Shown here: positions 1 through 64,000 of the stretch, one piece after another | Layout: every line of letters begins with the position of its first letter | How positions within the stretch are numbered: the first letter of the stretch is position 1 | DNA from: a virus | Direction: 5' to 3' (one strand) | Length of the DNA stretch: 64,000 bases | IMG/VR virus record: IMGVR_UViG_3300025789_000028 | Location: 28,060 to 92,059 of that record | Translations under genes and position numbers: made by a program | The notes under the pieces: generated by a model | The model's input: only the letters and a program-made list of their open reading frames with translations | Databases searched by the model: none | What the model was told of the DNA's origin: nothing

Positions 1-12
1 GAGGCTGCTAAA

Positions 13-279
13 TTGGGCATCGATTTAGAACAAGAAACCACTGAAGAAGAATTAGAATCGTTGCCTCCCCGTTGCGTAATTGAAAAGCACGGTGATCAAC
101 TATATCTATACGACAAAGACACAAACGATTTTTATTGCCAAGCACGTAATCTAGAATCATTAGCAGAAGCATTATATAACAACCGCAAGATCGACCTTGC
201 TCATGTGGTTAACAATAACGATAAGATGTGGTTTGTTAAAGGTAAGATTAGTCAATCGGTAGTAATCAATGAAGGTTAA
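13..279 (+). CDS. hypothetical protein (may begin before the window)
   Basis: ORF track; overlaps start of next gene. Confidence 0.55.
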   Translation: MGIDLEQETTEEELESLPPRCVIEKHGDQLYLYDKDTNDFYCQARNLESLAEALYNNRKIDLAHVVNNNDKMWFVKGKISQSVVINEG

Positions 280-805
280 TTTAGGCAAATTCCCTAAAAC
301 ACAAGGGGCAAGAAAAATTGATATTGAGATTGAAAGTCATGACACATGGAGTCTTGACCACAGTTTAGCATACATTATTCTTCCTGCACTTATTCAATTA
401 AAAGAAACTAAACATGGAATCCCCGGCGAGTTTGCTGACGTAGGTGGAGAAGATTGGACTGACCAACAACCTCTTGACTTTTATAAAGAATCATATGCAG
501 AAGCATTTGAAGAAGGATGTAAGCGTTGGGATGAAGTGTTAGATAAAATGATCTGGAGCTTTCAACAACTTGCATTGGAAGACTATGATCAACTTTATCA
601 TCATGGCAAGGTTGAACTTGATTGGGAAAAAACTGATAAAACATTTCCTAATCCCGTAACAGGAGTTGATGAAGCTACGTATAGAATGGTAGATAAGAAT
701 CCCGATGAACATTGGTATGATAGTGTGGGTCATAAATTACATGAAGAACGCATCCAAGAAGGCATTGATTTGTTTGCAAAATATTACCGCAGTCTTTGGG
801 ATTGA
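269..805 (+). CDS. hypothetical phage protein
   Basis: 178 aa ORF in tight operon; no recognised motif. Confidence 0.7.
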   Translation: MKVNLGKFPKTQGARKIDIEIESHDTWSLDHSLAYIILPALIQLKETKHGIPGEFADVGGEDWTDQQPLDFYKESYAEAFEEGCKRWDEVLDKMIWSFQQLALEDYDQLYHHGKVELDWEKTDKTFPNPVTGVDEATYRMVDKNPDEHWYDSVGHKLHEERIQEGIDLFAKYYRSLWD

Positions 806-806
806 T

Positions 807-1079
807 ATGTTTAATACCATTGCTAAACAATTAGAATTACAGTCATTGGGTAAACATACTATTGATCAATCTGTTTCTACAGAAGAGTACGACCAATTTT
901 GCAAAGAATACATCTTTGATATGCTTAAAGACAACGAAGAAACGTTTGGTGAAGCGTTTTGTAAAAGATTTAATATACATAATTATGTACTAAGTACATT
1001 GCAAAGCAGAGAATCCGCAGATAAACACATAAAGAAATTTTATATAAATGACACACGTAGTAACAGAAAATTGCATTAA
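807..1079 (+). CDS. hypothetical protein
   Basis: ATG at 807 just after previous stop, in frame with track ORF 705..1079. Confidence 0.6.
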
Positions 1080-1374
1080 ATGTAAGCACACTGATTGTGT
1101 TAAGGTTTGCCCTGTAGATTGTTTCTACGAGGGCCCCAACTTTTTAGCAATCAATCCAGACGAATGTATTGACTGTGGGGTGTGTATTCCCGAATGCCCC
1201 ATTGATGCTATTGTAGTAGATAATGACAAGACTGTACCTAATCTACAGTTTTGGATTGACTTGAATGGTGAATTAGCAAGTAAGTGGCCCAATATCACTA
1301 AGCAAAAGCCTCCATTGCCCGATGCGGCTGAGTGGAAAAACAAGCCAAACAAAATTGATTTGCTAGAACGATGA
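1048..1374 (+). CDS. fdxA: 7Fe/dicluster ferredoxin (FdxA type)
   Basis: [18 protein letters not shown] and [12 protein letters not shown] motifs; C-terminal [15 protein letters not shown]. Confidence 0.93.
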
Positions 1375-1859
1375 AACAAAAGTTTATTGACTACTTCATG
1401 AAGGTCGCAACTTTAACTAGTAATCTTAGTTATGCAAAGCGACTTCAAGTAGGTGCTGTTATTGTTAAGGGTGATAAAATCTTGGCAACGGGCTACAATG
1501 GTATGCCTACTGGTTGGGAAAACAATTGCGAAGATACTCAAACTACTTTTGATGAACGTGATACTTATAATTCCACAGACTGGAAGTATGATGAGATAAA
1601 GAAACAATACTATAGGTTAAAGACTAAACCAGAAGTATTGCACGCCGAAAGTAACGCAATCGCTAAAGTGTCCAGGTCTACTGAAAGTAGCGAAGGAGCC
1701 ACACTATTTTGCACTCATGCACCTTGTAGAGACTGTGCCAAACTGATTTATCAAGCAGGCATATCCAAAGTCTATTACAAAGAAAAATACAGGGACGACA
1801 GAGGTCTAAACTTTTTGCGTTTAGGTGAGGTCGAAGTAATTGAGTACGACAAGTTATAA
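1371..1859 (+). CDS. dCMP deaminase
   Basis: VGAVIV...GYNG, HAESNAI and PCxxC zinc motifs. Confidence 0.92.
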
Positions 1860-2037
1860 TACTTCAATTGAAATTCCTTGGGGGCACTTGCGTGAAATCA
1901 TTGACTGGTGCGAAACCAATTGTGAATTAGATTGGCATTTTCAAGTAATCAATGCTGCAGGAACAACCCCGGGTAGATATTCTTTTATGTTTGATTCGGA
2001 AAAAGATTATGTTAATTTTTTGATTTGGAAGAAATAA
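1840..2037 (+). CDS. hypothetical protein
   Basis: 65 aa ORF, operon continuity. Confidence 0.55.
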   Translation: MSTTSYNTSIEIPWGHLREIIDWCETNCELDWHFQVINAAGTTPGRYSFMFDSEKDYVNFLIWKK

Positions 2038-2304
2038 ATGAAAACATTCATGTTTAAAAGAGAGTCAGACGACTTCAAGGATATATTGAATGACAAGAAT
2101 GTTAAAAAGTACATAAAGACTAAGATATCTTTTTACCAACATCTTATTATTCAAGTAGAAGAAAAAGATGTTACTAAGGTTGAAGCATATATCTTGTTAA
2201 TGTACGGGGACGAGTTGCAAAACTTTAACAAACTCATCCCTGATCGTAGTCCAGTAATGTACAAAGATTACTGGCCTAATAAGCCTAAAAAGATTGTGCA
2301 TTAA
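2038..2304 (+). CDS. hypothetical protein
   Basis: 88 aa ORF abutting previous stop. Confidence 0.6.
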   Translation: MKTFMFKRESDDFKDILNDKNVKKYIKTKISFYQHLIIQVEEKDVTKVEAYILLMYGDELQNFNKLIPDRSPVMYKDYWPNKPKKIVH

Positions 2305-2891
2305 AACCAGAGGAACAATCCTTGGCTTGCTAGTAATACGCCAATAGCCGCAACTACAAAACTACCCCAGAACATACTCATGCTAACTGCCAAGATACTA
2401 GCAGACAATATTACAATGCTTAATTGGAATGCTGTGCTTGCATAACTAATCCATGGGCTACGAGTTTTGGCATCATTACGTGCATCTTCTAATTTATGAG
2501 CCTTAGCCAATAATTCTTTTTTACCTTCACCAGTTGCAGGATCGCTTTCATAACGTTGAATCTTTGCTTGCAACTTTTCAATCTTTGCTGTATCTTTACG
2601 TAGAACTGCATCATCCAAACTTTGTTCTGCTAGTGTTTGCTTGATTGATTTTGCTTGATAGAAACTATAAGTGTCGCTGGCTTGAATAGTATTAGTCAAT
2701 ACAGTACCGCTTAATTTACCAGCATACCATGAATTTAGTGCAAGCAACAATGCAAATACGTTAATTACCATACCAGCTTTGTCTTTAATCTTTGCTTCAC
2801 GTTCACTACGACTGCCCGGTGCAGGTTTAGGTGCGCTAGGGTCTTTAGGTTGTTTTGTAATTAAGTTTAGTACTGAGTCTAATAACGCCAT
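2301..2891 (-). CDS. DUF4337-like membrane protein
   Basis: ASDTYSFYQAKSIKQ motif; N- and C-terminal hydrophobic helices; SD GGAG. Confidence 0.75.
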   Translation of the reverse strand: MALLDSVLNLITKQPKDPSAPKPAPGSRSEREAKIKDKAGMVINVFALLLALNSWYAGKLSGTVLTNTIQASDTYSFYQAKSIKQTLAEQSLDDAVLRKDTAKIEKLQAKIQRYESDPATGEGKKELLAKAHKLEDARNDAKTRSPWISYASTAFQLSIVILSASILAVSMSMFWGSFVVAAIGVLLASQGLFLWF

Positions 2892-2972
2892 GATGTTCTC
2901 CTAATATTGTTGTTATTTTGTATTTATGCTTGACACCGTCATTAACATCTGCTATAATGATAAATATAAACT

Positions 2973-3527
2973 ATGAAGATAACTGAAGTATTAATGGAAG
3001 AAACTACCAACAAAAAGCCACACTTGTACCTAGACATGGATGGTGTGCAAGCCGATTTTTTTGGGCGTTGGGCTGAGATTGAGGGTGTGCCTCATTACTC
3101 ACATATCAATGACCACGAAGCAGCCATTGGTAGACTTGCCAAAGCAGGGCCCGAAAAAGTATATGACTTCTTTAAAAACTTAGAACCACTACAAGGTGGA
3201 CTAAAAATCATTAGCTGGTTGCATCAACATCATATTCCTTTTACTGTGTTAAGCGCACCATTAAGAATGGAAGGTGCAGCAAGCATCAAGGGCAAACGTG
3301 AATGGTTGGACAAATACAATCCGGGCACTAGTGGAAATGCAATTTTTACATCAGCCAAATACAAATATGCTACTGACAAAGACGGAAACCCCAATGTGTT
3401 AGTAGACGATTACGGCAAATATCTTAATGCCTGGCGTGATCATGGTGGTATTGCTATCAAGCATGAAGATGGTAATACCGAACATACTATCCGTGAATTA
3501 GAAAAGATTTACCTAAAAGATAAATAA
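2973..3527 (+). CDS. 5'(3')-deoxyribonucleotidase, HAD family
   Basis: YLDMDGV, KREWL and LVDD motifs. Confidence 0.85.
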   Translation: MKITEVLMEETTNKKPHLYLDMDGVQADFFGRWAEIEGVPHYSHINDHEAAIGRLAKAGPEKVYDFFKNLEPLQGGLKIISWLHQHHIPFTVLSAPLRMEGAASIKGKREWLDKYNPGTSGNAIFTSAKYKYATDKDGNPNVLVDDYGKYLNAWRDHGGIAIKHEDGNTEHTIRELEKIYLKDK

Positions 3528-3531
3528 TAGT

Positions 3532-3978
3532 ATGAGTAATATACAACAATTAATGGAAAGTTTGGATCGTCTTAGTGACGAAGCCACATTGGCTATTCAA
3601 CTACACGACAGTTTTGATATTGAACTGGGCGAACATTTTGTTATTGAAACAGGTGTTGTAGGATTTACTGATGACGGTATCATCTTAGAATCTGACGATG
3701 ATATGCTAGAATACTTGTCATTGCATGACATGCTCACAGAAGCAGAATATCAGGGACGCAAAGTTCCATTAGGCAAGCCTATGCAAGGCGATGTCAAAAA
3801 GAGCAAAGTATATGTGCGCAAGCCAAATGGCAAAGTAGTCAAAGTTAACTTTGGCGACAAGAACATGCGTATCAAAAAGAACAGTCCGGGCCATCGTAAA
3901 TCATTTCGTGCCCGTCATCACTGTGAAAATCCCGGGCCACGTTGGAAGGCACGTTATTGGTCATGCCGCGCTTGGTGA
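3532..3978 (+). CDS. hypothetical phage protein with basic C-terminal domain
   Basis: C-terminus KVNFGD...RKSFRARHHC...ARYWSCRAW. Confidence 0.7.
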   Translation: MSNIQQLMESLDRLSDEATLAIQLHDSFDIELGEHFVIETGVVGFTDDGIILESDDDMLEYLSLHDMLTEAEYQGRKVPLGKPMQGDVKKSKVYVRKPNGKVVKVNFGDKNMRIKKNSPGHRKSFRARHHCENPGPRWKARYWSCRAW

Positions 3979-4031
3979 TCAGTTTACCCGTTATCATTGA
4001 CCTTAGTCACCACACTCTATAAAATATAAGC

Positions 4032-4214
4032 ATGGCAACTAAACCAGGTCAAGATCAAACACGCTACGAAGTTATTACCCAAGAAGATAATGAATCGGGG
4101 GATATGATTATCCCTCTTCCCATGGTCCTATTAGAACAATTAGGCTGGAAAGAAGGCGATAACTTAGAGATCGGTTTTGACAAAGACGGCCAAATTTTCT
4201 TAAAAAAGGGATAA
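4032..4214 (+). CDS. AbrB/MazE-like small DNA-binding protein
   Basis: GDMIIPLP..LLEQLGWKEGD pattern. Confidence 0.7.
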   Translation: MATKPGQDQTRYEVITQEDNESGDMIIPLPMVLLEQLGWKEGDNLEIGFDKDGQIFLKKG

Positions 4215-4218
4215 CAAA

Positions 4219-4821
4219 ATGAACGACAACGATACAATTACAATTACCTCGGCCTTATCAGCGGATGACCTATATGGATCAACAGGCGCTATGGGTGCTA
4301 CTGTTAGTGTGACAGATCACTGGGGTTATGGTAACTTAACAAGTCTTACTCCTGCAAGTATTCCTCCCCTTACTACACAATCAATTGCAAGTTTGTCTAC
4401 TACATTAGGAAATGTGTCCAATGTTACCGGTGGGTTAACTGCTAGTACAACTGTAACCGGGGCATCACCCTATTATTATGGTAATTTGTCTAACGTAGGT
4501 CAATCAGGACAAGTTCTTACGACAAATGGTACTGGTAACTATGGTTGGAACTATGCTAATGTAACATTAAACCCAAACACATACTTAAACGGACATTCAC
4601 TAAAGGTAGCTGGCAATGCTGACTTTGATGGTGATGTAACTGTCAAGGGTAAAAGTTTAATGCAGACATTAGAAAAGATTGAACAAAAATTAGCAATCTT
4701 TAAACAGAATCCTGAACTTGAAGAAAAGTGGGATGAATTGCGTGAACTTGCAGAAAAATACAAGGCACTAGAAAAAGACATCATTGAAAAGGAAAAGATG
4801 TGGGATATACTAAAGAAATGA
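4219..4821 (+). CDS. hypothetical protein (low-complexity N-terminus, coiled-coil C-terminus)
   Basis: 200 aa ORF. Confidence 0.7.
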   Translation: MNDNDTITITSALSADDLYGSTGAMGATVSVTDHWGYGNLTSLTPASIPPLTTQSIASLSTTLGNVSNVTGGLTASTTVTGASPYYYGNLSNVGQSGQVLTTNGTGNYGWNYANVTLNPNTYLNGHSLKVAGNADFDGDVTVKGKSLMQTLEKIEQKLAIFKQNPELEEKWDELRELAEKYKALEKDIIEKEKMWDILKK

Positions 4822-4837
4822 TTGAGCAATAAGTTAT

Positions 4838-5053
4838 ATGGCTAAAGAAACAGGTATTAAAATAGAAGGGCAGGTAGTTGACGTTCAAAGGAACGCCGTC
4901 TTTACTGTGAAACTAGATACAGGGCATACTGTGATAGGACATGTTTCTGGCAAAATGCGTCAGCACGAAATTCGCATATTGTTAGGCGACAAAGTAGAAA
5001 TGGAAATGAGTCCTTACGACATGAGTAAGGGCAGAATCGTAAGAAGAAAATAA
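4838..5053 (+). CDS. infA: translation initiation factor IF-1
   Basis: MAKE..IEG.V...F.V.L..GH......SGKMR...[19 protein letters not shown]. Confidence 0.96.
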
Positions 5054-5703
5054 TGGAATTAATTAAACCATTTGGTCCTGAAATAGGACATACTCAAATT
5101 AGTGACGAAGACAACAATACTCTACTAGAGATAATTGAAAAAAATAAAGATGACCCGACGAAAAGGACCACCAATCTAGTATCAGGGTACATTGATTGGG
5201 TATTCACAATTAGAGATTCACTACCCCCTAAATTTGTAAACACTATTGCAAAATTAGTCGCAGAATATGCTAATAATGCTACATCATTGTATTCGCCGGA
5301 TATACGAATAAATTCTCAAGAATTAACTTGTGTCTCCGCTTGGTGCAACATACAAGAATCAAGTGAATTTCACCTCATACATACTCATCCCATTAATGAT
5401 TTAGTTTGTGTTATATACCCCAAAGTAGATATCCCTCACAAAAAATCAATATATGATGAGGCTCTTGGGTCTGATGTTCTTAAGCCTGGCAGCATTGTGT
5501 TTCAACACGGTGCGACAGTAAACAATTTTGGTTCTAGTATGCATACTGTTTTTCCTAAAACAAAGGATGTTTACATATTCCCTTCTGACATGCCACATTA
5601 TACTATTCCGGTATGGGATGAAAATTATTCTAGACTTTCTGTGAGTTTTAATTTTGTATTCAATGACCTATTTTATCAAAGAAGAAAACTTCACGGGTAT
5701 TGA
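5053..5703 (+). CDS. putative 2OG-Fe(II) oxygenase
   Basis: WCN...HxH, IFPSDMPH, RLSVSFN. Confidence 0.75.
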   Translation: MELIKPFGPEIGHTQISDEDNNTLLEIIEKNKDDPTKRTTNLVSGYIDWVFTIRDSLPPKFVNTIAKLVAEYANNATSLYSPDIRINSQELTCVSAWCNIQESSEFHLIHTHPINDLVCVIYPKVDIPHKKSIYDEALGSDVLKPGSIVFQHGATVNNFGSSMHTVFPKTKDVYIFPSDMPHYTIPVWDENYSRLSVSFNFVFNDLFYQRRKLHGY

Positions 5704-6329
5704 TAATGCAATTTGTTGATGGCTTAATGGGCAACGATCCTGACACGGGTCTATATAATTCTAATGGACATAGATGCAAAGAGTTGTCAGAATTAAACCT
5801 ACAAAATTATATATTGTTTGTAGGTGATAACGCTAATCTTGCACTAGACTTACCCATTGAAAAAACATATCCATATCTGATAGCAAATGAACTAAAATCT
5901 GACTATTACAATCTCAGCGTATTCAATGGTGGCATGGACAGTATACGATATAACTTAGTATCTTGGTATTTTAAGTTTAAACAACGACCCAAAGCAATTA
6001 TTGCAGGATGTGAATTTTTAAATTCAATAATAGTTAGTGATACTGATAACACCTATTTTAAATCAGCAGACTACAATGATGATGCAATCCAAGAACTATC
6101 TCATAACGGAAATATATGTGGATTTTTTAACGGAAGAAACGAACTAGCAAACAATATCTTTTATCACTTGATATACACACCGATTTATCAAATTAGGTTT
6201 AAAGAAAAACTACCAATTTTTACCTCTGAAAAAGTTATTGATATTAAATGTGAATTTAATGATCAAGTTGGCATAGCAACATCTATTTCAAACGAAATAA
6301 AAAAACGTTCAACACAAGCAAGACCATAA
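5700..6329 (+). CDS. SGNH-like hypothetical protein, paralogue of next gene
   Basis: YNSNGHR...YILFVGD...EKTYP...YYNL. Confidence 0.6.
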   Translation: MIMQFVDGLMGNDPDTGLYNSNGHRCKELSELNLQNYILFVGDNANLALDLPIEKTYPYLIANELKSDYYNLSVFNGGMDSIRYNLVSWYFKFKQRPKAIIAGCEFLNSIIVSDTDNTYFKSADYNDDAIQELSHNGNICGFFNGRNELANNIFYHLIYTPIYQIRFKEKLPIFTSEKVIDIKCEFNDQVGIATSISNEIKKRSTQARP

Positions 6330-7072
6330 TGCAATTTAATAAAAATTTTATAGGTAATCCTTGGCCCAATAAAATTATGAATTTTTTGTGGGGTACTGAT
6401 AGTCAAGAACTGTATTTAAAAAATGCAGAGACTCAACCAACCGACTGGTATTACAGGGATCGTGAACTTATATATTCTTATAATGAATATGGACATCGAA
6501 GTAAAAACATAAGTGATATAGATTTAGACAATTACATATTATTTACCGGATGTAGTCATACCGAAGGTGTAGGTTTAGAATTAGAAAAAACTTACCCCTA
6601 TCAAGTGGCACAAAAGTTAGGGTGCGATTATTATAATCTTGGATTAGGTGGCACTGGCATAGATGTAGTTGAGCATAATTTAATACAATGGTTTTTAACT
6701 GTGCAAAAGAAACCTAAACACTTGTTTATTCAATGGCCTGATCATAGTAGATTTATATCTCAAAATAACAATCCTAGATATACCAATCTAGTAGAAGAAG
6801 GAACTTGGGCCAAACCTAATAGTGAAACTTTTAGATTTATCGTCGGTGCTGAGGAATCTGGATTTAATTTTGCTAGAAAAGAATTATACAAACGTCTTAT
6901 ATTAGAAATAGCTAACTGCCCTGTAACAACAGTGGGGGCATCATCCAACATGCCATATGATTCGTCTAGTATCTACTTATTTCAAAAAGATTTAGCCAGA
7001 GACTTATCACATTTTGGTAATATATCTCATCGTGCATTAGCAGATGATATTTTGAGTTCTATTATTGTATAA
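6329..7072 (+). CDS. SGNH/GDSL-like protein
   Basis: GCSHTEGVG block I; C-terminal ARDLSHFG. Confidence 0.65.
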   Translation: MQFNKNFIGNPWPNKIMNFLWGTDSQELYLKNAETQPTDWYYRDRELIYSYNEYGHRSKNISDIDLDNYILFTGCSHTEGVGLELEKTYPYQVAQKLGCDYYNLGLGGTGIDVVEHNLIQWFLTVQKKPKHLFIQWPDHSRFISQNNNPRYTNLVEEGTWAKPNSETFRFIVGAEESGFNFARKELYKRLILEIANCPVTTVGASSNMPYDSSSIYLFQKDLARDLSHFGNISHRALADDILSSIIV

Positions 7073-7079
7073 ATACAAT

Positions 7080-7634
7080 ATGCGTGATATTATTACATTA
7101 CTTGAGGAAAAAGCTAAGCCTCAAGACATAGAAATCATCCCACTCAATTTCACACCCAATGAAGTTGAACCCATAATGGGCAAGGATACCCTTGAATTGC
7201 ACTATGACAAACTTGCTAAGGGCTACGCAAAACGATTTAACGACAAAGAGGGTGATCCTACATTCAACTATGCAGGAGCATTTTTACATAACATGTGGTT
7301 CCCACAGTTCCGTGAAGTTCGTACTAATAATAAACCAAACGGCCCTATGTTAGGTTTTATCAACAAACATTTCAAGAGTTACGACCAATTCAAAAATGAG
7401 TTTGAAACTCTAGCAATGACAATTCAAGGCTCAGGTTGGGTCTATCTAGCATATGATGGTAAACTAAAAACTATCAAAAACCATGAAGTACGTGATGACA
7501 TACTATTGCTTGTAGACTGGTGGGAACATGCCTGGATATTAGACTACGGCAGTGATAAGAAAAAGTATCTAAAAGAACTTTGGAAGATTATTAATTGGAA
7601 CGTTATTAACACACGATGGGGTAAAAGTTTATGA
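7080..7634 (+). CDS. Fe/Mn superoxide dismutase
   Basis: LHYDKL..GY, FLHN, QGSGW, DWWEHAW metal ligands. Confidence 0.9.
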   Translation: MRDIITLLEEKAKPQDIEIIPLNFTPNEVEPIMGKDTLELHYDKLAKGYAKRFNDKEGDPTFNYAGAFLHNMWFPQFREVRTNNKPNGPMLGFINKHFKSYDQFKNEFETLAMTIQGSGWVYLAYDGKLKTIKNHEVRDDILLLVDWWEHAWILDYGSDKKKYLKELWKIINWNVINTRWGKSL

Positions 7635-7954
7635 TTACAGTAACCGAATCAGCACAAGAAAAAATTAAACAAGTTTTGTCAGAGGAAGGCCCTACAGCCA
7701 AACTACGAATGTTCATTCAAGGTGGCGGATGCGCTGGCTTTAGTTATGGATTTGCAATTGAAGACGATCAAAACGATGATGATTTTGTAGTTCCTGCAGG
7801 CCCGTCAACTATTTTAATAGATGCAATGTCTATTGAATATCTAAGAGGTGCAACCGTAGACTTTAAAGATGACCTAGAAGGTTCACGTTTCGCAATTGTT
7901 AATCCTCAGGCGACAAGCACATGCGGATGTGGCTCAAGTTTCTCAGCTGGATAA
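7631..7954 (+). CDS. erpA: A-type Fe-S carrier protein (ErpA/IscA)
   Basis: GGGCAGFSY and TCGCGSSF motifs. Confidence 0.9.
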   Translation: MITVTESAQEKIKQVLSEEGPTAKLRMFIQGGGCAGFSYGFAIEDDQNDDDFVVPAGPSTILIDAMSIEYLRGATVDFKDDLEGSRFAIVNPQATSTCGCGSSFSAG

Positions 7955-8322
7955 TACTTGTATTGGCATTTAATAGTGCCTATGCTCAGTCACGTTCTTG
8001 GACTGATGAAGAAATATTATGGGGCGCGGCTGCAGGTTCTGCTCTAGTAATTGATTATAGCCAAACAACATGGGCTGCAAAACATAATTGGGGTCCAACT
8101 GCGCAACACCATAATGGTATTCATGAAAATAACTTTTTATTAGGAAAAAGTCCGTCAACTGCCAAAGTTAATAATTATTTTGCAACAGTTACTCCATTAT
8201 TATTCTTTGCGGCAGACCGTTGTCCAGAGTATCGTAAGCCAATTTTAATAGCAATAACTGTGCTAGAAAGCGTAGTTATTGTTAACAACAACATAAATGT
8301 GGGAATGCAATTTAGTTTCTGA
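7921..8322 (+). CDS. exported/membrane hypothetical protein
   Basis: signal peptide ending AYA; C-terminal Phe. Confidence 0.6.
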   Translation: MRMWLKFLSWIILVLAFNSAYAQSRSWTDEEILWGAAAGSALVIDYSQTTWAAKHNWGPTAQHHNGIHENNFLLGKSPSTAKVNNYFATVTPLLFFAADRCPEYRKPILIAITVLESVVIVNNNINVGMQFSF

Positions 8323-8349
8323 CTGATAAATACAGTATAAGGGCTAAAA

Positions 8350-9456
8350 ATGAGCATACCAAATCAACAGAACATTAATATTGGGCTTCCAAACGAATCT
8401 ATCGGAAGCGATTCATTATTCACGGCATTTACAAAAACACAAGACAACTTCAGTCAGTTATTTTCTTGTGCTAGTCCATACGTATCATTCATAGGTAACA
8501 CCGGCATCAATACCAGTGCTAATGTTAGCAACGGATCAATTACTATTACTAACACCGGTGTCACAGAATTAGTTGCTGGTACAGGGGTTACATTGTCAGG
8601 AAACACCGGGGTCGTTACTATTTCTAGTAGCGGTGGTGGTAATGGCGGCGGCGGAACCGTAACAAGCATAGCTGTAATTCCAGTGTCAAACACACGACTA
8701 ACTGTGTCAGGAAGTCCTATCGTATCAGAAGGCAATATATATGTAGATTTAGCGACAAGCAATGTTAGTGCTGGTACATATACAAATCCAACAGTTACAG
8801 TAGATGCATATGGAAGAATCACTAGTGCTTCAAACAACACAGTATCAGGTACTGTTACGAGCATTGGATTGACTCCTGGACCGGGCATACAAATCAACGG
8901 TGGACCAATCACAAGCAATGGTAACATTACTGTTACTAACACAGGTGTTACAAGATTAAATCAAGGTCCTGGTATTGCATTGTCAGGTGGCAACGGTAAC
9001 GTTACTATTAGTGCAACTACATTAGGTGGAACAGTAACAGGTGTAAGCGTAGCAAGTAACGCATTAGTGGTTACAGGAAGTCCAGTAACTACATCAGGTA
9101 CTATCACAGTTGATTTGCCAGCAAATGTTCCTGTGACAGGACAACTATTACTAAGTGGTAGTGATAATTTAGGTAACGGTGCTGCCGCAAACTTAAATGT
9201 AACAGCAAGTTATTTCTCAACATCAGGTGGTCCTTATACAGCAACATTAGCCGCAGGTACAACAGGACAAATCAAAACATTTATGTGTGCAAGTCATGCG
9301 TTGGGATATGACATGGTAATCACAGTTACTAACGCAGGATGGAAATCAAGCGGTACCGGAACAATCACATTTACTGCTACAGGACAAGGATGCACTCTTC
9401 AATATATTAATAGTAAGTGGTTCTGTATTGGCAACAACGGCACAACATTCGCATAA
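8350..9456 (+). CDS. virion fibre/structural protein
   Basis: Gly/Thr-rich repeats (GTVTSI, TVDAYGRITSAS); ATAAATA motif upstream. Confidence 0.75.
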   Translation: MSIPNQQNINIGLPNESIGSDSLFTAFTKTQDNFSQLFSCASPYVSFIGNTGINTSANVSNGSITITNTGVTELVAGTGVTLSGNTGVVTISSSGGGNGGGGTVTSIAVIPVSNTRLTVSGSPIVSEGNIYVDLATSNVSAGTYTNPTVTVDAYGRITSASNNTVSGTVTSIGLTPGPGIQINGGPITSNGNITVTNTGVTRLNQGPGIALSGGNGNVTISATTLGGTVTGVSVASNALVVTGSPVTTSGTITVDLPANVPVTGQLLLSGSDNLGNGAAANLNVTASYFSTSGGPYTATLAAGTTGQIKTFMCASHALGYDMVITVTNAGWKSSGTGTITFTATGQGCTLQYINSKWFCIGNNGTTFA

Positions 9457-9480
9457 TAAGAATAATAGGAATTATAGACC

Positions 9481-12400
9481 ATGGCAAATATTGGAAACAT
9501 AGACAGTATTAAAATCACACAGTTAACGAGTATAGGAGCTAATATTGCTGCCAATACACTAATCCCTGTGGTTAACATGGCTAACTTGAGCAATCCTATT
9601 ACTCAGAAAAGCACATTACAAAATGCTGCCAATTATATATTAAACAATGCAGGTACTGCTACATTTCCCCCTGCATTGCAATCAAATCTTGCACTATCTG
9701 TTGCAAACGCTGCACAACCAAACATTACTAGTGTAGGTACATTACAATCATTAACTGTTGCAGGTAATACAGTATTACCTGATGTTAGTTTAGTAAAAAT
9801 TCAAGGTGGCAACAACGGACAGTTCTTACAGACAAACGGCAATGGCGTATTAGATTGGGCTATTCCACCTAGTGGTAATGTTACTAACTATCCAGGTGGT
9901 GCCAATACTCAGATACAATTTAACACTAGTGGCACATTTGCAGGTAGTGATGCATTTACGTTTGACGGTAATAATGTTGCTATCACAGGTGCTAATTTTA
10001 TAGCCAATCCAGGTGCATATATATTATAAGTATACGGTGACAGTGCATACATGGGTTCACTAACAGACGGTGGTGTTTTAGTACAAACTGCTAACACAAC
10101 TATTAATACTGATAACACAACAATTGGTTCTAGTAATGTATGGAATTTCAATAGTACTACAGGCAATTTAACATTACCAGGTAACACATTTGCAGTTAAC
10201 TATGCCAATGGTGATCAAGTATCATTAGGTGGCACTTCAAACACTATTCAAGAGGGCCCGTCACTAGCATACATTGATGGCGTTGGTGGTAATTTTGTTG
10301 TTAGTATTAGCGACTCTGATTCAGTATGGACATTTGGTGTAGGTGGTGACATTACATTCCCTGGCGGAGGTGTTCAACATGGTGCATACGGTGGTCCTGA
10401 CTTCCCATCAGTAACTGGTAACAGTAGCAAATACTTATATACTGACGGCACTCAACTACTTTGGGAAACTGTGTCAGGCGGCAATGGTTCACCTGGTGGC
10501 AACACAACAGAGATTCAATACAACAGTAATGGTGCATTTGCAGGCAGTGATGCATTTACTTTTGATGGTGGTAATATTACAATCACCGGTGCAAACTTTG
10601 TAGCCAATCCTGGTGCATACATATTAGAAGTCTATGGTGCTAATGCATTCATGGGTTCATTTACTGATGGTGGTGTTTTGGTCGAAAATGCCACTACAAC
10701 AATCAATACAGGCAACACAGTTATTGGTAGTACAGGAAGTACTTGGACATTTGATAACACCGGTAATTTAACATTGCCCGGAAATACATTTACTATTAAT
10801 TATGCCAATGGTGCGCAAGCACAATTAGGTGGTTATATTGCTAACTTTATATTCCCTACACCAAGTAGTAACACAAGCACAATAGGTGTCAATGACGGTA
10901 GTGATATTGTTATTAATCCAACATATGGTGGTAGTAGCCCAGCATATATCAATGTTCCCGGTAGCATCAATGGACCAACCACTGAAGCACTTCAAATTTA
11001 TAATGGCTATTCTTTAGGTAATGGTAGTGCCGCCGCAGTATCAATTGGTGCTAGTGCAATTGATGGTATCACTATATTTGGTGATGGTAGCGTTGTAACA
11101 TCAAACACATTAACTGTGCCAGCTAGTGACAATGGTAGTATCATATTCAGCGACAACGGCACAGACAATAACGGTAGTTTAAAGGTAGACGGCGGTCTTA
11201 ACATGACATTAAGTGCTAATAGCAACTTCTATGTTAAACAAGCAGGACAAGACAGACTTGCTATAACAGATGGCAATACTGATTTAATGGGAAGTACCAA
11301 TGTTGTTATTCATTCAAACAAGGCAGGTACTGAATATAACTGGGTATTTAGTAATACAGGTAGTTTAGCAGTTCCTGGCAATATTACCAATGCTAATGTT
11401 ATTTCTGCAAACGTAGTTAATACTGCAAATGTGAATACTGATTTTATATATGCAAATAATGGGTTGCAATTATCAGGAGTAAGTGCAAACATATTAATGA
11501 ACGGTGGTTACATCCTTGGTGCTAGTGAAATTCAAATTGGCAATACAGATGCGTTACTGCTAGGTCAAAATGCAGTATTACTTATGACTGGTAATAGTGC
11601 AAATTATGTCGAAGCCGCATTAATTAATCAAAATTCAAACTCATCAGGAGACTTTACTGTATACGCTGACAACGGCAACGCTGATGCAGGTTATGTCGAT
11701 ATGGGTATTACAGGATCTGCATACAATGTACCTAACACAGGATTGACACAACCCGGTGATGGATATTTCATTGTTTCTGGCGTACCAACTTCAGGTGGTA
11801 ATTTAATTATCGCAACTGCAGGTACAGGCTCAAACAATGACATTGTATTTGGTAACGGATATGACACCGGTAATGAAGTAATGCGTTTTGAAAACACATT
11901 GCAAACATTCCAAATTAAACCTAATACAGTTTCAAGTAATACAACAACTGGTGCATTAACAGTAGCAGGTGGTGTAGGTATCGGTGGTGATCTAAACATA
12001 GGTGGCAACTTAACACTTCCAAACAATAGTGTTATCAATGAAACTACTATAGTAGTTAGTGGCGCCAACACAACTGCAATCACATTAACCCCGGCGACTG
12101 GATCGAATGCAGATCAAAAATTATTAGTCTATCCTACAATATTAAGTGACAACAATCATCTACACTTAACATCAGGCAACTTATATAACACTGAGTTATA
12201 TTTTGGTAATGATGACTTGTATGTGAAATTAGCAAATACAGGTAACATCATTATCAACAGTAACAATGGTAATGGAAATAGCGGTCAATGGGAATTCGGA
12301 GTTGATGCTACATATGGTTTTGGATTGTTGAAGGGAACCGGTAATGGCGGTGGTTTGTATACAGATGGAGATTTTGTAGGCGTATATGCTGAGGATCTAA

Positions 12401-13899
12401 ATCACAATGGTATTGAGATGTTTGCAAACTCTCATACAACCATTCAAGGTGTTAGTAATGTAGCCATCCACACAAACACCGGTACATCTCCATTACAATC
12501 TTGGATTTTTGATGACACAGGTAATCTAACATTACCGGGTAACACGTTTGCTATCAACTATGCTAATGGACAACAAGTACCAATCAGTGGCGGTGGTGGT
12601 AGTTATGGTGATAGTAATGTTGTAACACTATTAGCAAGTTATGGTAGCAATACTATTACTACAACAGGTAATGTTACAACCGGTAATGCTAACATCGGTG
12701 GTAATTTAATATTAGCAAGTTCATCAGTTATTACATCAGTTTCAGGCAGTAACGCTAACATAAATATTGACCCAGATGGTACCGGTGCAGTAGTTATTAA
12801 TGGCAACATTGTTGCAAACGGTGTTTACGCTAATATCACCAATCCAACTTCTGGTGGAACATTAACAATAGCATCTAACGCAGGACCAACTTCAACCACA
12901 AGAATTTATAGTAGTGCGTCAACTGTAATCTATAATAATGTCAGCGGTGTTCCTGTACAGGCATTGGCTATTACAGCGGCCGGTATCGGAACATATGCTA
13001 ACATATCACCAGGCGGTAATATTGTAATGGCTGCTGGTAAAAATATTAGTTCTACAAACGGTAGTAACGCTAACATTAATATTGATCCAGATGGTACAGG
13101 TAATGTTAATATTGTAGGCAATGCCAATGTAAGTGCTAATATCAGTGCTAACTACTTTATAGGTAACGGTAGTCAGTTAACAGGTGTCAATGTAAGTTTG
13201 ATTGGCAATGTAACAGGTACGACTCCTAATGTAACATTAGTTGCAGGTAGTTATAACTATGTGTTTGACAATACCGGTAACTTCACATTACCTACAAACG
13301 GTGACTTAATATTCTCTGCTAATACTACATTAGGTAGTGTTGCTGGTTCAAACGGTAACATCACAATTAATCCTGATGGTACAGGTCAACTTATAGTTAC
13401 AAGCACGACACCTGCTGTTTTTGGTAATACGTTGAATGTCAGCGGTAATATAACCGCTAGCGGTTCTGCAGGTGTCATTACTCCTAATCGTCCGGCGTTT
13501 AGAGTATACGGCAGTAGTGGAACAATTTGGAGCACTACAACCAATACTAATGGTATATTAAATGCTAACAATTGGACTGTTGATTACAATCAAGGTGGAT
13601 ACTTAAATTCAAGTACAGGGGTTTTCACTGCGCCTGTTGCAGGATTATATCAATTAAATCTTGTTTGTCGTGTGGCAAATAATACTTCACTTAGTGCACA
13701 GGCAATCGTTATCAAAAACTATGGTTCAGGTAATGTAAATCAAGTTATGTGGGAATCGGCTAATAACCCTACTATTAATCACTTTGGTGTAAGTACAGTA
13801 TCAAAACTTGCGGCTGGAGACACGCTTACACTTAAAGTAACTGTTGGTTCACTTATTTTTGATGGTAATGACAACTGGTCAGTAGCGTACTTAGGATAA
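9481..13899 (+). pseudogene. long tail-fibre gene with C1q-like C-terminus, interrupted by one in-frame TAA (10027-10029)
   Basis: track ORFs 9481..10029 and 10051..13899 share a frame; internal repeat has GAA where the first copy has TAA; C-terminus PAFRV...FTAPVAGLY...LAAGDTL. Confidence 0.8.
9890..10810 (+). repeat. ~300 bp internal duplication in the fibre gene (about 9890-10210 and 10490-10810)
   Basis: PGG.T.IQ.N..G.FAGSDAFTFDG...GNLTLPGNTF..NYANG occurs twice. Confidence 0.85.
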
Positions 13900-13901
13900 T
13901 C

Positions 13902-14618
13902 ATGATTGTACAGGGTATCACATTAAACGGCGGAACTGTAATTGATGCAGGTATCCCAACATCAAATAGCATGTTACTATATCTTGATGCGGGTAATTCA
14001 AGTAGTTATCCCGGCAGTGGCACAACATGGTATGACATAAGCGGTAACAATAATAATACTACAGGCACATCAAATACTGTATACAACAGTGGCAATGGTG
14101 GTTATTTTAATTTTACTGATCCAGGATATTTTACTACTGCTAGTTCAAAATACAATATAACATACACTGGTAAAAGTATGTTCATGGCCGGTAAGTTAAC
14201 TGGTGCTATGGCTAATTATACATATCGCTGTTTGTTTGGAAGTAACAACGGTAATAGAAATTTTAACTTATATTTCTATTACAATGGTAGTTCATATCAA
14301 TTACACTTTGCAAATGGCCCCGCCGGCGGTAGCGGTGGTATAAGTAACAATTTAACTTATACATTTGGTAATTGGTTTACTTGCGGAGTCACAATGACTA
14401 CTGGTGGCGCAATGATTTATTACTTCAACGGACAACCCGTTGGCACATCAACAGGTACATTCTATCAATACCTATCAAATACTACAGAAAATGTGGGGGC
14501 CGCTGATAACTATTGGAGTGGCCCAATTTCAATTGCTTGTATCTATGGTTCTGTATTGACAGGACAACAGATGCTACAAGCACATAATTCAGTTAGAACA
14601 AGATATGGCTTATCATGA
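13902..14618 (+). CDS. LamG/concanavalin A-like virion protein
   Basis: LYLDAGNSSSYPGSGTTWYDISGN...YYFNGQ...RYGL. Confidence 0.8.
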   Translation: MIVQGITLNGGTVIDAGIPTSNSMLLYLDAGNSSSYPGSGTTWYDISGNNNNTTGTSNTVYNSGNGGYFNFTDPGYFTTASSKYNITYTGKSMFMAGKLTGAMANYTYRCLFGSNNGNRNFNLYFYYNGSSYQLHFANGPAGGSGGISNNLTYTFGNWFTCGVTMTTGGAMIYYFNGQPVGTSTGTFYQYLSNTTENVGAADNYWSGPISIACIYGSVLTGQQMLQAHNSVRTRYGLS

Positions 14619-14661
14619 TAGTGGTGGGTAAGCATAAATACTATATAAAAGGATATTAATC

Positions 14662-17600
14662 ATGATTATAGGACCAGGTGTAGTAATTGGCTCAGGAGCA
14701 ACAATGGGTGCAGGTAATGCAGGCCCAACCGGAAACATTATTTTTGAGTATGCAATGGGCAATAGCGCAAGTTATAACGGCCAAGGACTTGATTTAAGTC
14801 GTAATGGATTTCTTGGTCCAGTTGGCAGTACAGTAGGCACTAATTTTATGTTCGATATTTCAGCAGATTATGCAAATGGCGCTGTTGGTAATATTGGACA
14901 ATATTTTAACGGTTACGGTGGCAATAGTGGCAGCGGTAATGCTTTTATTACTCACGGCCCAATGAGTTATCTAAGTTTTGATGGCAATGCCGCTGATCAA
15001 TATGTTGATAGCAACTATGTCAATGGTTATAACATTCCATCAGGTAGCAGTTACTCAATTTTTGCTGTTGTAAGATTGAAGGGTTTTACTGGTTCCGGTG
15101 GTACATTTAACGGTGGCGGTATAGTAGGTGGAGATAATATGTATTTTCAATTTGTTCCACCGGGACTCCTTGGAAATCCTTATCCAGTGTTATGTGCAAA
15201 CAATACCAACACCTATCCAGCAGTTGCTGATTTTGACACACAATATCAACTCAATACATGGTATGCTGTAGCACTTACATATGATTCTGTATCTCAAACA
15301 ATGAGACTGTATGTTAACGGACAAGCAATCGGTGGTAGTGGTGTTTCAACAAGTGTTATGCCTATCAGTGGCAATGAACCATTATATTGGGGTACACTAG
15401 AAGGTCAAAATTATTTGAACGGTGACCTTGGTGTTATGACAGCATGGAACTATGCATTAAGTCCTAGCGAGATTGCTAGTTATACTACTGATTATGGATA
15501 TCAATATGGTATTCAAATAGCTAAACAAGACAACGATATGCCTGCACAATCATATAGTCAATTGTTCTCAGTACCAGGTCAATATACATTCCAAGTGCCA
15601 CAAGGTGTAAGTAATGTTAGTATGGTGGCAGTTGGTGCAGGTGGCGGTGGTACTTATGCTGGTTACAGCCCTCCAGGTGGTGACAGTTATGTTTATTCTC
15701 AGTGGTCTCATTTCAATGTAAACATGAACACAAATGCTGGCTATAGTGGCGCGCCATTCATTACATTTGATTGTACTACTGGTAATAATAATGCGTTATT
15801 GGGTAATGTTGCCCCAGGTTGGTTGTTTACTAGTATTGACTTAAACAATTATTATCCCAACAGAGCATTAATTGAAGGCAATGTATACGGTATTGTCTTA
15901 GCAGTAGATAGTACTGATACAGCAAACGTTGTATTGACTATTTCTCCTAGTGTAGATTCGGTCAGTGGTAACGTTTATAATTTCTTGGGTCAAACTATTG
16001 TTGGTGCACAAGGTGCACTTGAAATAAATAATAGCCAATATTATACTAACAACAATGGTACTCCTGGACCACGTGCTAAACCATTATGGGGTGACAGCGG
16101 AGGTAAGGGTGGTGTAGTTGATTCACTAGGTTCTTGGCCAATCGGTGGCGCTGGGGCTGGTGGTTATGGTACGAATGATGCTGTTGTAGCATTCGATCCT
16201 ACACAAACTTATGTATATGATGGCGGTGGTAACTATGGTACTGGTGAACCAAATATTATATTAGGTCTATCTAACTATAACTTGTCAGTTGAAGCAACAG
16301 CAAACAACAGTAGTTATCCTGGTATCGCTACTGGTACATACGATATTACATTTGGTCAAAAAGTAATGTTCAGTTTAACTGTAGATACATCTGCTAGTTC
16401 AGGCAGTCAATGCATTGGATTTGGTGGTAGTGGTGCTGAATTACAAAGTTATGTGGGCGGTACTACAGATAGTGGTGGATTCTATAATGATGGTGGTTTT
16501 TATTCAAACGGCGCGCCAGCTTATTCAGGTTATCCAACATTTACTACAGGTGATGTAGTTGATATTGCTATTGATAACTCCAATGCATTAGGTCAATTAA
16601 CATGGGTTAGAGTTAACGGCGGTGATTGGATGGGAGATCCAGTGGCTAATCCAGCAACAGGTACTAATGGTATAACAATTTCTGTGAACACAGAAGATGG
16701 ATCAATTTACTTGATGACTACACAAGGAGATGCCGGTGATATCGGTAAGTGGAGTATCAATACAAGCAATACATATTCAACTCCAAGCGGATATACATTT
16801 GTTGCTGGACTAGCTAATGCAGGATCAAATGGTGGCGGTGGTTCTAATCAAGAATTACCAACTTATACAGATGGTCAAGGTACCGGTAGTATCGGTGGTT
16901 CAGGTGGCGGAGGCGGCGGACTATATAGTGACATAGGCTCCGGTGGTGGTGGAGTAGGTGTTTATGGTGTAGGTAATCCAGGCACTCATGGTGGCTGGGT
17001 AGACAGCGACACATATGGTGGCAATAATCCTTATTCAGAGTGGCAAGCTCAAGCGGTTGGCGGTCGCGGCGGTAGTCGAATAGGCAGCTCAGGTACACAA
17101 GGCGGCATGGCAAGTGCATGGGCAGGTGGTGCAGGTGGTTGGCCAGGTGGTGGTGGCGGTAGCGCACCAAGTCTATGGGACGGTGGTAACGGTGGTGCAT
17201 TAGCATACAAGAATAACGTAACTACTGATCCAGGTACACCGGGCAATGCAGGTACTGTACTACAAGTTATTGTAGGTCAAGGTGGCTGGGGCGGTGGATT
17301 TACTGGTGAAAATTATTATGGTGGTGGTAAGGGCGGTGACGGTGCAGTACGTATTGTTTGGCCCGGTGATACTAGACAATTCCCTGACACAAGCGTAGGA
17401 ATAGATGCACTAGTAACTTCACTTACTATTAATCCGGGTGATTTTGTATTTGGCGGTGGCTCACCTGCTAACTCAATCACAGTAGGTTCAGGATCGATAG
17501 GAAATAATTATGTAACTATATATTCAGCAAATGATGTTGTAGCACAAAATATTTTTGCTTTCTTTAGATCAGTTGGTGTTTATACTCAGAATTCACTGAA

Positions 17601-17883
17601 CAGCAATAATTCATATGATCCAAATAATTTCAATGCATACATCTTTGAAGTAACATGGGGCGCAGGTAGTACTGTACCAAATGGCTTAGTAAGAATGGGT
17701 TATAACGGTACCACTGGTCAACTAAATATTACTACAGTAGATCCAACTAATACAGCATACGAAACTGCAAATCCTGCTAATCAAGATCCAGGTGGCGCAA
17801 CAATACCGGGAACATTCAATTTCTCTGCAACATTTACATTACGCACTCCTGCAATTCAATCAGGTGGATTATACTGGTGCTAA
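14662..17883 (+). CDS. large glycine-rich virion protein with LamG-like domain
   Basis: NTWYAVALTYD..MRLYVNG; VGAGGGG and GGDGAVRIVW motifs. Confidence 0.78.
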   Translation: MIIGPGVVIGSGATMGAGNAGPTGNIIFEYAMGNSASYNGQGLDLSRNGFLGPVGSTVGTNFMFDISADYANGAVGNIGQYFNGYGGNSGSGNAFITHGPMSYLSFDGNAADQYVDSNYVNGYNIPSGSSYSIFAVVRLKGFTGSGGTFNGGGIVGGDNMYFQFVPPGLLGNPYPVLCANNTNTYPAVADFDTQYQLNTWYAVALTYDSVSQTMRLYVNGQAIGGSGVSTSVMPISGNEPLYWGTLEGQNYLNGDLGVMTAWNYALSPSEIASYTTDYGYQYGIQIAKQDNDMPAQSYSQLFSVPGQYTFQVPQGVSNVSMVAVGAGGGGTYAGYSPPGGDSYVYSQWSHFNVNMNTNAGYSGAPFITFDCTTGNNNALLGNVAPGWLFTSIDLNNYYPNRALIEGNVYGIVLAVDSTDTANVVLTISPSVDSVSGNVYNFLGQTIVGAQGALEINNSQYYTNNNGTPGPRAKPLWGDSGGKGGVVDSLGSWPIGGAGAGGYGTNDAVVAFDPTQTYVYDGGGNYGTGEPNIILGLSNYNLSVEATANNSSYPGIATGTYDITFGQKVMFSLTVDTSASSGSQCIGFGGSGAELQSYVGGTTDSGGFYNDGGFYSNGAPAYSGYPTFTTGDVVDIAIDNSNALGQLTWVRVNGGDWMGDPVANPATGTNGITISVNTEDGSIYLMTTQGDAGDIGKWSINTSNTYSTPSGYTFVAGLANAGSNGGGGSNQELPTYTDGQGTGSIGGSGGGGGGLYSDIGSGGGGVGVYGVGNPGTHGGWVDSDTYGGNNPYSEWQAQAVGGRGGSRIGSSGTQGGMASAWAGGAGGWPGGGGGSAPSLWDGGNGGALAYKNNVTTDPGTPGNAGTVLQVIVGQGGWGGGFTGENYYGGGKGGDGAVRIVWPGDTRQFPDTSVGIDALVTSLTINPGDFVFGGGSPANSITVGSGSIGNNYVTIYSANDVVAQNIFAFFRSVGVYTQNSLNSNNSYDPNNFNAYIFEVTWGAGSTVPNGLVRMGYNGTTGQLNITTVDPTNTAYETANPANQDPGGATIPGTFNFSATFTLRTPAIQSGGLYWC

Positions 17884-17906
17884 AAATTAATTATAAGGAA
17901 CATACT

Positions 17907-18773
17907 ATGGCAAAGCAACCTAGCATTAACGAAACAAACGATCCAGGAGTATCACGTATTCCTGTACAACAAAAAATTGTTAAGTCTGTTAGTAACTCAT
18001 TACCTAAATATCATTGGGTAAGAGACCCTTCATATGCTCTTGCTGAACAATTTGTTCCACAATTGTCAGAAAGCAGTATTGCCGCAACTGTTGATTTACG
18101 TCAATATTGCAGTCCAATCGATGATCAAGGAAACTTAGGTAGTTGTACTGGTAATGCTATTGCAGGTGCAATTGATTTGTTAGATAGAAAAACACATAAC
18201 TTGCAAACACGTGTTAGCAGATTATTCATTTACTACTATGAACGTGTTCTTGAGAATGATGTAAATTATGATAACGGTGCATATATTAGTGACGGTATCA
18301 GAGCAACATCTACATACGGTGCACCGCAAGAAACATTATGGCCATACAACATTAATATGTTTAGAACCAGACCTAGTTCTGCCGCAATCGCTGATGCAGT
18401 AAAACGCAAAGTTACATCAAGCCAAGCGGCAGCAAATTTCACAGCAGTACAAAGTGCATTAGCAAGTGGTTATCCTGTTATTGTAGGCTTTGATGTATAT
18501 TCAAGTTTCGAAGGTGCATGGGGTAATATACCTCATGGTCAAACAGGATCAGGTATGATGCCTTATCCTAACACAAGAACAGAATCATTGTTGGGCGGAC
18601 ATGCTGTTTGTCTAGTGGGATATAACAACAATACAAATCGTTTTATTGCAAGAAATAGTTGGGGGACAAGTTGGGGTGACAATGGTTACTTCTATATGCC
18701 ATATCAAGTGATTCAGAATTCTAGCATGAGCAGTGACTTTTGGGTTATTAAAACAGTAAATGACCCCGCATAA
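17907..18773 (+). CDS. papain-family (C1A) cysteine peptidase
   Basis: QGNLGSCTG, GGHAVCLVGY, RNSWG catalytic motifs; SD AAGGA before ATG 17907. Confidence 0.92.
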   Translation: MAKQPSINETNDPGVSRIPVQQKIVKSVSNSLPKYHWVRDPSYALAEQFVPQLSESSIAATVDLRQYCSPIDDQGNLGSCTGNAIAGAIDLLDRKTHNLQTRVSRLFIYYYERVLENDVNYDNGAYISDGIRATSTYGAPQETLWPYNINMFRTRPSSAAIADAVKRKVTSSQAAANFTAVQSALASGYPVIVGFDVYSSFEGAWGNIPHGQTGSGMMPYPNTRTESLLGGHAVCLVGYNNNTNRFIARNSWGTSWGDNGYFYMPYQVIQNSSMSSDFWVIKTVNDPA

Positions 18774-18792
18774 ATAAATCAAAGGAAATACA

Positions 18793-19335
18793 ATGTCATT
18801 ATCAGGAATACAAATTACAGGCGGTTCAGGTGGAATAACAATTTCAGGTGGTGGAGTTGTTTTTGGTGACGGTGGTTCTCCTCCCCCTCCACCTCCCCCA
18901 GGAACATTAACATTTACATATGGTCAAATCATTGCAAGTCAAGACCAATCACCTGGAGCAGGTGGTAATGGTACAGGGGTTGTAATTATTAATCCGGTAC
19001 CGGGGGGAAGTCCTACTCCTGGTGGTCCAGGTATTGCACTTTCAACTACGTCAAGTCAAGAAACTTATATAGCAGGATTAACCCCTGTTCCAGGATATAG
19101 CACTGGTTTTGGCACTTATAATGGTACTCCATTACAATATACCGCAACATGGAGTGCAGGTAGTACGTACACAACAACGCCGGTAGAAGTACAATACTAT
19201 CCAACTTTTGCAGGTACACCTGATGCTTGGGTAATTTATGTTTTAAATCCTAGTGCTACTGCAGGACAAGCAGGAACATTTAACTTCCCGGTTACTTTTA
19301 CAGCAACACCTAATACACCAATTACATTATTCTAA
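18793..19335 (+). CDS. Gly/Pro-rich putative virion protein
   Basis: C-terminal WSAGST...GTFNFP resembles end of 14662..17883. Confidence 0.65.
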   Translation: MSLSGIQITGGSGGITISGGGVVFGDGGSPPPPPPPGTLTFTYGQIIASQDQSPGAGGNGTGVVIINPVPGGSPTPGGPGIALSTTSSQETYIAGLTPVPGYSTGFGTYNGTPLQYTATWSAGSTYTTTPVEVQYYPTFAGTPDAWVIYVLNPSATAGQAGTFNFPVTFTATPNTPITLF

Positions 19336-19437
19336 GGAAATAAACATGTCACAACAAACACCACAACCAATCGGCGATAAAGATTTTTTTAAGAATCTAC
19401 AAAATAGAACTCCACAACCAACACCAGGGAAATAATT

Positions 19438-19941
19438 ATGTCATCAATAGGAATAACAATCGAAGGTGGGATTAACGTAGGCGGTGGAATTAATGTTGGT
19501 AGTCTACCAACAATTACTATTACTTCAAGTGATTTTACTTACGGTGGCGGGGCTGGAGGAACTACTGAATATATAACAAATAGCGGTGGGGATTTGATTT
19601 GCCCATTCTATTATCTGAATACCCCCACTGGTTCCATAGGGACACAAATCGTGAACTTCTTTGCCGCATGTGGATACGATATCAATACTTCATATGTGTT
19701 TCGTGCAACTTTTGCAAGTGCTACACCATTGGGAGGTAGTTTAACTACTCCATATAATTGTTTAGTTCGTGCAAGTTGGGGTAGCGGACAACTTAATTTG
19801 GTTGTAATTGACCAAAGCAATCCAAATTGGAATACTGGAAATCCAAATCAAGGTACTCAATTACAAGGAACATTTACTTTACCATTAACACTTACGCCGT
19901 ACTCTCCTACTGTAAGTATGGGTGCAATCAACTGGTGTTAA
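19438..19941 (+). CDS. putative virion protein, paralogue of the 14662..17883 C-terminus
   Basis: LVR..W..GQLN....D..N......P...GTF, ends NWC. Confidence 0.65.
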   Translation: MSSIGITIEGGINVGGGINVGSLPTITITSSDFTYGGGAGGTTEYITNSGGDLICPFYYLNTPTGSIGTQIVNFFAACGYDINTSYVFRATFASATPLGGSLTTPYNCLVRASWGSGQLNLVVIDQSNPNWNTGNPNQGTQLQGTFTLPLTLTPYSPTVSMGAINWC

Positions 19942-20613
19942 ATGATAATACATAGACCTGCAAGTACTAGGGGAAACCCCAGAGCAGATTTTATAAACAG
20001 TTATAGAACTTTTAGTTTCCCTAGTTACTATGATAGTCGCTATATGAATTTTAGCGACCTTCAAACAATTAATGATGACCGTGTGCAGTATGCTTGGCAA
20101 GTGCCATGGCATGAACATAAAAATATGGAAATCTTTGGTTATGTAGTTGAAGGTTCTAGTCATCATGTAGACAGTTTAGGTAATGATGTAGAAGTACCTG
20201 CAGGGGCAGTTCAGCGTATGAGTAGTGGACGTGGCATAAGTCACACAGAGGGTAACACAGCAGATACACCCAATCGTTATCTACAGTTATGGATTAGACC
20301 TAATGAGTTTGATACTGAACCTAGACATGATTGGCATCAATTTACACGTGAAGATAAACTAAACAAGTTTTGCAACATCACAGAGAAGTTACCAATCAAA
20401 CAAGATGCACGACTACTAGCAGGTATCTTTACAAGTGATTTTACACACAACCTGGACACTTTGCGAAAATACTATTTGTATGTAGTAACTGGTACACTAT
20501 CAGTTAACAACATAGATTTGATTGAAGGTGATGGATTAAGTTTTGTTGATGAATCAGTTATCAACATAACCAATGCAACTGACTCAGAAATAATTTTGTT
20601 TGATTTACGATAA
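19942..20613 (+). CDS. pirin-family (YhhW-like) cupin
   Basis: INDD, HEHKNMEI, H.DSLGN, GISHTE, LQLWI. Confidence 0.9.
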   Translation: MIIHRPASTRGNPRADFINSYRTFSFPSYYDSRYMNFSDLQTINDDRVQYAWQVPWHEHKNMEIFGYVVEGSSHHVDSLGNDVEVPAGAVQRMSSGRGISHTEGNTADTPNRYLQLWIRPNEFDTEPRHDWHQFTREDKLNKFCNITEKLPIKQDARLLAGIFTSDFTHNLDTLRKYYLYVVTGTLSVNNIDLIEGDGLSFVDESVINITNATDSEIILFDLR

Positions 20614-21317
20614 TGAATTTTAAATACCCGTCAAATTTAAATGCTGATGCTTTGATTGATAAAAGCAATGCATCATCGATGCAAGATTTATTTGTTGTAG
20701 CAATGTTTAACGGCAAGCATAACGGCACTTTCTTAGAAATTGGCGCAAACCATCCTGTTGTTGATAGTAACTGTTATTTGTTAGAATCAGAATTCAATTA
20801 CTCGGGTACCAGCATAGACTTATATGATACATTTGAAAGATTTACAGAACCTTTTTCTTGGAAAGAACTAAGACCTAACACTAACTTTGTGAAGTCTGAT
20901 GCCAGTACATTTGATTATACATCAATACCCAACTATGTTGATTACTTACAAATTGACTTAGATCAACCTAAAATAACCTTTGATGTACTAGAAAGAATTA
21001 CTAACTCAATAACGTTCGGAGTACTGACACTTGAACACAATCTATGGAGGGGTAACTACCTTAACCAAGTGTTACCAAAGAACAAAAATTTATGCGCCGA
21101 CATTTATAATTACAAGAACAAATGTGCTAGTTTATTAAAAAAATTAGGTTACACAGTGTTGGTAAACAATGTAGGTTTTGATCAAGATGGGATTTTTCAT
21201 AGTTATGAAGATTGGTATATAAATCTAAACATTGTTTCTAAAGAAATTATTGATGCTTACAAATGGATTACATGTGATCATAACGCTAAAGATTTTAAAA
21301 AAGTACTGTTTAACTAA
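20613..21317 (+). CDS. FkbM-like methyltransferase-fold protein
   Basis: QDLFV, GTFLEIGA, VDYLQID, EDWY. Confidence 0.7.
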   Translation: MNFKYPSNLNADALIDKSNASSMQDLFVVAMFNGKHNGTFLEIGANHPVVDSNCYLLESEFNYSGTSIDLYDTFERFTEPFSWKELRPNTNFVKSDASTFDYTSIPNYVDYLQIDLDQPKITFDVLERITNSITFGVLTLEHNLWRGNYLNQVLPKNKNLCADIYNYKNKCASLLKKLGYTVLVNNVGFDQDGIFHSYEDWYINLNIVSKEIIDAYKWITCDHNAKDFKKVLFN

Positions 21318-21354
21318 CGTTGCAAACATAAATATATAATATAGGAATAAAATC

Positions 21355-21531
21355 ATGCAAACTTTTCATTTAAACACACCCGAGTCTCAGGCAGTAAGAC
21401 ATACATTCAAGGTAGCTGCACAAGAAAAAAGAATGGCTCTTAAAAATGCTCCTAAAGTTGCTAGACTGTCAAAGCCTGCAGGAGTAAGTAACAGTACTCC
21501 TAGAACGCCTTTTAAGGGTGCAGGCAAATAA
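21355..21531 (+). CDS. small basic protein (58 aa, not in ORF track)
   Basis: MQTFHLNTPESQ...PRTPFKGAGK; ATAAATA and AGGA upstream. Confidence 0.6.
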   Translation: MQTFHLNTPESQAVRHTFKVAAQEKRMALKNAPKVARLSKPAGVSNSTPRTPFKGAGK

Positions 21532-21544
21532 GTAAAAACCTACT

Positions 21545-22180
21545 GTGAGATTAAACGAATTTGACTGTACTGGTGAAAAGCCAATAACTGTTTTTTATAC
21601 GGATGACTCAAACGGCGGAGGTATGACTTTTGCTCAAGACTTCATACCCACTATAAAAAGATTGTACCCGAACAGAAAATTTGGTAAAGCATTTGACTGG
21701 TGTTCTGGAGCAGGATTCATAGGTTTTTCTTTACTATCGCACGGGCTATGTGATAGTTTATGTTTAAATGATTTGTTTAGTCCCGATATATATGCAATAA
21801 AACAAACCATTGAACACCCAAGTAATAAATTTACAGATAATGTTTCTGTTTATTTGTTGAATGATATAGCAAATTTACCAATCAAAGAAATGTTTGATTT
21901 AGTGGTGGCAAATCCTCCTCACTATAAATCTTATATTAGTACCGGGCATAATTGGAATAGAATAGGTACTGATTTAGATTGGAAAGCGCATAAAAGTTTT
22001 TTTAAAAGTATCAAGTCGCACCTAAATCCCAATGCAGTTATATTATTATTGGAAAGCATAGATGATTCTTCAATAAAAGAATTTGAACCTATGATCAATG
22101 ATGCGGGATTAAGAATAGTAAATATCCATGATAGCACAGGTGGGTTGTGTTTCATTGAGATACAGGAAAGCCCCAATTAA
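21545..22180 (+). CDS. class I SAM-dependent methyltransferase
   Basis: DWCSGAGFIG and FDLVVANPPH motifs. Confidence 0.85.
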   Translation: MRLNEFDCTGEKPITVFYTDDSNGGGMTFAQDFIPTIKRLYPNRKFGKAFDWCSGAGFIGFSLLSHGLCDSLCLNDLFSPDIYAIKQTIEHPSNKFTDNVSVYLLNDIANLPIKEMFDLVVANPPHYKSYISTGHNWNRIGTDLDWKAHKSFFKSIKSHLNPNAVILLLESIDDSSIKEFEPMINDAGLRIVNIHDSTGGLCFIEIQESPN

Positions 22181-22206
22181 GGGGCCTTACTATTTGCAAC
22201 ATTAAT

Positions 22207-22587
22207 TTAGAATGGTGCGGGTTCGGTAGCTTTAAGAATATCTTCAACTGTAGTTGTTGCCTTCTTAGCACGAGCCTTGATAGCTTCCATGCTGGGCTTA
22301 GCCTTAGACTTAACTTTAACAGTACCTTTGTTTGCTTCTTTGACACGATCCTCAATAGCATCGTTAATGGTTGCTTGATCTTCGGCTGAAGCAAATTCAG
22401 CACATGTCAACATGTGTTTAAGAGCCTCGATCTTAGTCATCTCACTGGGCAATTCAATAAATTCACAACGAGTAGCCCCGCCCTTTGTGAATTGCTTAAC
22501 ACGTCGGACCATGTCATCAGTAAAACGAACCTTCGCATTACCATTGTGAACAGTGATACCAACAACCTTAAACGTCTGTGCAGTCAT
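22207..22587 (-). CDS. hypothetical protein
   Basis: 126 aa; own promoter and SD GGAG. Confidence 0.7.
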   Translation of the reverse strand: MTAQTFKVVGITVHNGNAKVRFTDDMVRRVKQFTKGGATRCEFIELPSEMTKIEALKHMLTCAEFASAEDQATINDAIEDRVKEANKGTVKVKSKAKPSMEAIKARAKKATTTVEDILKATEPAPF

Positions 22588-22638
22588 AAAATAAAATCTC
22601 CAAGAGAGTTAAACAAATGTGCGATATTGCACGATATA

Positions 22639-22667
22639 ATGATAACAGAAACGGAATTTATTGTCAA
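22639..22667 (-). promoter_or_regulatory. sigma70-type early promoter
   Basis: TTGACA-17-TATCAT. Confidence 0.75.
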
Positions 22668-22687
22668 CCACTTCTGTTACCAAAATC

Positions 22688-22834
22688 TTAAATAAGATTA
22701 GCCGATTCGCTAATCATGCTTGAGCCGTACATAGCACGGGCCATTTGATATGCTTGATGGGGGTTGGGAGCCTGAATAGTGATTCGCATGGTACCACCGG
22801 CATCATTTCGAACAAGCATCCAATAAGTATACAT
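22688..22834 (-). CDS. small hypothetical protein (48 aa, not in ORF track)
   Basis: MYTYWMLVRNDAGG...SESANLI; SD GAGGA. Confidence 0.65.
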   Translation of the reverse strand: MYTYWMLVRNDAGGTMRITIQAPNPHQAYQMARAMYGSSMISESANLI

Positions 22835-22921
22835 GATATTTCCTCAAGCAGTCAAATAAATTACGTAGATACCAAACAGAAAAAGAATAACAAATGTCAA
22901 CAATTCTAATTCTGAAATATG

Positions 22922-22950
22922 AGTATACACCCAAACTTTTAATTTGTCAA
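22922..22950 (-). promoter_or_regulatory. sigma70-type early promoter
   Basis: TTGACA-17-TATACT. Confidence 0.75.
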
Positions 22951-22965
22951 GCATTTTTTTACCTT

Positions 22966-23391
22966 TTATGCAACAATGTAGGGCTTGTTCCAAGAACCAA
23001 TGTTGATGTCAACATAGTATGCGGTGTGAAAATAATCCACTTGTGCATCAGATTCATCGAACCAGTCGGCCGACTTCAATGCCTTCATAGCTTCAGTCAA
23101 GAATTCTTTAGCAACACCCGAATAATGTTCATGGAACCAGTAAGGGTTAATATCCATCGATTGATTCTTGCGAATGTATTCAATTTGATCGGCACGCAAC
23201 TTGTTGCCATAAATTGTGTTCTTATCGGTTTCGATATAGTTTTCAATGAAATCAATTGCACCGCTCTTGATGTTCAATGAAATTGTAGAATGATTGCGAA
23301 CACTAAGGGTACCTTTAACCTTGTACTTTGCAAGAATGGGTTTCAATGCGATTGCAATCTTAGCCTTTTTGTCTTGATTCATATAAGCCAT
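22966..23391 (-). CDS. hypothetical phage early protein
   Basis: 141 aa; SD AAGGAG; C-terminal DYFHTAYY...IGSWNKPY. Confidence 0.8.
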   Translation of the reverse strand: MAYMNQDKKAKIAIALKPILAKYKVKGTLSVRNHSTISLNIKSGAIDFIENYIETDKNTIYGNKLRADQIEYIRKNQSMDINPYWFHEHYSGVAKEFLTEAMKALKSADWFDESDAQVDYFHTAYYVDINIGSWNKPYIVA

Positions 23392-23423
23392 TTGTTAACT
23401 CCTTTTAATCATTCAATACAAGT

Positions 23424-23452
23424 ATTATATCGCCAAACCGATTTATTGTCAA
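23424..23452 (-). promoter_or_regulatory. consensus sigma70 promoter
   Basis: TTGACA-17-TATAAT. Confidence 0.85.
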
Positions 23453-23652
23453 CCTTTTTACTTATTCTTTTCCGATTCTTCAGCCATTTTGCTGATGCCG
23501 AGGATCATGACAATAATACCAATAAAACTGAACAGCAAAATTTGTGTAACGGTGAGACCTGCATTGTCACTGCCACTAGCAGTAACAAAAAGAATAAAAA
23601 ATCCAACTAGAAATAACGGCATAGTATACCTTTCAATCAATTTATAAGATAT

Positions 23653-23681
23653 ATTATATAGCCAAATTGATTTATTGTCAA
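23653..23681 (-). promoter_or_regulatory. consensus sigma70 promoter
   Basis: TTGACA-17-TATAAT. Confidence 0.85.
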
Positions 23682-23839
23682 GCCAAATCTATTGGTTTTT
23701 TGTGCTTGGGCTTGCGTTTGTAAGCAAGTTTGTTTTCAACAATTTTGGGCTTAAAGGGGCTGTTGTTGTCAAACAACATTTTATGTGCCCTATGTTTGGG
23801 GCGTTCTATCTTAAATGATAAAGTTTTCATAATACCCTT

Positions 23840-23868
23840 ATTGTATACCCAAATTTATTTTTTGTCAA
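23840..23868 (-). promoter_or_regulatory. sigma70-type promoter
   Basis: TTGACA-17-TACAAT. Confidence 0.75.
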
Positions 23869-24076
23869 CCTTTTTAAATTCTTTGTTGACGTAATATTTA
23901 ATCAATTCACGTTGCATCATGGTGATCAAGTCGCCATGATCGTTGTCAATGACAAACCGTACAGGGCAATCACCCCATGACCTAGATTCATTAAAACGTG
24001 CGAACCACTGCCGATGGTCTTTGTTAGATGGATTGAACACTACGTAGGGTCGACCATAAAGAGCAAGTTTAGACAT
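23855..24076 (-). CDS. hypothetical protein
   Basis: 73 aa; SD AAGGA. Confidence 0.65.
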   Translation of the reverse strand: MSKLALYGRPYVVFNPSNKDHRQWFARFNESRSWGDCPVRFVIDNDHGDLITMMQRELIKYYVNKEFKKVDKK

Positions 24077-24084
24077 ATGTATCC

Positions 24085-24390
24085 TTAAATTTTAAATGAA
24101 ACGTTTTTGACAGATTTAATTGTAAAACTACGCCACTCATTCTTTTCCAAGTCAAACACACGCATACTGGTAGTACTTTCCTTGCGAGGTGTTGCATCTT
24201 CTTTTAGTTCTACTTTTGGTAGTTTGCTTTCTTCAAGTGTGCATTCCATAACACGTTCAGTACCATCCTTCTTAGTAAAGGTTACCGTTGCTGGGCCTAC
24301 CTTTAACATTGACTTAAGCCATGGACCAAACTGTTCCCAATCACTATCAGTCATGTTTGGTTTTAGTTGAGGATTTTCACTTACTTTCAT
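24085..24390 (-). CDS. SH3-like/WYL_2-type phage protein
   Basis: VTFTKKDGTERVMECTL...VFDLEKNEWRSF. Confidence 0.75.
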   Translation of the reverse strand: MKVSENPQLKPNMTDSDWEQFGPWLKSMLKVGPATVTFTKKDGTERVMECTLEESKLPKVELKEDATPRKESTTSMRVFDLEKNEWRSFTIKSVKNVSFKI

Positions 24391-24835
24391 TTTGCTCACT
24401 CCATGTTGTAAAAAAGTTTTTGATTTTTGTTTCTTCATCCCACTCACTACCATATTCATTGCGTTCATCACACAATTTCAATGCCTCTTCTTTAGACACC
24501 GTACGGTGATTGAGGATAATATCAGTTGGGCGCAAATGCTCTTGACTGAATTCTTTTGCTTGTTCCATTGTTACTGTGTCTAATGCATACTCAGTTTTAC
24601 CTGCAGGCACTTCAACCATGTATGTAACTTTGAATTGACTTAGTGCTTCAACCAATACCCATTCTGTTTTTTCTTTTTTAGTCAAACTATAACTCCCATC
24701 ACCGAGGTCTGTCCAAACAATATCGTCTCCTTCAGCCCATCCTGTTTCTTTTAAAAGATCATCAGGAAATTGAATGATTGCATCTCCTGTTTTAGGATCT
24801 TCCTCTACATCTAGTGTCCAAGATTTTTTACTCAT
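24377..24835 (-). CDS. AbrB/MazE-domain protein
   Basis: GDAIIQFPDDLLKETGWAEGD. Confidence 0.7.
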   Translation of the reverse strand: MSKKSWTLDVEEDPKTGDAIIQFPDDLLKETGWAEGDDIVWTDLGDGSYSLTKKEKTEWVLVEALSQFKVTYMVEVPAGKTEYALDTVTMEQAKEFSQEHLRPTDIILNHRTVSKEEALKLCDERNEYGSEWDEETKIKNFFTTWSEQNESK

Positions 24836-25131
24836 TGTGTTAGCATCCTAAATAAACCAATGCTGTCAATAGTTACTAAAAGGCCGTAGTTAGCCAACAT
24901 GCCAAACGATTTCCTGCTATAAGCGCACCAACCGTACATAGCACAACCAGTAATCCACACAGGATAAAGAATAATGAGAGGGGGATTGGGTGCAGTGGCG
25001 GCCATCGTAATACTACAGCCAACGCTGATACCCCAAGCCAATACTTCGACAAAAAACCTAAACGGATGCGTTTTGTAATCATCTTTAATCCAGCTAAAAA
25101 TTCCATATAATAAATCATTCATGTTTGTCAA
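24832..25131 (-). CDS. small membrane protein
   Basis: three hydrophobic segments. Confidence 0.65.
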   Translation of the reverse strand: MTNMNDLLYGIFSWIKDDYKTHPFRFFVEVLAWGISVGCSITMAATAPNPPLIILYPVWITGCAMYGWCAYSRKSFGMLANYGLLVTIDSIGLFRMLTQ

Positions 25132-25633
25132 TCATTGTTTGTAGAATATCTTCTACAAGTTGGTTTACTGTGATATCACGTTTGTGAGCCTCTTTAAACA
25201 AATCCAACAATAAATCATCTTCAAGGTCTAATTCAATTTGAACACGGTTGTCAAATGTTTTGCCGTTCATAATAGCCCTAGCCTTTTCAAAAAAATCTTG
25301 TTTAACTTCAAGGTCTACAAACTCAACATCATCATAGGCAACACGATATTTGTGATTGCGTTCTACAGCTTCCTTTAAATATGCGTCAAAGTATTCAACA
25401 TTGAACCAACGATAGGGTCTAGATTTAGAATCACCTAACTCTCTTACCCACACTTCTGCCTCATATACTGTTTGATCCAATGTGTCAAAAACAATACTAC
25501 CGCTACCGTATTCAGTTTCAAATTCTAAAAAACGTGCGTGATCACCATAGCAGTGCCATAGATAATCTGCGCCACCGGTAATCTTGTATTCAAATGCTTC
25601 AATAACTTCTTGTAGGGTCATGCTATGCTCCAA
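25115..25633 (-). CDS. hypothetical protein
   Basis: 172 aa; possible ribbon-helix-helix-like C-terminus. Confidence 0.65.
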   Translation of the reverse strand: MEHSMTLQEVIEAFEYKITGGADYLWHCYGDHARFLEFETEYGSGSIVFDTLDQTVYEAEVWVRELGDSKSRPYRWFNVEYFDAYLKEAVERNHKYRVAYDDVEFVDLEVKQDFFEKARAIMNGKTFDNRVQIELDLEDDLLLDLFKEAHKRDITVNQLVEDILQTMIDKHE

Positions 25634-25682
25634 TTAATATGTACAGTATACTATGGGTTTGATTTTAGCACAATAGAAACGG

Positions 25683-26285
25683 TCACATTGTAGGACCGTT
25701 TCCATTCTTAAAGCCCACAGTTCCACCTTCTGCCTCGATGCGCTTGATCACATCCTCAAATAAGATGGGCGTAAAGTCGGTTTGTTCCACGCATACGCAA
25801 TGATAACGTGTGTCAATTTCATCACTATATAAGATAGAACCAGTTTTAGCATCTACACCACGTGCCTTCTTTACACGACCACTGTGTAAGTGACCATGGA
25901 TGTTGACACCAAAACGCCCTAAACTTGCCTCATGTAATGGGATATGACTTAAAATCATACCGTTCATGACATGATAGGCACGTAATTCACGGAAGTGTTC
26001 ACGATATTCCTCATCACGGAAGATATCATGGTTACCGCGGATTAAGACCTTGTCACCGTTTAATCTGTGCAAGATGCTTAATGACTTGCGGTTGATAACA
26101 ACATCGCCTAAGTGATAAACTTTATCGTTAGGCCTAACTCGGTCGTTCCAACGCTTGACCATTTCTTCATCCATTTCATCTGGATCAGTCCATGGCCTAA
26201 TCTTAGTGACTCCGTCACTTTCTGTGAATTTACACACTCCGGCATGACCGAAATGTGTGTCACTTGTTAAAAATACACTTGGCAT
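25683..26285 (-). CDS. calcineurin-like metallophosphoesterase
   Basis: SDTHFGH, LGD, GNHD, HGHLH. Confidence 0.9.
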   Translation of the reverse strand: MPSVFLTSDTHFGHAGVCKFTESDGVTKIRPWTDPDEMDEEMVKRWNDRVRPNDKVYHLGDVVINRKSLSILHRLNGDKVLIRGNHDIFRDEEYREHFRELRAYHVMNGMILSHIPLHEASLGRFGVNIHGHLHSGRVKKARGVDAKTGSILYSDEIDTRYHCVCVEQTDFTPILFEDVIKRIEAEGGTVGFKNGNGPTM

Positions 26286-26288
26286 ATT

Positions 26289-26630
26289 TTATCCTTTCTT
26301 GCAAAATGTGTTAAGTGCAGGCTTCAATGTGTTGATTAAATACGTTTCACGCTGATGAGCCTCAGCCTTACCACGTACAACTTCAACGATACTATAGGTA
26401 AACGATTCAACGCCATGCTCTCTAATAGAACGGCTCAAGCCCCAATCCTTATCCTCAGCATACGCACGTTGAATGTGCTTTTGAACTCTACGGTGTGCTG
26501 TACGACGGGCATTACCTCCGTAACTCAATACAGTTAATCCAATGTACTCTTGACCGGTCACGATATTACGCAACAAGTAAATTACTTGATTACGATCTGA
26601 CCTACGTTTACGTGTACTTTTCGAATTCAT
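26289..26630 (-). CDS. GIY-YIG nuclease-domain protein
   Basis: VIY...EYIG...R...H, E, LN. Confidence 0.75.
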   Translation of the reverse strand: MNSKSTRKRRSDRNQVIYLLRNIVTGQEYIGLTVLSYGGNARRTAHRRVQKHIQRAYAEDKDWGLSRSIREHGVESFTYSIVEVVRGKAEAHQRETYLINTLKPALNTFCKKG

Positions 26631-26636
26631 ACATGT

Positions 26637-26665
26637 ATTATATGCCCAAAACCATTTAAAGTCAA
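26637..26665 (-). promoter_or_regulatory. sigma70-type promoter
   Basis: TTGACT-17-TATAAT. Confidence 0.75.
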
Positions 26666-26714
26666 CCTACTTTTGTTGTTTTTTTGCAACAATTTTCTCG
26701 CTATAAATATCAGT

Positions 26715-27350
26715 ATGGCATCATTAACCGATTTTATCACGCATTGGGGAGAAATAGTTGAACTAGATTTTCCTAAAATGGATTTGAATAAAGTAAAAGA
26801 CATACTAGACAAGCATCCAGGTTGGAAATATTATCAGCCACATAAACCGGGATATAATCGTTATGGATTAAGTGTTACCAGTTTAGATGGCAATTTCTCA
26901 GGGGAACCTGATTTATTTAGTTTACGTGAATATCAAAAGATGACAGGTAAATCATATAATGAAATTGATTTTAAAAACAGAACTAACTTAGTACAGTTTA
27001 TTCCTGAATTAAATGATTTTCTAGATTTTTGGGAACCCAATTTAGGTCGTACACATTTCTTAAGATTAGATAAAGGTGGATTCTTTCCACCGCATCGTGA
27101 TAATGGTGCAATAGTTAATGTACCTACATTTAGAATATTAGTACCTATATATAATTTTGGTATTAATGATATGAAATGGATTCAGGAAGAGAAAGTAATT
27201 CGGTTTGATTTAGGTGCTACTTACTTTGTTAATACTAGTAGACTACATAGTCTATTCAGTTTTGTTGACAATTGTTTAATGCTCGTATTAAATGTAAATG
27301 TCAATGATTATATTTTAGATAAAATGGTTAAGAAAATTGTCGCACTTTAA
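26715..27350 (+). CDS. Asp/Asn beta-hydroxylase-like 2OG-Fe(II) oxygenase
   Basis: FPPHRD...FVNTSRLHSL; TATAAATA upstream. Confidence 0.7.
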   Translation: MASLTDFITHWGEIVELDFPKMDLNKVKDILDKHPGWKYYQPHKPGYNRYGLSVTSLDGNFSGEPDLFSLREYQKMTGKSYNEIDFKNRTNLVQFIPELNDFLDFWEPNLGRTHFLRLDKGGFFPPHRDNGAIVNVPTFRILVPIYNFGINDMKWIQEEKVIRFDLGATYFVNTSRLHSLFSFVDNCLMLVLNVNVNDYILDKMVKKIVAL

Positions 27351-28317
27351 AGCATTTTATAATGACTGGTTAGATTGTTCAGGCTTAATCAATGGCACCG
27401 ACGTAGATCATATAGTCAATCTTGATCCTGAGTTTTTTACTAACTTAAAATTTGATAATGAATCATTAAGACAATATCGCATAGATGCGGCTATTAAATG
27501 TAGTGAAACACTAGGAGATAATCCTGCATTATGTTTAAGTGGGGGCATAGATAGTCAAGCAATGGTACAAGCATGGCATGAGGCTAACTTAAAATTTACA
27601 ACTGTTATAATGGTGTTCAAAGATGGATTAAACAAACAAGATAGTGACCATGCTAAAATGTTTTGCGAAAAAAATAACTATCCTTATATAGAATTACCAT
27701 TTGATATAGTAAACTTTTTATCCAGAGACAATTATTCAACCAGTGAAAAATACAAATCGATAAGTCCGCATTTCAATACACACTATCGCATGGCAGAATT
27801 ATTACGTAATATGGGATATACCGGTGTCTGTTGCGGTGGATGTACTCCTTATAATGACAAAGGCGGATATGGTTATAATTTTGAAAAGGCTTCGTTTGAT
27901 TTTATAAGAATACAAGATATTTTAGGTATAGCCTTTCAGGGTAGTTTTTTAAGTTTTTACCCTGAACTATCTTGGTCAATAGCTTTTCTAACAGACCCCA
28001 TTGATGCGAATACTGAATTGAATGATACATGGGAAGATTACTTATTTTCCAATCATGAACGATATTTAAAAAAAGTAAAATCATATCAACGTGCAGGTTT
28101 TGAAATTATCCCTCAGGAAACTAAGTATACTGGTTTTGAATTAGTTAAAAAATATTTTGAGAATTTAACGGGCGATGGATGGACATTCGAACGCAAATTT
28201 AGAGTCCCCATCGCAGCTAAATTTGATAAAAATCCTCACGTATATAAATTTAATCTTAGTGAAAAACAATTAAAAGCAATTCAACTAAGTTATCTCAATG
28301 CATTCGGCACGAACTGA
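27337..28317 (+). CDS. PP-loop adenine nucleotide alpha-hydrolase (asparagine synthetase-like)
   Basis: LCLSGGIDSQ. Confidence 0.7.
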   Translation: MSHFKAFYNDWLDCSGLINGTDVDHIVNLDPEFFTNLKFDNESLRQYRIDAAIKCSETLGDNPALCLSGGIDSQAMVQAWHEANLKFTTVIMVFKDGLNKQDSDHAKMFCEKNNYPYIELPFDIVNFLSRDNYSTSEKYKSISPHFNTHYRMAELLRNMGYTGVCCGGCTPYNDKGGYGYNFEKASFDFIRIQDILGIAFQGSFLSFYPELSWSIAFLTDPIDANTELNDTWEDYLFSNHERYLKKVKSYQRAGFEIIPQETKYTGFELVKKYFENLTGDGWTFERKFRVPIAAKFDKNPHVYKFNLSEKQLKAIQLSYLNAFGTN

Positions 28318-29136
28318 TTCTCCCCTTCCAGGATTAGAATACAACCTACCACCTAAATAGTTTATATTTTTAACACGTGTGTTTGATGTTATCCAAGTAC
28401 CATTATTTAAGTGAAATAAGTAGGGTGATACAGTGCAATTAACAAATCTAGTATCATTAAAGGGATTTAAATGCGTAACTAGTATAGGACAGTGTTTTAA
28501 ACTTAATTCCCAATTTTTAACCATGGCTGCTTCGTCTGAATGTTTCTTATTTATCCAATCTTGTGTAGCCCAAACAGGTACCAAACCGTGAGACACATCG
28601 GATGTGTCATTGGGTTTTTCTTTGAATTCGTTAATGTTTTCTTTATGCACTTGTAAAGTAGACATTGGATAGTTTTGAAACCAATATGTGTCTTCCCAAT
28701 CACCGGTGTATCTATGTATTTTAGGAAATCCATAAGTAGTAAACACACTAACTGTATAACCATTACGCAATTGAATCGGCATTCCGTTTGGATCGGTAGA
28801 GTGCTTCCAATGTAGATTTTTAGGCCAATTAACATCATTTTTCATTCGTAGTAAAATGTTGTCTTCTAGTTCGTTTTCATATTTGCTTATTTCAAAATAG
28901 TACATTTCTTCACCCAAATTATACACAAATTGTACGTCAGGATGACTTTCTGCTAATGCATAAGCATACATAAAACCTCGTTTTAACCATGCTGTAGAAA
29001 TGTTACCATTCAGAACTACAATATCGGCTTCAGTCGGTATTGTGTAAGGTTCATAGGGCTCATTGGGATGATAATTTGTATCACTTATAACATGTAATTT
29101 GAAGGGCATTTGATATTTATATACCGGATGATTCAA
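28285..29136 (-). CDS. divergent metallophosphoesterase-fold protein
   Basis: VISD, DIVVLNGNI, LVTH, SNPGR; several metal ligands appear substituted. Confidence 0.55.
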   Translation of the reverse strand: MNHPVYKYQMPFKLHVISDTNYHPNEPYEPYTIPTEADIVVLNGNISTAWLKRGFMYAYALAESHPDVQFVYNLGEEMYYFEISKYENELEDNILLRMKNDVNWPKNLHWKHSTDPNGMPIQLRNGYTVSVFTTYGFPKIHRYTGDWEDTYWFQNYPMSTLQVHKENINEFKEKPNDTSDVSHGLVPVWATQDWINKKHSDEAAMVKNWELSLKHCPILVTHLNPFNDTRFVNCTVSPYLFHLNNGTWITSNTRVKNINYLGGRLYSNPGRGESVRAECIEIT

Positions 29137-29191
29137 TTTTTTAATTATTTCTGAAAAAGATAAATACTACATACAACGGAGCATTCATACC

Positions 29192-30955
29192 ATGGATATT
29201 AGAGTTAAATTTAACACACTTGACAGTCAGGCAGCATTTGCAAAAAAATGGGCGGTAGACGTTACACCGGATATGGTCGATCATTTGGACATTTCTTGGC
29301 ACCTATTGCAACATGCACTTAGTGCTGAAAGTAATGTTACAGATTTTGTCCAATTAGACACTACCACCGAGCATGAATTTTTAGTATCTAGTGCTGATGG
29401 AAACTTTGGTGATTTAGCAATAAGTTCTACACCGATGAAAAATATGGCTGGATGGTATCATGTTGTTAGTACCCAAGGTCTTGCATTAGGTAAAATTGTA
29501 AAGTCAATTGACATTACTAGTATCCCAATGACATTCTTAGATAATGTCAGTACTATTAATAGTATTAATGTAACACCTGCTACTGTTGATCCTACTAGCA
29601 GTGCTGGTCAGTGGGCAAGAATTCGTGTTGCTAGTCAATATCGTCCATTGCTAACTTCGTTTGCTACACATGACGTTAATTACTTGAGCAAGCCTGAACT
29701 ATACATTTTAGACTCTGGTATTAATTTTGAGCACCAAGAACTTAATTATGACGGCCTTGACAAAGTAAATTTCTACACATTACCCCAATTCAGTGGTAAT
29801 TTTGCCGACGACATTGGTCACGGCACTGGTGTTGCAAGTATGGCGGTAGGTAAGAATTTAGGTATATGTTCTTATGTTAAGTTAATGAATGTTAAAATTG
29901 GTGGCATGGTTAACGGAGAACAATATAATGCAAACTTGTTAGATGTTGGTCAAGCAATCGATGCTATCATGAATGCCATTGTAGCAGATCCTACAGTTAC
30001 TAGAGTTATTAACATGTCTTGGGGTATTCCTCGTAGTGCATGGCTAGATGCTAAAGTGCAATCATTAATAGATGCCGGTGCATTTGTTGTATGTGCGGCT
30101 GGTAACGGACATATTGACGTTGATCAAATTTCACCTGCCGGAATGAACACAGTAATGACAGTTGGTGCAATCGATCAATACGACATTCCAGCCGGTTTCA
30201 ATAATATTGCACCAAGTGATTCAGGTTTAACAACCAGTATTGGTTTGGGATTAGATATTTTTGCTCCTGGTGATAACGTAATGGTTGCAGACGGCATTTC
30301 AGGTACTACAAGTTATCATGTAACATCTGGTACATCTTTCTCAGCTCCTTTAGTGTCAGGTGTTGCGTGTGTAATTGCATCAATGAATTCAAATCCATTG
30401 TTTTATTCTGACTTAGTTAAATTAATTGTTAACACTGCCACTGAACATGCATTACTATTTGAAGATTCATCGTTCTCAGAAAATCAAAATAGACTAGTTT
30501 ATTTGGCTACCGCAGATATGGCAGCATCATACAAAGAAACTAATGCTGTTAGTTATTTGGGTGTCCACGATAAAGAAGATGTTATTGTTGCTGACATTAA
30601 CTCAAACTTAGACACATCACAAATTGAAAAATTAGCTCCTACTGATCCTGTAGTTTTTTCTGTAGAAATGGCTGATGATTCTAAAGACTATGCACAATTT
30701 TTAGTTTGCGATCCTGTTACAGGTGTTATTACTATTACAAAACCTAATCTTCAATTGCCAGAAGAAACCCGTTTAAAAATGGTAAACTTTATCGGAGTTG
30801 CAAAGAATTCATCTATTACTATGAAAACAAATATCTTGTTCTTCTTTGTTAATAATCCATTATACAAAGACACATTAGAATCTGATATTACATTGGCACT
30901 TACTGACGTTAACAGTATCAGTTTCTTCGCTACTTGGAAACAAAGTATCAAGTAA
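29192..30955 (+). CDS. subtilisin-family (S8) serine protease
   Basis: ILDSG, GHGTGVAS, AAGN, SGTSFSAP. Confidence 0.93.
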   Translation: MDIRVKFNTLDSQAAFAKKWAVDVTPDMVDHLDISWHLLQHALSAESNVTDFVQLDTTTEHEFLVSSADGNFGDLAISSTPMKNMAGWYHVVSTQGLALGKIVKSIDITSIPMTFLDNVSTINSINVTPATVDPTSSAGQWARIRVASQYRPLLTSFATHDVNYLSKPELYILDSGINFEHQELNYDGLDKVNFYTLPQFSGNFADDIGHGTGVASMAVGKNLGICSYVKLMNVKIGGMVNGEQYNANLLDVGQAIDAIMNAIVADPTVTRVINMSWGIPRSAWLDAKVQSLIDAGAFVVCAAGNGHIDVDQISPAGMNTVMTVGAIDQYDIPAGFNNIAPSDSGLTTSIGLGLDIFAPGDNVMVADGISGTTSYHVTSGTSFSAPLVSGVACVIASMNSNPLFYSDLVKLIVNTATEHALLFEDSSFSENQNRLVYLATADMAASYKETNAVSYLGVHDKEDVIVADINSNLDTSQIEKLAPTDPVVFSVEMADDSKDYAQFLVCDPVTGVITITKPNLQLPEETRLKMVNFIGVAKNSSITMKTNILFFFVNNPLYKDTLESDITLALTDVNSISFFATWKQSIK

Positions 30956-30958
30956 TAT

Positions 30959-31723
30959 TTGATGTCATATCAATCATTAGATTTCAATGTTCCATCAAAA
31001 CATTGGGGTAAGCAAACGTTAAATGGTTGGATTTACAATGATGTGTTTGAAGACAGATTTTTTGAACAATTAAAATCTACATCCGAACACATCATACACA
31101 AAAGAAATCATTCGACCTACGCCACACATAGAACTAATTTTAATTTTGGTGGAAAAAATCATAAAATTGTTTCTCATAAACAAAACGATAGAGAACAAGA
31201 AGTAATATTTGATTTGACGTTTGAAAAAGATTGGTGGTATCAAACATCTGATACTATAAAATCTTGGGCAGATACTCAAATAATGACTACACAAAGCCCG
31301 ATATTATACAAGGCTATCAAAACAATAGAAAAATATCCACCGTTCTGTGATGAGCCTAATAGTTGGATATGCTATCGTTGGCATATGAATTTTTTGGCGT
31401 ATAATAAATTTCTAGCATTACATCTTGATGCAAACCACCAATATTACAATGTATCAGTGTTTGATGCTAGAATGAGAAGCGTTACCTTTTATTTTGATGA
31501 TCATATTGAAGGCAACGGTGGAGAGTTTTGGACTGATACAGGATTTGTATATAAACCAAAAAGAAACTCAGCAATCAACATCAACGGTGGACAAGTAGTA
31601 CACGGAGTTACTACTAATATGAATCCAGAACCAAGACTGGCATTTACACTACGCTTTGCACACAAAGACGATTTGTATTTACCCGGTAGCCCTGATAAGT
31701 CAATATATAAATTAGAGTTTTAA
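30959..31723 (+). CDS. 2OG-Fe(II) oxygenase
   Basis: HLD...GGEF...HGV...R. Confidence 0.75.
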   Translation: MMSYQSLDFNVPSKHWGKQTLNGWIYNDVFEDRFFEQLKSTSEHIIHKRNHSTYATHRTNFNFGGKNHKIVSHKQNDREQEVIFDLTFEKDWWYQTSDTIKSWADTQIMTTQSPILYKAIKTIEKYPPFCDEPNSWICYRWHMNFLAYNKFLALHLDANHQYYNVSVFDARMRSVTFYFDDHIEGNGGEFWTDTGFVYKPKRNSAININGGQVVHGVTTNMNPEPRLAFTLRFAHKDDLYLPGSPDKSIYKLEF

Positions 31724-32170
31724 ATGAATCATAGAATTACAACTATAGAATTTGATGAGATTTTTCCGATATGGAAACGGCTATGGCCCGATAGAACAAG
31801 TCCTATCGAGCCAAATAGTGCAATGTGTTATCTAAACGGATATGATATGTATAACATGAACACTAATCCTACATTTTTTGTATACATAGTTAATGATGAA
31901 ATTGTAGGTGTTAACAGTGGTCACATGTGTAAAGACAATCAATATCGTTCACGTGGATTATATGTTGATCCTAAGTTCAGAGGATTAAACATAGCAAAAA
32001 AACTATTGATTAAAACCATAGAACAAGGTAAAAAAGAGAATGCAGTAATGTGTTGGAGTTACCCTAGAAAAGACAGTTGGATGACATACAACAGTGTAGG
32101 GTTTTATTTAGATAGCGATTTCCACCAAAGTGAGACTGGTAAAAATGCTTATTGTAGTATGAAGATATAG
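31724..32170 (+). CDS. GNAT acetyltransferase
   Basis: LYVDPKFRGLNIAKKL, Y..VGF. Confidence 0.85.
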   Translation: MNHRITTIEFDEIFPIWKRLWPDRTSPIEPNSAMCYLNGYDMYNMNTNPTFFVYIVNDEIVGVNSGHMCKDNQYRSRGLYVDPKFRGLNIAKKLLIKTIEQGKKENAVMCWSYPRKDSWMTYNSVGFYLDSDFHQSETGKNAYCSMKI

Positions 32171-32179
32171 TGATATAGT

Positions 32180-32253
32180 TGGAGCGGGATACCAGAATCG
32201 AACTGGTCACTAAACCTTGGCAAGGTTTCGTTTTACCGATAAACTAATCCCGC
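32180..32253 (-). tRNA. tRNA-Gly(GCC)
   Basis: cloverleaf, loop TTGCCAA, encoded CCA. Confidence 0.93.
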
Positions 32254-32262
32254 ATTATTTTC

Positions 32263-32652
32263 TCAATATAGAGGTAAGCCTTGCGCTTTTCTTCCTCTAC
32301 CTTTATTTGCACCGCCTAAAAATTCAGTTTGACTATGACAATTAGGACATATCAATCTTAAATTATCAGGACTATCATTTCCCGGATCACCGTTTACATG
32401 ATCTACATGAAGTACTAGCTTTTTGTTTTGCCATTCACTTACACCGCATACTTCACATTTATAACCTCTGTCTTCTGCTAAATATCTCCTAGCAGTTGAC
32501 CTTTCAATTCTTTTCAAATTACCGTTATACCATTCTTTTTTATGTAAAAAAGATTTATGCAATCCGTTACATACATTAGAACAATATTTTCCTGTTTTAT
32601 GATGAGGATTAAATTCAAAATCCTTATTACAATTTACACAATTTGCTTTCAT
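32263..32652 (-). CDS. HNH endonuclease (probable homing type)
   Basis: CEVC...HVDHVNG...NLRLICPNCH. Confidence 0.9.
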   Translation of the reverse strand: MKANCVNCNKDFEFNPHHKTGKYCSNVCNGLHKSFLHKKEWYNGNLKRIERSTARRYLAEDRGYKCEVCGVSEWQNKKLVLHVDHVNGDPGNDSPDNLRLICPNCHSQTEFLGGANKGRGRKAQGLPLY

Positions 32653-32708
32653 AGTAGAGTTCTCCTTTAGAGTATTTATACTCTACCGCTAAAAACGCAT
32701 AATTTTAT

Positions 32709-32891
32709 TTAGCTTCCTGTTAAGCTATATAAAATAATTGTGTTAAACGTTTCACCCTCAAGATTCAAATTAAGTGTGATTTGATCATTGTTAATTCCAT
32801 ACATATCAGGTTCAATAGCATATGACAATGTAAGATTGTCTTTTAAATACTGCTTAATTTGTGCTTGTAGTGTCGGGTCTAATGGATCCAT
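32709..32891 (-). CDS. hypothetical protein
   Basis: 60 aa; SD AGGA. Confidence 0.55.
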   Translation of the reverse strand: MDPLDPTLQAQIKQYLKDNLTLSYAIEPDMYGINNDQITLNLNLEGETFNTIILYSLTGS

Positions 32892-32908
32892 GATATTTCC
32901 TATGTAAT

Positions 32909-32982
32909 TGGATGCGGGTGACAGATTCGAACTGCCGATGCACCTGGCTTATGAGACCGGTGTGGTGACCACCCTACCCGCG
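32909..32982 (-). tRNA. tRNA-Met(CAT), initiator-like with reduced D-arm
   Basis: loop CTCATAA; C1/A72 mismatch; CCA. Confidence 0.8.
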
Positions 32983-32990
32983 TAATTTAT

Positions 32991-33173
32991 TTATTCATCT
33001 TTGACAGTATCTTTAACTGCCCGAACGTTTTCTTTTTCTTCTACGACCTCTTCCGGTAACGGTGGAGGTACGTATCTTGGTTTAGGTTCTTTCTTTCCAA
33101 AGATAGCATCCATTCTATCATCGAATTCAGACAGAGGAATGCTCATTGGTCTTGGCCTATCACCCTTACTCAT
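32991..33173 (-). CDS. hypothetical protein
   Basis: MSKGDRPRP..., coupled to ppiC stop. Confidence 0.65.
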   Translation of the reverse strand: MSKGDRPRPMSIPLSEFDDRMDAIFGKKEPKPRYVPPPLPEEVVEEKENVRAVKDTVKDE

Positions 33174-33442
33174 TATGCAGTCCTCTTGACCAAATGATAA
33201 CCAAACTGTGTTTGAACCGGTCCAACAACAACACCTACCGGGTTATTGAATGCTGCCTCTTCAAAAGGTTTTACCATTTGTCCTCGACCAAATAATCCTA
33301 AATCGCCACCTTGACGACCACTTGGGCACTTGCTATGTTGACTTGCTAATATAGCAAAATCAGCGCCGGACTTGATTTGCTCTTGTAAGTTAACTGCTTC
33401 TGCTAAAGAAGGTACTAAAATGTGACTTGCTCTTACCTGCAT
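33173..33442 (-). CDS. ppiC: parvulin peptidyl-prolyl isomerase
   Basis: ASHILV, HSKCPSG..GGDLG.F.RGQMV.PFE, TQFGYH. Confidence 0.95.
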   Translation of the reverse strand: MQVRASHILVPSLAEAVNLQEQIKSGADFAILASQHSKCPSGRQGGDLGLFGRGQMVKPFEEAAFNNPVGVVVGPVQTQFGYHLVKRTA

Positions 33443-33656
33443 AAATTTCCTTTATTCTGCTTCTACGTTAGTTGTATTGCCTGCACGTCCGCCGCCTGTT
33501 TGTTGCTCTGGTTGTGCTGTTGGGCTTTTTTTGTTTTGTGTGTATAAGAAAGCGCCGATGATAATTGCTACGATTAATGCTCCAATGATAAACATAATAA
33601 TCTCCTTTGTGTTGAGACTAATATTTATCATAATTCTATAGCATAAAAAATATGAA

Positions 33657-33732
33657 TGGTAGAAGTGGTGAGACTCGAACTCACGATAAACACCGTATGA
33701 AGGTGGCGCATTAGCCGCTATGCTACACTTCT
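33657..33732 (-). tRNA. tRNA(CAT), Met or Ile2
   Basis: cloverleaf, loop TTCATAC, CCA. Confidence 0.85.
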
Positions 33733-33738
33733 ATTGTT

Positions 33739-33813
33739 TGGTGCGACCTACTGGATTCGAACCAGTCCCGTAAGAATTATGAGTTCTCGGCACTACCTCT
33801 ATGCTAAAGTCGC
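33739..33813 (-). tRNA. tRNA(CAT), Met or Ile2
   Basis: cloverleaf, loop CTCATAA, CCA. Confidence 0.88.
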
Positions 33814-33874
33814 ATAATATTTGGTGGACTGTGTAGAAACCTATGAATTCATAGGTTTTTATGTATAATACAGA

Positions 33875-34066
33875 TTAAGCGTAAGATTCTTGGCCAGCAA
33901 TCTGCAAAACACAAAGTAATGTGGTAGCCTCATTAAAGATTTTAGATTGTAAACCTAAAGCCTGTTGTTCTGACGCATATTCATGCGCCTGCGCTAGTGT
34001 TTCAAATTCAGTATAATTTACTGAAAGAACATCATCGATCCAATTTTGTACTGATACTGTAAACAT
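33875..34066 (-). CDS. hypothetical protein
   Basis: paralogue of the adjacent ORF (EF....A..A.E......KI/V..E, ends YA). Confidence 0.65.
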   Translation of the reverse strand: MFTVSVQNWIDDVLSVNYTEFETLAQAHEYASEQQALGLQSKIFNEATTLLCVLQIAGQESYA

Positions 34067-34068
34067 GA

Positions 34069-34278
34069 TTATGCGTATGTGTTAATTTCTGCGTCAACAA
34101 AGAATTCATATAACAAGTGATAATACTCATCATATACCTTTGTACTGAACCCACGTCCGTGATGTTCTGTTGCGTGTGCAACTGCTTCATCTCTTGAATC
34201 AAATTCAAAAGCCTGTACATTCAATGCGCCATCGTCTCCGTAACTATGAATGTGTGAAATGTGTTTTCTACCGTGCAT
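34069..34278 (-). CDS. hypothetical protein
   Basis: SD GGAG; paralogue of 33875..34066. Confidence 0.65.
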   Translation of the reverse strand: MHGRKHISHIHSYGDDGALNVQAFEFDSRDEAVAHATEHHGRGFSTKVYDEYYHLLYEFFVDAEINTYA

Positions 34279-34289
34279 GTTATTCTCCG

Positions 34290-35339
34290 TTATTTAAATC
34301 TTTTGTACCATATCTCGGCACTCTTATTAGTATATTTAGTCAAACTAAACTGATTTAGTCTAACATTGATAGCAGGAAAGTTATATGCACGATTCAATGC
34401 TTTAGTAATATCTGCGCTATCAGTAGGGTCAGAACACCCTGTTGCTAACCACGGAATTTCTGTTGTGCCAACTAAAGGGATACCCTCACTAATCAAATCT
34501 GCACCAACAATATTAAATGTTTCACTGAAATTACATTGCATGCCTATGTCCATATCAGAACACAAATGCAAAAATTCTTCATGGGGTGCCCAATCATGTC
34601 TAATTAATCTATGCCCTGCACTATAAAGATGTGCAAAGAAGCCCTCTAGATTATGTAGTACAGGTTGACCTTTCATTTCAACACGACCTGCATTGATATG
34701 AAAATGCAATTTTTTACCTTGTTGAGTAGCAAAGTCAAGTGCGGCTACTGCTTGAACCATGTGATTCTTTAATGGTCTAACAGCACCAAAACATCCTACA
34801 TCAATATGGTCCTTAGTCTTATAAATTTTTCTTGGTGGACTAAATTTCTGTGGATAGTAATTGGGTAGATAAAAGACTTTCTTCAATGTTTCACTATCAC
34901 TCCAACGATTAACAGTTTGTAAGTAAGTTCTAATTTCACGCAACATTCTAGGTGCGTTTACACCAATACTAATGTTTTCAAAATGACTATAGTCACCGAT
35001 CCAATTCATTGCCATGCCTTCGCCAGCCATGAAAGGCATCTCACTATGAATGCGAACAATCCACTTTACATTAGGATGTAATTTACAAAGTGATGTGAAC
35101 TTACTGGGAACAACCCATAATGCTTCAATAATAACATAGTCTGGATTGTGTTTAGTAACTAGTCTGTCAATACAATTATTATCGATTGCAACTTCCATGA
35201 CTGATTTAATACCAACTTTATTCAGCATTCTATTAACAAATGATGCAGAATTGTATAGACCTGTAGTCAATCCAATTTTAGTATCTACTTTTTCACTATA
35301 ATTTTCTCTGCGTTTGAGAATGAATAAAATTTTCGACAT
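34290..35339 (-). CDS. GT-B fold (GT4-like) glycosyltransferase
   Basis: FGAVRPLKN and SETFNIVGAD..SEGIPLV motifs. Confidence 0.72.
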   Translation of the reverse strand: MSKILFILKRRENYSEKVDTKIGLTTGLYNSASFVNRMLNKVGIKSVMEVAIDNNCIDRLVTKHNPDYVIIEALWVVPSKFTSLCKLHPNVKWIVRIHSEMPFMAGEGMAMNWIGDYSHFENISIGVNAPRMLREIRTYLQTVNRWSDSETLKKVFYLPNYYPQKFSPPRKIYKTKDHIDVGCFGAVRPLKNHMVQAVAALDFATQQGKKLHFHINAGRVEMKGQPVLHNLEGFFAHLYSAGHRLIRHDWAPHEEFLHLCSDMDIGMQCNFSETFNIVGADLISEGIPLVGTTEIPWLATGCSDPTDSADITKALNRAYNFPAINVRLNQFSLTKYTNKSAEIWYKRFK

Positions 35340-35413
35340 GTATGGTGTATTGCTTTCGTTAGTCAAATATTTATCGGAATAAACTACGACTGTATATTAA
35401 GTTAATGTGACAA

Positions 35414-35487
35414 TGGTACCCAGTAGAGGTAACGCTCCTCTGTCGCACGATTATCAGTCGTGTGCTCTACTTTTGAGCTAACCGGGT
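35414..35487 (-). tRNA. tRNA-Ile(GAT), non-canonical T-loop
   Basis: loop CTGATAA; T-loop AGCGTTA; CCA. Confidence 0.85.
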
Positions 35488-35493
35488 AAATTT

Positions 35494-35571
35494 TGGAGGT
35501 GCGAGTCAGATTTGAACTGACGGTTTTACGGATTTGCAATCCGTTGCATTGGACCACTCTGCCACCGCACC
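35494..35571 (-). tRNA. tRNA-Cys(GCA)
   Basis: loop TTGCAAA; U73; CCA. Confidence 0.93.
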
Positions 35572-35574
35572 GTG

Positions 35575-35700
35575 TTAATGATTTAGTTTTGCTATTGCGC
35601 CCAAAACACAATGAATGTCTAAATGCAGTCTATGAGCAATTTCAGTTGCGTCTAGATGCCTATCTAATAACTCTTTAACTTGCATTACGATGTATGACAT
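35575..35700 (-). CDS. 41 aa helix-turn-helix-like protein (not in ORF track)
   Basis: MSYIVMQVKELLDRHLDATEIAHRLHLDIHCVLGAIAKLNH; SD GGGAG. Confidence 0.6.
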   Translation of the reverse strand: MSYIVMQVKELLDRHLDATEIAHRLHLDIHCVLGAIAKLNH

Positions 35701-35766
35701 AGAATCTCCCGTCTATACATATATAACGCCTCAGAAGTCATTCCTGTTGACATGTTTTGGGTATCT

Positions 35767-35856
35767 TGGTGGAGAGCCAGGGAGTCGAACCCTGTGACCG
35801 TATTACTACGGTCTACGGATTAGCAATCCGCTGCATTACCATCCTGCCCGCTCTCC
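35767..35856 (-). tRNA. tRNA-Ser(GCT)
   Basis: loop TTGCTAA; long variable arm; CCA. Confidence 0.92.
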
Positions 35857-35863
35857 ATTATCT

Positions 35864-35951
35864 TGGAGGAAGATGTGAGATTCGAACTCACGGGACCTTT
35901 CGGACCTCTAGTTTTCAAGACTAGTGCAATCGACCACTCTGCCAATCTTCC
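35864..35951 (-). tRNA. tRNA-Ser(TGA)
   Basis: loop CTTGAAA; long variable arm; CCA. Confidence 0.93.
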
Positions 35952-35989
35952 GTATACTATATTTAACTATAAAAAATTACATTGTTGAA

Positions 35990-36203
35990 TTTGTAAGTTG
36001 TGCCACCATCGTTATTGACACCATTCACCCGTGTAATTAAGCCGGCCGGGACTCGGTACGTTACTTGGGCTCCATCCAGATGATACTCATTGTATGCCGA
36101 TCCCACTCAAGCGATCAGCCGGGTAACGACCCCGCAACCTTCTACTAACTTAGTCCTTCGAAGAAACCTCATTAGCGTGACTTTACTTGCTAACACTTAC
36201 AAA
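35990..36203 (-). ncRNA. putative structured ncRNA (~214 nt)
   Basis: closing stem TTTGTAAGT/ACTTACAAA; GC-rich internal hairpins; no credible ORF. Confidence 0.6.
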
Positions 36204-36206
36204 ACT

Positions 36207-36299
36207 TGGCGTATGAAGCTGGCCTTGCACCCTGCTATCACCATACCTCACTTTTCAGGAAGGTTTTACTGGCACCATCACTCTTCTGGCTTTCATACA
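36207..36299 (-). ncRNA. tRNA-like element ending in CCA
   Basis: TGTATGAA/TTCATACG stem followed by CCA; degenerate T-arm; no clear anticodon arm. Confidence 0.5.
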
Positions 36300-36305
36300 T
36301 AATAT

Positions 36306-36390
36306 TGGTGGAGATGGTTGGACTTGAACCAACAATGCCAGGGGCGGCTGATTTACAGTCAGCTGGGGTTACCAATTTTCCTACATCTCC
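36306..36390 (-). tRNA. tRNA-Tyr(GTA)
   Basis: loop CTGTAAA; variable arm; CCA. Confidence 0.93.
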
Positions 36391-36454
36391 ATTAATTTGA
36401 ATGGTTATTACTAACTCAAGCAAGGGCGTGTGACCGTTGTACTTGAATTAGAAA

Positions 36455-36518
36455 ACCATATAGAAACACACTATGCCACGCTCTGAACCTGGACTCTTAG
36501 TAATGTGTTTTTATATGG
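36455..36518 (-). repeat. long-stem cassette A
   Basis: CCATATAAAAACACATT...AGTGTGTTTCTATATGG. Confidence 0.85.
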
Positions 36519-36636
36519 CGTATCAACAATGCCGTATGCATCCACCATTGCGTCTGTAATTAGTATCCGAGATTCCGAGCCTCGATATCTATCCCGTAGG
36601 TAGCAGTCCCGTGTATGACTTACTAAAAACTGATAT

Positions 36637-36734
36637 ACCATATAGAAACACACTATGGGATTCGAACCCTTCGTTCAGCATCAGAACTTCAAACCTACCC
36701 ACCTGCTAGTAGGAGTTAATGTGTTTTTATATGG
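36637..36734 (-). repeat. long-stem cassette B with T-loop cargo
   Basis: same stem; cargo includes GGGTTCGAATCCC. Confidence 0.85.
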
Positions 36735-36814
36735 AATCCATTGTGTGTAGGGCATCGAAACCTACATTAAGCCCCATAACGGGCCTTTATTACCACTTAT
36801 AAGAACACGGATTC
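36732..36814 (-). ncRNA. degenerate tRNA-like RNA
   Basis: GAATCCG/TGGATTC stem; D-like loop AGTGGTA; T-like GTAGG-TTTCGATGC-CCTAC; ends CCA. Confidence 0.5.
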
Positions 36815-36862
36815 TTGGGGTCATGACTCCCCAATATGGACAGGTTAATTACTCCTGTTTTT

Positions 36863-36934
36863 ACCATATAGAAACACACTACTCTCTTTATAGTCGAAGC
36901 CCCGGACGCTTCTCGTAATGTGTTTTTATATGGT
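36863..36934 (-). repeat. long-stem cassette C
   Basis: same stem; begins at the CCA of tRNA 36931..37005. Confidence 0.85.
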
Positions 36935-37005
36935 GGTTATAGAAGGTAACGATCCTTCCTATGAGGCTTATGAGACCCCTGCATATCCGTCTATGCTATA
37001 TCACC
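36931..37005 (-). tRNA. tRNA(CAT), non-canonical T-loop
   Basis: loop CTCATAA; T-loop ATCGTTA; CCA. Confidence 0.78.
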
Positions 37006-37009
37006 AAAT

Positions 37010-37087
37010 TGGCTCCCCATCTAGGTGACGCTCCTAGCTAATCTCGGATTAACAGTCCGCCGCCTACACCTAGTTTGCTTAAGGGGA
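37010..37087 (-). tRNA. tRNA-Asn(GTT), non-canonical T-loop
   Basis: loop CTGTTAA; T-loop AGCGTCA; G73; CCA. Confidence 0.82.
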
Positions 37088-37095
37088 ATAAAACT

Positions 37096-37174
37096 TGTTC
37101 GGAGTAGTAGGATTCGAACCTACGACCTCCTTGCTCTTAAAGCAGGTGCACTACCCAGGCTGTGCTACACTCCG
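37096..37174 (-). tRNA. tRNA with Pro-type body and TAA anticodon, no encoded CCA
   Basis: C1-G72, A73; loop TTTAAGA versus TTTGGGA in tRNA-Pro 40266..40343. Confidence 0.75.
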
Positions 37175-37179
37175 AAAAA

Positions 37180-37245
37180 TGGAGCAGTCATTACGATTCC
37201 CACGTAAATGTTAGGTGGACCCCAACACGGTTACTATCCGACTGC
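37180..37245 (-). ncRNA. miniature tRNA-like RNA ending in CCA
   Basis: GCAGTC/GACTGC plus TCCA; arms TGTTGG-GGTCCAC-CTAACA and TTACG-TGGGAAT-CGTAA. Confidence 0.55.
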
Positions 37246-37252
37246 AAAAAGA

Positions 37253-37335
37253 TGGTGCCCCAAGCGAGACTCGAACTCGCACGCCTAAGCACTGGCTTCT
37301 AAGACCAGCGTGTCTACCAATTCCACCATCGGGGC
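37253..37335 (-). tRNA. tRNA-Leu(TAG)
   Basis: loop CTTAGAA; variable arm; CCA. Confidence 0.94.
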
Positions 37336-37342
37336 ATAACTT

Positions 37343-37416
37343 TGGAGCGGGGTAAGAGAATCGAACTCTCAGCATTAGCTTGGAAGGCTAAGGTATTACC
37401 ACTATACGAACCCCGC
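37343..37416 (-). tRNA. tRNA-Gly(TCC)
   Basis: loop CTTCCAA; CCA. Confidence 0.94.
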
Positions 37417-37464
37417 AAAATTGATTATGTATTTATATAGGAGGCTATGCCTCCAAAATTCTTA

Positions 37465-37547
37465 TACCATATAGAAACACACTTGATATAGTAAATTACT
37501 TTATCACGGATGAACCCGAATTTAGTCAAATGTGTTTCTATATGGTA
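37465..37547 (-). repeat. long-stem cassette D
   Basis: TACCATATAGAAACACATTTG...CAAGTGTGTTTCTATATGGTA; begins at the CCA of tRNA-Lys. Confidence 0.85.
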
Positions 37548-37619
37548 GAAGCACAGGGACTTGAACCCTGAACCTACCGGTTAAAAGCCGGTTGCTCTAG
37601 CCAGTTGAGCTATACTTCC
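37543..37619 (-). tRNA. tRNA-Lys(TTT)
   Basis: loop CTTTTAA; CCA. Confidence 0.93.
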
Positions 37620-37625
37620 ATAATA

Positions 37626-37700
37626 TGGTCCCTCCGGTCAGAGTCGAACTGACGCTTGTCGGATTAAGAGTCCGCTATGCTACCATAACATCTCGAAGGG
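37626..37700 (-). tRNA. tRNA-Lys(CTT)
   Basis: loop CTCTTAA; CCA. Confidence 0.85.
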
Positions 37701-37766
37701 ATAGTACGTATTAATTTGTCTTTTACGTGCCATCCCTAGACCATACATGGAAGTCTAAAGATGACA

Positions 37767-37790
37767 CTATCGTTTACCTGAACGTTTCAT
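37767..37790 (-). CDS. 7-codon mini-ORF MKRSGKR followed by a hairpin
   Basis: SD AAGGA; ATG AAA CGT TCA GGT AAA CGA TAG. Confidence 0.45.
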   Translation of the reverse strand: MKRSGKR

Positions 37791-37812
37791 GTCATTTCCT
37801 TTATTAAAAACT

Positions 37813-37889
37813 TGGCGCACCGTAGGGGACTCGAACCCCTGGCCTCAACAGTGACAGTGTTGCGATCTAACCAACTGATCTAACGGTGC
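37813..37889 (-). tRNA. tRNA-Asp(GTC)
   Basis: loop CTGTCAC; G73; CCA. Confidence 0.94.
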
Positions 37890-37897
37890 AAATTCTT

Positions 37898-37972
37898 TGG
37901 TACTGGGTACGGGAATCGAACCCGTCTTACAAACGTGAAAGGCTTGTGTCCTAACCGATAGACGAACCCAGC
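37898..37972 (-). tRNA. tRNA-Glu(TTC)
   Basis: loop CTTTCAC; CCA. Confidence 0.93.
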
Positions 37973-37976
37973 AATT

Positions 37977-38208
37977 AATCACTATATGTAAGTATACTAA
38001 AGGAACCATTGTACATCTATCTCTACCACCAAGTAACGTCTACTTGGGGCCTGTACGGTCATTACATCCTATATTATCCGTCATGCTCGGTCACATATGT
38101 ACTCATGCACTTCATGAACTCTGACTATTGGGCGTAGCCGTCACTACTGTCCCCGCACAAAGCTCCTAACGGTATAGGTAACCTTTATAATACTTACATA
38201 TAGTGATT
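37977..38208 (-). ncRNA. putative ~232 nt ncRNA closed by a 19 bp perfect stem
   Basis: AATCACTATATGTAAGTAT / ATACTTACATATAGTGATT. Confidence 0.65.
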
Positions 38209-38237
38209 GCTTCACAGCAATGTATATGATGGTTTAA

Positions 38238-38305
38238 TTTTTAAAGAACGTTGTTGATTTCTCAACTCATGCTATGATTGTATCACAGCAACGAATTATT
38301 GTCAA
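38238..38305 (-). promoter_or_regulatory. sigma70 promoter + boxB-like hairpin + boxA-like sequence
   Basis: TTGACA-17-TACAAT; GTTGA-GAAA-TCAAC; CGTTCTTTAAAAA. Confidence 0.8.
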
Positions 38306-38310
38306 CCTTT

Positions 38311-38513
38311 TTGTAATGTAGTTTAGGCTGATACCTGATAAATGATAGTAGGATTCGAACCTACACGCTGTTTCCAACAGGGACCGGATATGGCCCCTAT
38401 GTCTACCAATTTCATCATATCAACTCCCTTCTATTCGCTCGGCAAAGCTACTGTCAGGGGTCAAGTTTCAGACTGCTTTCAGATTGCCGTCATCAGCCTA
38501 AACTACACTACAA
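38311..38513 (-). ncRNA. long-stem ncRNA enclosing a tRNA-Leu-like domain
   Basis: 22 bp stem; ATGAAATTGGTAGACAT D-arm; variable arm; GTAGGTTCGAATCCTAC T-arm; no CCA. Confidence 0.7.
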
Positions 38514-38514
38514 A

Positions 38515-38596
38515 ATTTTAAAGAACCTTGTTGAGTAGTACGATCACTTTTCTCAACTCATGAATGTATTATAGCACCGAATCGATTTATTGTCAA
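38515..38596 (-). promoter_or_regulatory. consensus sigma70 promoter + hairpin + boxA-like sequence
   Basis: TTGACA-17-TATAAT; GTTGAG...CTCAAC; GGTTCTTTAAAAT. Confidence 0.8.
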
Positions 38597-38614
38597 ATTC
38601 TTGTTTGTACTACT

Positions 38615-39235
38615 TTATGCTACAAATTCCTCACACTCCTTTAGGGTAGTGATAATTTTCAAATTAGGAATCTGTCTTTTAATCACATCTAATTTTTCTT
38701 TTTGGACCAATACCGCATGCGGATTCTTGGGGTCAAGATACAAGTCCTGAATGGGTAAATAGAAGTCAGGAAAATAGTTATGAGTCTTACCTGATCTGTC
38801 AACCCATTTAATAGGTTCAGTAGGCCTTATCCAAACAACACCTAGACTGTCTAATCTCCTCGCAAGACTTTCTTCCCACGAAGAATCTAATAACACTTGA
38901 GTTCCGTCAACTTGAGTATAATACCTAGTTGATTTGACTAGTCTTCGGTGTCCCGAAGCTAGTGCTTTGTCTCTTATTTTTTCCAAAGATTCAGGAGTAT
39001 GTTTATAGTCTTTTCGGGTACTAGCTTTCCCCTTCATACTAGAAACGATTATTCTTCCTTCATCTTTTGCTTTTACAAACTGATTTCTAGGATTTTTAAT
39101 ACATTCCCTAGCTGAAACTAATTTTTCAGCATATTCAATTCGCTTAGGATTCTCATTACACCATCTACTATGGTTTGCTTTATTAGCAGGTGACAATCCC
39201 TCAAATTCTTTTTTACAATGCTTACATATAAACAT
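38615..39235 (-). CDS. putative homing endonuclease (Zn finger, NUMOD3-like, PD-(D/E)XK)
   Basis: CKHC..H..WC; KHTPESLEKI; SSWE...YFPDFYLP..DLYLDPK; start moved off the tRNA to ATG 39235. Confidence 0.8.
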   Translation of the reverse strand: MFICKHCKKEFEGLSPANKANHSRWCNENPKRIEYAEKLVSARECIKNPRNQFVKAKDEGRIIVSSMKGKASTRKDYKHTPESLEKIRDKALASGHRRLVKSTRYYTQVDGTQVLLDSSWEESLARRLDSLGVVWIRPTEPIKWVDRSGKTHNYFPDFYLPIQDLYLDPKNPHAVLVQKEKLDVIKRQIPNLKIITTLKECEEFVA

Positions 39236-39248
39236 ATATACCCTTAAA

Positions 39249-39324
39249 TGGCGCGACCGGAGAGATTCGAACTCCCGACAGACCGGGTAGAAGCCGGTTA
39301 CTCTATCCACTGAGTTACGGTCGC
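39249..39324 (-). tRNA. tRNA-Arg(TCT)
   Basis: loop CTTCTAC; CCA. Confidence 0.94.
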
Positions 39325-39387
39325 ATATATCTATTTATATATAAATGAAGTTTTTTGTACTATCCGTTGAACGAACGCCAGAATAAA

Positions 39388-39474
39388 TGGTGCCCGGAGC
39401 CGGAATCGAACCGGCACGCTCTTTCAAGCGAGAGATTTTAAGTCTCTTGTGTCTACCTATTTCACCATCCGGGC
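39388..39474 (-). tRNA. tRNA-Leu(TAA)
   Basis: loop CTTAAAA; variable arm; CCA. Confidence 0.95.
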
Positions 39475-39477
39475 TAA

Positions 39478-39546
39478 TTTTTTAAAGAACGTTGTTGATT
39501 TCTCAACTCATGCTATGATTGTAGCACCGACTTGATTTATTGTCAA
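39478..39546 (-). promoter_or_regulatory. sigma70 promoter + boxB-like hairpin + boxA-like sequence
   Basis: TTGACA-17-TACAAT; GTTGA-GAAA-TCAAC; CGTTCTTTAAAAA; near-identical to 38238..38305. Confidence 0.8.
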
Positions 39547-39565
39547 CAACTTTTTAAATTAATTT

Positions 39566-39639
39566 TGGCATCCCCCCAGGGACTCGAACCCCGACCAACA
39601 GTTTTGGAGACTGGTATGCTGCCATTACACTAGGGAGAT
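39566..39639 (-). tRNA. tRNA-Trp(CCA)
   Basis: loop CTCCAAA; G73; CCA. Confidence 0.92.
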
Positions 39640-40166
39640 AATTTATACTTTTCTTCTAATTCTGGAGTAACAAAGTTATCAAAACAGAAAAATGCGTTTT
39701 TTCTAGTTTTAGAATTTTTGCTTACAACTCTATGCAGTAAAGTTACATCCACTAAGTATGCTTTTCCATATACCATGCTAGGAGTTTCAATTATCGCCGA
39801 ATCAATAGATTCTTTTAATTGAAAAACTGCATCATTGTTGTTTAATGGAATATGTATTCTAGGATACACGTGTGGCTCATGCCACTCTACATTAAAAGGA
39901 GCCATCAATAATGAAAATCTAAATCTAAAAATCTTAGAAACATATTGGCTGAAAAAATCATCGACTATTTTAAAGTCATTGTCTTTCCATACATTTTCAT
40001 TGGGATTTTCAGTTATTACATTTTCTATTTGATTTTGCCATTGCATGTAACCTTTTGATCCGTTTGTTGATATTTGAGATTTTTTAATTATATCAAATTT
40101 ATAATTTAGAAAATCTAAAATTTCATCAGGAACATCACACAGTTCTGCAAAAGATTTATAACTCAT
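39630..40166 (-). CDS. Asp/Asn beta-hydroxylase-like cupin oxygenase
   Basis: WH..H..PRIHIPL...YLVDVTLLHRV. Confidence 0.65.
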   Translation of the reverse strand: MSYKSFAELCDVPDEILDFLNYKFDIIKKSQISTNGSKGYMQWQNQIENVITENPNENVWKDNDFKIVDDFFSQYVSKIFRFRFSLLMAPFNVEWHEPHVYPRIHIPLNNNDAVFQLKESIDSAIIETPSMVYGKAYLVDVTLLHRVVSKNSKTRKNAFFCFDNFVTPELEEKYKLSP

Positions 40167-40185
40167 CTTTTATTTATAAAGAATT

Positions 40186-40260
40186 TGGTACCTGGACACG
40201 GTTTCGAACCGCGGACCCTCTCCGTGTAAAGGAGACGCTCTACCCCTGAGCTATCCAGGC
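40186..40260 (-). tRNA. tRNA-Val(TAC)
   Basis: loop TTTACAC; CCA. Confidence 0.94.
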
Positions 40261-40265
40261 AATAT

Positions 40266-40343
40266 TGGTCTCGATGGTAGGATTCAAACCTACGACCCTC
40301 TGCTCCCAAAGCAGATGCGCTAATCAGACTGCGCTACACCGAG
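40266..40343 (-). tRNA. tRNA-Pro(TGG)
   Basis: loop TTTGGGA; C1-G72; CCA. Confidence 0.93.
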
Positions 40344-40349
40344 ATATCT

Positions 40350-40424
40350 TGGTGGACCGACGGGGATTCGAACCCCGGACTCTAGAATGCAAATCTAGTG
40401 CGTTCCCAATTACGCCATCAGCCC
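40350..40424 (-). tRNA. tRNA-Ala(TGC)
   Basis: loop TTTGCAT; G3-U70; CCA. Confidence 0.94.
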
Positions 40425-40465
40425 AACTAATCTTACTTATCTTTATTTTACTTAACTAAAAACTT

Positions 40466-40540
40466 TGGTGCCCCCACCATGATTTGAACACGGGACCTAC
40501 CGCTTACAAGGCGGGTGCTCTACCACTGAGCTATAAGGGC
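40466..40540 (-). tRNA. tRNA-Thr(TGT)
   Basis: loop CTTGTAA; CCA. Confidence 0.93.
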
Positions 40541-40546
40541 TTTGTA

Positions 40547-40622
40547 TGGCTCCTCGACCTGGGCTCGAACCAGGGACCAACGGATTAACAGTCCGGCACT
40601 CTACCAACTGAGCTATCGAGGA
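40547..40622 (-). tRNA. tRNA-Asn(GTT)
   Basis: canonical cloverleaf; loop CTGTTAA. Confidence 0.95.
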
Positions 40623-40673
40623 ATACATCTTTATTTAATATGAATTATACATGACCTAACTTTTTATGTCAAG

Positions 40674-41234
40674 TTAAATCTGTATAATTCTACTATGCTT
40701 TGGAACACCTGATAACAAATAATCCATTTGATCTGCAAGTATAGTGCGGTTCTGTAGGATCATGTTTTCATAGTGATTAGGTGCATAAGGTACATATAGC
40801 AATTCAAGTCGTGCTTCTTTAAGAGTTAGACAACCTTTCTTTTGATTACATACTTTACATGCAGTAACCACGTTTGTCCATTCATCCAAACCACCTTTGA
40901 ATCTAGGCATGATATGATCACGACTTAGATGTGAGAAGTTGGGGAAGTGTCCCCCACAATATGCACAAACATGTCGGTCTCTAGCAAACAATGTTCTGTT
41001 TGTCAATGCCACTTTACTGTGCTTAGTAAGGTTAAATCCTGAACCTCTAACTGCTATAATGCTAGTAGTTTCTAAATAACTATCAACACCATTCTTTTGT
41101 GTTCCACCGTGATATCTTGCAACTGTTTCACCTAAACTCCAGGCTACTTGATTCTTTGCATGATAACAGATGGCTTCATCATAGTTAACCCATGCTCGGG
41201 GTATACCTGATATGTCTAGGGCTAGTACTGCCAT
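40674..41234 (-). CDS. HNH endonuclease (McrA-like)
   Basis: LFARD..CAYCG...DHIMPR..GG..W.NVVTAC..CN..K. Confidence 0.9.
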   Translation of the reverse strand: MAVLALDISGIPRAWVNYDEAICYHAKNQVAWSLGETVARYHGGTQKNGVDSYLETTSIIAVRGSGFNLTKHSKVALTNRTLFARDRHVCAYCGGHFPNFSHLSRDHIMPRFKGGLDEWTNVVTACKVCNQKKGCLTLKEARLELLYVPYAPNHYENMILQNRTILADQMDYLLSGVPKHSRIIQI

Positions 41235-41292
41235 GATATCTCCTTACATATATTTAGACATTAAAAATATTTTCTTGTTAAAAAAATATGAC

Positions 41293-41384
41293 TGGTACCA
41301 GCGGAGGGGATCGAACCCTCTCAAGAACGCTAATCTGGCGCTAAAAGGCTTATAAGACCTCCCTGACTTCCAAGTCTCGCTGGC
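41293..41384 (-). tRNA. tRNA with TAT (Ile) anticodon and long variable arm
   Basis: GAGGT-CTTATAA-GCCTT; extra arm AGCGC..GCGTT; CCA. Confidence 0.8.
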
Positions 41385-41390
41385 ATTGTT

Positions 41391-41471
41391 TGGTACCCTA
41401 CCCCGGAGTCGAACCGGGATTAAAACTCTTCCTTTTGAGAGAAGCGACTTTGCCAATTTGTCTAGTAGGGC
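41391..41471 (-). tRNA. tRNA-Leu(CAA), shortened variable arm
   Basis: loop CTCAAAA; CCA. Confidence 0.85.
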
Positions 41472-41480
41472 GTACATTTT

Positions 41481-41556
41481 TGGTACCAACGACTGGAATT
41501 GAACCAGTGACACACGGATTTTCAATCCGTTGCTCTACCGACTGAGCTACATTGGT
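41481..41556 (-). tRNA. tRNA-Phe(GAA)
   Basis: loop TTGAAAA; CCA. Confidence 0.94.
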
Positions 41557-41562
41557 ATTGTT

Positions 41563-41638
41563 TGGGGTGCTGGATGGGACTCGAACCCACAACAACAGGA
41601 ATCACAATCCTGGACTCTACCATTGAGCTACCAACACC
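41563..41638 (-). tRNA. tRNA-His(GTG)
   Basis: loop TTGTGAT; G-1/C73; CCA. Confidence 0.94.
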
Positions 41639-41643
41639 ATATA

Positions 41644-41721
41644 TGGAGCGCCCAGAAGGATTCGAACCTCCGACCCTAACGTTCGTAGCGTTATGCTCTA
41701 GTCCAACTGAGCTATGGGCGC
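41644..41721 (-). tRNA. tRNA-Arg(ACG)
   Basis: loop CTACGAA; CCA. Confidence 0.94.
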
Positions 41722-41726
41722 AATTT

Positions 41727-41802
41727 TGGCAGGGGAGATGAGATTCGAACTCATGATACTGATTTCAAAGACCAGTGCCTTAGGCCTCTAGGCGACACCC
41801 CA
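41727..41802 (-). tRNA. tRNA-Gln(TTG)
   Basis: loop CTTTGAA; CCA. Confidence 0.92.
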
Positions 41803-41863
41803 ACAAATTAATAAACACTGAATGCCATTCACACTGTCATAGAGTGGGGGCGATTTTCTTCAT

Positions 41864-41954
41864 ATGCTATTCTAAAACACACATAGTCCACTCCAGTCAA
41901 TTGAGTGTGCCGCACAGGCTATTATGTTCATCCATATGTGTTTTAGAATAGCAT
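41864..41954 (-). repeat. long-stem cassette E (variant)
   Basis: ATGCTATTCTAAAACACATATGG / CTATGTGTGTTTTAGAATAGCAT, 23 bp with 2 G-U pairs. Confidence 0.75.
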
Positions 41955-42096
41955 CTTTCGATGCTATGTTAGGGTCAATGCCCCAACCAGTGATTTTACA
42001 GTCTGCGTTATCGCCACAGATTTCATCCTACTGTCCGCCCATTCGATACATTTTGCGCTGTATTCCGGCTCTCGTTGCCTGTTCACGCTAAGTTGC

Positions 42097-42125
42097 AGTT
42101 TAGTACAACTTTGATTTATTGTCAA
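42097..42125 (-). promoter_or_regulatory. sigma70-type promoter downstream of the terminator
   Basis: TTGACA-17-TAAACT. Confidence 0.6.
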
Positions 42126-42145
42126 GACTTATGTAACACATAAGC

Positions 42146-42181
42146 AAAAACCCCTGAGACTTTTTAGTTTCCCAGGGGTTT
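42146..42181 (-). terminator. intrinsic terminator (candidate attenuator)
   Basis: AAACCCCTGGGA-10 nt loop-TCTCAGGGGTTTTT. Confidence 0.85.
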
Positions 42182-42203
42182 CATAAAACTTGTTAAGTTT
42201 CAG

Positions 42204-42380
42204 TTACTTTGAACCTACTCCTCGATCTATGAAACTCCCCGGTAATCTTGTATCATAATTAAACTCTGATCCACGAATACTAGGTGTCATTGTTAAGCCA
42301 ACATTCGCCCATACTGGTTGCTGTGGTGCTATAGACCATAGTCCGGTATGTTTGGAAGTTTGACACATAATGTTTTTCAT
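42204..42380 (-). CDS. 58 aa putative leader peptide (not in ORF track)
   Basis: MKNIMCQTSKHTGLWSIAPQQPVWANVGLTMTPSIRGSEFNYDTRLPGSFIDRGVGSK; overlaps the antiterminator strand. Confidence 0.65.
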   Translation of the reverse strand: MKNIMCQTSKHTGLWSIAPQQPVWANVGLTMTPSIRGSEFNYDTRLPGSFIDRGVGSK

Positions 42381-42457
42381 AGTATGTTTATTTAGTCCTG
42401 GTTAAAAAAATCGTCAATTTAATAGTGTTTTTCTTCACTTTTTCAATCTATGTATGC

Positions 42458-42486
42458 ATTGTAGCGCCACATTGTTTATTTGTCAA
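42458..42486 (-). promoter_or_regulatory. sigma70-type promoter heading the tRNA cluster leader
   Basis: TTGACA-17-TACAAT. Confidence 0.75.
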
Positions 42487-42512
42487 GTGTTTGTTACCCA
42501 ATAAATAAAAAC

Positions 42513-43067
42513 ATGAACTATCACGCCTTTTCTCATGGTCAGACTCAAAGTAAAATTTGGCTATGCGAATCTCTAGAACCCTACATACCTGATCAAGCAA
42601 TTGTTGCTATCTTAGGCAGTTGGTACAACGTTCTAGGTTTTATGATGTTAACACGAAATCGTAATAAGTATCAATCTATTTTGGGCATAGACATTGATAC
42701 TCAAGCAATTGAGATTTCTAGTAAAGTAAATGCAGGCTGGATGATCGGTGATAGTCCCAAGATGAACAACATCGTTGCTGACGCAAACACTTATAACTAT
42801 CAAGGATTCACACTAGTCATCAACTGTAGCCCTGAACATATGCCAAATGATAGTTGGTTTGACAACATAACACCCGGCACACTGGTGTGCATACAAACAA
42901 GTGACATTGATATCAACGATGAGGTGTGGAAGGTCGTGAACCCTTGTAGGTCTATGAAAGAGTTGGCAAAAAAATATCCCCTTTCACACACCATCTTGCT
43001 AGACACACAAGACATTACATATAGTGATTGGGGATATAAAAGATTTATGTTGATTGGTGTAAAATAA
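42513..43067 (+). CDS. SAM-dependent methyltransferase-fold protein
   Basis: SKIWL, ILGSWY, GIDID, INCSPEHM, RFMLIG. Confidence 0.65.
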   Translation: MNYHAFSHGQTQSKIWLCESLEPYIPDQAIVAILGSWYNVLGFMMLTRNRNKYQSILGIDIDTQAIEISSKVNAGWMIGDSPKMNNIVADANTYNYQGFTLVINCSPEHMPNDSWFDNITPGTLVCIQTSDIDINDEVWKVVNPCRSMKELAKKYPLSHTILLDTQDITYSDWGYKRFMLIGVK

Positions 43068-43589
43068 TTACAATGCTACTTTTCCAACTGCATTGATTAC
43101 ACTTGCAATCTTGGCAACTGCTTGCAACTCAGTAACTGTCATACCTTCTTTGCGTAAGTTGTCATAGTGATTCTTTACACAGAAGTTACATTTACCAACA
43201 ATGCTTGCAGCCAATGCATACATCTCAAATTTCTTTTTGCTTACACCGCCGTGATTAGCATATGCATTCATACGCAAGCCGGGGGGTAGGCCCTTAAGAT
43301 CAGGGTCTTCAGTCATTTCAACAAATGGGTAGTACATGTTGTTCATACCCATAAGTGCTGCCGCAGTTTTAGCTGCCTTTGCTTCATCACTATCTTTCAA
43401 TGGACTTTGTGGGTCATTGTCGATATGGTATGCCAAGTCACCGTTGCCGGCTGCAACTGCTGCCACAAATGCACATGCATGTGCATCAATTGGATCAAGT
43501 CCACTGCGATTCATAACCGCATCTAAGTTTAACTTAATATCCTTAGCGTGGTCAGGGATACTTTCCTTGACTCTATCTACCCAACTCAT
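43068..43589 (-). CDS. ahpD: alkyl hydroperoxide reductase D
   Basis: PDHAKDIKLNL, MGMNN.YY, CNFCVKNH; coupled to ahpC. Confidence 0.92.
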   Translation of the reverse strand: MSWVDRVKESIPDHAKDIKLNLDAVMNRSGLDPIDAHACAFVAAVAAGNGDLAYHIDNDPQSPLKDSDEAKAAKTAAALMGMNNMYYPFVEMTEDPDLKGLPPGLRMNAYANHGGVSKKKFEMYALAASIVGKCNFCVKNHYDNLRKEGMTVTELQAVAKIASVINAVGKVAL

Positions 43590-44131
43590 AGTGTGTCTCC
43601 ACCGATTGGACGACTGCATGGGCACAATTCGCCAGTTTGCAATGCGTCAAGAATACGCAATGTTTCATCTGGATTACGACCAACATCCAAGTTATTTACT
43701 GTAACGTGTTGAATAACATTGTCAGGGTCAACAATGAATGTTGCACGAAGTGCCGCACCTGCTGGACCATAGAAGATACCCAATTGTTCTGCCAATGAAT
43801 TTTCATCACGTGCTACGTCTGCGAAACTCCATGAAGTTGTTTTCTTCAAATCCTCATGTGCATTACGCCATGCTAATTTGCAGAACTCATTGTCTGTTGA
43901 ACCGATTAATAATACTGCATCACGGTCTTCAAAGTCTTGACGTAGCTTGTCATATGCAACGATTTCAGTTGGGCAAACAAATGTGAAGTCTTTTGGATAG
44001 TAAACGATGATCTTCCATTTACCTTCAAAACTTTGATCTGTGATTGTTTCAAATGCATTGTCTGGTGTCAACGCTCCTGGCTTAACGCCTGTGACTGCAA
44101 AACTTGTGATTTTATCGCCGATTGTTTTCAT
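43586..44131 (-). CDS. ahpC: peroxiredoxin
   Basis: YPKDFTFVCPTE, GRN.DE.LR.LDALQ, LCPC. Confidence 0.95.
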   Translation of the reverse strand: MKTIGDKITSFAVTGVKPGALTPDNAFETITDQSFEGKWKIIVYYPKDFTFVCPTEIVAYDKLRQDFEDRDAVLLIGSTDNEFCKLAWRNAHEDLKKTTSWSFADVARDENSLAEQLGIFYGPAGAALRATFIVDPDNVIQHVTVNNLDVGRNPDETLRILDALQTGELCPCSRPIGGDTL

Positions 44132-44156
44132 ATTTTTCTCCTTGTGTGTAATGAAA

Positions 44157-44501
44157 TTATTTTTGTGCCCTACAATTAGGACAAATTAAAAGTAAATTAG
44201 TTTCTTCGTTGTTATGTGTATTGTTATCCTTGTGTACTACAACTAATGGTGCATCTTGATTTTGCCATTTTTCTATACCGCATGATTCACATTTGTGACC
44301 TCGGGAAGAAATCAAATATTTCTTAACATAATCAGGAACCTGTCTCCATGCTGTTGATTTTTCATTCTCTTTCCATTGACTAACAAGTTGTCTACTGCGG
44401 TGTTCTGCCTGACACTTGTTATTGCAATACTTGTAGGTATACACTTCGCCTTTTCTAGGGTTGACTCTACCACAATTTAAACAAGTGAAACAATTATTCA
44501 T
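44157..44501 (-). CDS. HNH endonuclease-like protein (possibly degenerate)
   Basis: similar to 32263..32652; ICPNCR in place of CPNCH. Confidence 0.75.
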   Translation of the reverse strand: MNNCFTCLNCGRVNPRKGEVYTYKYCNNKCQAEHRSRQLVSQWKENEKSTAWRQVPDYVKKYLISSRGHKCESCGIEKWQNQDAPLVVVHKDNNTHNNEETNLLLICPNCRAQK

Positions 44502-44599
44502 ACCTTCTTGAAAACCTCATAATATTACTTAGTGCTTTTAAGTTAGGATTATATACTACTATATAGCAAAACTATAGTATATTGGGTATATTGAATATG

Positions 44600-45322
44600 T
44601 TAATTCCAATACTTTGATGAATCTAAACGGTCCCAGTATTGTTTATTATTGCGATTAATAAAATTCGTAATTAGATATTTTCCCATACCAAAATATCCCA
44701 TCCTCTTAAATCTACGACTATCTTGTCCAAAGTGATGTTTGATTATTTTAAACTTCTTTGGACTGTACTTTCTAGACAGAAAATAGTCCTCGGATGTTGA
44801 AAACTGTTCGGGGAATCCACCATACTCCTCAAACTTATCTTTACGAGTTAACATGAATGCCCCAACAGCAAAAGGACTAAAATGTTTTAGTGTGTGGTTT
44901 ATTGTGTTAAAGAGAGCAAATCCAAATTTTGCTCTTGGGTCTTTGTCATAGCATTTAATGTTTAATCCAATAAGGTCTAGCTTTTTAGATTCCATTTCAT
45001 TGACTGCATCACGGATAACTGTGCTCTTAAAAAAACGAACATCGGCATCAATGAACAATATATACGGAGTATTGACTAATTTAGCGCCGTTGTTTTTGGC
45101 AATACTTACAGGGCCACCGTCAATGATTTCCACATTTAGATTTCCTTTTGTTGCTTTAATAACTTCTCTAGTATTGTCAGTCGAACAGTCTGCAATAATA
45201 ATTCTAGTACTACCTATCATTTGATTGCGTAGATGTGTTAGTAAATAAGGAATATAGTTTTCTTCATTCTTGCAAGGAACTACAATGGTAATTTTTTCAC
45301 TAAGATTCATTTTTTTACGCAC
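44600..45322 (-). CDS. GT2 glycosyltransferase
   Basis: IVVPCKNEE, STDNT, FIDAD, ED. Confidence 0.9.
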   Translation of the reverse strand: MRKKMNLSEKITIVVPCKNEENYIPYLLTHLRNQMIGSTRIIIADCSTDNTREVIKATKGNLNVEIIDGGPVSIAKNNGAKLVNTPYILFIDADVRFFKSTVIRDAVNEMESKKLDLIGLNIKCYDKDPRAKFGFALFNTINHTLKHFSPFAVGAFMLTRKDKFEEYGGFPEQFSTSEDYFLSRKYSPKKFKIIKHHFGQDSRRFKRMGYFGMGKYLITNFINRNNKQYWDRLDSSKYWN

Positions 45323-45479
45323 CTTCCTTCAATTTTAAATTGATTGAATTTCAACCAATATGTCATACTTTGTAGACTTTGCTCACATGATACTTTATCT
45401 TGAAATATCAATTCAATACGCCCCGGAACATCTTTTGGATCGTTCACATGTACTGCTAGTAGTATCATTAACCACATTG

Positions 45480-46367
45480 CTATTGATTTAATCTAAATCT
45501 TATATACTCTGTTATATGATCTGCAACATCGATTTGACAATACTTTTCAAATCCACTAAAACCTGGATTACTGTTTGCTTCACATACTACAAACCCATGT
45601 TCACTAAACAACAAGTCTATGCCTGCAATGTTTAGTTCCAACACTCTTGCTGTTTCTCTAGCAAGATATTCAATTTCAGGTGTTATTTCATAATTGCTAC
45701 CAGTGCCGCCGCCAGTAATATTTGCTCTAAAGTCTCCCTCAGGAGCTGTTCTACGCATAGCACCAATAACTTTACCGCCAACAACAAACACACGCAAATC
45801 TTCACCGGGTTTGGCTCCCATGTATTCTTGCACAATCATTGTTTTCTTTGCGCCGAGTGTATCAATGAACTCCATTAACTTTTTATAGTCACGTTTCTTT
45901 TCGCACAGATAAACACCTTCACCATAACTACCAGTAACAAGTTTAACTACACAAGGGAAACCAATATGTTTTTCTACTAAACCATCATCAATGGGATAGC
46001 GCACCATCATTGTCTTTGGAATTGCAATTTTATTTGCAGCAAGAATTTGACCTGTTCTTAATTTGTCTCTAACAATGTTAATTGGTTTACTTGGATTAAC
46101 ACAAGGTACTCCCATTTCTTCAAATTGACGAATGATTGCTAACTGAAAGGGCAATATACCTGCACCTATTCTAGTCAATACTAAGTCAGGCTTGTCAAAG
46201 TCTTGTCCTTTATACTTAACTGATTGAGTTAAATCTTGACTGACAACAATGTCAAAGTCGTCAGGATGTCCTACCACTGCTTGAATATTTTTATTTGCAA
46301 AACTTTCAACCAATCGGTTAGTTTCGTATTCGTTTCGTTCTACTTTAGATAGTATTAATACTGTCAT
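45480..46367 (-). CDS. RimK-family ATP-grasp ligase
   Basis: RDK, GSYGEGV, VQEY, DLRV.VVG, FRANI..GG, GIDLL, EANS.PG. Confidence 0.92.
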   Translation of the reverse strand: MTVLILSKVERNEYETNRLVESFANKNIQAVVGHPDDFDIVVSQDLTQSVKYKGQDFDKPDLVLTRIGAGILPFQLAIIRQFEEMGVPCVNPSKPINIVRDKLRTGQILAANKIAIPKTMMVRYPIDDGLVEKHIGFPCVVKLVTGSYGEGVYLCEKKRDYKKLMEFIDTLGAKKTMIVQEYMGAKPGEDLRVFVVGGKVIGAMRRTAPEGDFRANITGGGTGSNYEITPEIEYLARETARVLELNIAGIDLLFSEHGFVVCEANSNPGFSGFEKYCQIDVADHITEYIRFRLNQ

Positions 46368-47118
46368 CTTTCTCTTTCGTCCAAGTTACTATTTCCCAAT
46401 TACCATTGTGATGCTCAACTAGGGCGGTCATACTTTCAACCCAATCACCATCGTTCATATACACTATATTATCTACTGTTTTTATTTCAGCATGATGAAT
46501 ATGTCCACAAATTACTCCGTCATATCCACGTTTCTTACAATAGGCTACTAGATTTTTTTCAAATTGAAAAATAAAGTCTACTGCTTTCTTTACTCTTCCT
46601 TTGAGATATTTACTAAGACTAAAGTACCCAAAGCCCATACGATGACGTATCCAATTGTATTTACTATTAAACGAAAGAATGAAATCATATGCCTTATCTC
46701 CTAAAAATGCTAGCCAAGGGGCTAATCTAGTGATGCCGTCAAACATATCACCATGAACAACCAAATAATGTTTATTGTCTATACCTATGTGTTCAGTTTG
46801 GTTAACTATTTCAATCATACCAAAACCAATACCATACGGTATTAACGGTCTCAAGAATTCATCATGATTACCAGCAACATATATAACACGTGTGCCACGC
46901 TTTGCATGACCCATTACTCTACGCACTACGTTGGTGTGGCTTTGTTTCCAACGCCATTTGTTTTGTTGTATGCGCCAGGCATCAATGATATCACCCACCA
47001 TATACAATGTATCGCAGGTGTTATGCTTCAAGAAATTGTTTAGTGCGTCTGCTTTACAATCTTTTGTACCCAAATGGACATCTGAGATGAAAATGGCGCG
47101 ATATGTATGCTTTGACAT
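46345..47118 (-). CDS. LpxH-like metallophosphoesterase
   Basis: SDVHLG, GDIID, GNHD, HGD, CGHIH, NDGDWVES. Confidence 0.88.
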   Translation of the reverse strand: MSKHTYRAIFISDVHLGTKDCKADALNNFLKHNTCDTLYMVGDIIDAWRIQQNKWRWKQSHTNVVRRVMGHAKRGTRVIYVAGNHDEFLRPLIPYGIGFGMIEIVNQTEHIGIDNKHYLVVHGDMFDGITRLAPWLAFLGDKAYDFILSFNSKYNWIRHRMGFGYFSLSKYLKGRVKKAVDFIFQFEKNLVAYCKKRGYDGVICGHIHHAEIKTVDNIVYMNDGDWVESMTALVEHHNGNWEIVTWTKEKDDSINTI

Positions 47119-47155
47119 ACATATATTTATTGAAAGTTATGTGACTTTTATATGA

Positions 47156-47452
47156 CTATTCGCTAGGAGGCAGACCATTACTATGACGGTCGGTGACTTT
47201 ATCAGTGTCTTGATAAAATCTTTTTTCTTGTGTAGTCAGTTTGTCTTTGTGTGTCTTGCGAGGATTACCGCACAGCATACAGCCTGGTTGACCGCAATCC
47301 ATTGCATGATGCTTTACTAATCGATGGGGTTGTTTTAACTTTTTATCATTAGCCGATGCATGTGACTTTGCAATCTTCAATTGTTTTTTTATTGTTAATT
47401 CGTCACGGAAACGGCGAATGCTATTTAAGTATTTTGCTAAATCATTAGCCAT
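47156..47452 (-). CDS. basic hypothetical protein with C-x4-CxxC motif
   Basis: DCGQPGCMLCGNPRK. Confidence 0.7.
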   Translation of the reverse strand: MANDLAKYLNSIRRFRDELTIKKQLKIAKSHASANDKKLKQPHRLVKHHAMDCGQPGCMLCGNPRKTHKDKLTTQEKRFYQDTDKVTDRHSNGLPPSE

Positions 47453-47828
47453 TGTTTTTCTTTCGGTAATCTTCTATCGCGGCTTTGATTGCGTCTTCTG
47501 CGAGGATTGAGCAATGTATTTTGACTGGGGGGAGAGACAATTCTTCTGCGATTGCTGAGTTCTTGATATTTGCTGCTTCATCCAAGGTGCGCCCCTTAAC
47601 CCACTCTGTGATAAGACTGCTTGAAGCAATTGCTGACCCGCACCCATACGTTTTAAATTTAGCATCTTCGATAACTCCCTGTTCATTTACTTTGATTTGA
47701 AGTTTCATTACATCGCCACATGCAGGGGCACCTACCATACCTGTACCAATGTTAGTATCATCTTTACTAAAGCTACCAACGTTTCTTGGGTTTTCGTAAT
47801 GATCAATTACTTGTTGACTGTATGCCAT
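47445..47828 (-). CDS. iscU: Fe-S cluster scaffold IscU
   Basis: HYENPRNVG, GAPACGDVM, GCGSAIASSS, LPPVKIHCS. Confidence 0.97.
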   Translation of the reverse strand: MAYSQQVIDHYENPRNVGSFSKDDTNIGTGMVGAPACGDVMKLQIKVNEQGVIEDAKFKTYGCGSAIASSSLITEWVKGRTLDEAANIKNSAIAEELSLPPVKIHCSILAEDAIKAAIEDYRKKNNG

Positions 47829-47845
47829 AATTAGTCCTTCTTGTA

Positions 47846-48385
47846 CTATTTATCATAATTTTGTTCGTCAACAACTAACCATCCCAACTTAAGCAAGTCT
47901 TCACGAATTTCTTCAGTTACTACGCTTTCGGGAACATAATCATTTGCTTGATGTGATGATAATCCGTAACCATCTTCTTTGCTACCTATACCTGAGCAGT
48001 ACCAATCGATGTAATCTCCTTGCTGTCTCATATCTGCAATGATGCCACCAGCATGTCTCCAACTACAACTCCAAGTTTCTTCTTTAAGAATAGGCCAAAC
48101 ATCATTTCGCATGAAGTCGTTGTTACACATCGCCGCATATAAGTGTTGAGCATAACTTTCCGAACTACGAACTTTTTCTAATATCCAATCAGTAGTTCTC
48201 AAATCATATTCTAAGTTATTAGTTTGCCATTGAAGGTCTGCTTCTTTTTTAATATCATCTTCTTTGTAACTTGTGTATAGATCGATGTAGTCAGTTCTAG
48301 GTTCTACGGCCTGACCTTCACAACGTTGTAAATATTTTTCTAAAAGAAAAGTATGACGCTCGGGGCTTTTAGATATCTCTGTCAT
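47846..48385 (-). CDS. hypothetical phage protein
   Basis: LYAAMCNN...WSCSWR...DYIDWYCSG. Confidence 0.75.
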   Translation of the reverse strand: MTEISKSPERHTFLLEKYLQRCEGQAVEPRTDYIDLYTSYKEDDIKKEADLQWQTNNLEYDLRTTDWILEKVRSSESYAQHLYAAMCNNDFMRNDVWPILKEETWSCSWRHAGGIIADMRQQGDYIDWYCSGIGSKEDGYGLSSHQANDYVPESVVTEEIREDLLKLGWLVVDEQNYDK

Positions 48386-48854
48386 CTGTTATCTCCATCC
48401 ATGTATGATCACCCATGTATTTAACTTGGGTCATATAATCATAGTTTTTTGGTTTGCCGGTTGACCAATCATTAGGTCCTAATGATACTAATAATGTTTT
48501 ATTCTTTCTGTTATCCCACACTAACCAATAAGACTGGCCCATTACAATTTGAAACTGATATTCTGCGGCGTAGACCATATCGGTTACATCTAGTCTACGC
48601 TTGATATCACTTGCTTGTTTTTGTAATACAGTAACTAACTCCATGATACGATCATATTCTTGCTGGGCATACATCCTAGCATGATTAATCATTATATCTT
48701 TTTGTTTAGTGACTGGCACTAAATCAAATTTAGGCCCCCCTGCTTCCGTAGGATAGGGGGTTACATTTCTGTTAAAAAAGTTAACTAAATTGTTGCCAAG
48801 GGTAGCATCATAGCTATCCTTGCCCTTGGCACTGTTACTCTTGGGTGTGTCCAT
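48369..48854 (-). CDS. DUF2452-like protein
   Basis: EYDRI.E...LQKQ...AEYQFQ..G..Y..GP.DW...DHTW. Confidence 0.7.
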   Translation of the reverse strand: MDTPKSNSAKGKDSYDATLGNNLVNFFNRNVTPYPTEAGGPKFDLVPVTKQKDIMINHARMYAQQEYDRIMELVTVLQKQASDIKRRLDVTDMVYAAEYQFQIVMGQSYWLVWDNRKNKTLLVSLGPNDWSTGKPKNYDYMTQVKYMGDHTWMEITDDRDI

Positions 48855-49956
48855 TGCACGAATCAAAGAGGTCAATCTTTTCCCACGGGAGATAGGACTT
48901 ACCAAAGTGTCCGTAGTTTGTAGTAGAACTATAAATAGGTCTAAACAAATCAAACTTATCAATGATACCCTTAGGAGTCAAATCAACATTTTTGATAAGC
49001 CAATCTGTCAAGTCTCTACTATTTTCACTGCTTTCAACATACACACTCATGGGCTGTGACATACCAATAGCATAACTCAATTGAACTGTTGCCCAATCAC
49101 TACGTCCTGATGCAACAATATTCTTAGCAAGATAACGTGCCATATATGCCGCACTACGGTCTACTTTAGTGGGGTCTTTTCCTGAGAATGCTCCTCCACC
49201 ATGTGGGCTATAACCACCGTAAGTATCAACAATAATTTTTCTGCCAGTAAGACCAGTGTCACCATCAGGCCCCCCAATAACAAAGCGACCGGTAGGGTTG
49301 ATAAAAAATTCTGTAGTGTCATCAACTAACTCCTTAGGTAAAATATCTCTAATGAAAGATTCTACATTTTGTCGTACAAAGTCAATAGTCACATCAGCCG
49401 AATGTTGTGTAGAGCAAACAACTTTAGCAACACGCTTAACGGTTGAATCATCATTATACTCCATTGTCACTTGGCTTTTAGCATCAGGACCCAACCAAGT
49501 TACGCCGTTTTTGCGTGTAGTTGACAATCCTTGAACAATCTTATGACTCCAATAAATTGCTGAAGGCATATAGTCTTCGGTTTCTTTACAAGCATAACCA
49601 AACATTAAACCTTGATCACCTGCACCAAATGTGTCAGTACCCAATGCAATATCAGCACTTTGCCCATGTAACAAGTTAGCAATATTTAACGTTTGCCAAT
49701 GAAAGCCTTCTTGTTCGTAGCCAATGTTCTTAACTACCTTTCTTACTAGATACTCTAAATCCAAGTCGTCCATAGTAGGACCTTTGTACTCTCCTGCTAC
49801 AACAACTTGATTAGTAGTAACTAGTGTTTCGCAAGCGCAACGAAATGCAGAATTGTTATGCGACATAAACGCATCTAAAACTGCATCACTAATTGCATCT
49901 GCTACCTTATCTGGGTGTCCCTCTGCGACACTCTCGCTTGTAAAATAATATGACAA
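48835..49956 (-). CDS. metK: S-adenosylmethionine synthetase
   Basis: FTSESVAEGHPDK, GAGDQG, GGGAFSGKD.TKVDRS. Confidence 0.97.
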   Translation of the reverse strand: MSYYFTSESVAEGHPDKVADAISDAVLDAFMSHNNSAFRCACETLVTTNQVVVAGEYKGPTMDDLDLEYLVRKVVKNIGYEQEGFHWQTLNIANLLHGQSADIALGTDTFGAGDQGLMFGYACKETEDYMPSAIYWSHKIVQGLSTTRKNGVTWLGPDAKSQVTMEYNDDSTVKRVAKVVCSTQHSADVTIDFVRQNVESFIRDILPKELVDDTTEFFINPTGRFVIGGPDGDTGLTGRKIIVDTYGGYSPHGGGAFSGKDPTKVDRSAAYMARYLAKNIVASGRSDWATVQLSYAIGMSQPMSVYVESSENSRDLTDWLIKNVDLTPKGIIDKFDLFRPIYSSTTNYGHFGKSYLPWEKIDLFDSCNGHTQE

Positions 49957-49966
49957 AAAGTTTTCC

Positions 49967-50290
49967 TTACTTAAAAAATATCAGAGCCATGACAGCAGAC
50001 TGTGCCATGAACCCCAATCCGATTGTGATTAGATTTAAACTATCACGTTGAATGATTGCCTTCATAAAGAATAATCCCAATGCAGACCACACAATCAGTA
50101 CCATTTCGATAGGGGGCATAGTATCTGTAATGCCCAACATCAATCCAATTAGATTAGGTGCAGTGACTGCAAGCAAACACAACACTGCCATCCAATGGAT
50201 AGTTCCAGCAGAAAGATGTGTAATCTTTTCTTTGAAATCATGTCCTATATCTTTAAAATATTTCATAATATTTTCTTTAATGCTTGTCAT
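49967..50290 (-). CDS. membrane protein
   Basis: three hydrophobic helices. Confidence 0.7.
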   Translation of the reverse strand: MTSIKENIMKYFKDIGHDFKEKITHLSAGTIHWMAVLCLLAVTAPNLIGLMLGITDTMPPIEMVLIVWSALGLFFMKAIIQRDSLNLITIGLGFMAQSAVMALIFFK

Positions 50291-50293
50291 AAC

Positions 50294-50842
50294 TTAATCT
50301 CCTCTTTTTGGATCGTTGTAAAAAATATGTCTACCGATTTGTGTTGCTTTAGGATACTTCCAATTTGGATTAATGTAATCAGCATGATAGTATAATGCAT
50401 GATTTAATCCATCAAGTCTAAATCCTTCTAAATAAACCTTCTTAGCAACTGCATAACTTTCGTCATACGATTTTTGATTAGTTGGTTTAAACTTTGTAAC
50501 ACCATCGCAATACCATGAAAATTGACAAACTATTTTGTCCATAATGAAGTCTTTTTGATGGACTACACTACAAATGTCTTTGGGGAATCTAGGATCACTA
50601 ACACGATTTAATGTGACTTGTGCTACGCCTACTTTTCCTTCAAACGGTTCGTTTCCTGCTTCACGATAAATGTTCATTGCTAAACAATTTAATCTTTGCT
50701 CTACTACTTTTACAGACGGATTATCATAACTAACATCTTGGTCTTTATAAAAGTGCATCTTATAAGTTGTAATATGAGTTAATAAAAATGCAACTAGAAA
50801 TAATCCAATTACATGATATAACCAATTTATCGACTTTTCCAT
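50294..50842 (-). CDS. SleB/Hydrolase_2 cell-wall hydrolase
   Basis: CLAMNIYREA.NE, VAQVTLNRV, CQFSW, IGRHIFY. Confidence 0.9.
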   Translation of the reverse strand: MEKSINWLYHVIGLFLVAFLLTHITTYKMHFYKDQDVSYDNPSVKVVEQRLNCLAMNIYREAGNEPFEGKVGVAQVTLNRVSDPRFPKDICSVVHQKDFIMDKIVCQFSWYCDGVTKFKPTNQKSYDESYAVAKKVYLEGFRLDGLNHALYYHADYINPNWKYPKATQIGRHIFYNDPKRGD

Positions 50843-50934
50843 TTCATTCTCCTTTCTGCCGATTGTTGATCGGTCATAGGTTAAACAACGATTACTGTAA
50901 CACAGGCTGGTATGCATTACAAGTAGTTTGGGTA

Positions 50935-53901
50935 TCAATGTACCCAGCAATCGCAGTTACATGCTATGACTTGCTCTATCGCAGCCGAAATACTAGGCGA
51001 TGCTGGTAATAACGTGCTACTTGTGTAGTTAGGATCCAAATTAGGGGGTAAATTATTTGGATTTAACTCTGACGGTACTTGTATGATCAATACAGGATTT
51101 ACTACTGGAGTTACTGTAGGACCTGACGGTACTAGGGGGTTTACAACAGGATTATTAGTCCCGTTGAGAATTGGGGTAATATCCCCGGGTTGAACTGATG
51201 TTGCATTGTTAGTTGGCGTAGTAACAGTAGGTAGAAAACCAGTGGTATTACTAGTCGGTGTGTATTTTACATTTGCATTAACAATACCCGTAGAAGGTAC
51301 ATAAACTCCTTTAGGTATCGGTACTGTATTACCTGTTGCTGAACTAGTAGAGCTATTAGTAGGCCATGAAGGATTAGTGTATGTATTACCGTTTGGACTT
51401 AGTATACCTACTCCTGACGTTGGTATTGTACCGTTAGTTGTTAATGTTTTTACATCTGACACACTCAATGTGTCAGGAATATTATTGTCAGGACCAATAC
51501 CCAATGATTGCATTCTTGCCTGATTGCGCTCTTGTCTTCCCTGTCCAATTAAACTTTGACCACCTGTTGTATTGGTGTTACTAATTGCTTCAAGTGTTTG
51601 CGCTGACATATGAGGTTTAGTGTCTTGTGCAAATGTAGGCACACTATCTACGAATGTATAAAGTGTTGTTGGGTAAACGTTTGTAAAATAATTTTTTGGA
51701 ACTTGTACTGGACTAAGTCCGGTATATCTTGCACGTTGTTCGGTTTTCAACTGCACCCCGGCTTGGTTGTAATAAGTGTTTAGATATACTGATGAATTGA
51801 TATTGTTTTGTTGAATAGTAGCAATTTCTGCATTTGCTTGGTCAATATAATTTTGCACGACCGAATTCATCGGACTAGACCAACCTGTTGTACCTGCACT
51901 GGTATTTGTTCCACCTGATGTTGACGTCGGTGGACATTCAATGGTTACTGTGGGCACTGAGGTAGTATCTGGTCCTGAACTAGTTAACGACACAGAAGTA
52001 ACTCTGCCGTATGATCCACCACCATTTGATTGTGCTTGACTATCATCAATACCAATGGTTGATACTGCGGTTCCTCCATTACTAATAGTAATAACTGGAG
52101 CAGGGGCATTACCTCTTCCATATCCGCCGCCAGGGTTAGTAAGTGTAACACCAGTTACGTGATAATACGTTAAAAAGTCTGGACTAGGCCCTGTGTATGT
52201 TGTATACTGAATTGTTACTGCGGCAGCTTGCCATGTTACTGCTAAGAATAATTGTTGATAGATATAACTTAGATTAGGAGTTGCAAGTTGATTAATTCTT
52301 TCTTGCATTAATTGCCAAGGATAAGGTAGACCTGACATGCATCCAAAGAAATCTGAATAAGTGTATGTACCATTTGGTCCTGTACCTAATGCACATATTC
52401 CTGTACCTGCATTTGCTAAACTTGTATTTGTTGGTAAACTAGTACCATTGGTCAAAGGTAAATCGTTTGTATTTTCAATACCCTGAACTACTCTGGCAAA
52501 CTTTTGAAAGTTAAAATACTGAATGTTTTTAATCTGTCTCATTGCAATACTAAACGCTCCACAGGCAACTGCTTGATCAGCAGGTATAATGTTATCTAAG
52601 TACGACCCAAAGCCAGTGGGCAATACGTTATAGTTATTAGGGTTAAGCGTTTTGTTTGTTGTTTGAGGAGTACCTGTTGGTAATTGTGTTCCTACATAAC
52701 TCTTGATAGCAGGAGTGTTCAATGCATTGTTGAGACTACCATTACTGTAAATCAAATAATATGTTTTACTATTAGTAGGCAAGCCTTGCTCTGCGTTATA
52801 TACGGGAACAGTCAATGATGTATAACTATTCGGGAATAAGTATACTGGATTCAATAAGTCTGCTAATGAATTAAATCCTGTAGTATTACATTGAAGCGGG
52901 GCTAATACATGTTGTAAGTTTTCACCAGTGATGATTAAAAATGCACCATATATCTGTTGCTCTTGCTGTGCTGAAATGTTTTGTGCAGGACCAGTAGTAA
53001 TTGCAGCAACATCAGTGCTAGATAATCCGGTGGCAATTAATGCCAAACTCAAGTCTTGCGTAACTGCATTGTTCTTACCTAAATTTCTTAATAAGTTACT
53101 AGGTAATCCAAACGTAGCAATATCATTAAGATTAATTACTTTACCTAAATTGATACAGTCTGTGCCAAAATAATAACATGATAGTGTGACCCCAGAAATG
53201 TCTGCACTAATCAAGTCATCCATGTTACTGTAAACACCATCTAAGAATGTTTTACTATTATTCATTGCTGTGATGGCTTGATTAGAATAATTAATAAAAC
53301 CACTTGCACTCATGAATGATGCACAAAATTCGTTGTATTGAGGTACAGATTGTGATACACTATTACCATTCCAATTAAATTCATTCCATGCTTGTAGTGC
53401 ATGTAATCTAATATAACCCCACTGAGTTACACTTTTGTTTGGATTAGTAGTATCATAAGGCAACCAACTAGCATCTTGCCCTTGATCTTGATTGCCATAT
53501 GAGACTGGATAGCCGGATGTTGCTGGGGCAGGCATTGCAGGGCTTACACCATTTGCGGTAGCAGTTGCAACTGCGGTAGTAGTCCAGACACCTGCAGGGT
53601 CTTCAACAATATATGTAGGTGGTTTACTATTACCCAATGCAGGTATTGTGTTTGCACCTATAGATACAAGATGGTTATATGTTGTGTCAGTTAGTAGCCC
53701 ACGCAAATAGCCATCATTGATGGCCCAAGTTAACATTCTTAATACTGTGGTTTGAACAATGCTACCAAAACTATAATCAGTATTGGTTTTGCTTGCGCCC
53801 ATGTAACTAGCAGCCACAGGATTAATAGTTAGGCCAGTATTTTGTAATACTGATCCTAATACATTAACTCCTAAGGGACTTTGTTTTCCTGTATCTGCCA
53901 T
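50935..53901 (-). CDS. large putative virion structural protein
   Basis: 988 aa, Thr/Asn/Ser-rich, next to the PAAR gene. Confidence 0.65.
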   Translation of the reverse strand: MADTGKQSPLGVNVLGSVLQNTGLTINPVAASYMGASKTNTDYSFGSIVQTTVLRMLTWAINDGYLRGLLTDTTYNHLVSIGANTIPALGNSKPPTYIVEDPAGVWTTTAVATATANGVSPAMPAPATSGYPVSYGNQDQGQDASWLPYDTTNPNKSVTQWGYIRLHALQAWNEFNWNGNSVSQSVPQYNEFCASFMSASGFINYSNQAITAMNNSKTFLDGVYSNMDDLISADISGVTLSCYYFGTDCINLGKVINLNDIATFGLPSNLLRNLGKNNAVTQDLSLALIATGLSSTDVAAITTGPAQNISAQQEQQIYGAFLIITGENLQHVLAPLQCNTTGFNSLADLLNPVYLFPNSYTSLTVPVYNAEQGLPTNSKTYYLIYSNGSLNNALNTPAIKSYVGTQLPTGTPQTTNKTLNPNNYNVLPTGFGSYLDNIIPADQAVACGAFSIAMRQIKNIQYFNFQKFARVVQGIENTNDLPLTNGTSLPTNTSLANAGTGICALGTGPNGTYTYSDFFGCMSGLPYPWQLMQERINQLATPNLSYIYQQLFLAVTWQAAAVTIQYTTYTGPSPDFLTYYHVTGVTLTNPGGGYGRGNAPAPVITISNGGTAVSTIGIDDSQAQSNGGGSYGRVTSVSLTSSGPDTTSVPTVTIECPPTSTSGGTNTSAGTTGWSSPMNSVVQNYIDQANAEIATIQQNNINSSVYLNTYYNQAGVQLKTEQRARYTGLSPVQVPKNYFTNVYPTTLYTFVDSVPTFAQDTKPHMSAQTLEAISNTNTTGGQSLIGQGRQERNQARMQSLGIGPDNNIPDTLSVSDVKTLTTNGTIPTSGVGILSPNGNTYTNPSWPTNSSTSSATGNTVPIPKGVYVPSTGIVNANVKYTPTSNTTGFLPTVTTPTNNATSVQPGDITPILNGTNNPVVNPLVPSGPTVTPVVNPVLIIQVPSELNPNNLPPNLDPNYTSSTLLPASPSISAAIEQVIACNCDCWVH

Positions 53902-53910
53902 ATATTCCTT

Positions 53911-54183
53911 TTATGGACAAACAACAGTTGAACTGCCTTGTACAATGTTATGTCCACATGTAGTAGAAGAGCCAACTCTTAAGACAGGAACGCCTTCAGC
54001 AAATACTGAAGGGCTACCTTCAGTAGTTTTTGCAGAATTATGCGGGCCTTTGTGATTAGGGTGTGGAGTGATATCACTCACATGCAATCCCACCGCAATA
54101 CTATCTGCAAATACTGTGCCGGCACCACGAATAATCTGTCCGCCAACAGCATTTTGATCACCTTTCCTACTCAACTGTGCCAT
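53911..54183 (-). CDS. PAAR-like baseplate spike tip
   Basis: SRKGD...GSPSVFAEG.P..RVG...CGH.I..GS..V. Confidence 0.85.
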   Translation of the reverse strand: MAQLSRKGDQNAVGGQIIRGAGTVFADSIAVGLHVSDITPHPNHKGPHNSAKTTEGSPSVFAEGVPVLRVGSSTTCGHNIVQGSSTVVCP

Positions 54184-54186
54184 GTT

Positions 54187-54489
54187 TTATCCTAAAATTA
54201 GTTTCTTGTCAGGCACTTTAATACCTGTAGTTGCTTCAATGTACTTCATTTTGACACTATCGTCAGTAAGTACAAAAATAGCAATGCTATTAGTATTTAG
54301 TCTATATTCATTCTTGGGGTCTGCGGTAAACAAGCTAGGGACTAATCCCAAACCTTGATTTGCAGGTGCAACACTAACTGGCTCTGATACAACAATGCAT
54401 CCAGCTTCGCTAGTGTCGATTACTTTGGCGATCAATTCTTCGCCTGAGTTTAATTTAAATGAATATACTGATCCGGTTGTTAAGTTCAT
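54187..54489 (-). CDS. Sm-like fold phage protein
   Basis: FKLNSGEELIAK. Confidence 0.65.
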   Translation of the reverse strand: MNLTTGSVYSFKLNSGEELIAKVIDTSEAGCIVVSEPVSVAPANQGLGLVPSLFTADPKNEYRLNTNSIAIFVLTDDSVKMKYIEATTGIKVPDKKLILG

Positions 54490-54541
54490 GTTTTGTTTCC
54501 TTTGTAATACTTATCATAGACTAGTACTACATAAACGAAAG

Positions 54542-54766
54542 TTATGCGGCCAAACGAACTTTCAACTGATCATATCCGCCCACAAGTTCTCCGTCTAAAA
54601 AGATTTGTGGCACAGTACGTGCTGTAGGAACTGCTTCAAGTAATTCTTCTTTTGTGTAGCCATCACCGATTTTCTTTTCTTCAAAATCGATACCTTTTTG
54701 TTTCAATAATGATTTTGCCATATCACAGTATTGGCAGTTGTATTTGCTCCAAACGATTGCTTTCAT
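54542..54766 (-). CDS. glutaredoxin
   Basis: CQYC, TVPQIF, VGGYD. Confidence 0.95.
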   Translation of the reverse strand: MKAIVWSKYNCQYCDMAKSLLKQKGIDFEEKKIGDGYTKEELLEAVPTARTVPQIFLDGELVGGYDQLKVRLAA

Positions 54767-54908
54767 ATTTTTCTCCTTCTAATATATAATGGTATTGCTA
54801 ATGTTAGTATGTATCCTATAATGAAATATTCTAACGGATAGCATGGGTTAATATTCCAATTGACTATAAAAGCCAAAACATAGAATAATGTCACGTTTAA
54901 AAACCAAT

Positions 54909-55679
54909 TCATGATATTTTCCTTATATAATATTCTTCTTTGGGTTTGTTAAATTTAAAATCTGCGGGCAATTCCCAATCCCACAAACCTGTTTCAATGC
55001 GTTTCATAATTTTATCAAATATAATTTTGTTAAACTCGGGAGTAAAATGACCTGCCATTAATTCTTTGTTTTCTTCCCATATCATTTGTGAATAATCTTT
55101 AGGTAGTCCTAATAATTCAGTTTGCAAATATTGCATAGCCATCAATGACATAGGGTTTAATGTTGAATTATAACTTTTTGGAGTATCACCGAACCCTAAT
55201 CTAATAGATATTTCTTCTGACATAGAAAAACAAGGAATTATTAATACGTTGTTGTCCAACGATATAATTTTCTCTATCATCAATGATGCTACTGTTTGAT
55301 TAAACTCATCACATGATGCTAGAAACCATCCTTTAATATTATTTACTTGTTTGTCAGATATACTATTAGGTTGAGTTTTACAATATACTTCTAAACTAGA
55401 CAAACTAGGTAAAAAATTAATATGTCCATGATTTGAAACTACGGGTTTAATATATCTGCCAGGCTCTGTTACTAAGAAAACATTTAAATCATAATCAGTG
55501 TGATGTTTTATAAAATTGTTATAAGAAAAATATATCGATGATCCTGGCGCCCCGTAATTATATAATTCAGCATTATAATGCTTTTTTAATAAACTACTCC
55601 AGTGATAGTTATCCATGCCTTGATTACTTTTATCATATGCAGTATTCGCAAAACTATCACCGTATACGGCTATTTTCAT
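54909..55679 (-). CDS. SGNH-like hypothetical protein
   Basis: IAVYGDSF; C-terminal GHF. Confidence 0.6.
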   Translation of the reverse strand: MKIAVYGDSFANTAYDKSNQGMDNYHWSSLLKKHYNAELYNYGAPGSSIYFSYNNFIKHHTDYDLNVFLVTEPGRYIKPVVSNHGHINFLPSLSSLEVYCKTQPNSISDKQVNNIKGWFLASCDEFNQTVASLMIEKIISLDNNVLIIPCFSMSEEISIRLGFGDTPKSYNSTLNPMSLMAMQYLQTELLGLPKDYSQMIWEENKELMAGHFTPEFNKIIFDKIMKRIETGLWDWELPADFKFNKPKEEYYIRKIS

Positions 55680-56776
55680 AACTCCGGCAACTCATCATAG
55701 TCAATAGTGTCACTCATTACACCAATAACATAATTTGTTGATTCGCTTTCTTGTAATGCAGTTTGTTTCTTGCTAGTGTCACTATGCTTATTGAACCACG
55801 GAATAGGACTATTCTTTGGTGCAGGATTTTGATACTTAATACCGATTTCTTTCAATGCACTTACTGCTGTATAATCAACAAAGTCTTTTAAGATGTTTGC
55901 ATTCAGTCCAATAACAGGACCTTTCTTAAACAAGTATTCAGCCCATTCTTTTTCTTCACGAATAACATCCATGTACAATTGATAGACTTCCTGTTCGCAT
56001 TCTTGTTTAATAGCAGCAAATCGGCTATCTTCTTTAACAACTTGATTAATTAAGAATGCTGTCCAGCCCTTGTGTAGTAACTCATCTTGTAAAATTAAAC
56101 TAATGATGTTGCCGTTACCAATAAAGATTTTATTCTCAACCATTGCAAGACTTGTAGCAAATGACACCATGAATCTAAATGCTTCCAATGCATAACTTGC
56201 ATGTAGTGCCATATAGATTGCCTTGATGTGATCTGCTTCTGCAATATATCCGTCTAATTCTTTGGCACAATTTAATCTGTGCAAATCATCATAGTACTTG
56301 CCTACACTACTAGCCATGTCAACAATCTCTTTGGTGTCATGAATAGTGTTAAACACATCTTTGGGTACATTATAGATGTTACGAATGATATGGCTGTAAC
56401 TACGACTATGAATGTTTGTTTCAAAGAACGACCAATTACTAATCAATGCTTCTAGTTCAGGAATAGATACAACTGGCCCAAATACTTGATTTGGCGCACG
56501 ACCTTGTAAACTGTCTAATGCAGTTTGTCTTAACAAGTTGCTAGTAAAGATATGCTTGACTGCATCGCTTGCATCTTTGAAATCACCAGCGTCCTTGGTT
56601 AGAGAAATTTCTTCTGGAACCCAAAAGAAACCACGGGCTGTTGTTTCAAAGTTTGCAATCTTTTGATACTTGACTTCTTCAAAACGTTGAATGGTAACTG
56701 GGCCTTCGGGGTCCAAGAACATTTTACGTGATAGATAGTCTGTTTTTGTTGTTAAGTTGTATTGTTGTTTGCTCAT
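55676..56776 (-). CDS. nrdB: class Ia ribonucleotide reductase beta subunit
   Basis: FFWVPEE, ETNIHSRSY, LEAFRF, DELLH. Confidence 0.96.
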   Translation of the reverse strand: MSKQQYNLTTKTDYLSRKMFLDPEGPVTIQRFEEVKYQKIANFETTARGFFWVPEEISLTKDAGDFKDASDAVKHIFTSNLLRQTALDSLQGRAPNQVFGPVVSIPELEALISNWSFFETNIHSRSYSHIIRNIYNVPKDVFNTIHDTKEIVDMASSVGKYYDDLHRLNCAKELDGYIAEADHIKAIYMALHASYALEAFRFMVSFATSLAMVENKIFIGNGNIISLILQDELLHKGWTAFLINQVVKEDSRFAAIKQECEQEVYQLYMDVIREEKEWAEYLFKKGPVIGLNANILKDFVDYTAVSALKEIGIKYQNPAPKNSPIPWFNKHSDTSKKQTALQESESTNYVIGVMSDTIDYDELPEL

Positions 56777-57318
56777 AAATGTTTTTGTAAAAATTGTTTT
56801 AGTTCTGTGGGATCAACCAATTTACCGATGCTTAATATAAGTCTTGGTTTATTTCCTGATACTAACGTATGTCCATGTTTCCACATACTTGAGAGAATCA
56901 TCCAGGCTTCACCTTCTTCTATTTGATACTCTTTGTCGTCAACTATCGGCATGCCACCTTCTTCAGGTTTCAACAACATAAAATTCAATCTCAAATGATG
57001 TAATTTTTTATAGTTGTTATCAATAGTATCAATATGTATTTGGCAAAATCCTTCATTTTCAGACACATGTAATGAATCACCAAAATCTGGTTCTACTTCT
57101 GTGTTTATAAAACCCAATGATGTAAATAAACTGTTACTGAAATCATGCACTTCATCTGCTAAAGGAATGTCTAATTTATCAAATAAAATGTTTTTGTTAA
57201 TTACATACTTATGCGTTTGTACTCCGCGTTCGTTCCATGGCAATGATGATTTATTATAAAAATCAATTAATTTTGTTTTCAAATCTTCAGGAACACTATA
57301 AGGTATTTTAATGTTCAT
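56773..57318 (-). CDS. 2OG-Fe(II) oxygenase
   Basis: HID...EGG...HG...PRLILS. Confidence 0.72.
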   Translation of the reverse strand: MNIKIPYSVPEDLKTKLIDFYNKSSLPWNERGVQTHKYVINKNILFDKLDIPLADEVHDFSNSLFTSLGFINTEVEPDFGDSLHVSENEGFCQIHIDTIDNNYKKLHHLRLNFMLLKPEEGGMPIVDDKEYQIEEGEAWMILSSMWKHGHTLVSGNKPRLILSIGKLVDPTELKQFLQKHL

Positions 57319-57872
57319 GATTCATATCCAAATCTAATACCAAAGAAAGTTCTAACAGCATTTACATTTGGCTTGATCTCAGTTACCCAATGTGTTTCAT
57401 CTGTTGTGTAAATTACCAATCTGTTGGGAATAGGTAAGATTTTTATCCCATTGAAACATAATTCGCCGCCCCATTCTTCTTGCCATTCATCTCCGCAATA
57501 AAGAAATGCTTTGTAATTTCCTGCCATGTTAGTTAGATCAACCATATTTGATAGATTAGCAGTATGTAGAAAATCTATATGCGGCGGGATTACATAGCCT
57601 GAATAACAGTATTGAAAAAATATGTTTTCTATTGGATTTAAATTTTCAGTAAAATCATGTAGTGACGTTTTTATTTTTTCAATGATTGGAATTAACCCTG
57701 TGCCAGTACCGATCAATGCTCTAGTTAAATCACCATGTAAATCACTATACAGTATCATCATTGTATTGTCACTTACTTTTTTCCCATACTTTTTAGTTAG
57801 GTGTTGGGTAGCAGACCTTTGCATGAAGGCGAAATCTTCTTCATTTAAAAAATTGTCTACTACGTGATACAT
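57315..57872 (-). CDS. 2OG-Fe(II) oxygenase (prolyl hydroxylase-like)
   Basis: PPHID...WGGEL...PNRLV...HWV...R. Confidence 0.8.
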   Translation of the reverse strand: MYHVVDNFLNEEDFAFMQRSATQHLTKKYGKKVSDNTMMILYSDLHGDLTRALIGTGTGLIPIIEKIKTSLHDFTENLNPIENIFFQYCYSGYVIPPHIDFLHTANLSNMVDLTNMAGNYKAFLYCGDEWQEEWGGELCFNGIKILPIPNRLVIYTTDETHWVTEIKPNVNAVRTFFGIRFGYES

Positions 57873-60181
57873 TATAATTTACATGCTTCACAATCTTCTT
57901 GGTCATCAAAATTGATTGCTTCTAACGGTGCATCTTCAATTTCTTTACTACCTTGTTTGTTGATTAAGCTATAATAGAAAGTTTTGATACCCCACATATG
58001 ACTTTGCATTAAATTTTTAGCAATCAATGTAGTTGGAACTTTTCTATCAGTAAAGTGTGCAGGATTGTAGAATGTGTTAGTACTAATACTTTGATCGACA
58101 TAGGCTTGAATAACTGCGCTTGTCTTTAAGTATGCTTCACAGTCTGTTTGTTCCCACATCAATTGGTACTTGCTCTTTAGTTTATGATATTCAGGAACAA
58201 CTTGAACAAAACTTCCTGCTTTACTTTCTTTAACACTAATCAAACTCATAGGCATTTCAATACCGTTTGTTGAGTTGATTACTACTGAACTAGATTCTAC
58301 AGGAGCTACAGCCATTTGTGTAGCGTTACGGACACCGCAACTACGCATCATGCCACGCAGACCTTCCCAGTTTAGTTCAGGTGTGAAGTCTGCTAGTTCA
58401 TTAACACCCTTTGCTCTACGTTCCCAAGGGAATATACCTTGACCATAAAGTGTTTTATCACTATCTACGCAACGTCCGCGCTCTTGTGCTAATTCAACAC
58501 TAGATTCAGTCAAGTAGTATGCTTGATGTTCCATCCATGTCTTAACATCTTGTAGTGCGTCTTTGTCGCCATATTTGTAGTTGCGTTTGGCGTGCCAGTA
58601 TGCTAAGTTAGTGATGCCGATACCAATTGGTCGAATCTCATCATTGCTTAGTTTACTTTGGATACTTAGAAAATCTTGGTAATCCAAAATATTGTTAAGA
58701 CTACGATGCAGAATTCGGCAAGCACGGCGCATATCTTCAGGGTTACGGAATGCTCCCCAATTGATCGAACCAAGAGTACAGAGGGCAATACGCCCACTAT
58801 CATCATCAAGGCGTTTAAAAGATTTAGTAGGTAAAAGGATTTCACAGCAGAGATTACTTTGATAAATTGTATGATATTCAGGATCAAACGGACCTTGATT
58901 CATAACGTTGTCTATGAACACTAGATAGATACGGCCAGTGTCTGTACGTTCTTTTAAGATGCCGCCCTTGAATACATCTTCAGCAGCCATTACTTTTTTA
59001 CGCAAGTCTTTGCGTTTTTCGTATTTTACATATAGTTCTTCAAAACGTTGCGTGTTTTGATAAAATGCTTCATATAAATCAGGAACTTCGTTTGGATCAA
59101 AGAATGTAATGGTTTCTTTGTTCTTAAATCGTTTCCAAAAGAATGCACTCAATACAACACCATAGTCCATATGACGAACACGTGTTTCTTCAGTACCTTG
59201 ATTGTTTTTCAATACAATTAAATCGTCAAACTGATGATGCCATATAGGATAGAATACGGTTGCACTTGCATTACGAATACCACCTTGACTACAACTACGC
59301 AAGTCACCGAACCATTTCTTTAGGAATGGAATCATACCAGTGTGCATGATTTCGCCACCGCGAATAGGGCTACCTAATGGGCGCAATCTGCCGATCTCTA
59401 AACCAATGCCAGCACGTTTGCTGGCATACTTGGCCATCATCTCTCCACTAGCAAATATAGAATCAAGGTCGTCATCGCTACGGATAAGAACGCAACTGCT
59501 AAACTGTTTAGTTGGAGTGCCAAGCCCAGCCAACACAGGAGTAGCAAGAGTGAAAAGACCATCACTAGCAGCATTGTAGTACTCTTTGATATAGCGCATA
59601 CGAGCCGAGTTAGGTTCTTCTTTATGAAAGACTGTTGCGGCTGCAACCATGTAACGAATTTGTGGAGTTTCATATATTTCTTTTGTGCTACGGTTTTTGA
59701 CTAGATATTTTTCAATAAGTTGTTCAATGGCGGCATATGAATAAGTTTCATCTTTTTCATGGTCGATGAAGTCATTCATCTTGTTCCATTCTTCTTCGGT
59801 ATACCACTCTAATAATTCAGGTGTGTATAATCCGGTCTCGACATTCTTTTTAATAATTTCATACAATGGCGGAACTTCATAACTACCATATACATCTTTA
59901 CGCAACATACTTACACGTTGCTTTCCTGCTACATATTGATAGTTTGTGTGTCCAACATCTGGGTTGTTTTCTACGTCAATCAAATCCACAATAGCACGTA
60001 ATGTTAATTCATCAATTGCCTTTGTTGTGATTCCGTCATAGAAATGAGGCTGAGCCTTAATTTCTATCATTGATTGACTTACGTCTGCTATTCCGTTACA
60101 AATTTTCGCTACTTGTGCTTGCCATTTTTCTAATTCTAATGGCTCTGTTACACCTGATCTTTTTGTTACGTTTATCTTCAT
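57872..60181 (-). CDS. nrdA: class Ia ribonucleotide reductase alpha subunit
   Basis: ATP cone, FSSCV, SNLCCEI, C-terminal CEACKL. Confidence 0.97.
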   Translation of the reverse strand: MKINVTKRSGVTEPLELEKWQAQVAKICNGIADVSQSMIEIKAQPHFYDGITTKAIDELTLRAIVDLIDVENNPDVGHTNYQYVAGKQRVSMLRKDVYGSYEVPPLYEIIKKNVETGLYTPELLEWYTEEEWNKMNDFIDHEKDETYSYAAIEQLIEKYLVKNRSTKEIYETPQIRYMVAAATVFHKEEPNSARMRYIKEYYNAASDGLFTLATPVLAGLGTPTKQFSSCVLIRSDDDLDSIFASGEMMAKYASKRAGIGLEIGRLRPLGSPIRGGEIMHTGMIPFLKKWFGDLRSCSQGGIRNASATVFYPIWHHQFDDLIVLKNNQGTEETRVRHMDYGVVLSAFFWKRFKNKETITFFDPNEVPDLYEAFYQNTQRFEELYVKYEKRKDLRKKVMAAEDVFKGGILKERTDTGRIYLVFIDNVMNQGPFDPEYHTIYQSNLCCEILLPTKSFKRLDDDSGRIALCTLGSINWGAFRNPEDMRRACRILHRSLNNILDYQDFLSIQSKLSNDEIRPIGIGITNLAYWHAKRNYKYGDKDALQDVKTWMEHQAYYLTESSVELAQERGRCVDSDKTLYGQGIFPWERRAKGVNELADFTPELNWEGLRGMMRSCGVRNATQMAVAPVESSSVVINSTNGIEMPMSLISVKESKAGSFVQVVPEYHKLKSKYQLMWEQTDCEAYLKTSAVIQAYVDQSISTNTFYNPAHFTDRKVPTTLIAKNLMQSHMWGIKTFYYSLINKQGSKEIEDAPLEAINFDDQEDCEACKL

Positions 60182-60621
60182 ACTTTACCTATTTTTTTAA
60201 TTATTGATTCGATATCAATCTTTTTATTGACCCTAAATTCTGATAGAGTAGTATTTACTACCGAGTTAGGCCAGTAATTCATTACATATTTTGCGCTGTC
60301 GACCAGGACTAAAACTACATCAACGTTATTATAATCGGTTGCTTCTACTAAGTCAACGTCTTTAATACCCAATAGCAAAAGAGTATATACCATTCCCAAA
60401 GCACGGGCATAGTAGCAGTAATCGTTGTCGTTGAGTAATTGCCATGGGTCAGGCCATATTTCTATGTCGTCTGGGTGAAGATAATGGGTACGCAGTGGAC
60501 ATCGTTGCCAAAATGCATCGATGTCAATGCATATGGTTTCAATGTCACTATTTGTTAGATTTGCTTTAAGTTCATGCCAAGCACGTAGCCTGGCATAGTA
60601 GTCTTGTTGGAAAACATTCAT
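60178..60621 (-). CDS. hypothetical protein (possible transglutaminase-like fold)
   Basis: WPDPWQLL...YC...ALG..YTL. Confidence 0.6.
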   Translation of the reverse strand: MNVFQQDYYARLRAWHELKANLTNSDIETICIDIDAFWQRCPLRTHYLHPDDIEIWPDPWQLLNDNDYCYYARALGMVYTLLLLGIKDVDLVEATDYNNVDVVLVLVDSAKYVMNYWPNSVVNTTLSEFRVNKKIDIESIIKKIGKV

Positions 60622-60659
60622 CAGTAGTACTTATCAGCAGTTACGCTGATTAATACAAA

Positions 60660-63600
60660 TTAACATCTACCAACTAAGACTTCAATTACGCCATCTGTGC
60701 CACCATTGAATGACTGTAGAGCCTTACCAATGATAGTACCAGCACGTGCTTCGTTATTTGCTTTAGCATATCCAGGAACTTCAGAAGTAACCATTAAGTC
60801 ACCCTTAATAACTGGACCTTGAACCTTACATGGAACACGTCCCATCAATGCTAAGTCTACAACAAACTCACCAGCACATTCGCTGTTCATCAAGTAAGCA
60901 GGGTTAGTTGATACTACACCTGCAACTCTTGTGTTGTCTGCGGCACCCAATGCAGTAACTTCATTATCACCACCAAATACTAGAACAGTACCCGGTTCAT
61001 ATGCTTGGTCTGCAACATAACGTTCTGCCAAGTCAGCGTATGTAGCATTAAGTTTACTACCTGCGCTTAATGAGAAGTTACCAGTAATAGTACCTGCTGT
61101 TGTATTTGCACCAGTTGTCAATGTACCTAATGTTACTGCACCTGAACCAACTGACAAACTTGCGCCAGTAATACCGTTTGTTACTGCTAGTGAACTTAGT
61201 GTACCAACTGAAGTAATGTTAGGCTGAGCCGCTGTTGTTACTGTACCCGCAGTACCTGCTGAACCGCTTACAGAACCTGAAATTGTTGCAGTAACACTTA
61301 ATGAACTTAATGTACCAACTGATGTGATGTTAGGTTGTGCCGCAGTCGTTACAGTACCTGCGGTAGTTGCACTACCTGCGCTTGTTGCATATGTTGCATT
61401 TGCTACTGTACCTGTAACGTTTGCACCGGTAATTGCTGTTAAGCCACTACCAGAGCCGCTTGTTAATAGATAACTTGCTGCCGCGGTACCACCCAAGTAA
61501 CTTGCATTATTTGCTGTTGCTACTGTACCACTTACGTTAGCACCAGCTACAGCATTTGCAGTAGTTGCGTATGTAGCAAGACCAACAGCACCAGTAACGT
61601 TACCACCAACTAAGTTAGTTAAGCCAGCACCGTTACCAGAGAATATACCTGTGTTAGCAGTAAATGCTGAAGCAGTTACAGTACCACTTACACCTAATGA
61701 TGTCAATGTACCAACGCTTGTAATAGCAGTTTGAGCCGCGCTTGTCACAGTACCTGCTGTTGTTGCTGTAGCAACTGACAAGTTAGCAACTGTAGTAGTT
61801 GAAGTTACGACAAACGGTGCAGTACCTGTTGCTAATGTGCTTGTAATCTGACCGGTTGCACTAATTGTAGTAAATGCACCTGTATTTGCAGTAGTTGCAC
61901 CAACCGTACCGTTATGAGCACCAAATAGTGCCGCATTAACGTTACCTGCACCAATGTTACCTGTCACAGACAATGATGTTAATGTACCAACTGATGTGAT
62001 GTTAGGTTGTGCGTTTGTATATACAGTACCTGCAACTAGTGCATTACCGACTTGACCACTTACGTTAGCACCAGCTACCGAATTCGCTGTTGTTGCATAC
62101 GCTACAGCACCACTTACGTTAGCGCCAGCTACTGAGTTAGCAGTAGTTGCATATGCGACTGCACCGGTTACGTTTGCACCAGTGATAGCTGTTAAGCCAC
62201 TACCTGTACCGTTTGTTAATAGATAACTTGCTGCCGCGGTACCACCTAAATATGCTGAGTTATTTGCACTTGCTACAGTACCAGTAACGTTTGCACCTGC
62301 TACTGAGTTAGCAGTAGTTGCATATGCGACTGCGCCCGATACATTAGCACCTGCCACTGAGTTAGCAGTTGTTGCATAAGCGACTGCACCGGTTACGTTA
62401 GCACCTGCTACTGCGTTTGCTGTTGTTGCATAAGCAACTGCACCGGTTACGTTAGCACCTGCTACTGCGTTTGCTGTTGTTGCATAAGCAACTGCACCGG
62501 TTACGTTAGCACCAGTAATTGCACTCAGCGCAGCACCGTTACCGCTTACGTTAGAGAACACACCGTTTGTTGCACCAATATTACCAACGTTAGCATTACC
62601 TGTAGCATTGAACGTACCTGCTACGTTTGCACCTGTTGAAGTAACAACTAATACGTTAGCAGTACCAGTAGCACTTAAGTTGATGTTACCGTTAGCAACT
62701 ACGTTAACGTTACTATTACCATCTGCAAGTGTGCTGATACCAGCAATGCTTGATGCGGTCAATGTACCGTTAACTGTTAAGTTACCGATGTTTGCGTTAC
62801 CTGTATTAGCATACAAGTTACCTGCTGTTACTGAACCAGTTACAGCCAATGAAGTTAATGTACCAACACTTGTAATGTTAGGTTGTGCATTTGTATAAAC
62901 TGTACCAGCAATTAATGCGTTACCTACTTGACCTGTTACGTTAGCACCAGTTAAGTTGGTTAAGTTTGCACCGTTACCAGTAAACACACCTGTATTTGCT
63001 GTGATGTTGGCTGCTGTGATTGTACCACTTACACCCAGACTTGTTAGTGTACCAACGCTTGTAATGTTAGGCTGTGCACCTGTTGTTGCACCAATTGTAC
63101 CAACAAAGTAGTTTGCAGTTGCAACGTTACCTAAGTTAGCGTTAGCAGATGTTAAGTTACCACTGATATTAGCGATACCTGTTACTAACAAGTTACCACC
63201 GTTGTATATATTACCAGTAATGTTTGCAGTACCAGTAATGTTTGCACCAGTTGCAGTAACGACTAATACGTTAGCAGTACCGTTAACAGAAACGTTGACG
63301 TTACCGGCTGCGGTCGGGATACTGACGTTTGAATTACCATTAGCAAGAGTACCAATGATATTACCTGCAGTAATGTTACCTGTACCAGTAATAACACCTG
63401 AACCAAATCCTAAATTACCAACGTTAGCATTACCTGTAGTAGTAATTGTATTAGCTCCGGCTGCGATAGTACCAATAATGTTACCAGCAGTAATATTACC
63501 TGTACCAGTAATTACTCCACTACCAAAACCCAAGTTACCTACGTTAGCATTACCAGTTGTCGTAATTGCATTGCTACCTGCCGCAATCACACCAATAATG

Positions 63601-64000
63601 TTTCCACCTGTGATATTGCCTGTTGTAGTGATTGTGTTACTTCCGGCAGCGATAGTACCGATGATATTACCACCAGTAATATTACCTGTACCTGTGATAA
63701 CGCCTGAACCAAATCCTAAGTTACCTACGTTAGCGTTGCCACTAGCACTAATTGTACCATTACCAAATACGGTATTAGCAGTTGCATTACCAACTGTTAA
63801 GTTAGCTAGTAAGCCAACTTGAGTTAAACTTGATGTTACAATACTTGAATTTAATACTGTACCTGTTAAGTTGGCTGCGTTTGCTGTGATTGCTGTGTTA
63901 CTTGCCGCAGTCAATTGACCTTGACCATTAACTGTAAATGTTGCTACACGATCACCGTTACCATATGTACCTGCTGTAACAGCAGTATTAGTAATACTAA
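60660..64000 (-). CDS. long tail fibre, 5' end outside window; C-terminal ADLAE-type autoproteolytic/chaperone-like domain
   Basis: frame open to the window edge; AQPNITSVGTL repeats; YADLAERY...GVVSTNPAY...IIGKAL. Confidence 0.85.
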   Translation of the reverse strand, partial: SITNTAVTAGTYGNGDRVATFTVNGQGQLTAASNTAITANAANLTGTVLNSSIVTSSLTQVGLLANLTVGNATANTVFGNGTISASGNANVGNLGFGSGVITGTGNITGGNIIGTIAAGSNTITTTGNITGGNIIGVIAAGSNAITTTGNANVGNLGFGSGVITGTGNITAGNIIGTIAAGANTITTTGNANVGNLGFGSGVITGTGNITAGNIIGTLANGNSNVSIPTAAGNVNVSVNGTANVLVVTATGANITGTANITGNIYNGGNLLVTGIANISGNLTSANANLGNVATANYFVGTIGATTGAQPNITSVGTLTSLGVSGTITAANITANTGVFTGNGANLTNLTGANVTGQVGNALIAGTVYTNAQPNITSVGTLTSLAVTGSVTAGNLYANTGNANIGNLTVNGTLTASSIAGISTLADGNSNVNVVANGNINLSATGTANVLVVTSTGANVAGTFNATGNANVGNIGATNGVFSNVSGNGAALSAITGANVTGAVAYATTANAVAGANVTGAVAYATTANAVAGANVTGAVAYATTANSVAGANVSGAVAYATTANSVAGANVTGTVASANNSAYLGGTAAASYLLTNGTGSGLTAITGANVTGAVAYATTANSVAGANVSGAVAYATTANSVAGANVSGQVGNALVAGTVYTNAQPNITSVGTLTSLSVTGNIGAGNVNAALFGAHNGTVGATTANTGAFTTISATGQITSTLATGTAPFVVTSTTTVANLSVATATTAGTVTSAAQTAITSVGTLTSLGVSGTVTASAFTANTGIFSGNGAGLTNLVGGNVTGAVGLATYATTANAVAGANVSGTVATANNASYLGGTAAASYLLTSGSGSGLTAITGANVTGTVANATYATSAGSATTAGTVTTAAQPNITSVGTLSSLSVTATISGSVSGSAGTAGTVTTAAQPNITSVGTLSSLAVTNGITGASLSVGSGAVTLGTLTTGANTTAGTITGNFSLSAGSKLNATYADLAERYVADQAYEPGTVLVFGGDNEVTALGAADNTRVAGVVSTNPAYLMNSECAGEFVVDLALMGRVPCKVQGPVIKGDLMVTSEVPGYAKANNEARAGTIIGKALQSFNGGTDGVIEVLVGRC
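62060..62520 (-). repeat. 54 nt (18 aa) tandem repeats in tail fibre
   Basis: GAVAYATTAN(A/S)VAGANV(T/S), about 6 copies. Confidence 0.85.

What the first reader, a model, noticed from the sequence alone, without database searches (positions are those of the whole stretch)
36402..37547. Repeated long-stem RNA cassettes with variable cargo, fused to CCA ends
Seen: four copies of CCATATA(A/G)AAACACATT-[cargo]-AGTGTGTTTCTATATGG (36455-36518, 36637-36734, 36863-36934, 37465-37547) and a variant at 41864-41954. The ~17-23 bp stem is conserved, including a U-G pair, while the ~30-65 nt cargo differs entirely. In all four the stem starts with the CCA of the upstream element (two real tRNAs, two other structured RNAs), so that CCA pairs with the cassette's terminal UGG. 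Further hairpins ending in CCA fill the gaps (36402-36458, 36516-36640). Inference: a modular small-RNA expression array (RNase III-type release of guides or decoys), a CCA-masking/processing device, or a tiny mobile element that targets tRNA 3' ends. I recognise no named family.
Basis: partly seen in the sequence, partly recalled or inferred. Interest (0 to 1): 0.85.

Follow-up and report, generated by a model that had tools for sequence, protein, structure and literature searches.

The report
Constant-stem RNA cassettes in phage tRNA operon
Between the tRNA genes of this uncultured T4-like phage lie four small RNA hairpins. They share one almost constant stem, which starts exactly on the CCA end of the RNA before it, but each encloses a different insert. 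They belong to a large phage-only RNA family that matches no catalogued family and whose job is still unknown.

Summary
Four cassettes (minus strand; 36455-36518, 36637-36734, 36863-36934, 37465-37547) share a 17-bp stem and have unrelated cargo. A diverged fifth lies at 41863-41955.

This scan has met the same family before on other DNA (six earlier notes). It matches no Rfam family.

What I found here:
- At least 135 copies lie in 88 IMG/VR contigs, always on the tRNA strand.
- The first three bases are the CCA of a tRNA in most copies. In a sample not chosen by stem, 39 of the 40 tRNA-adjacent copies sit at offset 0, most often after tRNA-Lys(UUU), then Gln(UUG) and Glu(UUC).
- The next tRNA often starts on the stem's last GG.
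- In that same sample the stem covaries, and wobble pairs favour the tRNA-sense strand. So it is an RNA helix, with a recurrent A·C at position 8.
- The 175 distinct cargos fall into 136 families. About 10% imitate a tRNA T-arm. Cargos are swapped between phages whose flanking tRNAs are nearly identical.
- All seven complete host genomes are T4-like.
- A Ro60-like gene sits in many of these tRNA arrays but is not obligatory.

Best reading: these are stem-clamped small RNAs, co-transcribed with the tRNAs and cut out by tRNA-end processing and/or RNase III. Cargo function is unknown. No cleavage or expression data could be obtained.

The parts
37543..37619 (-). tRNA-Lys(UUU). Its 3' CCA (37545-37543) forms the first three bases of cassette 4.
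   Evidence: ARAGORN; Rfam tRNA 69 bits; offset 0
37465..37547 (-). Cassette 4: 22-24 bp closing stem with G-C at position 8, enclosing a 45-nt cargo.
   Evidence: I3; z -7.2; 54.5 bits; cargo homologue in L168
36931..37005 (-). tRNA-Met(CAU). Its CCA starts cassette 3.
   Evidence: (42.6 bits)
36863..36934 (-). Cassette 3: constant stem enclosing a 36-nt cargo that has one 5-bp hairpin.
   Evidence: z -5.7; 57 bits
36735..36863 (-). Non-tRNA RNA module ending in CCA, which is the first CCA of cassette 2. It is conserved in other phage contigs.
   Evidence: 99% in L141, 83% in L082, where it also directly follows a cassette. No tRNA call.
36637..36734 (-). Cassette 2: constant stem enclosing a 63-nt cargo with tRNA-like arms, including a GGGTTCGAATCCC T-arm next to the 3' arm.
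   Evidence: 51.2 bits; T-arm matches to many tRNAs; same cargo in L007 and L097
36519..36637 (-). Non-tRNA spacer module ending in CCA, which is the first CCA of cassette 1.
   Evidence: Sequence. Fold not significant. Partial homologue in L049.
36455..36518 (-). Cassette 1: constant stem enclosing a 29-nt cargo.
   Evidence: 76 bits; cargo 100% identical in L010, L017, L071 and L115, behind different tRNAs
36402..36458 (-). Hairpin ending in AACCA, between cassette 1 and tRNA-Tyr.
   Evidence: z -4.7; homologues in L037, L042, L109
41863..41955 (-). Diverged cassette. It keeps the inner AAAACACA/TGTGTTTT core but has a different outer stem and is not anchored on CCA. It is the first element after a promoter-like site at 42125-42097.
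   Evidence: I5; z -7.7; 28.7 bits, E 1e-4
38277..38305 (-). Nearest consensus sigma-70-type promoter upstream of the cassette region, on the tRNA strand (TTGACA-17-TACAAT).
   Evidence: No terminator-like site between it and the cassettes other than tRNA arms.

Best explanation
The cassettes are small structured RNAs encoded inside the phage's tRNA operon and transcribed with the tRNAs from minus-strand promoters.

Each consists of a nearly constant AU-rich helix of 17-22 bp (the 'clamp') around a variable, independently folded cargo. The clamp's 5' strand begins with the CCA end of the preceding tRNA or CCA-ended RNA. Its 3' strand ends at, or a few bases before, the first nucleotide of the next tRNA.

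Because of that geometry, the ordinary enzymes that make tRNA ends would also release the cassette. RNase P would cut at the next tRNA's 5' end. An endonuclease would cut just after CCA, as RNase E does for E. coli proline tRNAs. RNase III cutting within the long helix is an alternative or an addition. The released product would be a discrete hairpin RNA whose two ends are protected in the stem.

The constant arms, together with the flanking tRNAs, also give enough homology for cargos to be exchanged between co-infecting phages.

Shown: the anatomy, the RNA-level selection, the family's distribution and the cargo exchange. Inferred: co-transcription, which rests on promoter-like sites and strand, with no RNA data. 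Also inferred: release as a small RNA, the enzymes involved, and any cargo function. About one cargo in ten is a tRNA T-arm/acceptor mimic, which suggests decoys or ligands for tRNA-binding proteins.
For: Anatomy:
- Four copies plus a variant.
- All lie on the strand of the 32 tRNAs.
- Consensus promoters occur only on that strand, with no terminators in between.
- No ORF over 70 aa overlaps the region.

Family:
- 135 cassettes in 88 viral contigs, always on the tRNA strand.
- 65 further distinct copies in 80 loci that were chosen by a protein, not by the stem.

Junctions:
- The tRNA's A76 is the third stem base in 39 of 40 tRNA-adjacent copies.
- The next tRNA starts at -1 (shared GG) in 15 of 38 copies and 2-11 nt later in the rest.

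RNA-level selection, measured in the stem-unbiased sample of 61 distinct stems:
- Compensatory pairs are frequent. Position 7: UA 29, AU 24, GC 3. Position 12: CG 44, UA 10, UG 6. Position 16: UG 39, CG 17, UA 5.
- There are 106 G·U pairs against 13 A·C pairs outside position 8.
- Position 8 itself alternates A·C 28, A-U 16, G-C 13.

Cargo is selected and structured:
- In a related stem family that also starts on a tRNA CCA, 21 of 38 pairs show double changes.
- Identical cargos sit in different slots.
- The T-loop motif occurs in 17 of 175 cargos against about 1 expected. In 5 of those 17 it stacks directly on the clamp.

Exchange: 82% of phage pairs whose tRNA-Lys genes are at least 95% identical carry unrelated cargo. 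Conversely, identical cargo sits next to tRNA-Lys genes only 64-68% identical.

Precedent for a single cut right after CCA that removes a hairpin: PMC5291269.
Against: Discrete products, their ends and the responsible nucleases are therefore unproven.

The canonical stem's near-invariant sequence is more than protection or RNase III recognition would need. It hints at a sequence-specific partner that I did not find. No phage protein family I tested is present in all seven complete genomes: DUF7788 1 of 7, PF04308 5 of 7, RNase III 0 of 7, TROVE 0 of 5 tested.

Three 'empty' cassettes with loops of 4-9 nt show that the stem can exist without cargo.

If no endonuclease cuts after CCA, the upstream tRNA would stay blocked.
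Confidence: 0.55

Rival explanations
1. Pure RNase III processing stalk. The helix exists only to let host RNase III separate the neighbouring RNAs of the polycistronic transcript, and the cargo is a tolerated loop.
For: The helix is 17-23 bp long and AU-rich, with one internal mismatch, and lies exactly between mature RNA ends. Empty versions exist. Earlier scan notes reached this reading.
Against: Cargos are conserved between phages, with identical sequence in different slots and covarying helices. The T-arm mimicry is non-random. Tight tRNA-tRNA junctions of 5-10 nt elsewhere in the same arrays need no stalk. The phages encode no RNase III, and cleavage is untested.
Confidence: 0.15
2. CCA-masking regulator. 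By pairing A73-CCA of tRNA-Lys(UUU), Gln(UUG) or Glu(UUC), the stem delays RNase P processing or aminoacylation of these particular tRNAs, or shields their 3' ends, until it is removed.
For: Exact anchoring on CCA. Strong slot bias in the stem-unbiased sample: 14 of 25 tRNA-Lys(ttt) genes and 7 of 31 tRNA-Gln(ttg) genes carry a cassette, against 10% or less for most other types. A second, covarying stem family follows tRNA-Glu(ttc). The 3' UGGU imitates the pairing that RNase P RNA makes with RCCA (my own knowledge).
Against: About 38% of cassettes follow non-tRNA RNAs or nothing recognisable. The variant at 41863-41955, and the copies downstream of the Ro60-like gene, are not anchored on CCA. 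This reading does not explain 136 cargo families.
Confidence: 0.12
3. DNA-level mobile cassette. The arms are terminal inverted repeats recognised by a phage recombinase or endonuclease that inserts cassettes at tRNA 3' ends.
For: The arms are near-invariant while the cargo is unrelated. The same cargo appears in different slots and different cargos in the same slot. Left and right arms differ consistently at two positions. HNH endonuclease genes lie in the arrays. Short palindromic spacers such as CCATATATGG occur between other tRNAs.
Against: G·U exceeds A·C about 8 to 1 outside position 8, and free covariation at position 18 and in diverged stems shows selection on a sense-strand RNA helix. 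I found no transposase, no target duplication beyond the stem itself, and no copies outside tRNA operons. Only one hit turned up in 185,579 prokaryote genomes.
Confidence: 0.1
4. Y-RNA-like scaffold. The constant stem is the binding site of a ring-shaped Ro60-like protein encoded in the same tRNA arrays, and the cargo tethers partners, as bacterial Y RNAs do.
For: A 470-490 aa DUF2828+DUF7788 protein lies within 0.5-8 kb of cassettes in 9 loci. Its model matches the Ro60/TROVE structures 9kop, 9l5y, 2nvo and 1yvr over their full length (E 7e-6 to 1e-3). In 80 loci fetched by this protein every tRNA called is on its strand (64 loci hold three or more), 28 loci hold a canonical cassette, and 72 sense-strand R1 matches were found across the set. 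About 11 loci have a variant cassette about 33 nt after the gene's stop. The architecture of a long 5'-3' stem with a mismatch plus variable modules, some of them tRNA-like, resembles YrlA (PMC4201824).
Against: Only 1 of 7 complete cassette-bearing genomes has the gene, and there is none in this record. TROVE proper is absent. The stem lacks the GNCGAA/CGAA motif. Another conserved RNA that does carry CGAA follows the gene in about 11 loci and is the better Y-RNA candidate. The YrlA model does not hit any cassette.
Confidence: 0.08

Closest known systems
Phage T4 stable RNAs rnaC and rnaD (species 1 and 2) in the T4 tRNA cluster
   Same: Small non-tRNA RNAs co-encoded with tRNAs in a T4-type phage. 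All seven complete cassette-bearing genomes have a gp23-type capsid gene. rnaC has a tRNA-like T-arm and a closing stem. Their function is unknown.
   Different: My stem model finds nothing in the T4 cluster (best 8 bits). T4 has no constant stem, no variable-cargo series and no pairing with the preceding CCA.
RNase III processing stalks (16S/23S rRNA stems; T7 early sites such as R1.1)
   Same: A long helix formed by sequences flanking an RNA inside a polycistronic transcript, sitting at the mature ends of its neighbours.
   Different: Stalks are not sequence-constant across genomes and do not carry an exchangeable library of inserts. Cleavage here is untested, and release is also possible without RNase III.
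tRNA-linked small RNAs released by tRNA processing (murid herpesvirus 68 tRNA-miRNA units; engineered tRNA-gRNA arrays; E. coli proK/proL/proM terminators cut off at CCA by RNase E, PMC5291269)
   Same: A hairpin RNA directly abutting a tRNA 3' end, so that tRNA-end enzymes define its ends.
   Different: Here the CCA is encoded and base-paired into the hairpin, the hairpin stem is constant, and the system is bacterial-viral.
Bacterial and phage Y RNAs (YrlA; Thermus phage phiLo Yrl1/2)
   Same: A 5'-3' closing stem with an internal irregularity plus variable modules, some of which mimic tRNA. They are encoded near Ro60-type genes and tRNAs (PMC4201824, PMC12135203).
   Different: There is no GNCGAA/CGAA motif and no YrlA model hit. 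The Ro60-like gene is absent from most complete genomes that carry cassettes.
GOLLD RNA
   Same: A large phage/lake RNA found next to tRNAs. In L082 a GOLLD copy (202 bits) ends 4 nt before a cassette, so it occupies the same kind of 'module before a clamp' position.
   Different: GOLLD is a single large conserved RNA. The cassettes are short and share only the stem.

Membership tests
Any Rfam 15 family | Covariance-model match at the gathering score | tested here: not met
   The window gives only tRNA hits. An E<=10 search of 35900-38700 gives nothing on the cassettes. Among 20 related loci the listed non-tRNA hits are GOLLD, permuted/alpha tmRNA and one group I intron, and none lies on a cassette. 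150 of 225 matches were listed.
Y RNA / YrlA | Conserved Ro60-binding motif (GNCGAAN0-1G / CGAA) in the 5' part of the closing stem | tested here: not met
   The stem consensus CCAUAUAAAAACACAUU has no such motif. The motif is defined in PMC4201824 and PMC12135203.
Y RNA / YrlA | Encoded next to a Ro60/Rsr gene | tested here: inconclusive
   A Ro60-like gene occurs in 11 of 50 cassette records but in only 1 of 7 complete genomes, and not in this record. 28 of 80 Ro60-like loci hold canonical cassettes.
Y RNA / YrlA | tRNA-like domain | tested here: inconclusive
   Present in cassette 2 and in about 10% of cargos (17 of 175), absent from the rest.
RNase III processing stalk | Uninterrupted or nearly uninterrupted dsRNA of about two helical turns flanking the processed RNA | tested here: met
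   17 constant pairs, plus 1-5 variable inner pairs, plus up to 2 outer pairs. There is one A·C mismatch.
RNase III processing stalk | Cleavage by RNase III | not testable with these tools
   No RNA-end data. No phage RNase III gene in 11 records.
MITE / TIR transposon | Copies share internal sequence, have target-site duplications and have a cognate transposase | tested here: not met
   The interiors are unrelated, falling into 136 families. I saw no duplication beyond the stem and no transposase among the neighbour gene clusters. Selection acts on RNA pairing.
Intrinsic terminator | GC-rich hairpin followed by a U-tract | tested here: not met
   The stems are AU-rich and are followed by UA or by the next tRNA. 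The terminator scan reports none at the cassettes.
T4 rnaC/rnaD | Sequence or structure homology to the T4 RNAs | tested here: not met
   The stem model R1 run over the T4 tRNA cluster gives at best 8.3 bits.

The most novel reading that the evidence does not exclude
The constant stem is a universal 'socket' of T4-like phages: an RNA-level expression, stabilisation and release module. It doubles as a DNA recombination handle, so that a communal pool of well over a hundred small structured RNAs circulates between phages in the way integron cassettes do. Many of these RNAs would be mimics of tRNA parts that act as decoys or ligands against host tRNA-targeting defences. The preference for the slots behind tRNA-Lys(UUU), Gln(UUG) and Glu(UUC), the classic anticodon-nuclease targets, would then be functional.
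Probability: 0.2. Interest if true: 0.9.

Novelty: new variant of a known kind. Interest (0 to 1): 0.74.

Why it matters
Phage tRNA arrays are usually read as codon-usage or anti-defence supplies of tRNAs. This family shows that, in a large group of environmental T4-like phages, the arrays are also operons for many other small RNAs built on one standard chassis.

A constant clamp that starts on a tRNA's CCA and carries a freely exchangeable, structured insert is not in Rfam or in the literature I could search. It gives three things:
- a defined, testable model for how phages express and trade small RNAs;
- a natural counterpart of engineered tRNA-flanked RNA arrays;
- a catalogue of more than 130 candidate RNA effectors whose targets are open, possibly tRNA-binding enzymes or defence nucleases.

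The co-resident Ro60-like gene adds a second, independent lead into phage RNA-repair and quality-control biology.

Tried and rejected
- **Rfam.** I searched the window at gathering scores, the region at E<=10, and 20 related loci. No family fits the cassettes.
- **Cultured phages.** Megablast and blastn against INPHARED found no relative of the region or of a cassette, so no host or literature handle emerged.
- **Prokaryote genomes.** A scan with both arms gave one hit, on a 1.5-kb contig binned with a Ca. Planktophila MAG. This is too little to name a host.
- **Antisense targets.** The four cargos and the variant show complementary runs of 10-13 nt to the phage's 92-kb record. That equals the shuffle mean of 10.4-11.7, so this idea is rejected for the phage's own genes.
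- **Phage-encoded partner.** I tested TROVE, DUF7788/DUF2828, PF04308 (RNase H-like) and RNase III on complete genomes. None is universal.
- **Y-RNA membership.** Rejected on the motif and on co-occurrence.
- **T4 rnaC/rnaD homology.** Rejected.
- **Strand from the window alone.** This cannot be decided, because each strand gives one wobble and one mismatch. It was settled only by the population of stems.
- **A caveat on stem invariance.** My first sample was found with an exact 15-mer, so its stem 'invariance' is partly circular. I therefore repeated the statistics on loci fetched through a protein.
Full report
**What is in the window**

Positions 32-42 kb hold 32 tRNA genes, all on the minus strand. 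Consensus sigma-70-type promoters occur on that strand only: 42486, 42125, 40672, 39546, 38596 and 38305. No ORF longer than 70 aa overlaps 35.9-38.3 kb.

Read on the minus strand, four elements have the form CCAUAUA(A/G)AAACACAUU-cargo-AGUGUGUUUCUAUAUGG. The arm 15-mer occurs eight times exactly. With up to two mismatches there are nine matches, where 0.88 are expected. Each element folds into one long closing stem, with z-scores from -3.8 to -7.2.

The CCA ends of tRNA-Lys(UUU) and tRNA-Met(CAU) are the first three stem bases of cassettes 4 and 3. Cassettes 2 and 1 follow non-tRNA modules that also end in CCA.

The cargos are 29, 63, 36 and 45 nt long and are unrelated to each other. Cargo 2 carries a GGGUUCGAAUCCC T-arm.

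A model built from the stem (R1) recovers the four copies and the diverged copy at 41863-41955, and nothing else in the window. The record is a 92-kb IMG/VR fragment estimated at 26% complete.

**The family**

With up to two mismatches per arm, 135 cassettes (127 distinct) lie in 88 contigs plus the window. Every cassette is on the strand of the local tRNAs.

That sample was selected by the stem itself, so I took a second one. This was 80 loci fetched through a neighbouring protein, in which R1 finds 65 distinct sense-strand cassettes.

- 40 of the 65 directly follow a tRNA, and in 39 of those the tRNA's A76 is stem base 3.
- 14 of the 25 tRNA-Lys(UUU) genes in these loci carry a cassette, as do 7 of 31 Gln(UUG) and 7 of 47 Glu(UUC). 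Other tRNA types rarely do.
- The next tRNA begins on the stem's terminal GG in 15 of 38 cases and 2-11 nt later in the others.
- A direct search for any long hairpin starting on a tRNA CCA also found a second stem family behind tRNA-Glu(UUC). Its sequence varies freely while the pairing is kept. In six aligned members, 21 of 38 pairs show changes on both sides, in the clamp and inside the cargo.

The family looks phage-only. A two-arm pattern hit one 1.5-kb contig among 185,579 prokaryote genomes, and no cultured phage matched. All seven complete genomes that carry cassettes (157-364 kb) encode a T4-type gp23 capsid protein.

**RNA or DNA?**

In the window each strand would give one wobble pair and one mismatch, so the window alone cannot decide. 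The 61 distinct stems of the unbiased sample do decide.

- Many positions switch between Watson-Crick pairs. Position 7: UA 29, AU 24, GC 3. Position 12: CG 44, UA 10, UG 6. Position 14: CG 44, UG 11, UA 5.
- On the tRNA-sense strand there are 106 G·U pairs against 42 A·C pairs, and 29 of those A·C pairs sit at one place, position 8.
- Position 8 is a recurrent A·C (28) that alternates with A-U (16) and G-C (13).

The element is therefore a sense-strand RNA helix under selection, with one deliberate irregularity. In the 15-mer-selected sample, the first pair inside the constant part covaries freely.

**Cargo**

The 175 distinct cargos of 20 nt or more fall into 136 sequence families, of which 106 are singletons. 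They are not junk.

- The window's cargo 1 recurs at 100% identity in four other contigs. In L017 it sits behind tRNA-Glu and in L115 between tRNA-Lys and tRNA-Met.
- Cargos 2 and 4 and the inter-cassette modules also have homologues elsewhere.
- A T-loop motif occurs in 17 cargos, where about 1 is expected. In five of them the T-stem abuts the clamp exactly as it abuts the acceptor stem in a tRNA.
- Three cassettes are empty hairpins.
- No cargo of the window is complementary to the phage's own record beyond chance.
- None of the listed Rfam matches in 20 related loci falls on a cargo.

**Exchange**

Among phage pairs whose tRNA-Lys genes are at least 95% identical, 82% carry unrelated cargo in the cassette behind that tRNA. 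Conversely, identical cargos sit next to tRNA-Lys genes that are only 64-68% identical.

Cassettes therefore move relative to their flanks. The constant arms plus the conserved tRNAs would allow this by homologous recombination. I found no transposase or target duplication.

**Partners**

Clustering the ORFs around cassettes and scanning them against Pfam gave:

| Neighbour | Loci |
|---|---|
| Metallophosphatase (also in the window, 25686-26285) | 26 |
| PF04308 RNase H-like protein | 25 |
| HNH endonuclease | 17 |
| Dual-specificity phosphatase | 12 |
| DUF2828+DUF7788 protein, 470-490 aa | 9 |
| P-loop kinase | 8 |

I folded the DUF2828+DUF7788 protein (mean pLDDT 64). Its best structural matches are Ro60/TROVE proteins over their full length: 9kop and 9l5y from Thermus phage phiLo, Deinococcus Rsr 2nvo and Xenopus Ro 1yvr (E 7e-6 to 1e-3). 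It also has a vWA-type DxSxS motif.

This gene occurs in at least 549 viral contigs. In all 80 fetched loci every tRNA called lies on its strand, and 64 of those loci hold three or more tRNAs.

That made a Y-RNA reading attractive, but it fails the tests.

- Only 1 of 7 complete cassette-bearing genomes has the gene.
- This record has none.
- TROVE proper is absent.
- The stem lacks the CGAA motif that defines Ro60 sites.
- A different conserved RNA that does contain CGAA follows the gene in about 11 loci.
- In about 11 other loci a variant cassette follows the gene, so a facultative link remains possible.

PF04308 is present in 5 of 7 complete genomes. RNase III is in none of the 11 records searched.

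**Mechanism**

The geometry means that two cuts excise the cassette with a 14-bp stem and a one-base 3' overhang. One is RNase P cleavage at the next tRNA. The other is a cut directly after CCA, as documented for E. coli proline tRNAs, whose terminator hairpin is removed by RNase E at the CCA (PMC5291269).

Host RNase III cutting the roughly two-turn helix is an equally ordinary alternative. T4 species 1 RNA is, to my recollection, an RNase III substrate in vitro.

I cannot tell which applies.

I therefore commit to 'stem-clamped small RNAs co-transcribed with tRNAs and released by RNA-end processing; the clamp also serves as an exchange handle' at 0.55. The rivals are pure stalk, CCA masking, DNA mobile element and Y-RNA-like scaffold.

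**Relation to earlier notes**

Six earlier reports of this scan describe the same family on other DNA and likewise found no Rfam match. My independent counts agree with them.

New here are:
- the strand test on a stem-unbiased sample;
- the junction statistics on both sides;
- the slot bias;
- the second covarying stem family;
- the size of the cargo repertoire and the T-arm geometry;
- the T4-type capsid in all complete genomes;
- the Ro60-like neighbour, with a negative membership test for Y RNA.

Noticed in passing
L111:3658-5088 (also L006, L029, L032, L035, L049, L098, L107; L128-L207): A 470-490 aa DUF2828+DUF7788 protein is encoded inside phage tRNA arrays, on the tRNA strand. Its AlphaFold model matches Ro60/TROVE rings plus the vWA domain (9kop, 9l5y, 2nvo, 1yvr). 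It occurs in at least 549 viral contigs. It looks like a divergent phage Ro60 family that Pfam does not link to TROVE.
   Followed up: partly
L199:4309-4420 (similar in L148, L150, L160, L169, L183, L186, L189, L195, L196, L198): A conserved RNA of about 100 nt lies directly downstream of the Ro60-like gene and contains an ACACGAAAUG / AGCGAAAUG (CGAA) element. It is a candidate Y-RNA partner. It has no Rfam match.
   Followed up: partly
L082:2633-3098 and L082:812-1112: A GOLLD RNA (202 bits) lies in a phage tRNA array and ends 4 nt before a constant-stem cassette (3103-3190). A permuted tmRNA (98 bits) sits in the same array.
   Followed up: no
L185:2867-2989, L142:8174-8298, L144:365-486, L152:3784-3906, L172:3347-3469, L180:5705-5831: A second family of stem-closed RNAs starts on the CCA of tRNA-Glu(UUC). 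The closing stem is 18-22 bp with freely covarying sequence, around a conserved cargo of about 85 nt. 21 of 38 pairs show compensatory changes.
   Followed up: partly
window 37977-38208: Another long-stem element with 27-nt arms, 93% complementary, and 178 nt between them. It lies just upstream of tRNA-Glu on the minus strand. A homologue is in L022 (75% over 228 nt). Its stem sequence is unrelated to the cassette stem.
   Followed up: no
window 37006-37096 and 37176-37252: Two further non-tRNA modules lie between tRNAs. The second ends in an acceptor-like stem plus UCCA. Both are conserved (76-89%) in several other phage contigs (L049, L097, L144, L182, L193).
   Followed up: partly
window 38231-38328, 38549-38605, 39472-39569, 42439-42495: A repeated unit of 57-98 nt carries a consensus TTGACA-17-TA(T/C)AAT promoter on the minus strand. 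It subdivides the tRNA array into several transcription units.
   Followed up: partly
window 37430-37437 (minus strand): A TATAAATA motif, the consensus of T4 late promoters (from memory), follows a GGAGGC...GCCTCC hairpin between cassette 4 and tRNA-Gly.
   Followed up: no
window 38309-38515: 43-nt inverted arms (77% complementary) flank an odd 87-nt tRNA-Asp(AUC) call at 38339-38425. That call only just reaches the Rfam tRNA threshold (29.8 bits).
   Followed up: no
window 40674-41234 and 38615-39310: An HNH endonuclease ORF (Pfam E 6e-13), and an ORF with a weak endonuclease I match, sit inside the tRNA array. They are probably homing endonucleases like T4 segB.
   Followed up: no
L208:647-723: This is the only prokaryote-genome hit to the two-arm pattern. 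It lies on a 1478-bp contig binned into a Candidatus Planktophila (freshwater actinobacterial) MAG. It may be a mis-binned phage fragment or a hint at the host.
   Followed up: no

What the first reader, a model, noticed from the sequence alone, without database searches (positions are those of the whole stretch)
38238..39546. rRNA-operon-like promoter-boxB-boxA antitermination cassettes driving phage tRNAs and ncRNAs
Seen three times (38238-38305, 38515-38596, 39478-39546): TTGACA-17-TA(C/T)AAT, then a hairpin (GTTGA-GAAA-TCAAC in two copies), then GTTCTTTAAAA. Established: proteobacterial rrn leaders have a boxB hairpin followed by boxA (TGCTCTTTAACA), which loads NusB/NusE for Rho-resistant transcription of untranslated RNA. 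Inference: the phage borrows the host rrn antitermination complex for its long non-coding array. The early protein-gene promoters at 22-26 kb lack this cassette.
Basis: partly seen in the sequence, partly recalled or inferred. Interest (0 to 1): 0.78.

Follow-up and report, generated by a model that had tools for sequence, protein, structure and literature searches.

The report
rRNA-type boxA leaders before phage tRNAs
Three strong promoters inside this uncultured giant phage's tRNA gene array are each followed by a small hairpin and an exact copy of "boxA", the signal that bacteria put in front of ribosomal RNA genes to load Nus factors on RNA polymerase, so the phage probably borrows that host machinery to transcribe its tRNAs and other non-coding RNAs.

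Summary
All features are on the minus strand: TTGACA-17-TA(C/T)AAT, a 5' hairpin, then GTTCTTTAAAA, three times within 1.3 kb. These are the only matches in the 92-kb contig.

The 11-mer fits the published functional boxA consensus GYTCTTTAANA. It is also letter for letter the Legionella pneumophila Lens CRISPR-leader boxA, which raised transcription of a non-coding array about 10-fold.

The same promoter-hairpin-boxA pattern hits at least 119 IMG/VR contigs, against 9 for a reversed-box control. About 85% of the hits lie just upstream of same-strand tRNAs; none of the controls do.

In bacterial genomes the same pattern is mostly the 16S rRNA leader, with the same hairpin-to-boxA spacing. The phage version differs: it has a phage-type promoter (17-bp spacer, AT-rich discriminator), no boxC, and mostly GNRA hairpin loops.

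Four complete ~350-kb relatives lack NusB, S10 and NusG genes, so host factors would be needed.

Two cultured phages (Xanthomonas X1, Stenotrophomonas CM1) carry the cassette.

No paper in the searchable library reports this. Earlier AI notes of this scan describe the same theme in at least 78 other genomes.

The parts
38277..38305 (-). Cassette A promoter: TTGACA, 17 bp, TACAAT, with TGn extended -10. The likely start is the A at 38270.
   Evidence: 11 of 12 hexamer matches. Start site inferred from spacing.
38253..38266 (-). Cassette A 5' hairpin GTTGA-GAAA-TCAAC, in the boxB position.
38239..38249 (-). Cassette A boxA, GTTCTTTAAAA. It is unpaired in the MFE and centroid folds.
37977..38208 (-). 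First RNA made from cassette A: a 232-nt structured RNA closed by a 27-nt, 93% complementary terminal helix (arms 38208-38182 and 38003-37977). tRNA-Glu follows 4 nt later.
   Evidence: z = -4.8; I2
32180..37972 (-). Array downstream of cassette A: 17 tRNA genes plus structured RNAs and a few ORFs over about 5.8 kb. It contains no other promoter with 11-12 of 12 matches and no convincing intrinsic terminator.
38568..38596 (-). Cassette B promoter: TTGACA, 17 bp, TATAAT, with TGn.
   Evidence: 12 of 12
38530..38557 (-). Cassette B 5' hairpin: GTTGAG, a 16-nt loop with an inner 4-bp stem, then CTCAAC.
38516..38526 (-). Cassette B boxA, GTTCTTTAAAA.
38309..38515 (-). RNA made from cassette B. A long terminal helix (arms 38515-38473 and 38351-38309) starts directly after boxA. 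It encloses a weak tRNA-like element (38425-38339) and ends 3 nt before cassette A.
   Evidence: z = -5.6; I1
39518..39546 (-). Cassette C promoter: TTGACA, 17 bp, TACAAT, with TGn.
39494..39507 (-). Cassette C 5' hairpin GTTGA-GAAA-TCAAC.
39480..39490 (-). Cassette C boxA, GTTCTTTAAAA. tRNA-Leu(taa) starts 5 nt downstream (39474-39388), followed by tRNA-Arg(tct).

Best explanation
Each cassette is a strong phage early promoter read by host sigma-70 RNA polymerase. Its first roughly 32 transcribed bases form an rrn-type Nus-loading leader: about four free bases, a short stable hairpin, a 3-nt spacer, then single-stranded boxA (GUUCUUUAAAA).

Inferred mechanism: host NusB-S10 binds boxA on the nascent RNA. 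Together with NusA, NusG and probably SuhB it converts the polymerase into the rRNA-type elongation complex. That complex resists Rho, elongates fast, and helps long-range helices form. It then carries transcription through the untranslated tRNA and structured-RNA array. In cassettes A and B, the RNA just after boxA is closed by a long terminal helix, as the 16S leader-trailer helix follows boxA in rrn operons.

Shown: the sequence match, the architecture, the conservation, and the association with tRNA arrays and with bacterial rRNA leaders.

Inferred: Nus binding and its effect on transcription.
For: 1. Consensus and experimental precedent. The motif fits GYTCTTTAANA exactly, the functional consensus of Baniulyte et al. 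2017 (PMC5725501). It keeps G2, C5 and U6, which Stagno et al. 2011 name as key NusB contacts (PMC3177189). It is identical to the L. pneumophila Lens CRISPR-leader boxA, which raised pre-crRNA about 10-fold along a non-coding array (PMC7862264).

2. Specificity in this genome. There are 3 matches against 0.53 expected, all behind promoters in the tRNA array. The dozen sister promoters before protein genes lack the motif.

3. Specificity in relatives. In four complete ~350-kb relatives, all 7 promoter-linked matches lie in tRNA arrays on the tRNA strand. The other matches have no promoter, are mostly inside ORFs, and occur at the level of the reversed control.

4. IMG/VR scans.
- The pattern promoter, N15-45, GTTCTTTAAAA hits at least 119 contigs, against 9 for the reversed box.
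- 90 of 110 distinct hits have a same-strand tRNA within 1.5 kb downstream, against 0 of 8 controls.
- The GCTCTTTAANA variant occurs behind the same hairpins.

5. The hairpin in 141 distinct tRNA-array cassettes.
- It is present in 117 and ends 2-3 nt before boxA in 75.
- There are 85 distinct hairpin sequences.
- 96% of stem positions pair, against 62% with shuffled partners.

6. Bacterial genomes.
- The same pattern finds at least 120 loci.
- 39 have the 16S start 75-270 nt downstream, and 40 more sit at contig ends.
- 57 of 62 distinct rrn leaders carry GTGTGGG-type boxC.
- Hairpin position and spacing are as in the phage.
- One complete genome has 5 boxA-boxC sites, and 152 of 301 sampled Gammaproteobacteria have a match.

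7. Folding. boxA is unpaired in the MFE and centroid folds.

8. Host factors. No NusB, S10 or NusG homologue is found in the phage or in four complete relatives, so host factors would be used.
Against: - There is no experimental datum for this phage, and the host is unknown. The match to the host's own rrn boxA cannot be checked.
- boxC is absent: 1 of 141 phage cassettes against 57 of 62 rrn leaders.
- Model phages with tRNA arrays (T4, T5, KVP40) and the giant coliphage relatives Turkey5 and Munch have no such cassette. It is therefore not a general need of phage tRNA arrays.
- Two other strong promoters of this same array (42486 and 40672) lack boxA.
- tRNAs are highly structured and may be poor Rho substrates. 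The benefit could be speed or folding rather than antitermination.
- In many cassettes the first tRNA starts 13-19 nt after boxA. RNase P would then soon cut the leader off the nascent chain. Whether the complex persists after that cut is unknown.
Confidence: 0.72

Rival explanations
1. This is a phage-specific antitermination system of the lambda N-nut kind. A phage protein binds the conserved GNRA-type hairpin and, together with host Nus factors on boxA, modifies the polymerase. The hairpin is then the specific part and boxA the helper.
For: - GNRA tetraloops are strongly preferred in phage cassettes (70 of 117) but not in bacterial rrn leaders (6 of 56).
- Loops are kept while the stems change.
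- The same promoter-plus-hairpin module occurs in many phage contigs without boxA, so the hairpin has a role of its own.
- Lambda and P22 boxB loops fold GNRA-like and bind N (own knowledge).
Against: - No candidate N-like protein was identified.
- The order is hairpin then boxA, the reverse of lambda nut.
- Two cassettes in the closest complete relative have boxA 7 nt after the -10 with no hairpin.
- GNRA loops may simply stabilise short AT-rich stems.
Confidence: 0.12
2. The leader is an RNA stability or processing element. The 5' hairpin protects the transcript end, and the AU-rich single strand is a nuclease (for example RNase E) entry site. The likeness to boxA has no bearing on Nus factors.
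For: - The hairpin starts about 4 nt from the predicted 5' end, the position of known 5' stabilisers (own knowledge).
- The hairpin occurs without boxA in other phage RNAs.
- The leader must in any case be removed from the tRNA precursors.
Against: - A generic AU-rich site would not keep 11 letters fixed across more than 140 distinct cassettes.
- The changes that do occur fall mainly at the two positions the boxA consensus leaves free.
- The identical 11-mer with the same spacing heads bacterial rRNA and rpsJ leaders and acts as boxA in Legionella.
Confidence: 0.1
3. It is a duplicated promoter module with no function of its own, or a DNA-level site such as a T4 MotA-type box for a downstream middle promoter.
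For: - Copies A and C are identical from the -10 to the 11-mer, which suggests recent duplication or gene conversion.
- The T4 MotA box (TGCTTTA-like, own knowledge) loosely resembles the motif.
Against: - Conservation extends over hundreds of divergent contigs with covarying stems.
- No -10-like element lies at a constant distance downstream of the three copies (direct reading).
- The bacterial counterpart sits in rRNA leaders.
Confidence: 0.04

Closest known systems
Bacterial rrn operon leader (promoter P2-type, boxB hairpin, boxA, boxC) and the rrn antitermination complex (NusB-S10, NusA, NusG, SuhB, S4)
   Same: - The order is the same: promoter, hairpin, boxA.
- The hairpin starts 6-11 nt after the -10 and ends 2-3 nt before boxA in both.
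- The 11-mer is identical to that of many gamma- and betaproteobacterial 16S leaders.
- In cassettes A and B, boxA is followed by an RNA closed by a long terminal helix, as boxA precedes the 16S leader-trailer helix.
   Different: - boxC is missing (1 of 141 against 57 of 62).
- The spacer is 17 bp (114 of 141) rather than 16 bp (54 of 62).
- The -10 is TATAAT or TACAAT rather than mostly TAGAAT.
- The discriminator is AT-rich (31% GC against 67%), so stringent control is not expected.
- An extended -10 is common and GNRA loops are preferred.
- The cargo is tRNAs and unknown structured RNAs, not rRNA.
boxA in CRISPR-array leaders (Salmonella and others, Stringer et al. 2020, cited from memory; L. 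pneumophila Lens boxA tested by Ellis et al. 2021, PMC7862264)
   Same: - The 11-mer GTTCTTTAAAA is identical.
- The logic is the same: a boxA in the leader of a long, untranslated, repetitive RNA array. It raised RNA levels along the whole array about 10-fold.
   Different: - The host here is a phage genome rather than a bacterial one, and the cargo differs.
- The phage element sits at +22 to +32 of the transcript with a hairpin in front. The CRISPR experiments used boxA 58 or 90 bp before the first repeat, with no defined hairpin.
Lambda nutL/nutR (boxA-boxB) with N protein
   Same: It is a phage-borne RNA signal that combines boxA with a GNRA-like hairpin close to an early promoter and uses host Nus factors.
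   Different: - The order is reversed (hairpin before boxA).
- The boxA is of full rrn type rather than the weaker lambda form.
- No N homologue is known here.
- The signal is placed before RNA genes, not protein operons.
boxA in 5' UTRs of suhB, rpsJ and nusB (Nus autoregulation, Baniulyte et al. 2017)
   Same: The consensus GYTCTTTAANA is the same. The bacterial scan also recovered promoter-hairpin-boxA-SD-ATGCAGAA leaders, apparently of rpsJ, in Cellvibrionaceae-type genomes.
   Different: There boxA lies next to a ribosome-binding site and represses a protein gene. Here no translated gene follows.

Membership tests
boxA RNA element (NusB-S10 binding site) | Sequence fits the functional consensus GYTCTTTAANA, with G2, C5 and U6 intact. 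| tested here: met
   All three copies read GTTCTTTAAAA. Consensus from PMC5725501, key positions from PMC3177189.
boxA RNA element (NusB-S10 binding site) | Lies on the transcribed strand, downstream of a promoter, so that it is made as RNA. | tested here: met
   The motif lies 28-42 nt after near-consensus -10 hexamers (27 nt intervene in A and C, 41 in B) on the tRNA strand. Transcription itself was not measured.
boxA RNA element (NusB-S10 binding site) | Single-stranded in the nascent RNA. | tested here: met
   Unpaired in the MFE and centroid structures of both leader-plus-cargo folds. This is a prediction only.
boxA RNA element (NusB-S10 binding site) | Binds the NusB-S10 heterodimer. 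| not testable with these tools
   Needs EMSA, ITC or ChIP.
boxA RNA element (NusB-S10 binding site) | Raises distal transcription or suppresses Rho termination in cis. | not testable with these tools
   Shown only for the identical 11-mer in L. pneumophila.
rrn-type leader (boxB-boxA-boxC) | Hairpin immediately upstream of boxA. | tested here: met
   The hairpin ends 3 nt before boxA in A, B and C. The geometry is the same in 56 of 62 bacterial rrn leaders.
rrn-type leader (boxB-boxA-boxC) | boxC (GTGTGGG-type) 10-30 nt after boxA. | tested here: not met
   Absent in A, B and C. Found in 1 of 141 phage cassettes against 57 of 62 rrn leaders.
rrn-type leader (boxB-boxA-boxC) | rrn-type promoter with 16-bp spacer and GC-rich discriminator. 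| tested here: not met
   The phage has a 17-bp spacer and an AT-rich discriminator, and its promoter belongs to the phage's own early family.
rrn-type leader (boxB-boxA-boxC) | boxA followed by the 5' arm of a long leader-trailer helix that encloses the cargo RNA. | tested here: met
   Met for B, where the helix starts directly after boxA, and for A, where it starts 30 nt after. Not met for C, where a tRNA follows directly. Across IMG/VR, 22 of 58 cassettes with a gap of 100-700 nt to the next tRNA have such a helix, against 6 when shuffled.
Lambda-type nut site | Order boxA then boxB, with a phage N-family protein. | tested here: not met
   The order is hairpin then boxA. No systematic search for N-like proteins was made.

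The most novel reading that the evidence does not exclude
Many phages build their RNA-gene arrays as miniature rRNA operons. Besides boxA-driven processivity, the Nus-modified polymerase would hold the leader next to the RNA exit, so that the long terminal helices of the stem-closed phage RNAs form co-transcriptionally and are cut out as pre-rRNA is. The GNRA hairpin, which is phage-specific and also occurs without boxA, would be the docking site of a still unknown phage factor that makes this complex phage-controlled.
Probability: 0.2. Interest if true: 0.8.

Novelty: new member of a known kind. Interest (0 to 1): 0.62.

Why it matters
The boxA/Nus system is known from rRNA operons, lambdoid phages, a few Nus genes and CRISPR arrays. 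Phage tRNA arrays would be a further large class of targets, and I found no report of this in the searchable literature.

It would explain how phages transcribe kilobases of untranslated RNA on a host polymerase that Rho normally polices. It would tie phage tRNA supply to host Nus factors. The boxA variant might also serve as a clue to the host of uncultured phages.

The cassette is compact, about 70 bp from promoter to boxA. It could serve as a part for expressing long non-coding arrays, as the Legionella CRISPRi work already did with the same 11-mer.

Two cultured phages that carry the cassette make the idea directly testable.

Tried and rejected
1. DNA similarity to isolate phages. Megablast of 4 kb and blastn of one cassette found only tRNA-level or chance hits. 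The phage has no close cultured relative in that collection.

2. Host identification. Subtilase, MetK and NrdA tblastn gave only distant phage hits. The best was NrdA at 60% to Xanthomonas phages. The host remains unknown.

3. Rfam. No family covers the cassettes or the downstream RNAs, at gathering or E-value thresholds.

4. Model phages. T4, T5, KVP40, Turkey5 and Munch show the consensus only at background level and never in their tRNA arrays.

5. Phage-encoded Nus factors. NusB, S10 and NusG are not found in the contig or in four complete relatives.

6. kb-scale leader-trailer helix. I looked for one from the post-boxA bases to the far end of the array, a lead from earlier notes. Only local helices (121-178 nt between arms) were found in this window.

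7. MotA-box or middle-promoter reading. No -10-like element lies at a fixed distance after the three copies.

8. Mini-ORF reading. All three transcripts would begin AUG-AGU-UGA. In relatives the ATG is often ATA or absent, while CAT, a usual start-site context, is kept. I take it as start-site context, not a peptide.

9. Intrinsic terminators. The scan gave only tRNA arms, at the shuffle level.

10. Stringer et al. 2020 could not be opened. It is cited from memory and through.
Full report
**Where and what.** The window is bases 28060-92059 of a single 92,059-bp virus contig. The contig has 37.7% G+C. CheckV rates it 26% complete, and the near-complete relatives are about 350 kb. A block of 32 tRNA genes lies on the minus strand between 32.2 and 41.8 kb. 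The three cassettes lie inside this block, also on the minus strand. Each has TTGACA, 17 bp, then TACAAT or TATAAT with a TGn extended -10. Ten bases follow, ending in CATGA, then a hairpin. The hairpin is GTTGA-GAAA-TCAAC in A and C, and GTTGAG, 16 nt, CTCAAC in B. Three more bases and GTTCTTTAAAA complete the cassette. The usual start site, 7 nt after the -10, is the A of CATGA. On that reading the hairpin starts at about +5 and the 11-mer spans about +22 to +32 (inference from spacing).

**Is it more than chance?**
- The 11-mer occurs three times in the contig, and only here.
- The consensus GYTCTTTAANA gives 3 matches in the window against 0.53 expected, and no shuffle out of 100 reaches 3.
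- The three copies are alike only from the -35 hexamer to the last A of the 11-mer. The flanks are unrelated.
- The promoter part belongs to a family used all over this phage (TTGACAATAAATC...TATAAT, about a dozen more copies). Those copies run directly into a Shine-Dalgarno site and a start codon, without hairpin or 11-mer.

**What the 11-mer is.**
- Baniulyte et al. derived GYTCTTTAANA as the functional boxA consensus for Gammaproteobacteria (PMC5725501). The phage motif fits it exactly.
- Stagno et al. show that NusB-S10 reads 8 nt of boxA and that G2, C5 and U6 are critical (PMC3177189). All three are kept. The only difference from the E. coli rrn core is the pyrimidine at position 3, which the consensus leaves free.
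- Ellis et al. used exactly 5'-GTTCTTTAAAA-3', the boxA of the L. pneumophila Lens CRISPR leader. It raised precursor RNA about 10-fold along a synthetic non-coding array (PMC7862264). So this very sequence has boxA activity in at least one proteobacterium.

**Bacterial counterpart.** I scanned one genome per species with the pattern TTGACA, N16-18, TANAAT, N15-45, GTTCTTTAAAA.
- In 39 loci the 16S rRNA start lies 75-270 nt downstream. In 40 more, the contig ends within 400 nt, as is usual at rRNA operons.
- Among 62 distinct rRNA leaders, 56 have a hairpin between the -10 and the 11-mer, and in 41 of these it ends 2-3 nt before the 11-mer. In 57 of the 62, a GTGTGGG-type boxC follows.
- The named organisms are mostly Gammaproteobacteria: Porticoccaceae, Pseudoalteromonas, Oceanospirillales-type genera, Coxiellaceae, Francisellaceae, Legionellales and a Vibrio. 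There are also Burkholderiales (Zoogloea, Sutterellaceae).
- One complete genome has five boxA-boxC sites and no match to the reversed control.
- 152 of 301 sampled Gammaproteobacteria have a boxA-boxC match, with GTT and GCT forms both common. That tally includes two genomes flagged unpublished, G046 and G124. No claim here rests on them.
- The scan also recovered leaders in which boxA is followed by a ribosome-binding site and ATGCAGAA, the start of S10 as I read it. This fits the published Nus autoregulation.

**Phage survey.** A control with the 11-mer reversed gave 9.
- Of 110 distinct real hits, 90 have a same-strand tRNA within 1.5 kb downstream and 43 within 30 nt. Only one locus has an opposite-strand tRNA. 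Of the 8 controls, none is near a tRNA.
About half of its hits are in tRNA arrays, often behind the same hairpins.
- Pooling gives 141 distinct tRNA-array cassettes. 117 have a hairpin of -2 kcal/mol or better, with 85 different sequences. In 92 cassettes it ends 1-4 nt before boxA, against 17 on average when shuffled.
- 70 of the 117 loops are GNRA tetraloops.
- In the tetraloop hairpins, 96% of the five pairs nearest the loop are Watson-Crick or G-U, against 62% when 3' arms are dealt to other sequences. Several pair types occur at each position. That subset was chosen by folding, so the figure is somewhat favourable.
- Of 144 distinct cassettes counted, 68 have their first tRNA within 30 nt of boxA. 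It is most often tRNA-Glu (37 of those 68), typically 13-19 nt after boxA.

**Genome-wide specificity in relatives.** Four complete contigs of 345-367 kb carry 3, 1, 1 and 2 promoter-linked matches. All of these are inside tRNA arrays on the tRNA strand. Their other consensus matches have no promoter, mostly lie in ORFs, and are as frequent as the reversed control.

**How the phage version differs from a host rrn leader**.

| Feature | Host rrn leaders | Phage tRNA-array cassettes |
|---|---|---|
| Spacer | 16 bp (54 of 62) | 17 bp (114 of 141) |
| -10 hexamer | mostly TAGAAT | TATAAT or TACAAT |
| First 8 nt after the -10 | 67% GC | 31% GC |
| Extended -10 | 2 of 62 | 56 of 141 |
| boxC | 57 of 62 | 1 of 141 |
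| GNRA loops | 6 of 56 | 70 of 117 |

The cassette is therefore the phage's own strong promoter fused to an rrn-type hairpin-boxA leader. It is not a captured host promoter, and it should escape stringent control (inference).

**The hairpin is a module of its own.** I ran a scan anchored only on the promoter and the hairpin GTTRAGAAATYAAC. It gave 100 distinct cassettes.
- 39 have an exact boxA 2-5 nt after the hairpin, and 8 more have one mismatch, with GYTCATTAAAA recurring. Chance expectation is 0 and 0.1 per 100.
- 22 lead into a different conserved RNA without boxA. 31 lead into other sequences.
- Conversely, two cassettes in the closest complete relative have boxA 7 nt after the -10 and no hairpin.

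So boxA is the core of the signal. The hairpin may do something separate, such as end protection or docking of a factor.

**What is transcribed.**
- Cassette C runs into tRNA-Leu(taa) after 5 nt, then tRNA-Arg.
- Cassette B makes an RNA whose terminal helix starts directly after boxA and ends 3 nt before cassette A. It encloses a weak tRNA-like element.
- Cassette A makes a 232-nt RNA closed by a 27-nt, 93% complementary helix. After that come tRNA-Glu and 16 more tRNAs with other structured RNAs over 5.8 kb. That stretch has no other near-consensus promoter and no credible intrinsic terminator.
- boxA stays unpaired in both folds, whose z-scores are -4.8 and -5.6.
- A boxA followed by a leader-trailer helix is the layout of pre-16S RNA (PMC10250234 abstract). 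Among 58 IMG/VR cassettes with a gap of 100-700 nt to the next tRNA, 22 show such a helix, against 6 when shuffled.

**Who supplies the factors.** No NusB, S10 or NusG homologue is found in this contig or in four complete relatives. The consensus sigma-70 promoters imply host polymerase. Host Nus factors are thus the only candidates (inference).

**Limits.**
- Nothing here shows binding or antitermination.
- The host is unknown. NrdA is closest to phages of Xanthomonas, Ralstonia and Stenotrophomonas, at 52-60% identity.
- T4, T5, KVP40, Turkey5 and Munch lack the cassette.
- Two strong promoters of this same array lack it.
- Recent work holds that rRNA is intrinsically Rho-resistant and that the Nus complex mainly aids folding. 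The benefit to the phage may therefore be processivity, speed, folding, or a mix.

**Cultured examples.**
- Xanthomonas phage X1 has a GC-rich hairpin followed by GTTCTTTAAAA 17 nt before tRNA-Trp, the first tRNA of a run of at least 11.
- Stenotrophomonas phage CM1 has TTGACA, 16 bp, TAGAAT, a hairpin and GTTCTTTAACA within its tRNA region.

**Prior knowledge.** Full-text searches that combined boxA with phage tRNA terms found no report. The one apparent hit was the BOXA1R PCR primer. Earlier AI notes of this scan describe boxA-type leaders on phage tRNA or RNA operons in at least 78 other genomes. I treat these as leads, not as evidence.

**Verdict.** This is a real, conserved element. It is best read as a new class of boxA/Nus target: phage tRNA and non-coding RNA arrays.

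Noticed in passing
NC_005859.1 (phage T5) 4978-4988 and 116509-116519, minus strand; loci L262, L267: In the T5 terminal repeat (first-step-transfer DNA), a hairpin GGCGG...CCGCC is followed after 2 nt by GCTCTTTAAAA. This is a hairpin-boxA arrangement outside any tRNA array.
   Followed up: no
L270, L271, L274, L309, L312, L322, L350, L353, L365, L387 (bacterial genome contigs): In Cellvibrionaceae-type genomes a consensus promoter, GC-rich hairpin and GTTCTTTAAAA are followed by GGAG and ATGCAGAA, apparently the rpsJ (S10) start. This fits published Nus autoregulation.
   Followed up: partly
L445, L446, L448, L452, L463, L464, L472, L473 and about 14 more IMG/VR loci: The same promoter plus GTTGAGAAATCAAC hairpin leads, without boxA, into a conserved RNA beginning TGCGGTG...GGTAGGTTCAGG. 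No Rfam family matches it. One contig has a wcaG RNA about 380 nt downstream, which suggests marine cyanophages.
   Followed up: partly
L321 (contig binned as Bifidobacterium MAG) and L330 (binned as Crocinitomicaceae MAG): These short contigs carry typical phage cassettes. In L321, hairpin and boxA are followed 17 nt later by tRNA-Leu. They are probably phage DNA binned with bacteria.
   Followed up: no
window 38268-38270, 38559-38561, 39509-39511 (minus strand): All three predicted transcripts would begin AUG-AGU-UGA, a two-codon frame at the very 5' end. The ATG is not kept in relatives (often ATA), so it is probably just start-site context.
   Followed up: partly
window 38339-38425 (minus strand): An 87-nt tRNA-like element sits inside the stem-closed RNA made from cassette B. 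ARAGORN calls it tRNA-Asp(atc), and the Rfam tRNA score is 29.8 bits, just over the threshold.
   Followed up: no
L039, L053, L059, L097, L109 (IMG/VR): A consensus promoter, hairpin GCCATCACAGAATGGC and GTTCTTTAAAA are followed by a ribosome-binding site, with no tRNAs nearby. Some phages put the same leader before protein genes.
   Followed up: no
G001:C1:304682-304692 and 306600-306610 (closest complete relative): Two tRNA-array promoters have boxA starting 7 nt after the -10, with no hairpin. boxA would then be at the very 5' end of the RNA.
   Followed up: partly
window 23424-23868, 26637-26665 and contig bases 7966-8547, 24281-24619: This is a phage-wide early promoter family, TTGACAATAAATC..TTTGGGTATATAAT, with conserved short leaders (acttgtattgattgattaaagga) before protein genes.
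   Followed up: partly
window 38615-39235 and 40674-41234 (minus strand): Endonuclease-like ORFs are inserted between tRNA groups: an HNH gene, and a weak match to phage endonuclease I. They are probably homing elements inside the array.
   Followed up: no

Follow-up and report, generated by a model that had tools for sequence, protein, structure and literature searches.

A conserved structured-RNA family with a tRNA-shaped domain in the tRNA islands of large uncultivated phages

A stem-enclosed element lying within the tRNA array of a large phage is, in our firm view, one copy of a conserved structured-RNA family of ~175-210 nt that inhabits the tRNA islands of large uncultivated phages, and we hold the fold described below with the same confidence. 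The family, which is apparently undescribed so far, is widespread and strongly covarying and has a more elaborate fold than the initial annotation of this locus had noted, in that a compact RNA of ~200 nt joins an obligatory, non-decoding tRNA-shaped domain to a probable pseudoknot and to a probable rRNA-style unit of expression and processing. Phage tRNA islands are now viewed as weapons against the tRNA-cleaving defences of the host, and they also hold enigmatic large RNAs, among them GOLLD and ROOL. The small size of the RNA described here makes its synthesis, probing, structure solution and use in pull-downs practical, and the family could render the role of the non-tRNA RNAs of phage tRNA islands directly testable.

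The stretch of DNA analysed (64,000 nt, hereafter the window) belongs to an IMG/VR virus record of 92 kb whose CheckV completeness of 26% implies a phage of ~350 kb. ARAGORN reports 32 tRNA genes in the window, at 32180-41802 and all on the minus strand, and the element is found inside this array, on the minus strand at 38309-38515, where a 22-bp stem surrounds a 5' domain and a class-II tRNA-like cloverleaf. The strands of the stem (38513-38492 with 38332-38311) form 21 Watson-Crick pairs and one G.U pair, with two further pairs possible on each side. A 216-nt stretch folds at -79.3 kcal/mol compared to a shuffle mean of -50.7 kcal/mol (z = -6.25), a stability equalled by none of 200 shuffles. 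The stem on which the initial annotation was built is thus real, and the unit that it closes is conserved with covariation in ~30 other loci. The same annotation had placed the element just after a promoter/boxA cassette, and this also proved correct: directly upstream stand a sigma-70 promoter with an extended -10 (TTGACA-17-TATAAT with TG, 38568-38596), matching the consensus at 12 of 12 positions, and, at 38516-38559, a boxB-like hairpin followed by the boxA-like GTTCTTTAAAA (38516-38526). Three copies of the promoter/hairpin/boxA cassette are present in the window, and relatives have kept it; promoters homologous to the one at 38568-38596 precede many family members. The next such cassette (38236-38305) opens the following unit, consisting of a 232-nt RNA and then tRNA-Glu, and relatives devoid of the element possess both this type of downstream cassette and the downstream RNA.

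Relatives were found by a series of scans. A scan for the boxA cassette led to related jumbo phages, two of which, G001 (352 kb) and G002 (349 kb), are complete genomes. In these, tandem promoters are followed by a homologue of the next RNA of the window (37977-38208) and then by tRNA-Glu, with no element in between; a whole-genome covariance-model search of G001 and G002 likewise found none. Since these complete close relatives have no such RNA, it is dispensable for that type of phage. The cassette pattern, searched in metagenome contigs, then yielded three loci (L076, L079 and L081) harboring the whole unit in the same position, with promoter, hairpin, boxA, stem, 5' domain, tRNA-like part and stem in that order. 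IMG/VR was next scanned with the invariant motif AGGCUGAU(N)GACGGCAAUC, yielding 27 loci of which 25 were true homologues, and two more came from a scan with a 3'-side anchor. Altogether, the motif scans identified ~30 loci homologous to the element, on virus and metagenome contigs reaching 354 kb in length, and every family member derives from a metagenome. Members lie inside tRNA arrays on the same strand as the neighbouring tRNAs at the loci checked, and G000, G006, G007 and G010 each contain one copy.

Complete members scored 130-189 bits with the covariance model R1 (197 positions, 45 pairs), and two members cut by contig ends scored 164 and 99 bits, compared to 42 bits for the best non-member; the next matches, all at or below 42 bits, were ordinary tRNAs or came from the palindromic stem read on its reverse strand. 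The window copy reached 177.6 bits (E = 1.5e-43) and its reverse strand 33.6 bits. Two weak full-length matches were set aside upon inspection, one (L079, 5779-5954) being an ordinary tRNA with AU-rich flanks and the other (L030, 5234-5421) a cassette followed by an ordinary tRNA. Rfam 15 holds no family for the element and returned a borderline tRNA match alone, and BLAST searches with the element against GenBank phages and against five related virus records returned T-arm matches only. Of the probes used to scan viral sequences, that combining the D arm and the T loop found ordinary tRNAs only, the exact anticodon arm found nothing, and the D arm plus loop found the start of a protein gene, a coincidence; the odd tRNAs of the relative G004 were inspected and are non-homologous. 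The 18-nt motif is present in 95 stretches of bacterial and archaeal genomes, and because none of the 80 that were examined fits R1, these are regarded as chance matches. A literature search on the motif string returned nothing relevant. A 2023 catalogue of viral structured RNAs has an entry for a motif, 'DNAVirus_1850', found 27 times and with one tRNA-Asp overlap, which might be identical with the family described here.

The fold was worked out on an alignment of 22 distinct members (A1). RNAalifold recovered from A1 the long stem (P1), a CGGCAA/UUGCCG pairing and the acceptor, D and T stems of the cloverleaf, to which two helices, P3 and P4, were added by inspection of the alignment. In the full model, 94.3% of the cells are paired over the 22 members, as against 79.4% in shuffles and ~38% with slid partners; double changes affect 30 of the 51 pairs, and the covariation score is 0.456 (versus 0.188; none of 500 shuffles reached it). 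P1, with its leader strand at 38491-38515 and its trailer strand at 38309-38333, contributes 21 pairs, ten of them with double changes, and 97.4% of its cells are paired; its outer part covaries and its inner part, AGGCUGA on the leader and UCAGCCU on the trailer, is invariant across distant phages. P3 joins the five nucleotides that follow GUCUG(N)2-4 (CUUGA in the window, 38461-38465) to the five that follow the conserved UUUA located after the acceptor 3' strand (UCAGG, 38334-38338), as indicated by pairing and covariation. All five of its pairs form in 21 of the 22 members, against 12% in cross-partner controls, and it exists in 12 sequence versions, including UCUAA/UUAGA, UCCAA/UUGGA, UUUAC/GUAAA and UCUCC/GGAGA. 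In this way P3 ties the leader of the tRNA-like arm to its trailer and closes a three-way junction of which the cloverleaf is the third arm. P4 (38426-38460; a CCCU/AGGG helix with an inner GCU/AGC hairpin) pairs the next 3-5 nt after the P3 5' strand with the nucleotides just 5' of a conserved AGU; its covariation (CAUC/GAUG, UUCC/GGAA, CCGU/ACGG) is statistically weak, with 50% for own partners and 38% for cross-partners.

The loop of P4 is always the 6-nt UUGCCG, the exact complement of the CGGCAA that is always present beside P1 within GACGGCAAUC. The GGCA...TGCC pairing pointed out at the start is present, in the form of CGGCAA at 38489-38484 (invariant in 22 of 22 members) facing UUGCCG at 38445-38440, and the complementarity suggests a candidate pseudoknot crossing P3 and P4; both strands being invariant, covariation is impossible here, and the pseudoknot is one that we infer. 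Between this strand and P3 lies a small hairpin, CUG-AAAG-CAG, with the conserved GUCUG (38469-38483); its form varies by subgroup and its pairing is partly conserved. On the side of the cloverleaf, the alignment shows two conserved junction strands, AGU (38423-38425) 5' and UUUA (38339-38342, with no CCA) 3' of a 5-bp acceptor-like helix formed by 38418-38422 with 38343-38347. Far from being filler, as which it had been treated, the 5' domain is the most conserved part of the RNA, comprising GACGGCAAUC, GUCUG, the UUGCCG loop and the junction residues AGU and UUUA. The proposal that the 22-bp stem locks the tRNA domain holds in part, in that the acceptor end is indeed locked; the real lock, however, is P3 together with the three-way junction next to the acceptor stem, and the 22-bp stem itself is most likely a processing and folding helix, as discussed below.

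The compensatory changes also bear on the trivial explanation that the element is a decaying tRNA-Leu pseudogene lying between inverted repeats or else a DNA element, such as a MITE or a recombination site with 22-bp terminal inverted repeats. Its insertion-like absence from G001 and G002 would be expected of such an element, and the nearest paralogue in the window is a tRNA-Leu(UAA). Against this, compensatory changes are found in every stem over the 22 distinct members, G.U pairs are tolerated, R1 is strand-specific, the element is present as a single copy per genome and always on the strand of the tRNAs, and its unpaired motifs are invariant. Because the sequences covary, tolerate G.U pairs and are asymmetric between strands, we conclude that the element is neither a pseudogene nor a DNA repeat, an explanation to which we attach almost no probability. 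Nor do the arms decay at random in the homologues, the observation that had been named at the outset as speaking against a functional mimic; the tRNA shape is under selection.

The tRNA-shaped domain itself (38343-38422, from ARAGORN and Rfam) falls within a tRNA-like part at 38424-38340 of the minus strand, and consists, beyond the acceptor-like helix, of a D arm (38399-38415), an anticodon-position hairpin (38380-38397), a variable arm (38365-38379) and a T arm (38348-38364). Here the initial annotation was borne out on several counts: the D arm is of the tRNA-Leu type, the variable arm carries a GAAA loop, the T arm is perfect, and the domain is no ordinary tRNA. Its acceptor, D and T stems show covariation, and the D loop retains GG and the T loop UUCRA, as in the cloverleaf of the Rfam tRNA model (RF00005). 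The closest paralogue in the window, tRNA-Leu(UAA) at 39388-39474, has in common with it the D arm, a variable arm capped by GAAA and the T-arm junction; all four stems differ in sequence between the two and keep their pairing. RF00005 gives the element 29.8 bits, just over the gathering score of 29 and with no other Rfam 15 match, versus 42-73 bits for the other 31 tRNAs of the window, and ARAGORN labels it 'tRNA-Asp(atc)'. The anticodon arm is abnormal, as had been noted: its 18 nt allow 5 bp with an 8-nt loop or 6 bp with a 6-nt loop (AUAUCC), a 7-nt loop being impossible. The CCA encoded by 30 of the other 31 tRNAs of the window is absent. As a separate matter, the only other tRNA call of the array without an encoded CCA, at 37097-37175 (minus), has a Pro-like body and a UAA anticodon.

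Across the family, the anticodon-position loops range from 3 to 8 nt and are not conserved in sequence, such that the family as a whole lacks a 7-nt loop with U33, a purine at position 37 and an anticodon conserved among orthologues. ARAGORN recognises 12 of the 22 members, to which it assigns Asp, Leu, Ile, Pro, Val and Glu anticodons, four being without a three-base anticodon. The top two acceptor pairs are a conserved G.U and a conserved U.U followed by UUUA, and the 3' side runs into P3 and P1; in place of a free CCA end, the acceptor end continues into AGU/UUUA, and the element has neither a free end with an encoded or addable CCA nor a Watson-Crick 1-72 pair. Leader and trailer are both paired beside the acceptor helix, in P4 and P3 respectively.

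It could still be argued that the RNA is a delivery cassette for a genuine tRNA, whose scaffold would be a precursor frame with the sole role of timing or protecting maturation, and whose cloverleaf would be cut out by RNase P and 3' nucleases and receive a CCA. Release of a tRNA is possible in the subgroup formed by L083, L089 and L095, which has retained the canonical tRNA-Leu(UAG) anticodon loop of 7 nt with U33, anticodon UAG and A37; the tRNA module, moreover, is of class I in some lineages and of class II in others, a variation expected of cargo, the element is located in tRNA arrays, and GOLLD RNAs likewise hold embedded tRNAs. Most loops, however, are of 3-6 or 8 nt, ten of the 22 members are not recognised by ARAGORN, and the conserved G.U and U.U are followed by U73 and A, with no CCA although the true tRNAs of the phage encode theirs. 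Pairing of leader and trailer right at the acceptor helix is furthermore unfavourable for RNase P and for 3' trimming, and the strongest conservation lies outside the cloverleaf. We thus regard a delivery cassette as unlikely. With its locked acceptor end, its missing CCA and the unconstrained loop at the anticodon position, the tRNA-shaped arm is best read, as far as sequence can tell, as a non-chargeable and non-decoding tRNA look-alike. Most members carry class-I tRNA bodies and the window lineage a class-II body; because L083, L089 and L095 keep the canonical Leu(UAG) loop, the sequences suggest that this class-II body descends from a genuine tRNA-Leu. That the body is exchangeable while the elbow and the acceptor/T helix are conserved indicates that what is selected is the generic tRNA shape. 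Gene-finding programs will take such domains for odd tRNAs, as happened here.

Among known RNAs, the YrlA class of bacterial Y RNAs (RF02553) has the same general design, with a long stem in which the 5' and 3' ends pair and a tRNA-like module that has conserved T and D arms and is not chargeable. YrlA RNAs are defined by GNCGAA(N)G near the 5' end and by permuted tRNA-like arms, and some of them are phage-encoded (PMC4201824). By analogy, the long stem of the element could bind the Ro60 (Rsr) ring of the host and its tRNA-like module recruit an exonuclease or other effector. The likeness ends, however, at several points. The arms of the element follow the order of a normal cloverleaf, as had been recognised from the start, and it is the acceptor end, not the anticodon end, that is joined to the scaffold; the element has an additional pseudoknot-type 5' domain and neither a Ro-binding motif nor a nearby rsr. 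GNCGAA(N)G is absent from A1, and the RF02553 model does not match the element at E values of up to 10, nor three other member loci, its sole matches (21-24 bits) falling on ordinary tRNAs. A TROVE/Ro60 gene (PF05731), of the type to which YrlA genes lie as close as ~4 kb, is absent from the eight phage records G000-G002 and G006-G010, five of which are at least 92% complete, in searches whose controls were positive. A Y-RNA-like tether thus appears very improbable.

Like the element, GOLLD (RF02032) and ROOL are structured RNAs encoded in phage tRNA islands and can have a tRNA covalently attached. The element might similarly serve as a building block of an RNA-only assembly or bind the ribosome, its tRNA arm and invariant loops providing the contacts. 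It occupies the same genomic niche, GOLLD is present at two member loci (L079 and L083), and its invariant single-stranded 6-mers could form intermolecular as well as intramolecular pairs. At ~200 nt, however, it is far below the 600-800 nt of those RNAs (GOLLD measures ~800 nt), and no result obtained here favours multimers. It has no sequence or model similarity to GOLLD, the RF02032 model finding no match in the window, and its tRNA-shaped part is obligatory and non-decoding, whereas that of GOLLD is an optional true tRNA. Such a role seems to us quite unlikely. The GOLLD copies at L079 (7043-7506) and L083 (4421-4884), which score 202-210 bits and hold an embedded tRNA, are separate units 0.4-3.5 kb downstream of the family members.

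The tRNA-like domain of tmRNA, mascRNA and the 3' tRNA-like structures of plant viruses likewise present a tRNA shape, with a T arm and an acceptor-like helix, within a larger RNA. Theirs has a free or processed 3' end of the CCA type and is charged or cut by RNase P, whereas that of the element is buried in a junction; neither ARAGORN nor Rfam matched a tmRNA or mascRNA at the element. A phage-encoded tmRNA of the beta-proteobacterial, permuted type (117-118 bits) was observed at L090 (4041-4439), ~400 nt upstream of the family member, and its type is a hint that the hosts may be Betaproteobacteria. The tRNA cluster of phage T4 gives rise to small stable RNAs, 'species 1 and 2' (RNA C/D), that are co-transcribed with the tRNAs. 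The element is likened to them by description alone, and no GenBank phage matched it.

Two further readings of the 5' domain were examined and abandoned. A hammerhead ribozyme (a CUGAUGA core, GAAA after stem II and a non-G cleavage site) does not fit, as CUGAU pairs with the invariant AUCAG, 1-nt insertions break CUGAUGA in six of the 22 members, L088 has no GAAA after UUGCCG, and Rfam returned no ribozyme match. A 4-codon mini-ORF (AUG ACG GCA AUC) is contradicted by 1-nt indels between CUGAU and GACGG in six of the 22 members and by the invariant pairing partner.

The closest parallel to the way the element is laid out is the boxB-boxA-boxC leader of rrn operons, in which promoter, hairpin and boxA likewise lead straight into one strand, the 5' one, of a helix exceeding 20 bp; this strand contains a conserved sequence, and its partner is located after the cargo. 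In those operons, the leader-trailer helix cut by RNase III has been described to bear boxA and a conserved boxC on its 5' strand, and antitermination dependent on boxA to protect the untranslated transcript (PMC10250234). Of the features by which such a unit is defined (PMC10250234), those legible in the sequence are found here, namely a promoter, a boxB-like hairpin, a boxA-like sequence and a helix of more than 17 bp bracketing the cargo; loading of Nus factors onto boxA and a cut by RNase III in the helix would complete the definition. The element differs from the rrn leader in that its cargo is a 160-nt RNA instead of rRNA and in that the inner 7 bp of its helix are invariant; that the helix is cleaved would follow by analogy. 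Two tandem promoters (P1-P2, ~75 nt apart) before a boxA leader, as in rRNA operons, were also observed at L023 (1400-1700, minus) and L031 (4000-4200, plus).

In what we consider the best explanation of the whole, to which we would give about an even chance, the element encodes a stable tRNA-mimic RNA excised via this rrn-like boxA/leader-trailer unit. Transcription would start at the rrn-like promoter/boxB/boxA unit or reach the element by read-through from upstream tRNAs, boxA would, as in rrn operons, shield the untranslated transcript from Rho, and P1 would act as the leader-trailer helix cut by RNase III, as in pre-rRNA. Its outer part covaries and comes directly after boxA, as in rRNA operons, and by this analogy the 22-bp stem is most likely a helix for processing and folding; its inner 7 bp, invariant as they are across distant phages, are probably kept in the mature RNA. 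A stable product ~160-200 nt long would result, displaying its tRNA body to a tRNA-recognising factor. With the acceptor end tied down, RNase P, the CCA-adding enzyme and the synthetases could not make a tRNA from it and it would be of no use in decoding; it could instead work as a sponge, decoy or tether, with the invariant P1 and pseudoknot module holding the fold or binding a second partner. The mimic mechanism as such we hold more tentatively, at somewhat less than even chances.

The initial annotation had read the element as a decoy for tRNA-targeting nucleases, synthetases or elbow-binding proteins. Its core, a look-alike that is neither charged nor decoding, stands as the best reading; as to the target, anticodon nucleases are unlikely, because the anticodon-position hairpin differs in every lineage, and the decoy may instead act on proteins that bind the elbow, the T arm or the acceptor helix. 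Since the RNA is missing from close relatives, its function is accessory and lineage-variable, a status that fits host-interaction or counter-defence roles without proving them. More speculatively, and doubtful at present, the family may represent a class of bait RNAs, in which an anchored, unprocessable tRNA body captures or redirects a tRNA-recognising machine of the host, and which would serve counter-defence or takeover under rRNA-like expression. Candidate targets of such a bait would be a tRNA-targeting defence nuclease that reads shape and not the anticodon, RNase P, a modification enzyme or the ribosome, and the invariant helix and pseudoknot module would be an effector or a second binding site.

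Neither a phyletic profile nor neighbourhood clustering revealed a conserved neighbouring or co-occurring protein partner. The profile, which set phages with the RNA (G006, G007 and G010) against phages without it (G001 and G002), returned 17 candidate ORFs, none of them present in G000 and most of them NAD salvage genes (NAMPT, NMNAT-Nudix). The NAMPT and NMNAT-Nudix genes, at 6355-7752 and 9190-10206 of G010 (L259), are common to G006, G007 and G010 with 63-66% identity and are missing from G001 and G002. Neighbourhood clustering returned HNH homing endonucleases only, ORFs of this type recurring near family members in nine loci. In the tRNA island of the window, ORFs of the homing-endonuclease type (HNH, with one weak Phage_endo_I match) lie at 38615-39310, 40674-41234 and 32263-32652.

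Other RNAs were noted in the same island. The next unit downstream of the element is made up of a cassette (B) and the 232-nt RNA (37977-38208, minus), which is closed by a 27-nt inverted repeat (z = -5.4). This RNA has no Rfam match, is conserved directly before tRNA-Glu at five loci (L023, L024, L031, L080 and L082) and looks like a second conserved phage RNA. Finally, the window contains, at 36448-37553 and 41864-41954, four to five long hairpins that have a common stem, CCAUAUA(A/G)AAACACA / UGUGUUUCUAUAUGG, and unrelated loops. The CCA of a preceding tRNA or tRNA-like element forms the start of each hairpin, and they may be processing or terminator modules.

Follow-up and report, generated by a model that had tools for sequence, protein, structure and literature searches.

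The leader region upstream of the tRNA array

The window analysed in this study, a stretch of 64,000 nucleotides, is part of a 92 kb single-contig assembly of an uncultured phage with a G+C content of about 38%. Ribonucleotide reductase, subtilase, and HNH genes are present in the phage, and its ribonucleotide reductase is 52–60% identical to the reductases of Xanthomonas, Ralstonia, and Stenotrophomonas phages. An array of 32 tRNA genes representing all 20 amino acids was identified with ARAGORN. It is preceded on the same strand by a short leader region, the features of which are collected in Table 1. When 50,697 phage records were searched, no resemblance to the leader was found, either as DNA or as peptide.

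An earlier reading of this DNA from its letters only (the sequence-only reading) had interpreted the leader as a translation-sensing attenuator. It had described a sigma70-type promoter, an open reading frame of 58 codons that uses 40 different codons and encodes every amino acid, 32 downstream tRNA genes for 20 amino acids, and a further promoter behind the terminator. All of these are present at the positions that it had given.

Table 1. Features of the leader region and of the start of the tRNA array, given as positions in the window.
Feature	Position	Strand	Remarks
Promoter P1 of the leader	42458–42486	−	TTGACA, 17 nt, TACAAT; 11 of 12 consensus positions
Small 5' UTR hairpin AGTG...CACT	42424–42439	−	read from the sequence
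T-run, then AGGA and TAAATA; probable ribosome-binding region	42389–42410	−	9–19 nt before ATG; conserved
Leader ORF	42204–42380	−	58 codons and stop; 20 amino acids; 40 distinct codons
Pro and Ser-Ile-Arg-Gly codons, candidate 'region 1'	42270–42284	−	possible pairing partner of the beginning of strand A
Strand A, antiterminator 5' strand	42226–42242	−	inside ORF codons 47–52
Strand B, extension and terminator 5' arm	42172–42187	−	common to both folds
Intrinsic terminator	42146–42181	−	12–13 bp stem, 10 nt loop, five T
Second promoter P2	42097–42125	−	TTGACA, 17 nt, TAAACT; 10 of 12 consensus positions; 21 nt past the terminator
Conserved structured RNA between leader and first tRNA	41846–42088	−	fold z −3.5; GGGCGG motif
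tRNA-Gln, first of the array	41727–41802	−	ARAGORN; array runs down to 32180

Two further features were seen in the 5' UTR. Judged by eye, the small hairpin is kept in the relatives with differing stem sequences. A T-rich stretch that follows it and ends in TAAC bears a weak likeness to the boxA of rRNA operon leaders; together the two occupy 42401–42440. Two adjacent ORFs of 185 and 181 aa (43068–44131, minus strand) are situated upstream of a divergent 195-aa gene. To judge from their sequences they resemble an AhpD-like and a peroxiredoxin-like protein, which would be unusual cargo for a phage.

A family of leaders in front of phage tRNA genes

The divergent 195-aa gene beside the leader was used to collect related sequences and led to 18 related viral contigs. 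Most of these carry tRNA arrays in the same arrangement, and in seven sequence types a homologue of the leader can be recognised. Further viral contigs were obtained with a conserved 14-mer that immediately precedes the ATG. A locus was accepted when it contained the motif before the ATG, an ATG 12–30 nt later, and the tetrapeptide SIRG (Ser-Ile-Arg-Gly); amino-acid completeness was not among the filters. The family comprises 45 loci from uncultured phages, on contigs of up to 349 kb. Among their leaders there are 38 different DNA sequences and 36 different peptides, the latter 44–59 aa long. In addition, a profile search of 1.84 billion proteins returned 57 independent cluster representatives of 41–59 aa.

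A tRNA gene on the same strand starts 311–1427 nt after the stop codon of the leader in each of the 36 loci for which the downstream sequence is long enough. Just upstream of the leader no tRNA gene on the same strand was found, and two loci have a single distant one.

The leader peptide matched no Pfam or PHROG family, and searches of Pfam, PHROGs, Rfam, and the 1.84 billion proteins gave no similarity outside the phage family. When the region 41700–42600 was compared with Rfam, tRNA was the sole family above threshold; CopA and His_leader scored far below it (His_leader 15.6 bits, threshold 49). A full-text literature search did not reveal any account of a leader of this kind in front of the tRNA genes of a phage.

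Probable translation of the leader ORF

For sequence pairs of moderate divergence the ratio pN/pS is 0.65 in the frame of the leader ORF, compared to 0.97 and 1.09 in the other two frames, which indicates weak purifying selection on this frame. That selection should be weak is expected if many positions are free as long as the composition is kept. The short ORF is conserved upstream of the tRNA arrays of related phages and evolves as a translated frame, as the sequence-only reading would have it. From this pattern the leader ORF is probably translated, and we infer that translation takes place in vivo.

The motif AGG(A/G)NTAAATA is found 12–15 nt before the ATG in all 45 loci, the motif having been used in part to find them. 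The distance of 12–15 nt between the AGGA and the ATG is a weak point for translation, 7–10 nt being usual for the genes of this genome. A second class of gene starts was observed, about 7 of the 45 starts listed, in which ATAAATA without AGGA is placed 6–10 nt before the ATG, far above chance. The leader carries both start motifs, the AGGA type and the ATAAATA type; the latter may be a phage-specific promoter or translation signal.

The leader peptide contains all 20 amino acids

In 32 of the 36 locus peptides every one of the 20 amino acids is present, and the other four peptides hold 19. The cluster representatives give a similar picture (45 of 57 with all 20, 8 more with 19). After three truncated or frameshifted sequences had been left out, the combined set consisted of 89 distinct peptides of 41–59 aa, and 76 of them are complete. 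The chance level was estimated from windows of real proteins of this genome and of the related loci: all 20 amino acids occur in 0.6–2.5% of the windows at a length of 44–46 aa and in 4–9% at 58 aa.

We then shuffled the residues within the alignment columns, which keeps the positional conservation and breaks the dependence within each sequence. In 1000 shuffles 17.3 ± 3.3 peptides were complete, with a maximum of 29, compared to the 76 observed. Where Cys, His, Asp, or Glu is present as a single residue, it occupies 9, 10, 8, and 12 different alignment columns, respectively. The rare residues therefore relocate rather than disappear, which is why the column shuffles destroy completeness, and this spread over 8–12 columns means that selection acts on the composition as such. 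The conserved small ORF that comes after the next promoter in many loci served as internal control; it has 13–17 amino-acid types and never 20.

The ORF of the window stands out in the same way. Its 40 distinct codons compare with 30.2 ± 3.2 per 58-codon window of the genes of this genome, and no window reached 40, so that the codon diversity emphasised by the sequence-only reading is not typical of genes of this phage. Its amino-acid entropy lies in the top 1.1%, that is, the composition is unusually even. The leader has no run or cluster of one regulatory codon, and most amino acids are encoded once to a few times. We also considered whether the leader codons are chosen to match the anticodons of the phage tRNAs. 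This was ruled out, as the fraction of exact matches is 0.60 compared to 0.57 in ordinary genes.

In the leader ORF of the window all 20 amino acids precede strand A, in agreement with the sequence-only reading, which had counted them within the first 43 codons, and the same is true for 31 of 35 leaders. In the long forms of the leader the 8–12 codons past strand A bring no new amino-acid type. The last types to appear, Asp, Glu, Gln, and Tyr, are often encoded at most 4 codons from strand A, and a ribosome stalled at these codons may cover strand A.

Some positions of the peptide are fixed. SIRG, being one of the locus filters, is invariant across the 36 locus peptides, and a Trp is near-invariant; the SIRG codons vary synonymously while the residues stay the same. 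A pure composition sensor leaves both the invariant SIRG and the near-invariant Trp unexplained. A pause caused by the nascent peptide is one possibility to account for the invariance of SIRG.

Two mutually exclusive RNA structures

The sequence-only reading had also proposed that the 3' part of the ORF pairs with the 5' arm of a terminator, and the region 42140–42260 was folded with and without the ORF strand. The minimum-energy fold of the whole region (−29.5 kcal/mol, z −2.2) contains the pairing of strand A with strand B. If the upstream strand is left out and 42140–42200 is folded alone, the hairpin of the terminator followed by five U is obtained (−19.9 kcal/mol, z −3.6). As the strand 42181–42172 is common to both folds, they exclude each other, and the antiterminator and the terminator are predicted as proposed. 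A simple terminator scan had missed this hairpin only owing to its 10 nt loop. The energies of the two helices are −25.8 kcal/mol for the A:B duplex and −18.7 kcal/mol for the terminator hairpin; in the family they range from −17 to −32 and from −15 to −23 kcal/mol, respectively.

All family members with sequence at this place have a terminator hairpin 17–33 nt past the stop codon. In every sequence type except one the hairpin leads into a T-rich tail, with a T run that is clean in most and interrupted in some. The exception is the type L002/L003/L004, in which the hairpin is conserved and the U-run is lost. On the MAFFT alignment A1 85.5% of the cells of the terminator stem are paired, and five pairs are changed on both sides. 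The covariation score was reached by none of 500 shuffles, and sliding the partner strand by 1–3 columns resulted in far lower scores.

Compared to random windows taken from the same locus, strand A pairs much more stably with strand B (family median z −4.5). The core of the helix, CCNGGG pairing with CCCTGG, is nearly invariant. The extension helices that flank the core differ between subfamilies and are still complementary: long forms, including the window, have an 8–10 bp extension helix within the ORF, in short forms the extension helix includes the stop codon, and a third group uses yet another pair of extension segments. A ribosome that finishes the ORF could cover strand A: in the short subfamily the stop codon is part of this strand, and in the long one it comes 10–21 nt after it. 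As the strands A of the two subfamilies stand in different registers in alignment A1, covariation of the antiterminator could not be counted column by column, and each strand A was instead combined with its own and with foreign partners. With the core removed, the energies are −6.9 kcal/mol for the own partner and −4.3 kcal/mol for foreign ones (permutation p < 1e-4, 19 clusters). Thus the terminator covaries among the relatives, and the antiterminator pairing is kept via different sequences. The comparison of the family members shows that selection acts on the frame, on the composition, and on both helices.

Of 34 leaders modelled with a ribosome placed on the stop codon, 29 form the terminator. 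When the free RNA is considered, every member favours the terminator state, with a margin of 2.5–11 kcal/mol. The antiterminator therefore would have to win kinetically.

In folds of the whole leader, here and in relatives, a pairing of the start-codon region (42378–42390 in the window) with a segment near the end of the ORF (42226–42236) was noticed. We take it for no more than a pattern, since random windows reach equally good energies (median z −0.4). The long forms use one and the same segment for this pairing and for the pairing with the extension of the terminator, and this extension resembles the start region.

Promoters of the leader and of the array

Nearly every family member has a promoter at the position of P1, about 75 nt ahead of the ATG, and some have it in duplicate. 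A sigma70-type promoter like P2 is found 17–37 nt past the terminator in about two thirds of the loci and is absent in the rest. As P2 follows the terminator in the window, the array there does not depend on read-through alone, and read-through from P1 would add to a basal level provided by P2. The sequence-only reading had considered that the array might be transcribed wholly from downstream promoters. In some relatives, loci L001 and L131 among them, no promoter is detectable from the terminator of the leader up to the first tRNA, so that in these loci the structured RNA and the first tRNAs would need read-through.

A proposed attenuation mechanism and its alternatives

We consider it probable that the leader is a ribosome-mediated transcription attenuator, the peptide of which is kept by selection to hold every amino acid; the leader probably lets transcription into the tRNA genes when ribosomes decode slowly. 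The interpretation as an attenuator given by the sequence-only reading is thus supported by the comparative evidence. According to the proposed mechanism, the transcript from P1 would carry the 58-codon ORF, and its strand A would be able to pair with the 5' arm of the terminator, strand B. A ribosome located on strand A or past it at the time the terminator is made would leave strand B free to pair with the 3' arm, and transcription would stop. If aminoacyl-tRNA of any of the 20 kinds were scarce, the ribosome would be late and strand A would pair with strand B first. With the A:B helix formed before the 3' arm of the terminator, the polymerase would continue into the structured RNA and the tRNA array. 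The phage tRNAs would speed up translation of the leader and so close a negative feedback loop, while P2 would supply a basal level.

We infer that read-through changes with the position of the ribosome and that delay, not arrival, leads to read-through, because selection for completeness makes sense only if the failure of the ribosome to arrive gives a different output. All codon positions would then be sensed, but a local hairpin between the SIRG codons and strand A, together with the energetics of the free RNA, could restrict sensing to codons near this hairpin. The layout may be four-stranded as in trp, in which case stalls far upstream might end in termination and stay unsensed. That the leader responds to the transit of the ribosome to strand A fits with the finding that all 20 amino acids lie upstream of this strand in most leaders and that no new types follow it in the long forms. 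A wider proposal, which we hold tentatively, is that the leader acts as a homeostat of phage tRNA: it would time one ribosome over at least one codon for each amino acid, any delay would result in more transcription of phage tRNAs, and these would then shut the switch. The delay could be due to the decay of host tRNAs during infection or to tRNA-cleaving nucleases of the immune system.

The simplest alternative is that the leader is an ordinary gene for a small protein with its own promoter and terminator, the array being transcribed from P2 and internal promoters and the A:B pairing being a by-product of conserved Pro-Gly codons meeting a conserved terminator. The presence of P2 right behind the terminator, as seen in the window and in about two thirds of the loci, would agree with such a gene, as would the fact that folding of the free RNA favours the terminator, and invariant SIRG, near-invariant Trp, and a pN/pS below 1 are what a functional micro-protein would show. 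Yet selection has acted on the composition and not on the residue positions, as seen from the relocating rare residues and from the completeness broken by shuffling, and the extension helices outside the Pro-Gly codons are complementary through different sequences. Moreover, the gene always heads a tRNA array, matches no known protein family, and in several loci no promoter separates its terminator from the first tRNA. We therefore regard a mere small-protein gene as quite improbable. We assign an even smaller chance, and consider it very improbable, to a post-transcriptional role, in which the A:B helix or the hairpin serves to process or stabilise the tRNA precursor at its 5' end, such as by offering a site to a double-strand RNase, and the translated ORF only modulates its formation. 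Precursors of tRNAs need 5' processing, a conserved structured RNA is located downstream, and the hairpin of L002/L003/L004 is conserved even without the U-run; all other sequence types, on the other hand, do have the T-rich tail, and the presence of all 20 amino acids in the peptide would be left without explanation.

It is also conceivable, but in our view unlikely, that only ribosomes on the SIRG region free strand A, as in a four-strand attenuator of the trp kind or in a licensing switch. The switch would report either the scarcity of the few amino acids encoded near SIRG or the arrival, perhaps with a programmed pause at the SIRG nascent peptide, of a ribosome by which the upstream codons have been decoded; in the latter case good rather than poor translation would turn the array on. 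For most members the predicted folds contain a local pairing of the SIRG codons with the core of strand A, and masking this region shifts the balance by 5–8 kcal/mol towards the antiterminator, so that the gap narrows to 3.3 kcal/mol in short forms and to 0.5 kcal/mol in long forms. Fixed residues with synonymously variable codons would fit a nascent-peptide pause motif as well. The SIRG–A hairpins are weak, however (−7 to −18 kcal/mol, with large loops), and the 3' part of strand A remains free as a foothold for strand B. Five to six amino-acid types are encoded nowhere but between SIRG and strand A (including Glu, Phe, Tyr, and Asp in the window and Asp and Gln in short forms), and completeness is reached just before strand A, which fits a timing of the transit to strand A better than a readout at SIRG.

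Comparison with known regulatory leaders

In its construction the putative attenuator resembles the enteric leaders trpL, hisL, thrL, pheL, leuL, and ilv. They share a short leader ORF, an intrinsic terminator, and an exclusive antiterminator with its 5' strand at the 3' end of the ORF; a possible upstream partner hairpin may be a further likeness, and in both cases the position of the ribosome would decide on the fold. Unlike the enteric leaders, which have a run of regulatory codons, the phage leader has every amino acid, and this completeness is under selection. With 44–59 codons its ORF is longer than those of the enteric leaders, the regulated genes would be phage tRNA genes instead of biosynthetic enzymes, and the sequences are not homologous. 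The proposed logic follows ribosome-mediated attenuation; the complete composition in place of a codon run is what is new.

In function, the mycobacterial whiB7 uORF comes closest as a precedent. It has been reported that this uORF works with a terminator and an antiterminator and that shortage of many amino acids, tRNAs, or synthetases leads to induction, which was seen for 18 of the 20 amino acids (PMC10274678). The composition of the uORF decides which amino acids are sensed, one Trp codon being sufficient, and loss of the start codon raises basal expression (PMC10274678). In Mycobacterium smegmatis the uORF encodes 19 of the 20 amino acids; its composition varies by species, is enriched in Ala, and lacks several amino acids in M. 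tuberculosis (PMC10274678). The likeness, as far as the compositions are compared, lies in a uORF that encodes many types of amino acids. The whiB7 uORF is not kept complete across species, whereas completeness is kept across about 90 divergent phage sequences. The targets differ too: whiB7 is a transcription factor for stress and drug resistance, whereas the phage leader precedes tRNA genes, so that the sensed quantity itself would be subject to direct feedback. The whiB7 system is cellular and the phage leader viral, and the two are not homologous.

T-box riboswitches likewise choose between a terminator and an antiterminator in front of genes of the aminoacylation machinery and report on the status of tRNA. 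In contrast to the phage leader with its conserved translated frame, they bind one specific uncharged tRNA directly and do not need translation. A search with Rfam gave no T-box match in 41700–42600 at E values up to 10. Finally, the tandem sigma70-type promoters before stable-RNA genes and the weak boxA-like T-rich stretch recall the P1-P2 and boxA leaders of rRNA and tRNA operons, but in rrn leaders the stretch from P1 to P2 contains neither a translated ORF nor an attenuator.

The purpose and the control of large phage tRNA sets is a question that has been sharpened by recent work on tRNA-cleaving immunity (PMC10264068, PMC11464382): bacterial immune systems reportedly cleave tRNAs, and phage tRNAs are said to rescue the infection. 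If the proposed mechanism is true, the leader represents a new design principle for attenuators, by which total decoding capacity is sensed rather than one amino acid. Should the homeostat exist as outlined above, no regulatory device known so far would have monitored the entire decoding repertoire simultaneously, and viral tRNA genes would have their first known regulator. With a leader peptide attenuator, direct tests of how viral tRNA genes are regulated would become possible. The element comprises about 340 nt and is self-contained, so that it could be moved into reporters and might serve as a general sensor of translation stress.

The region between the leader and the first tRNA

The structured RNA between the leader and the first tRNA has a size of about 200–250 nt and is also present in L001 (317–484), L015 (4212–4379), and about 30 other loci. 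Its GGGCGG motif is found 53–286 nt past the terminator in every locus with enough sequence. The RNA has three or four hairpins, the stems of which covary as judged by eye; it also has a hairpin with the conserved loop AACGAG, the GGGCGG closing strand, and a long stem with a variable insert. RNAalifold gave almost no consensus for the 5' part, and no Rfam family matched the structured RNA at E values up to 10.

A conserved small ORF of 33–58 aa follows the second promoter in L015 (about 4520–4690, minus strand), L011, L025, L056, L068, L105, and others; it is absent from the window. Its apparent ATG lies inside the spacer of the second promoter, and consequently the full ORF would be translatable only from transcripts that have read through the terminator.

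In the tRNA arrays of the relatives ARAGORN reported stop-codon anticodons (CTA and TTA) and one four-base anticodon, at L002 6868–6943, L004 10800–10875, L058 1311–1383, and L042 9189–9270. These are possible suppressor or frameshift tRNAs.
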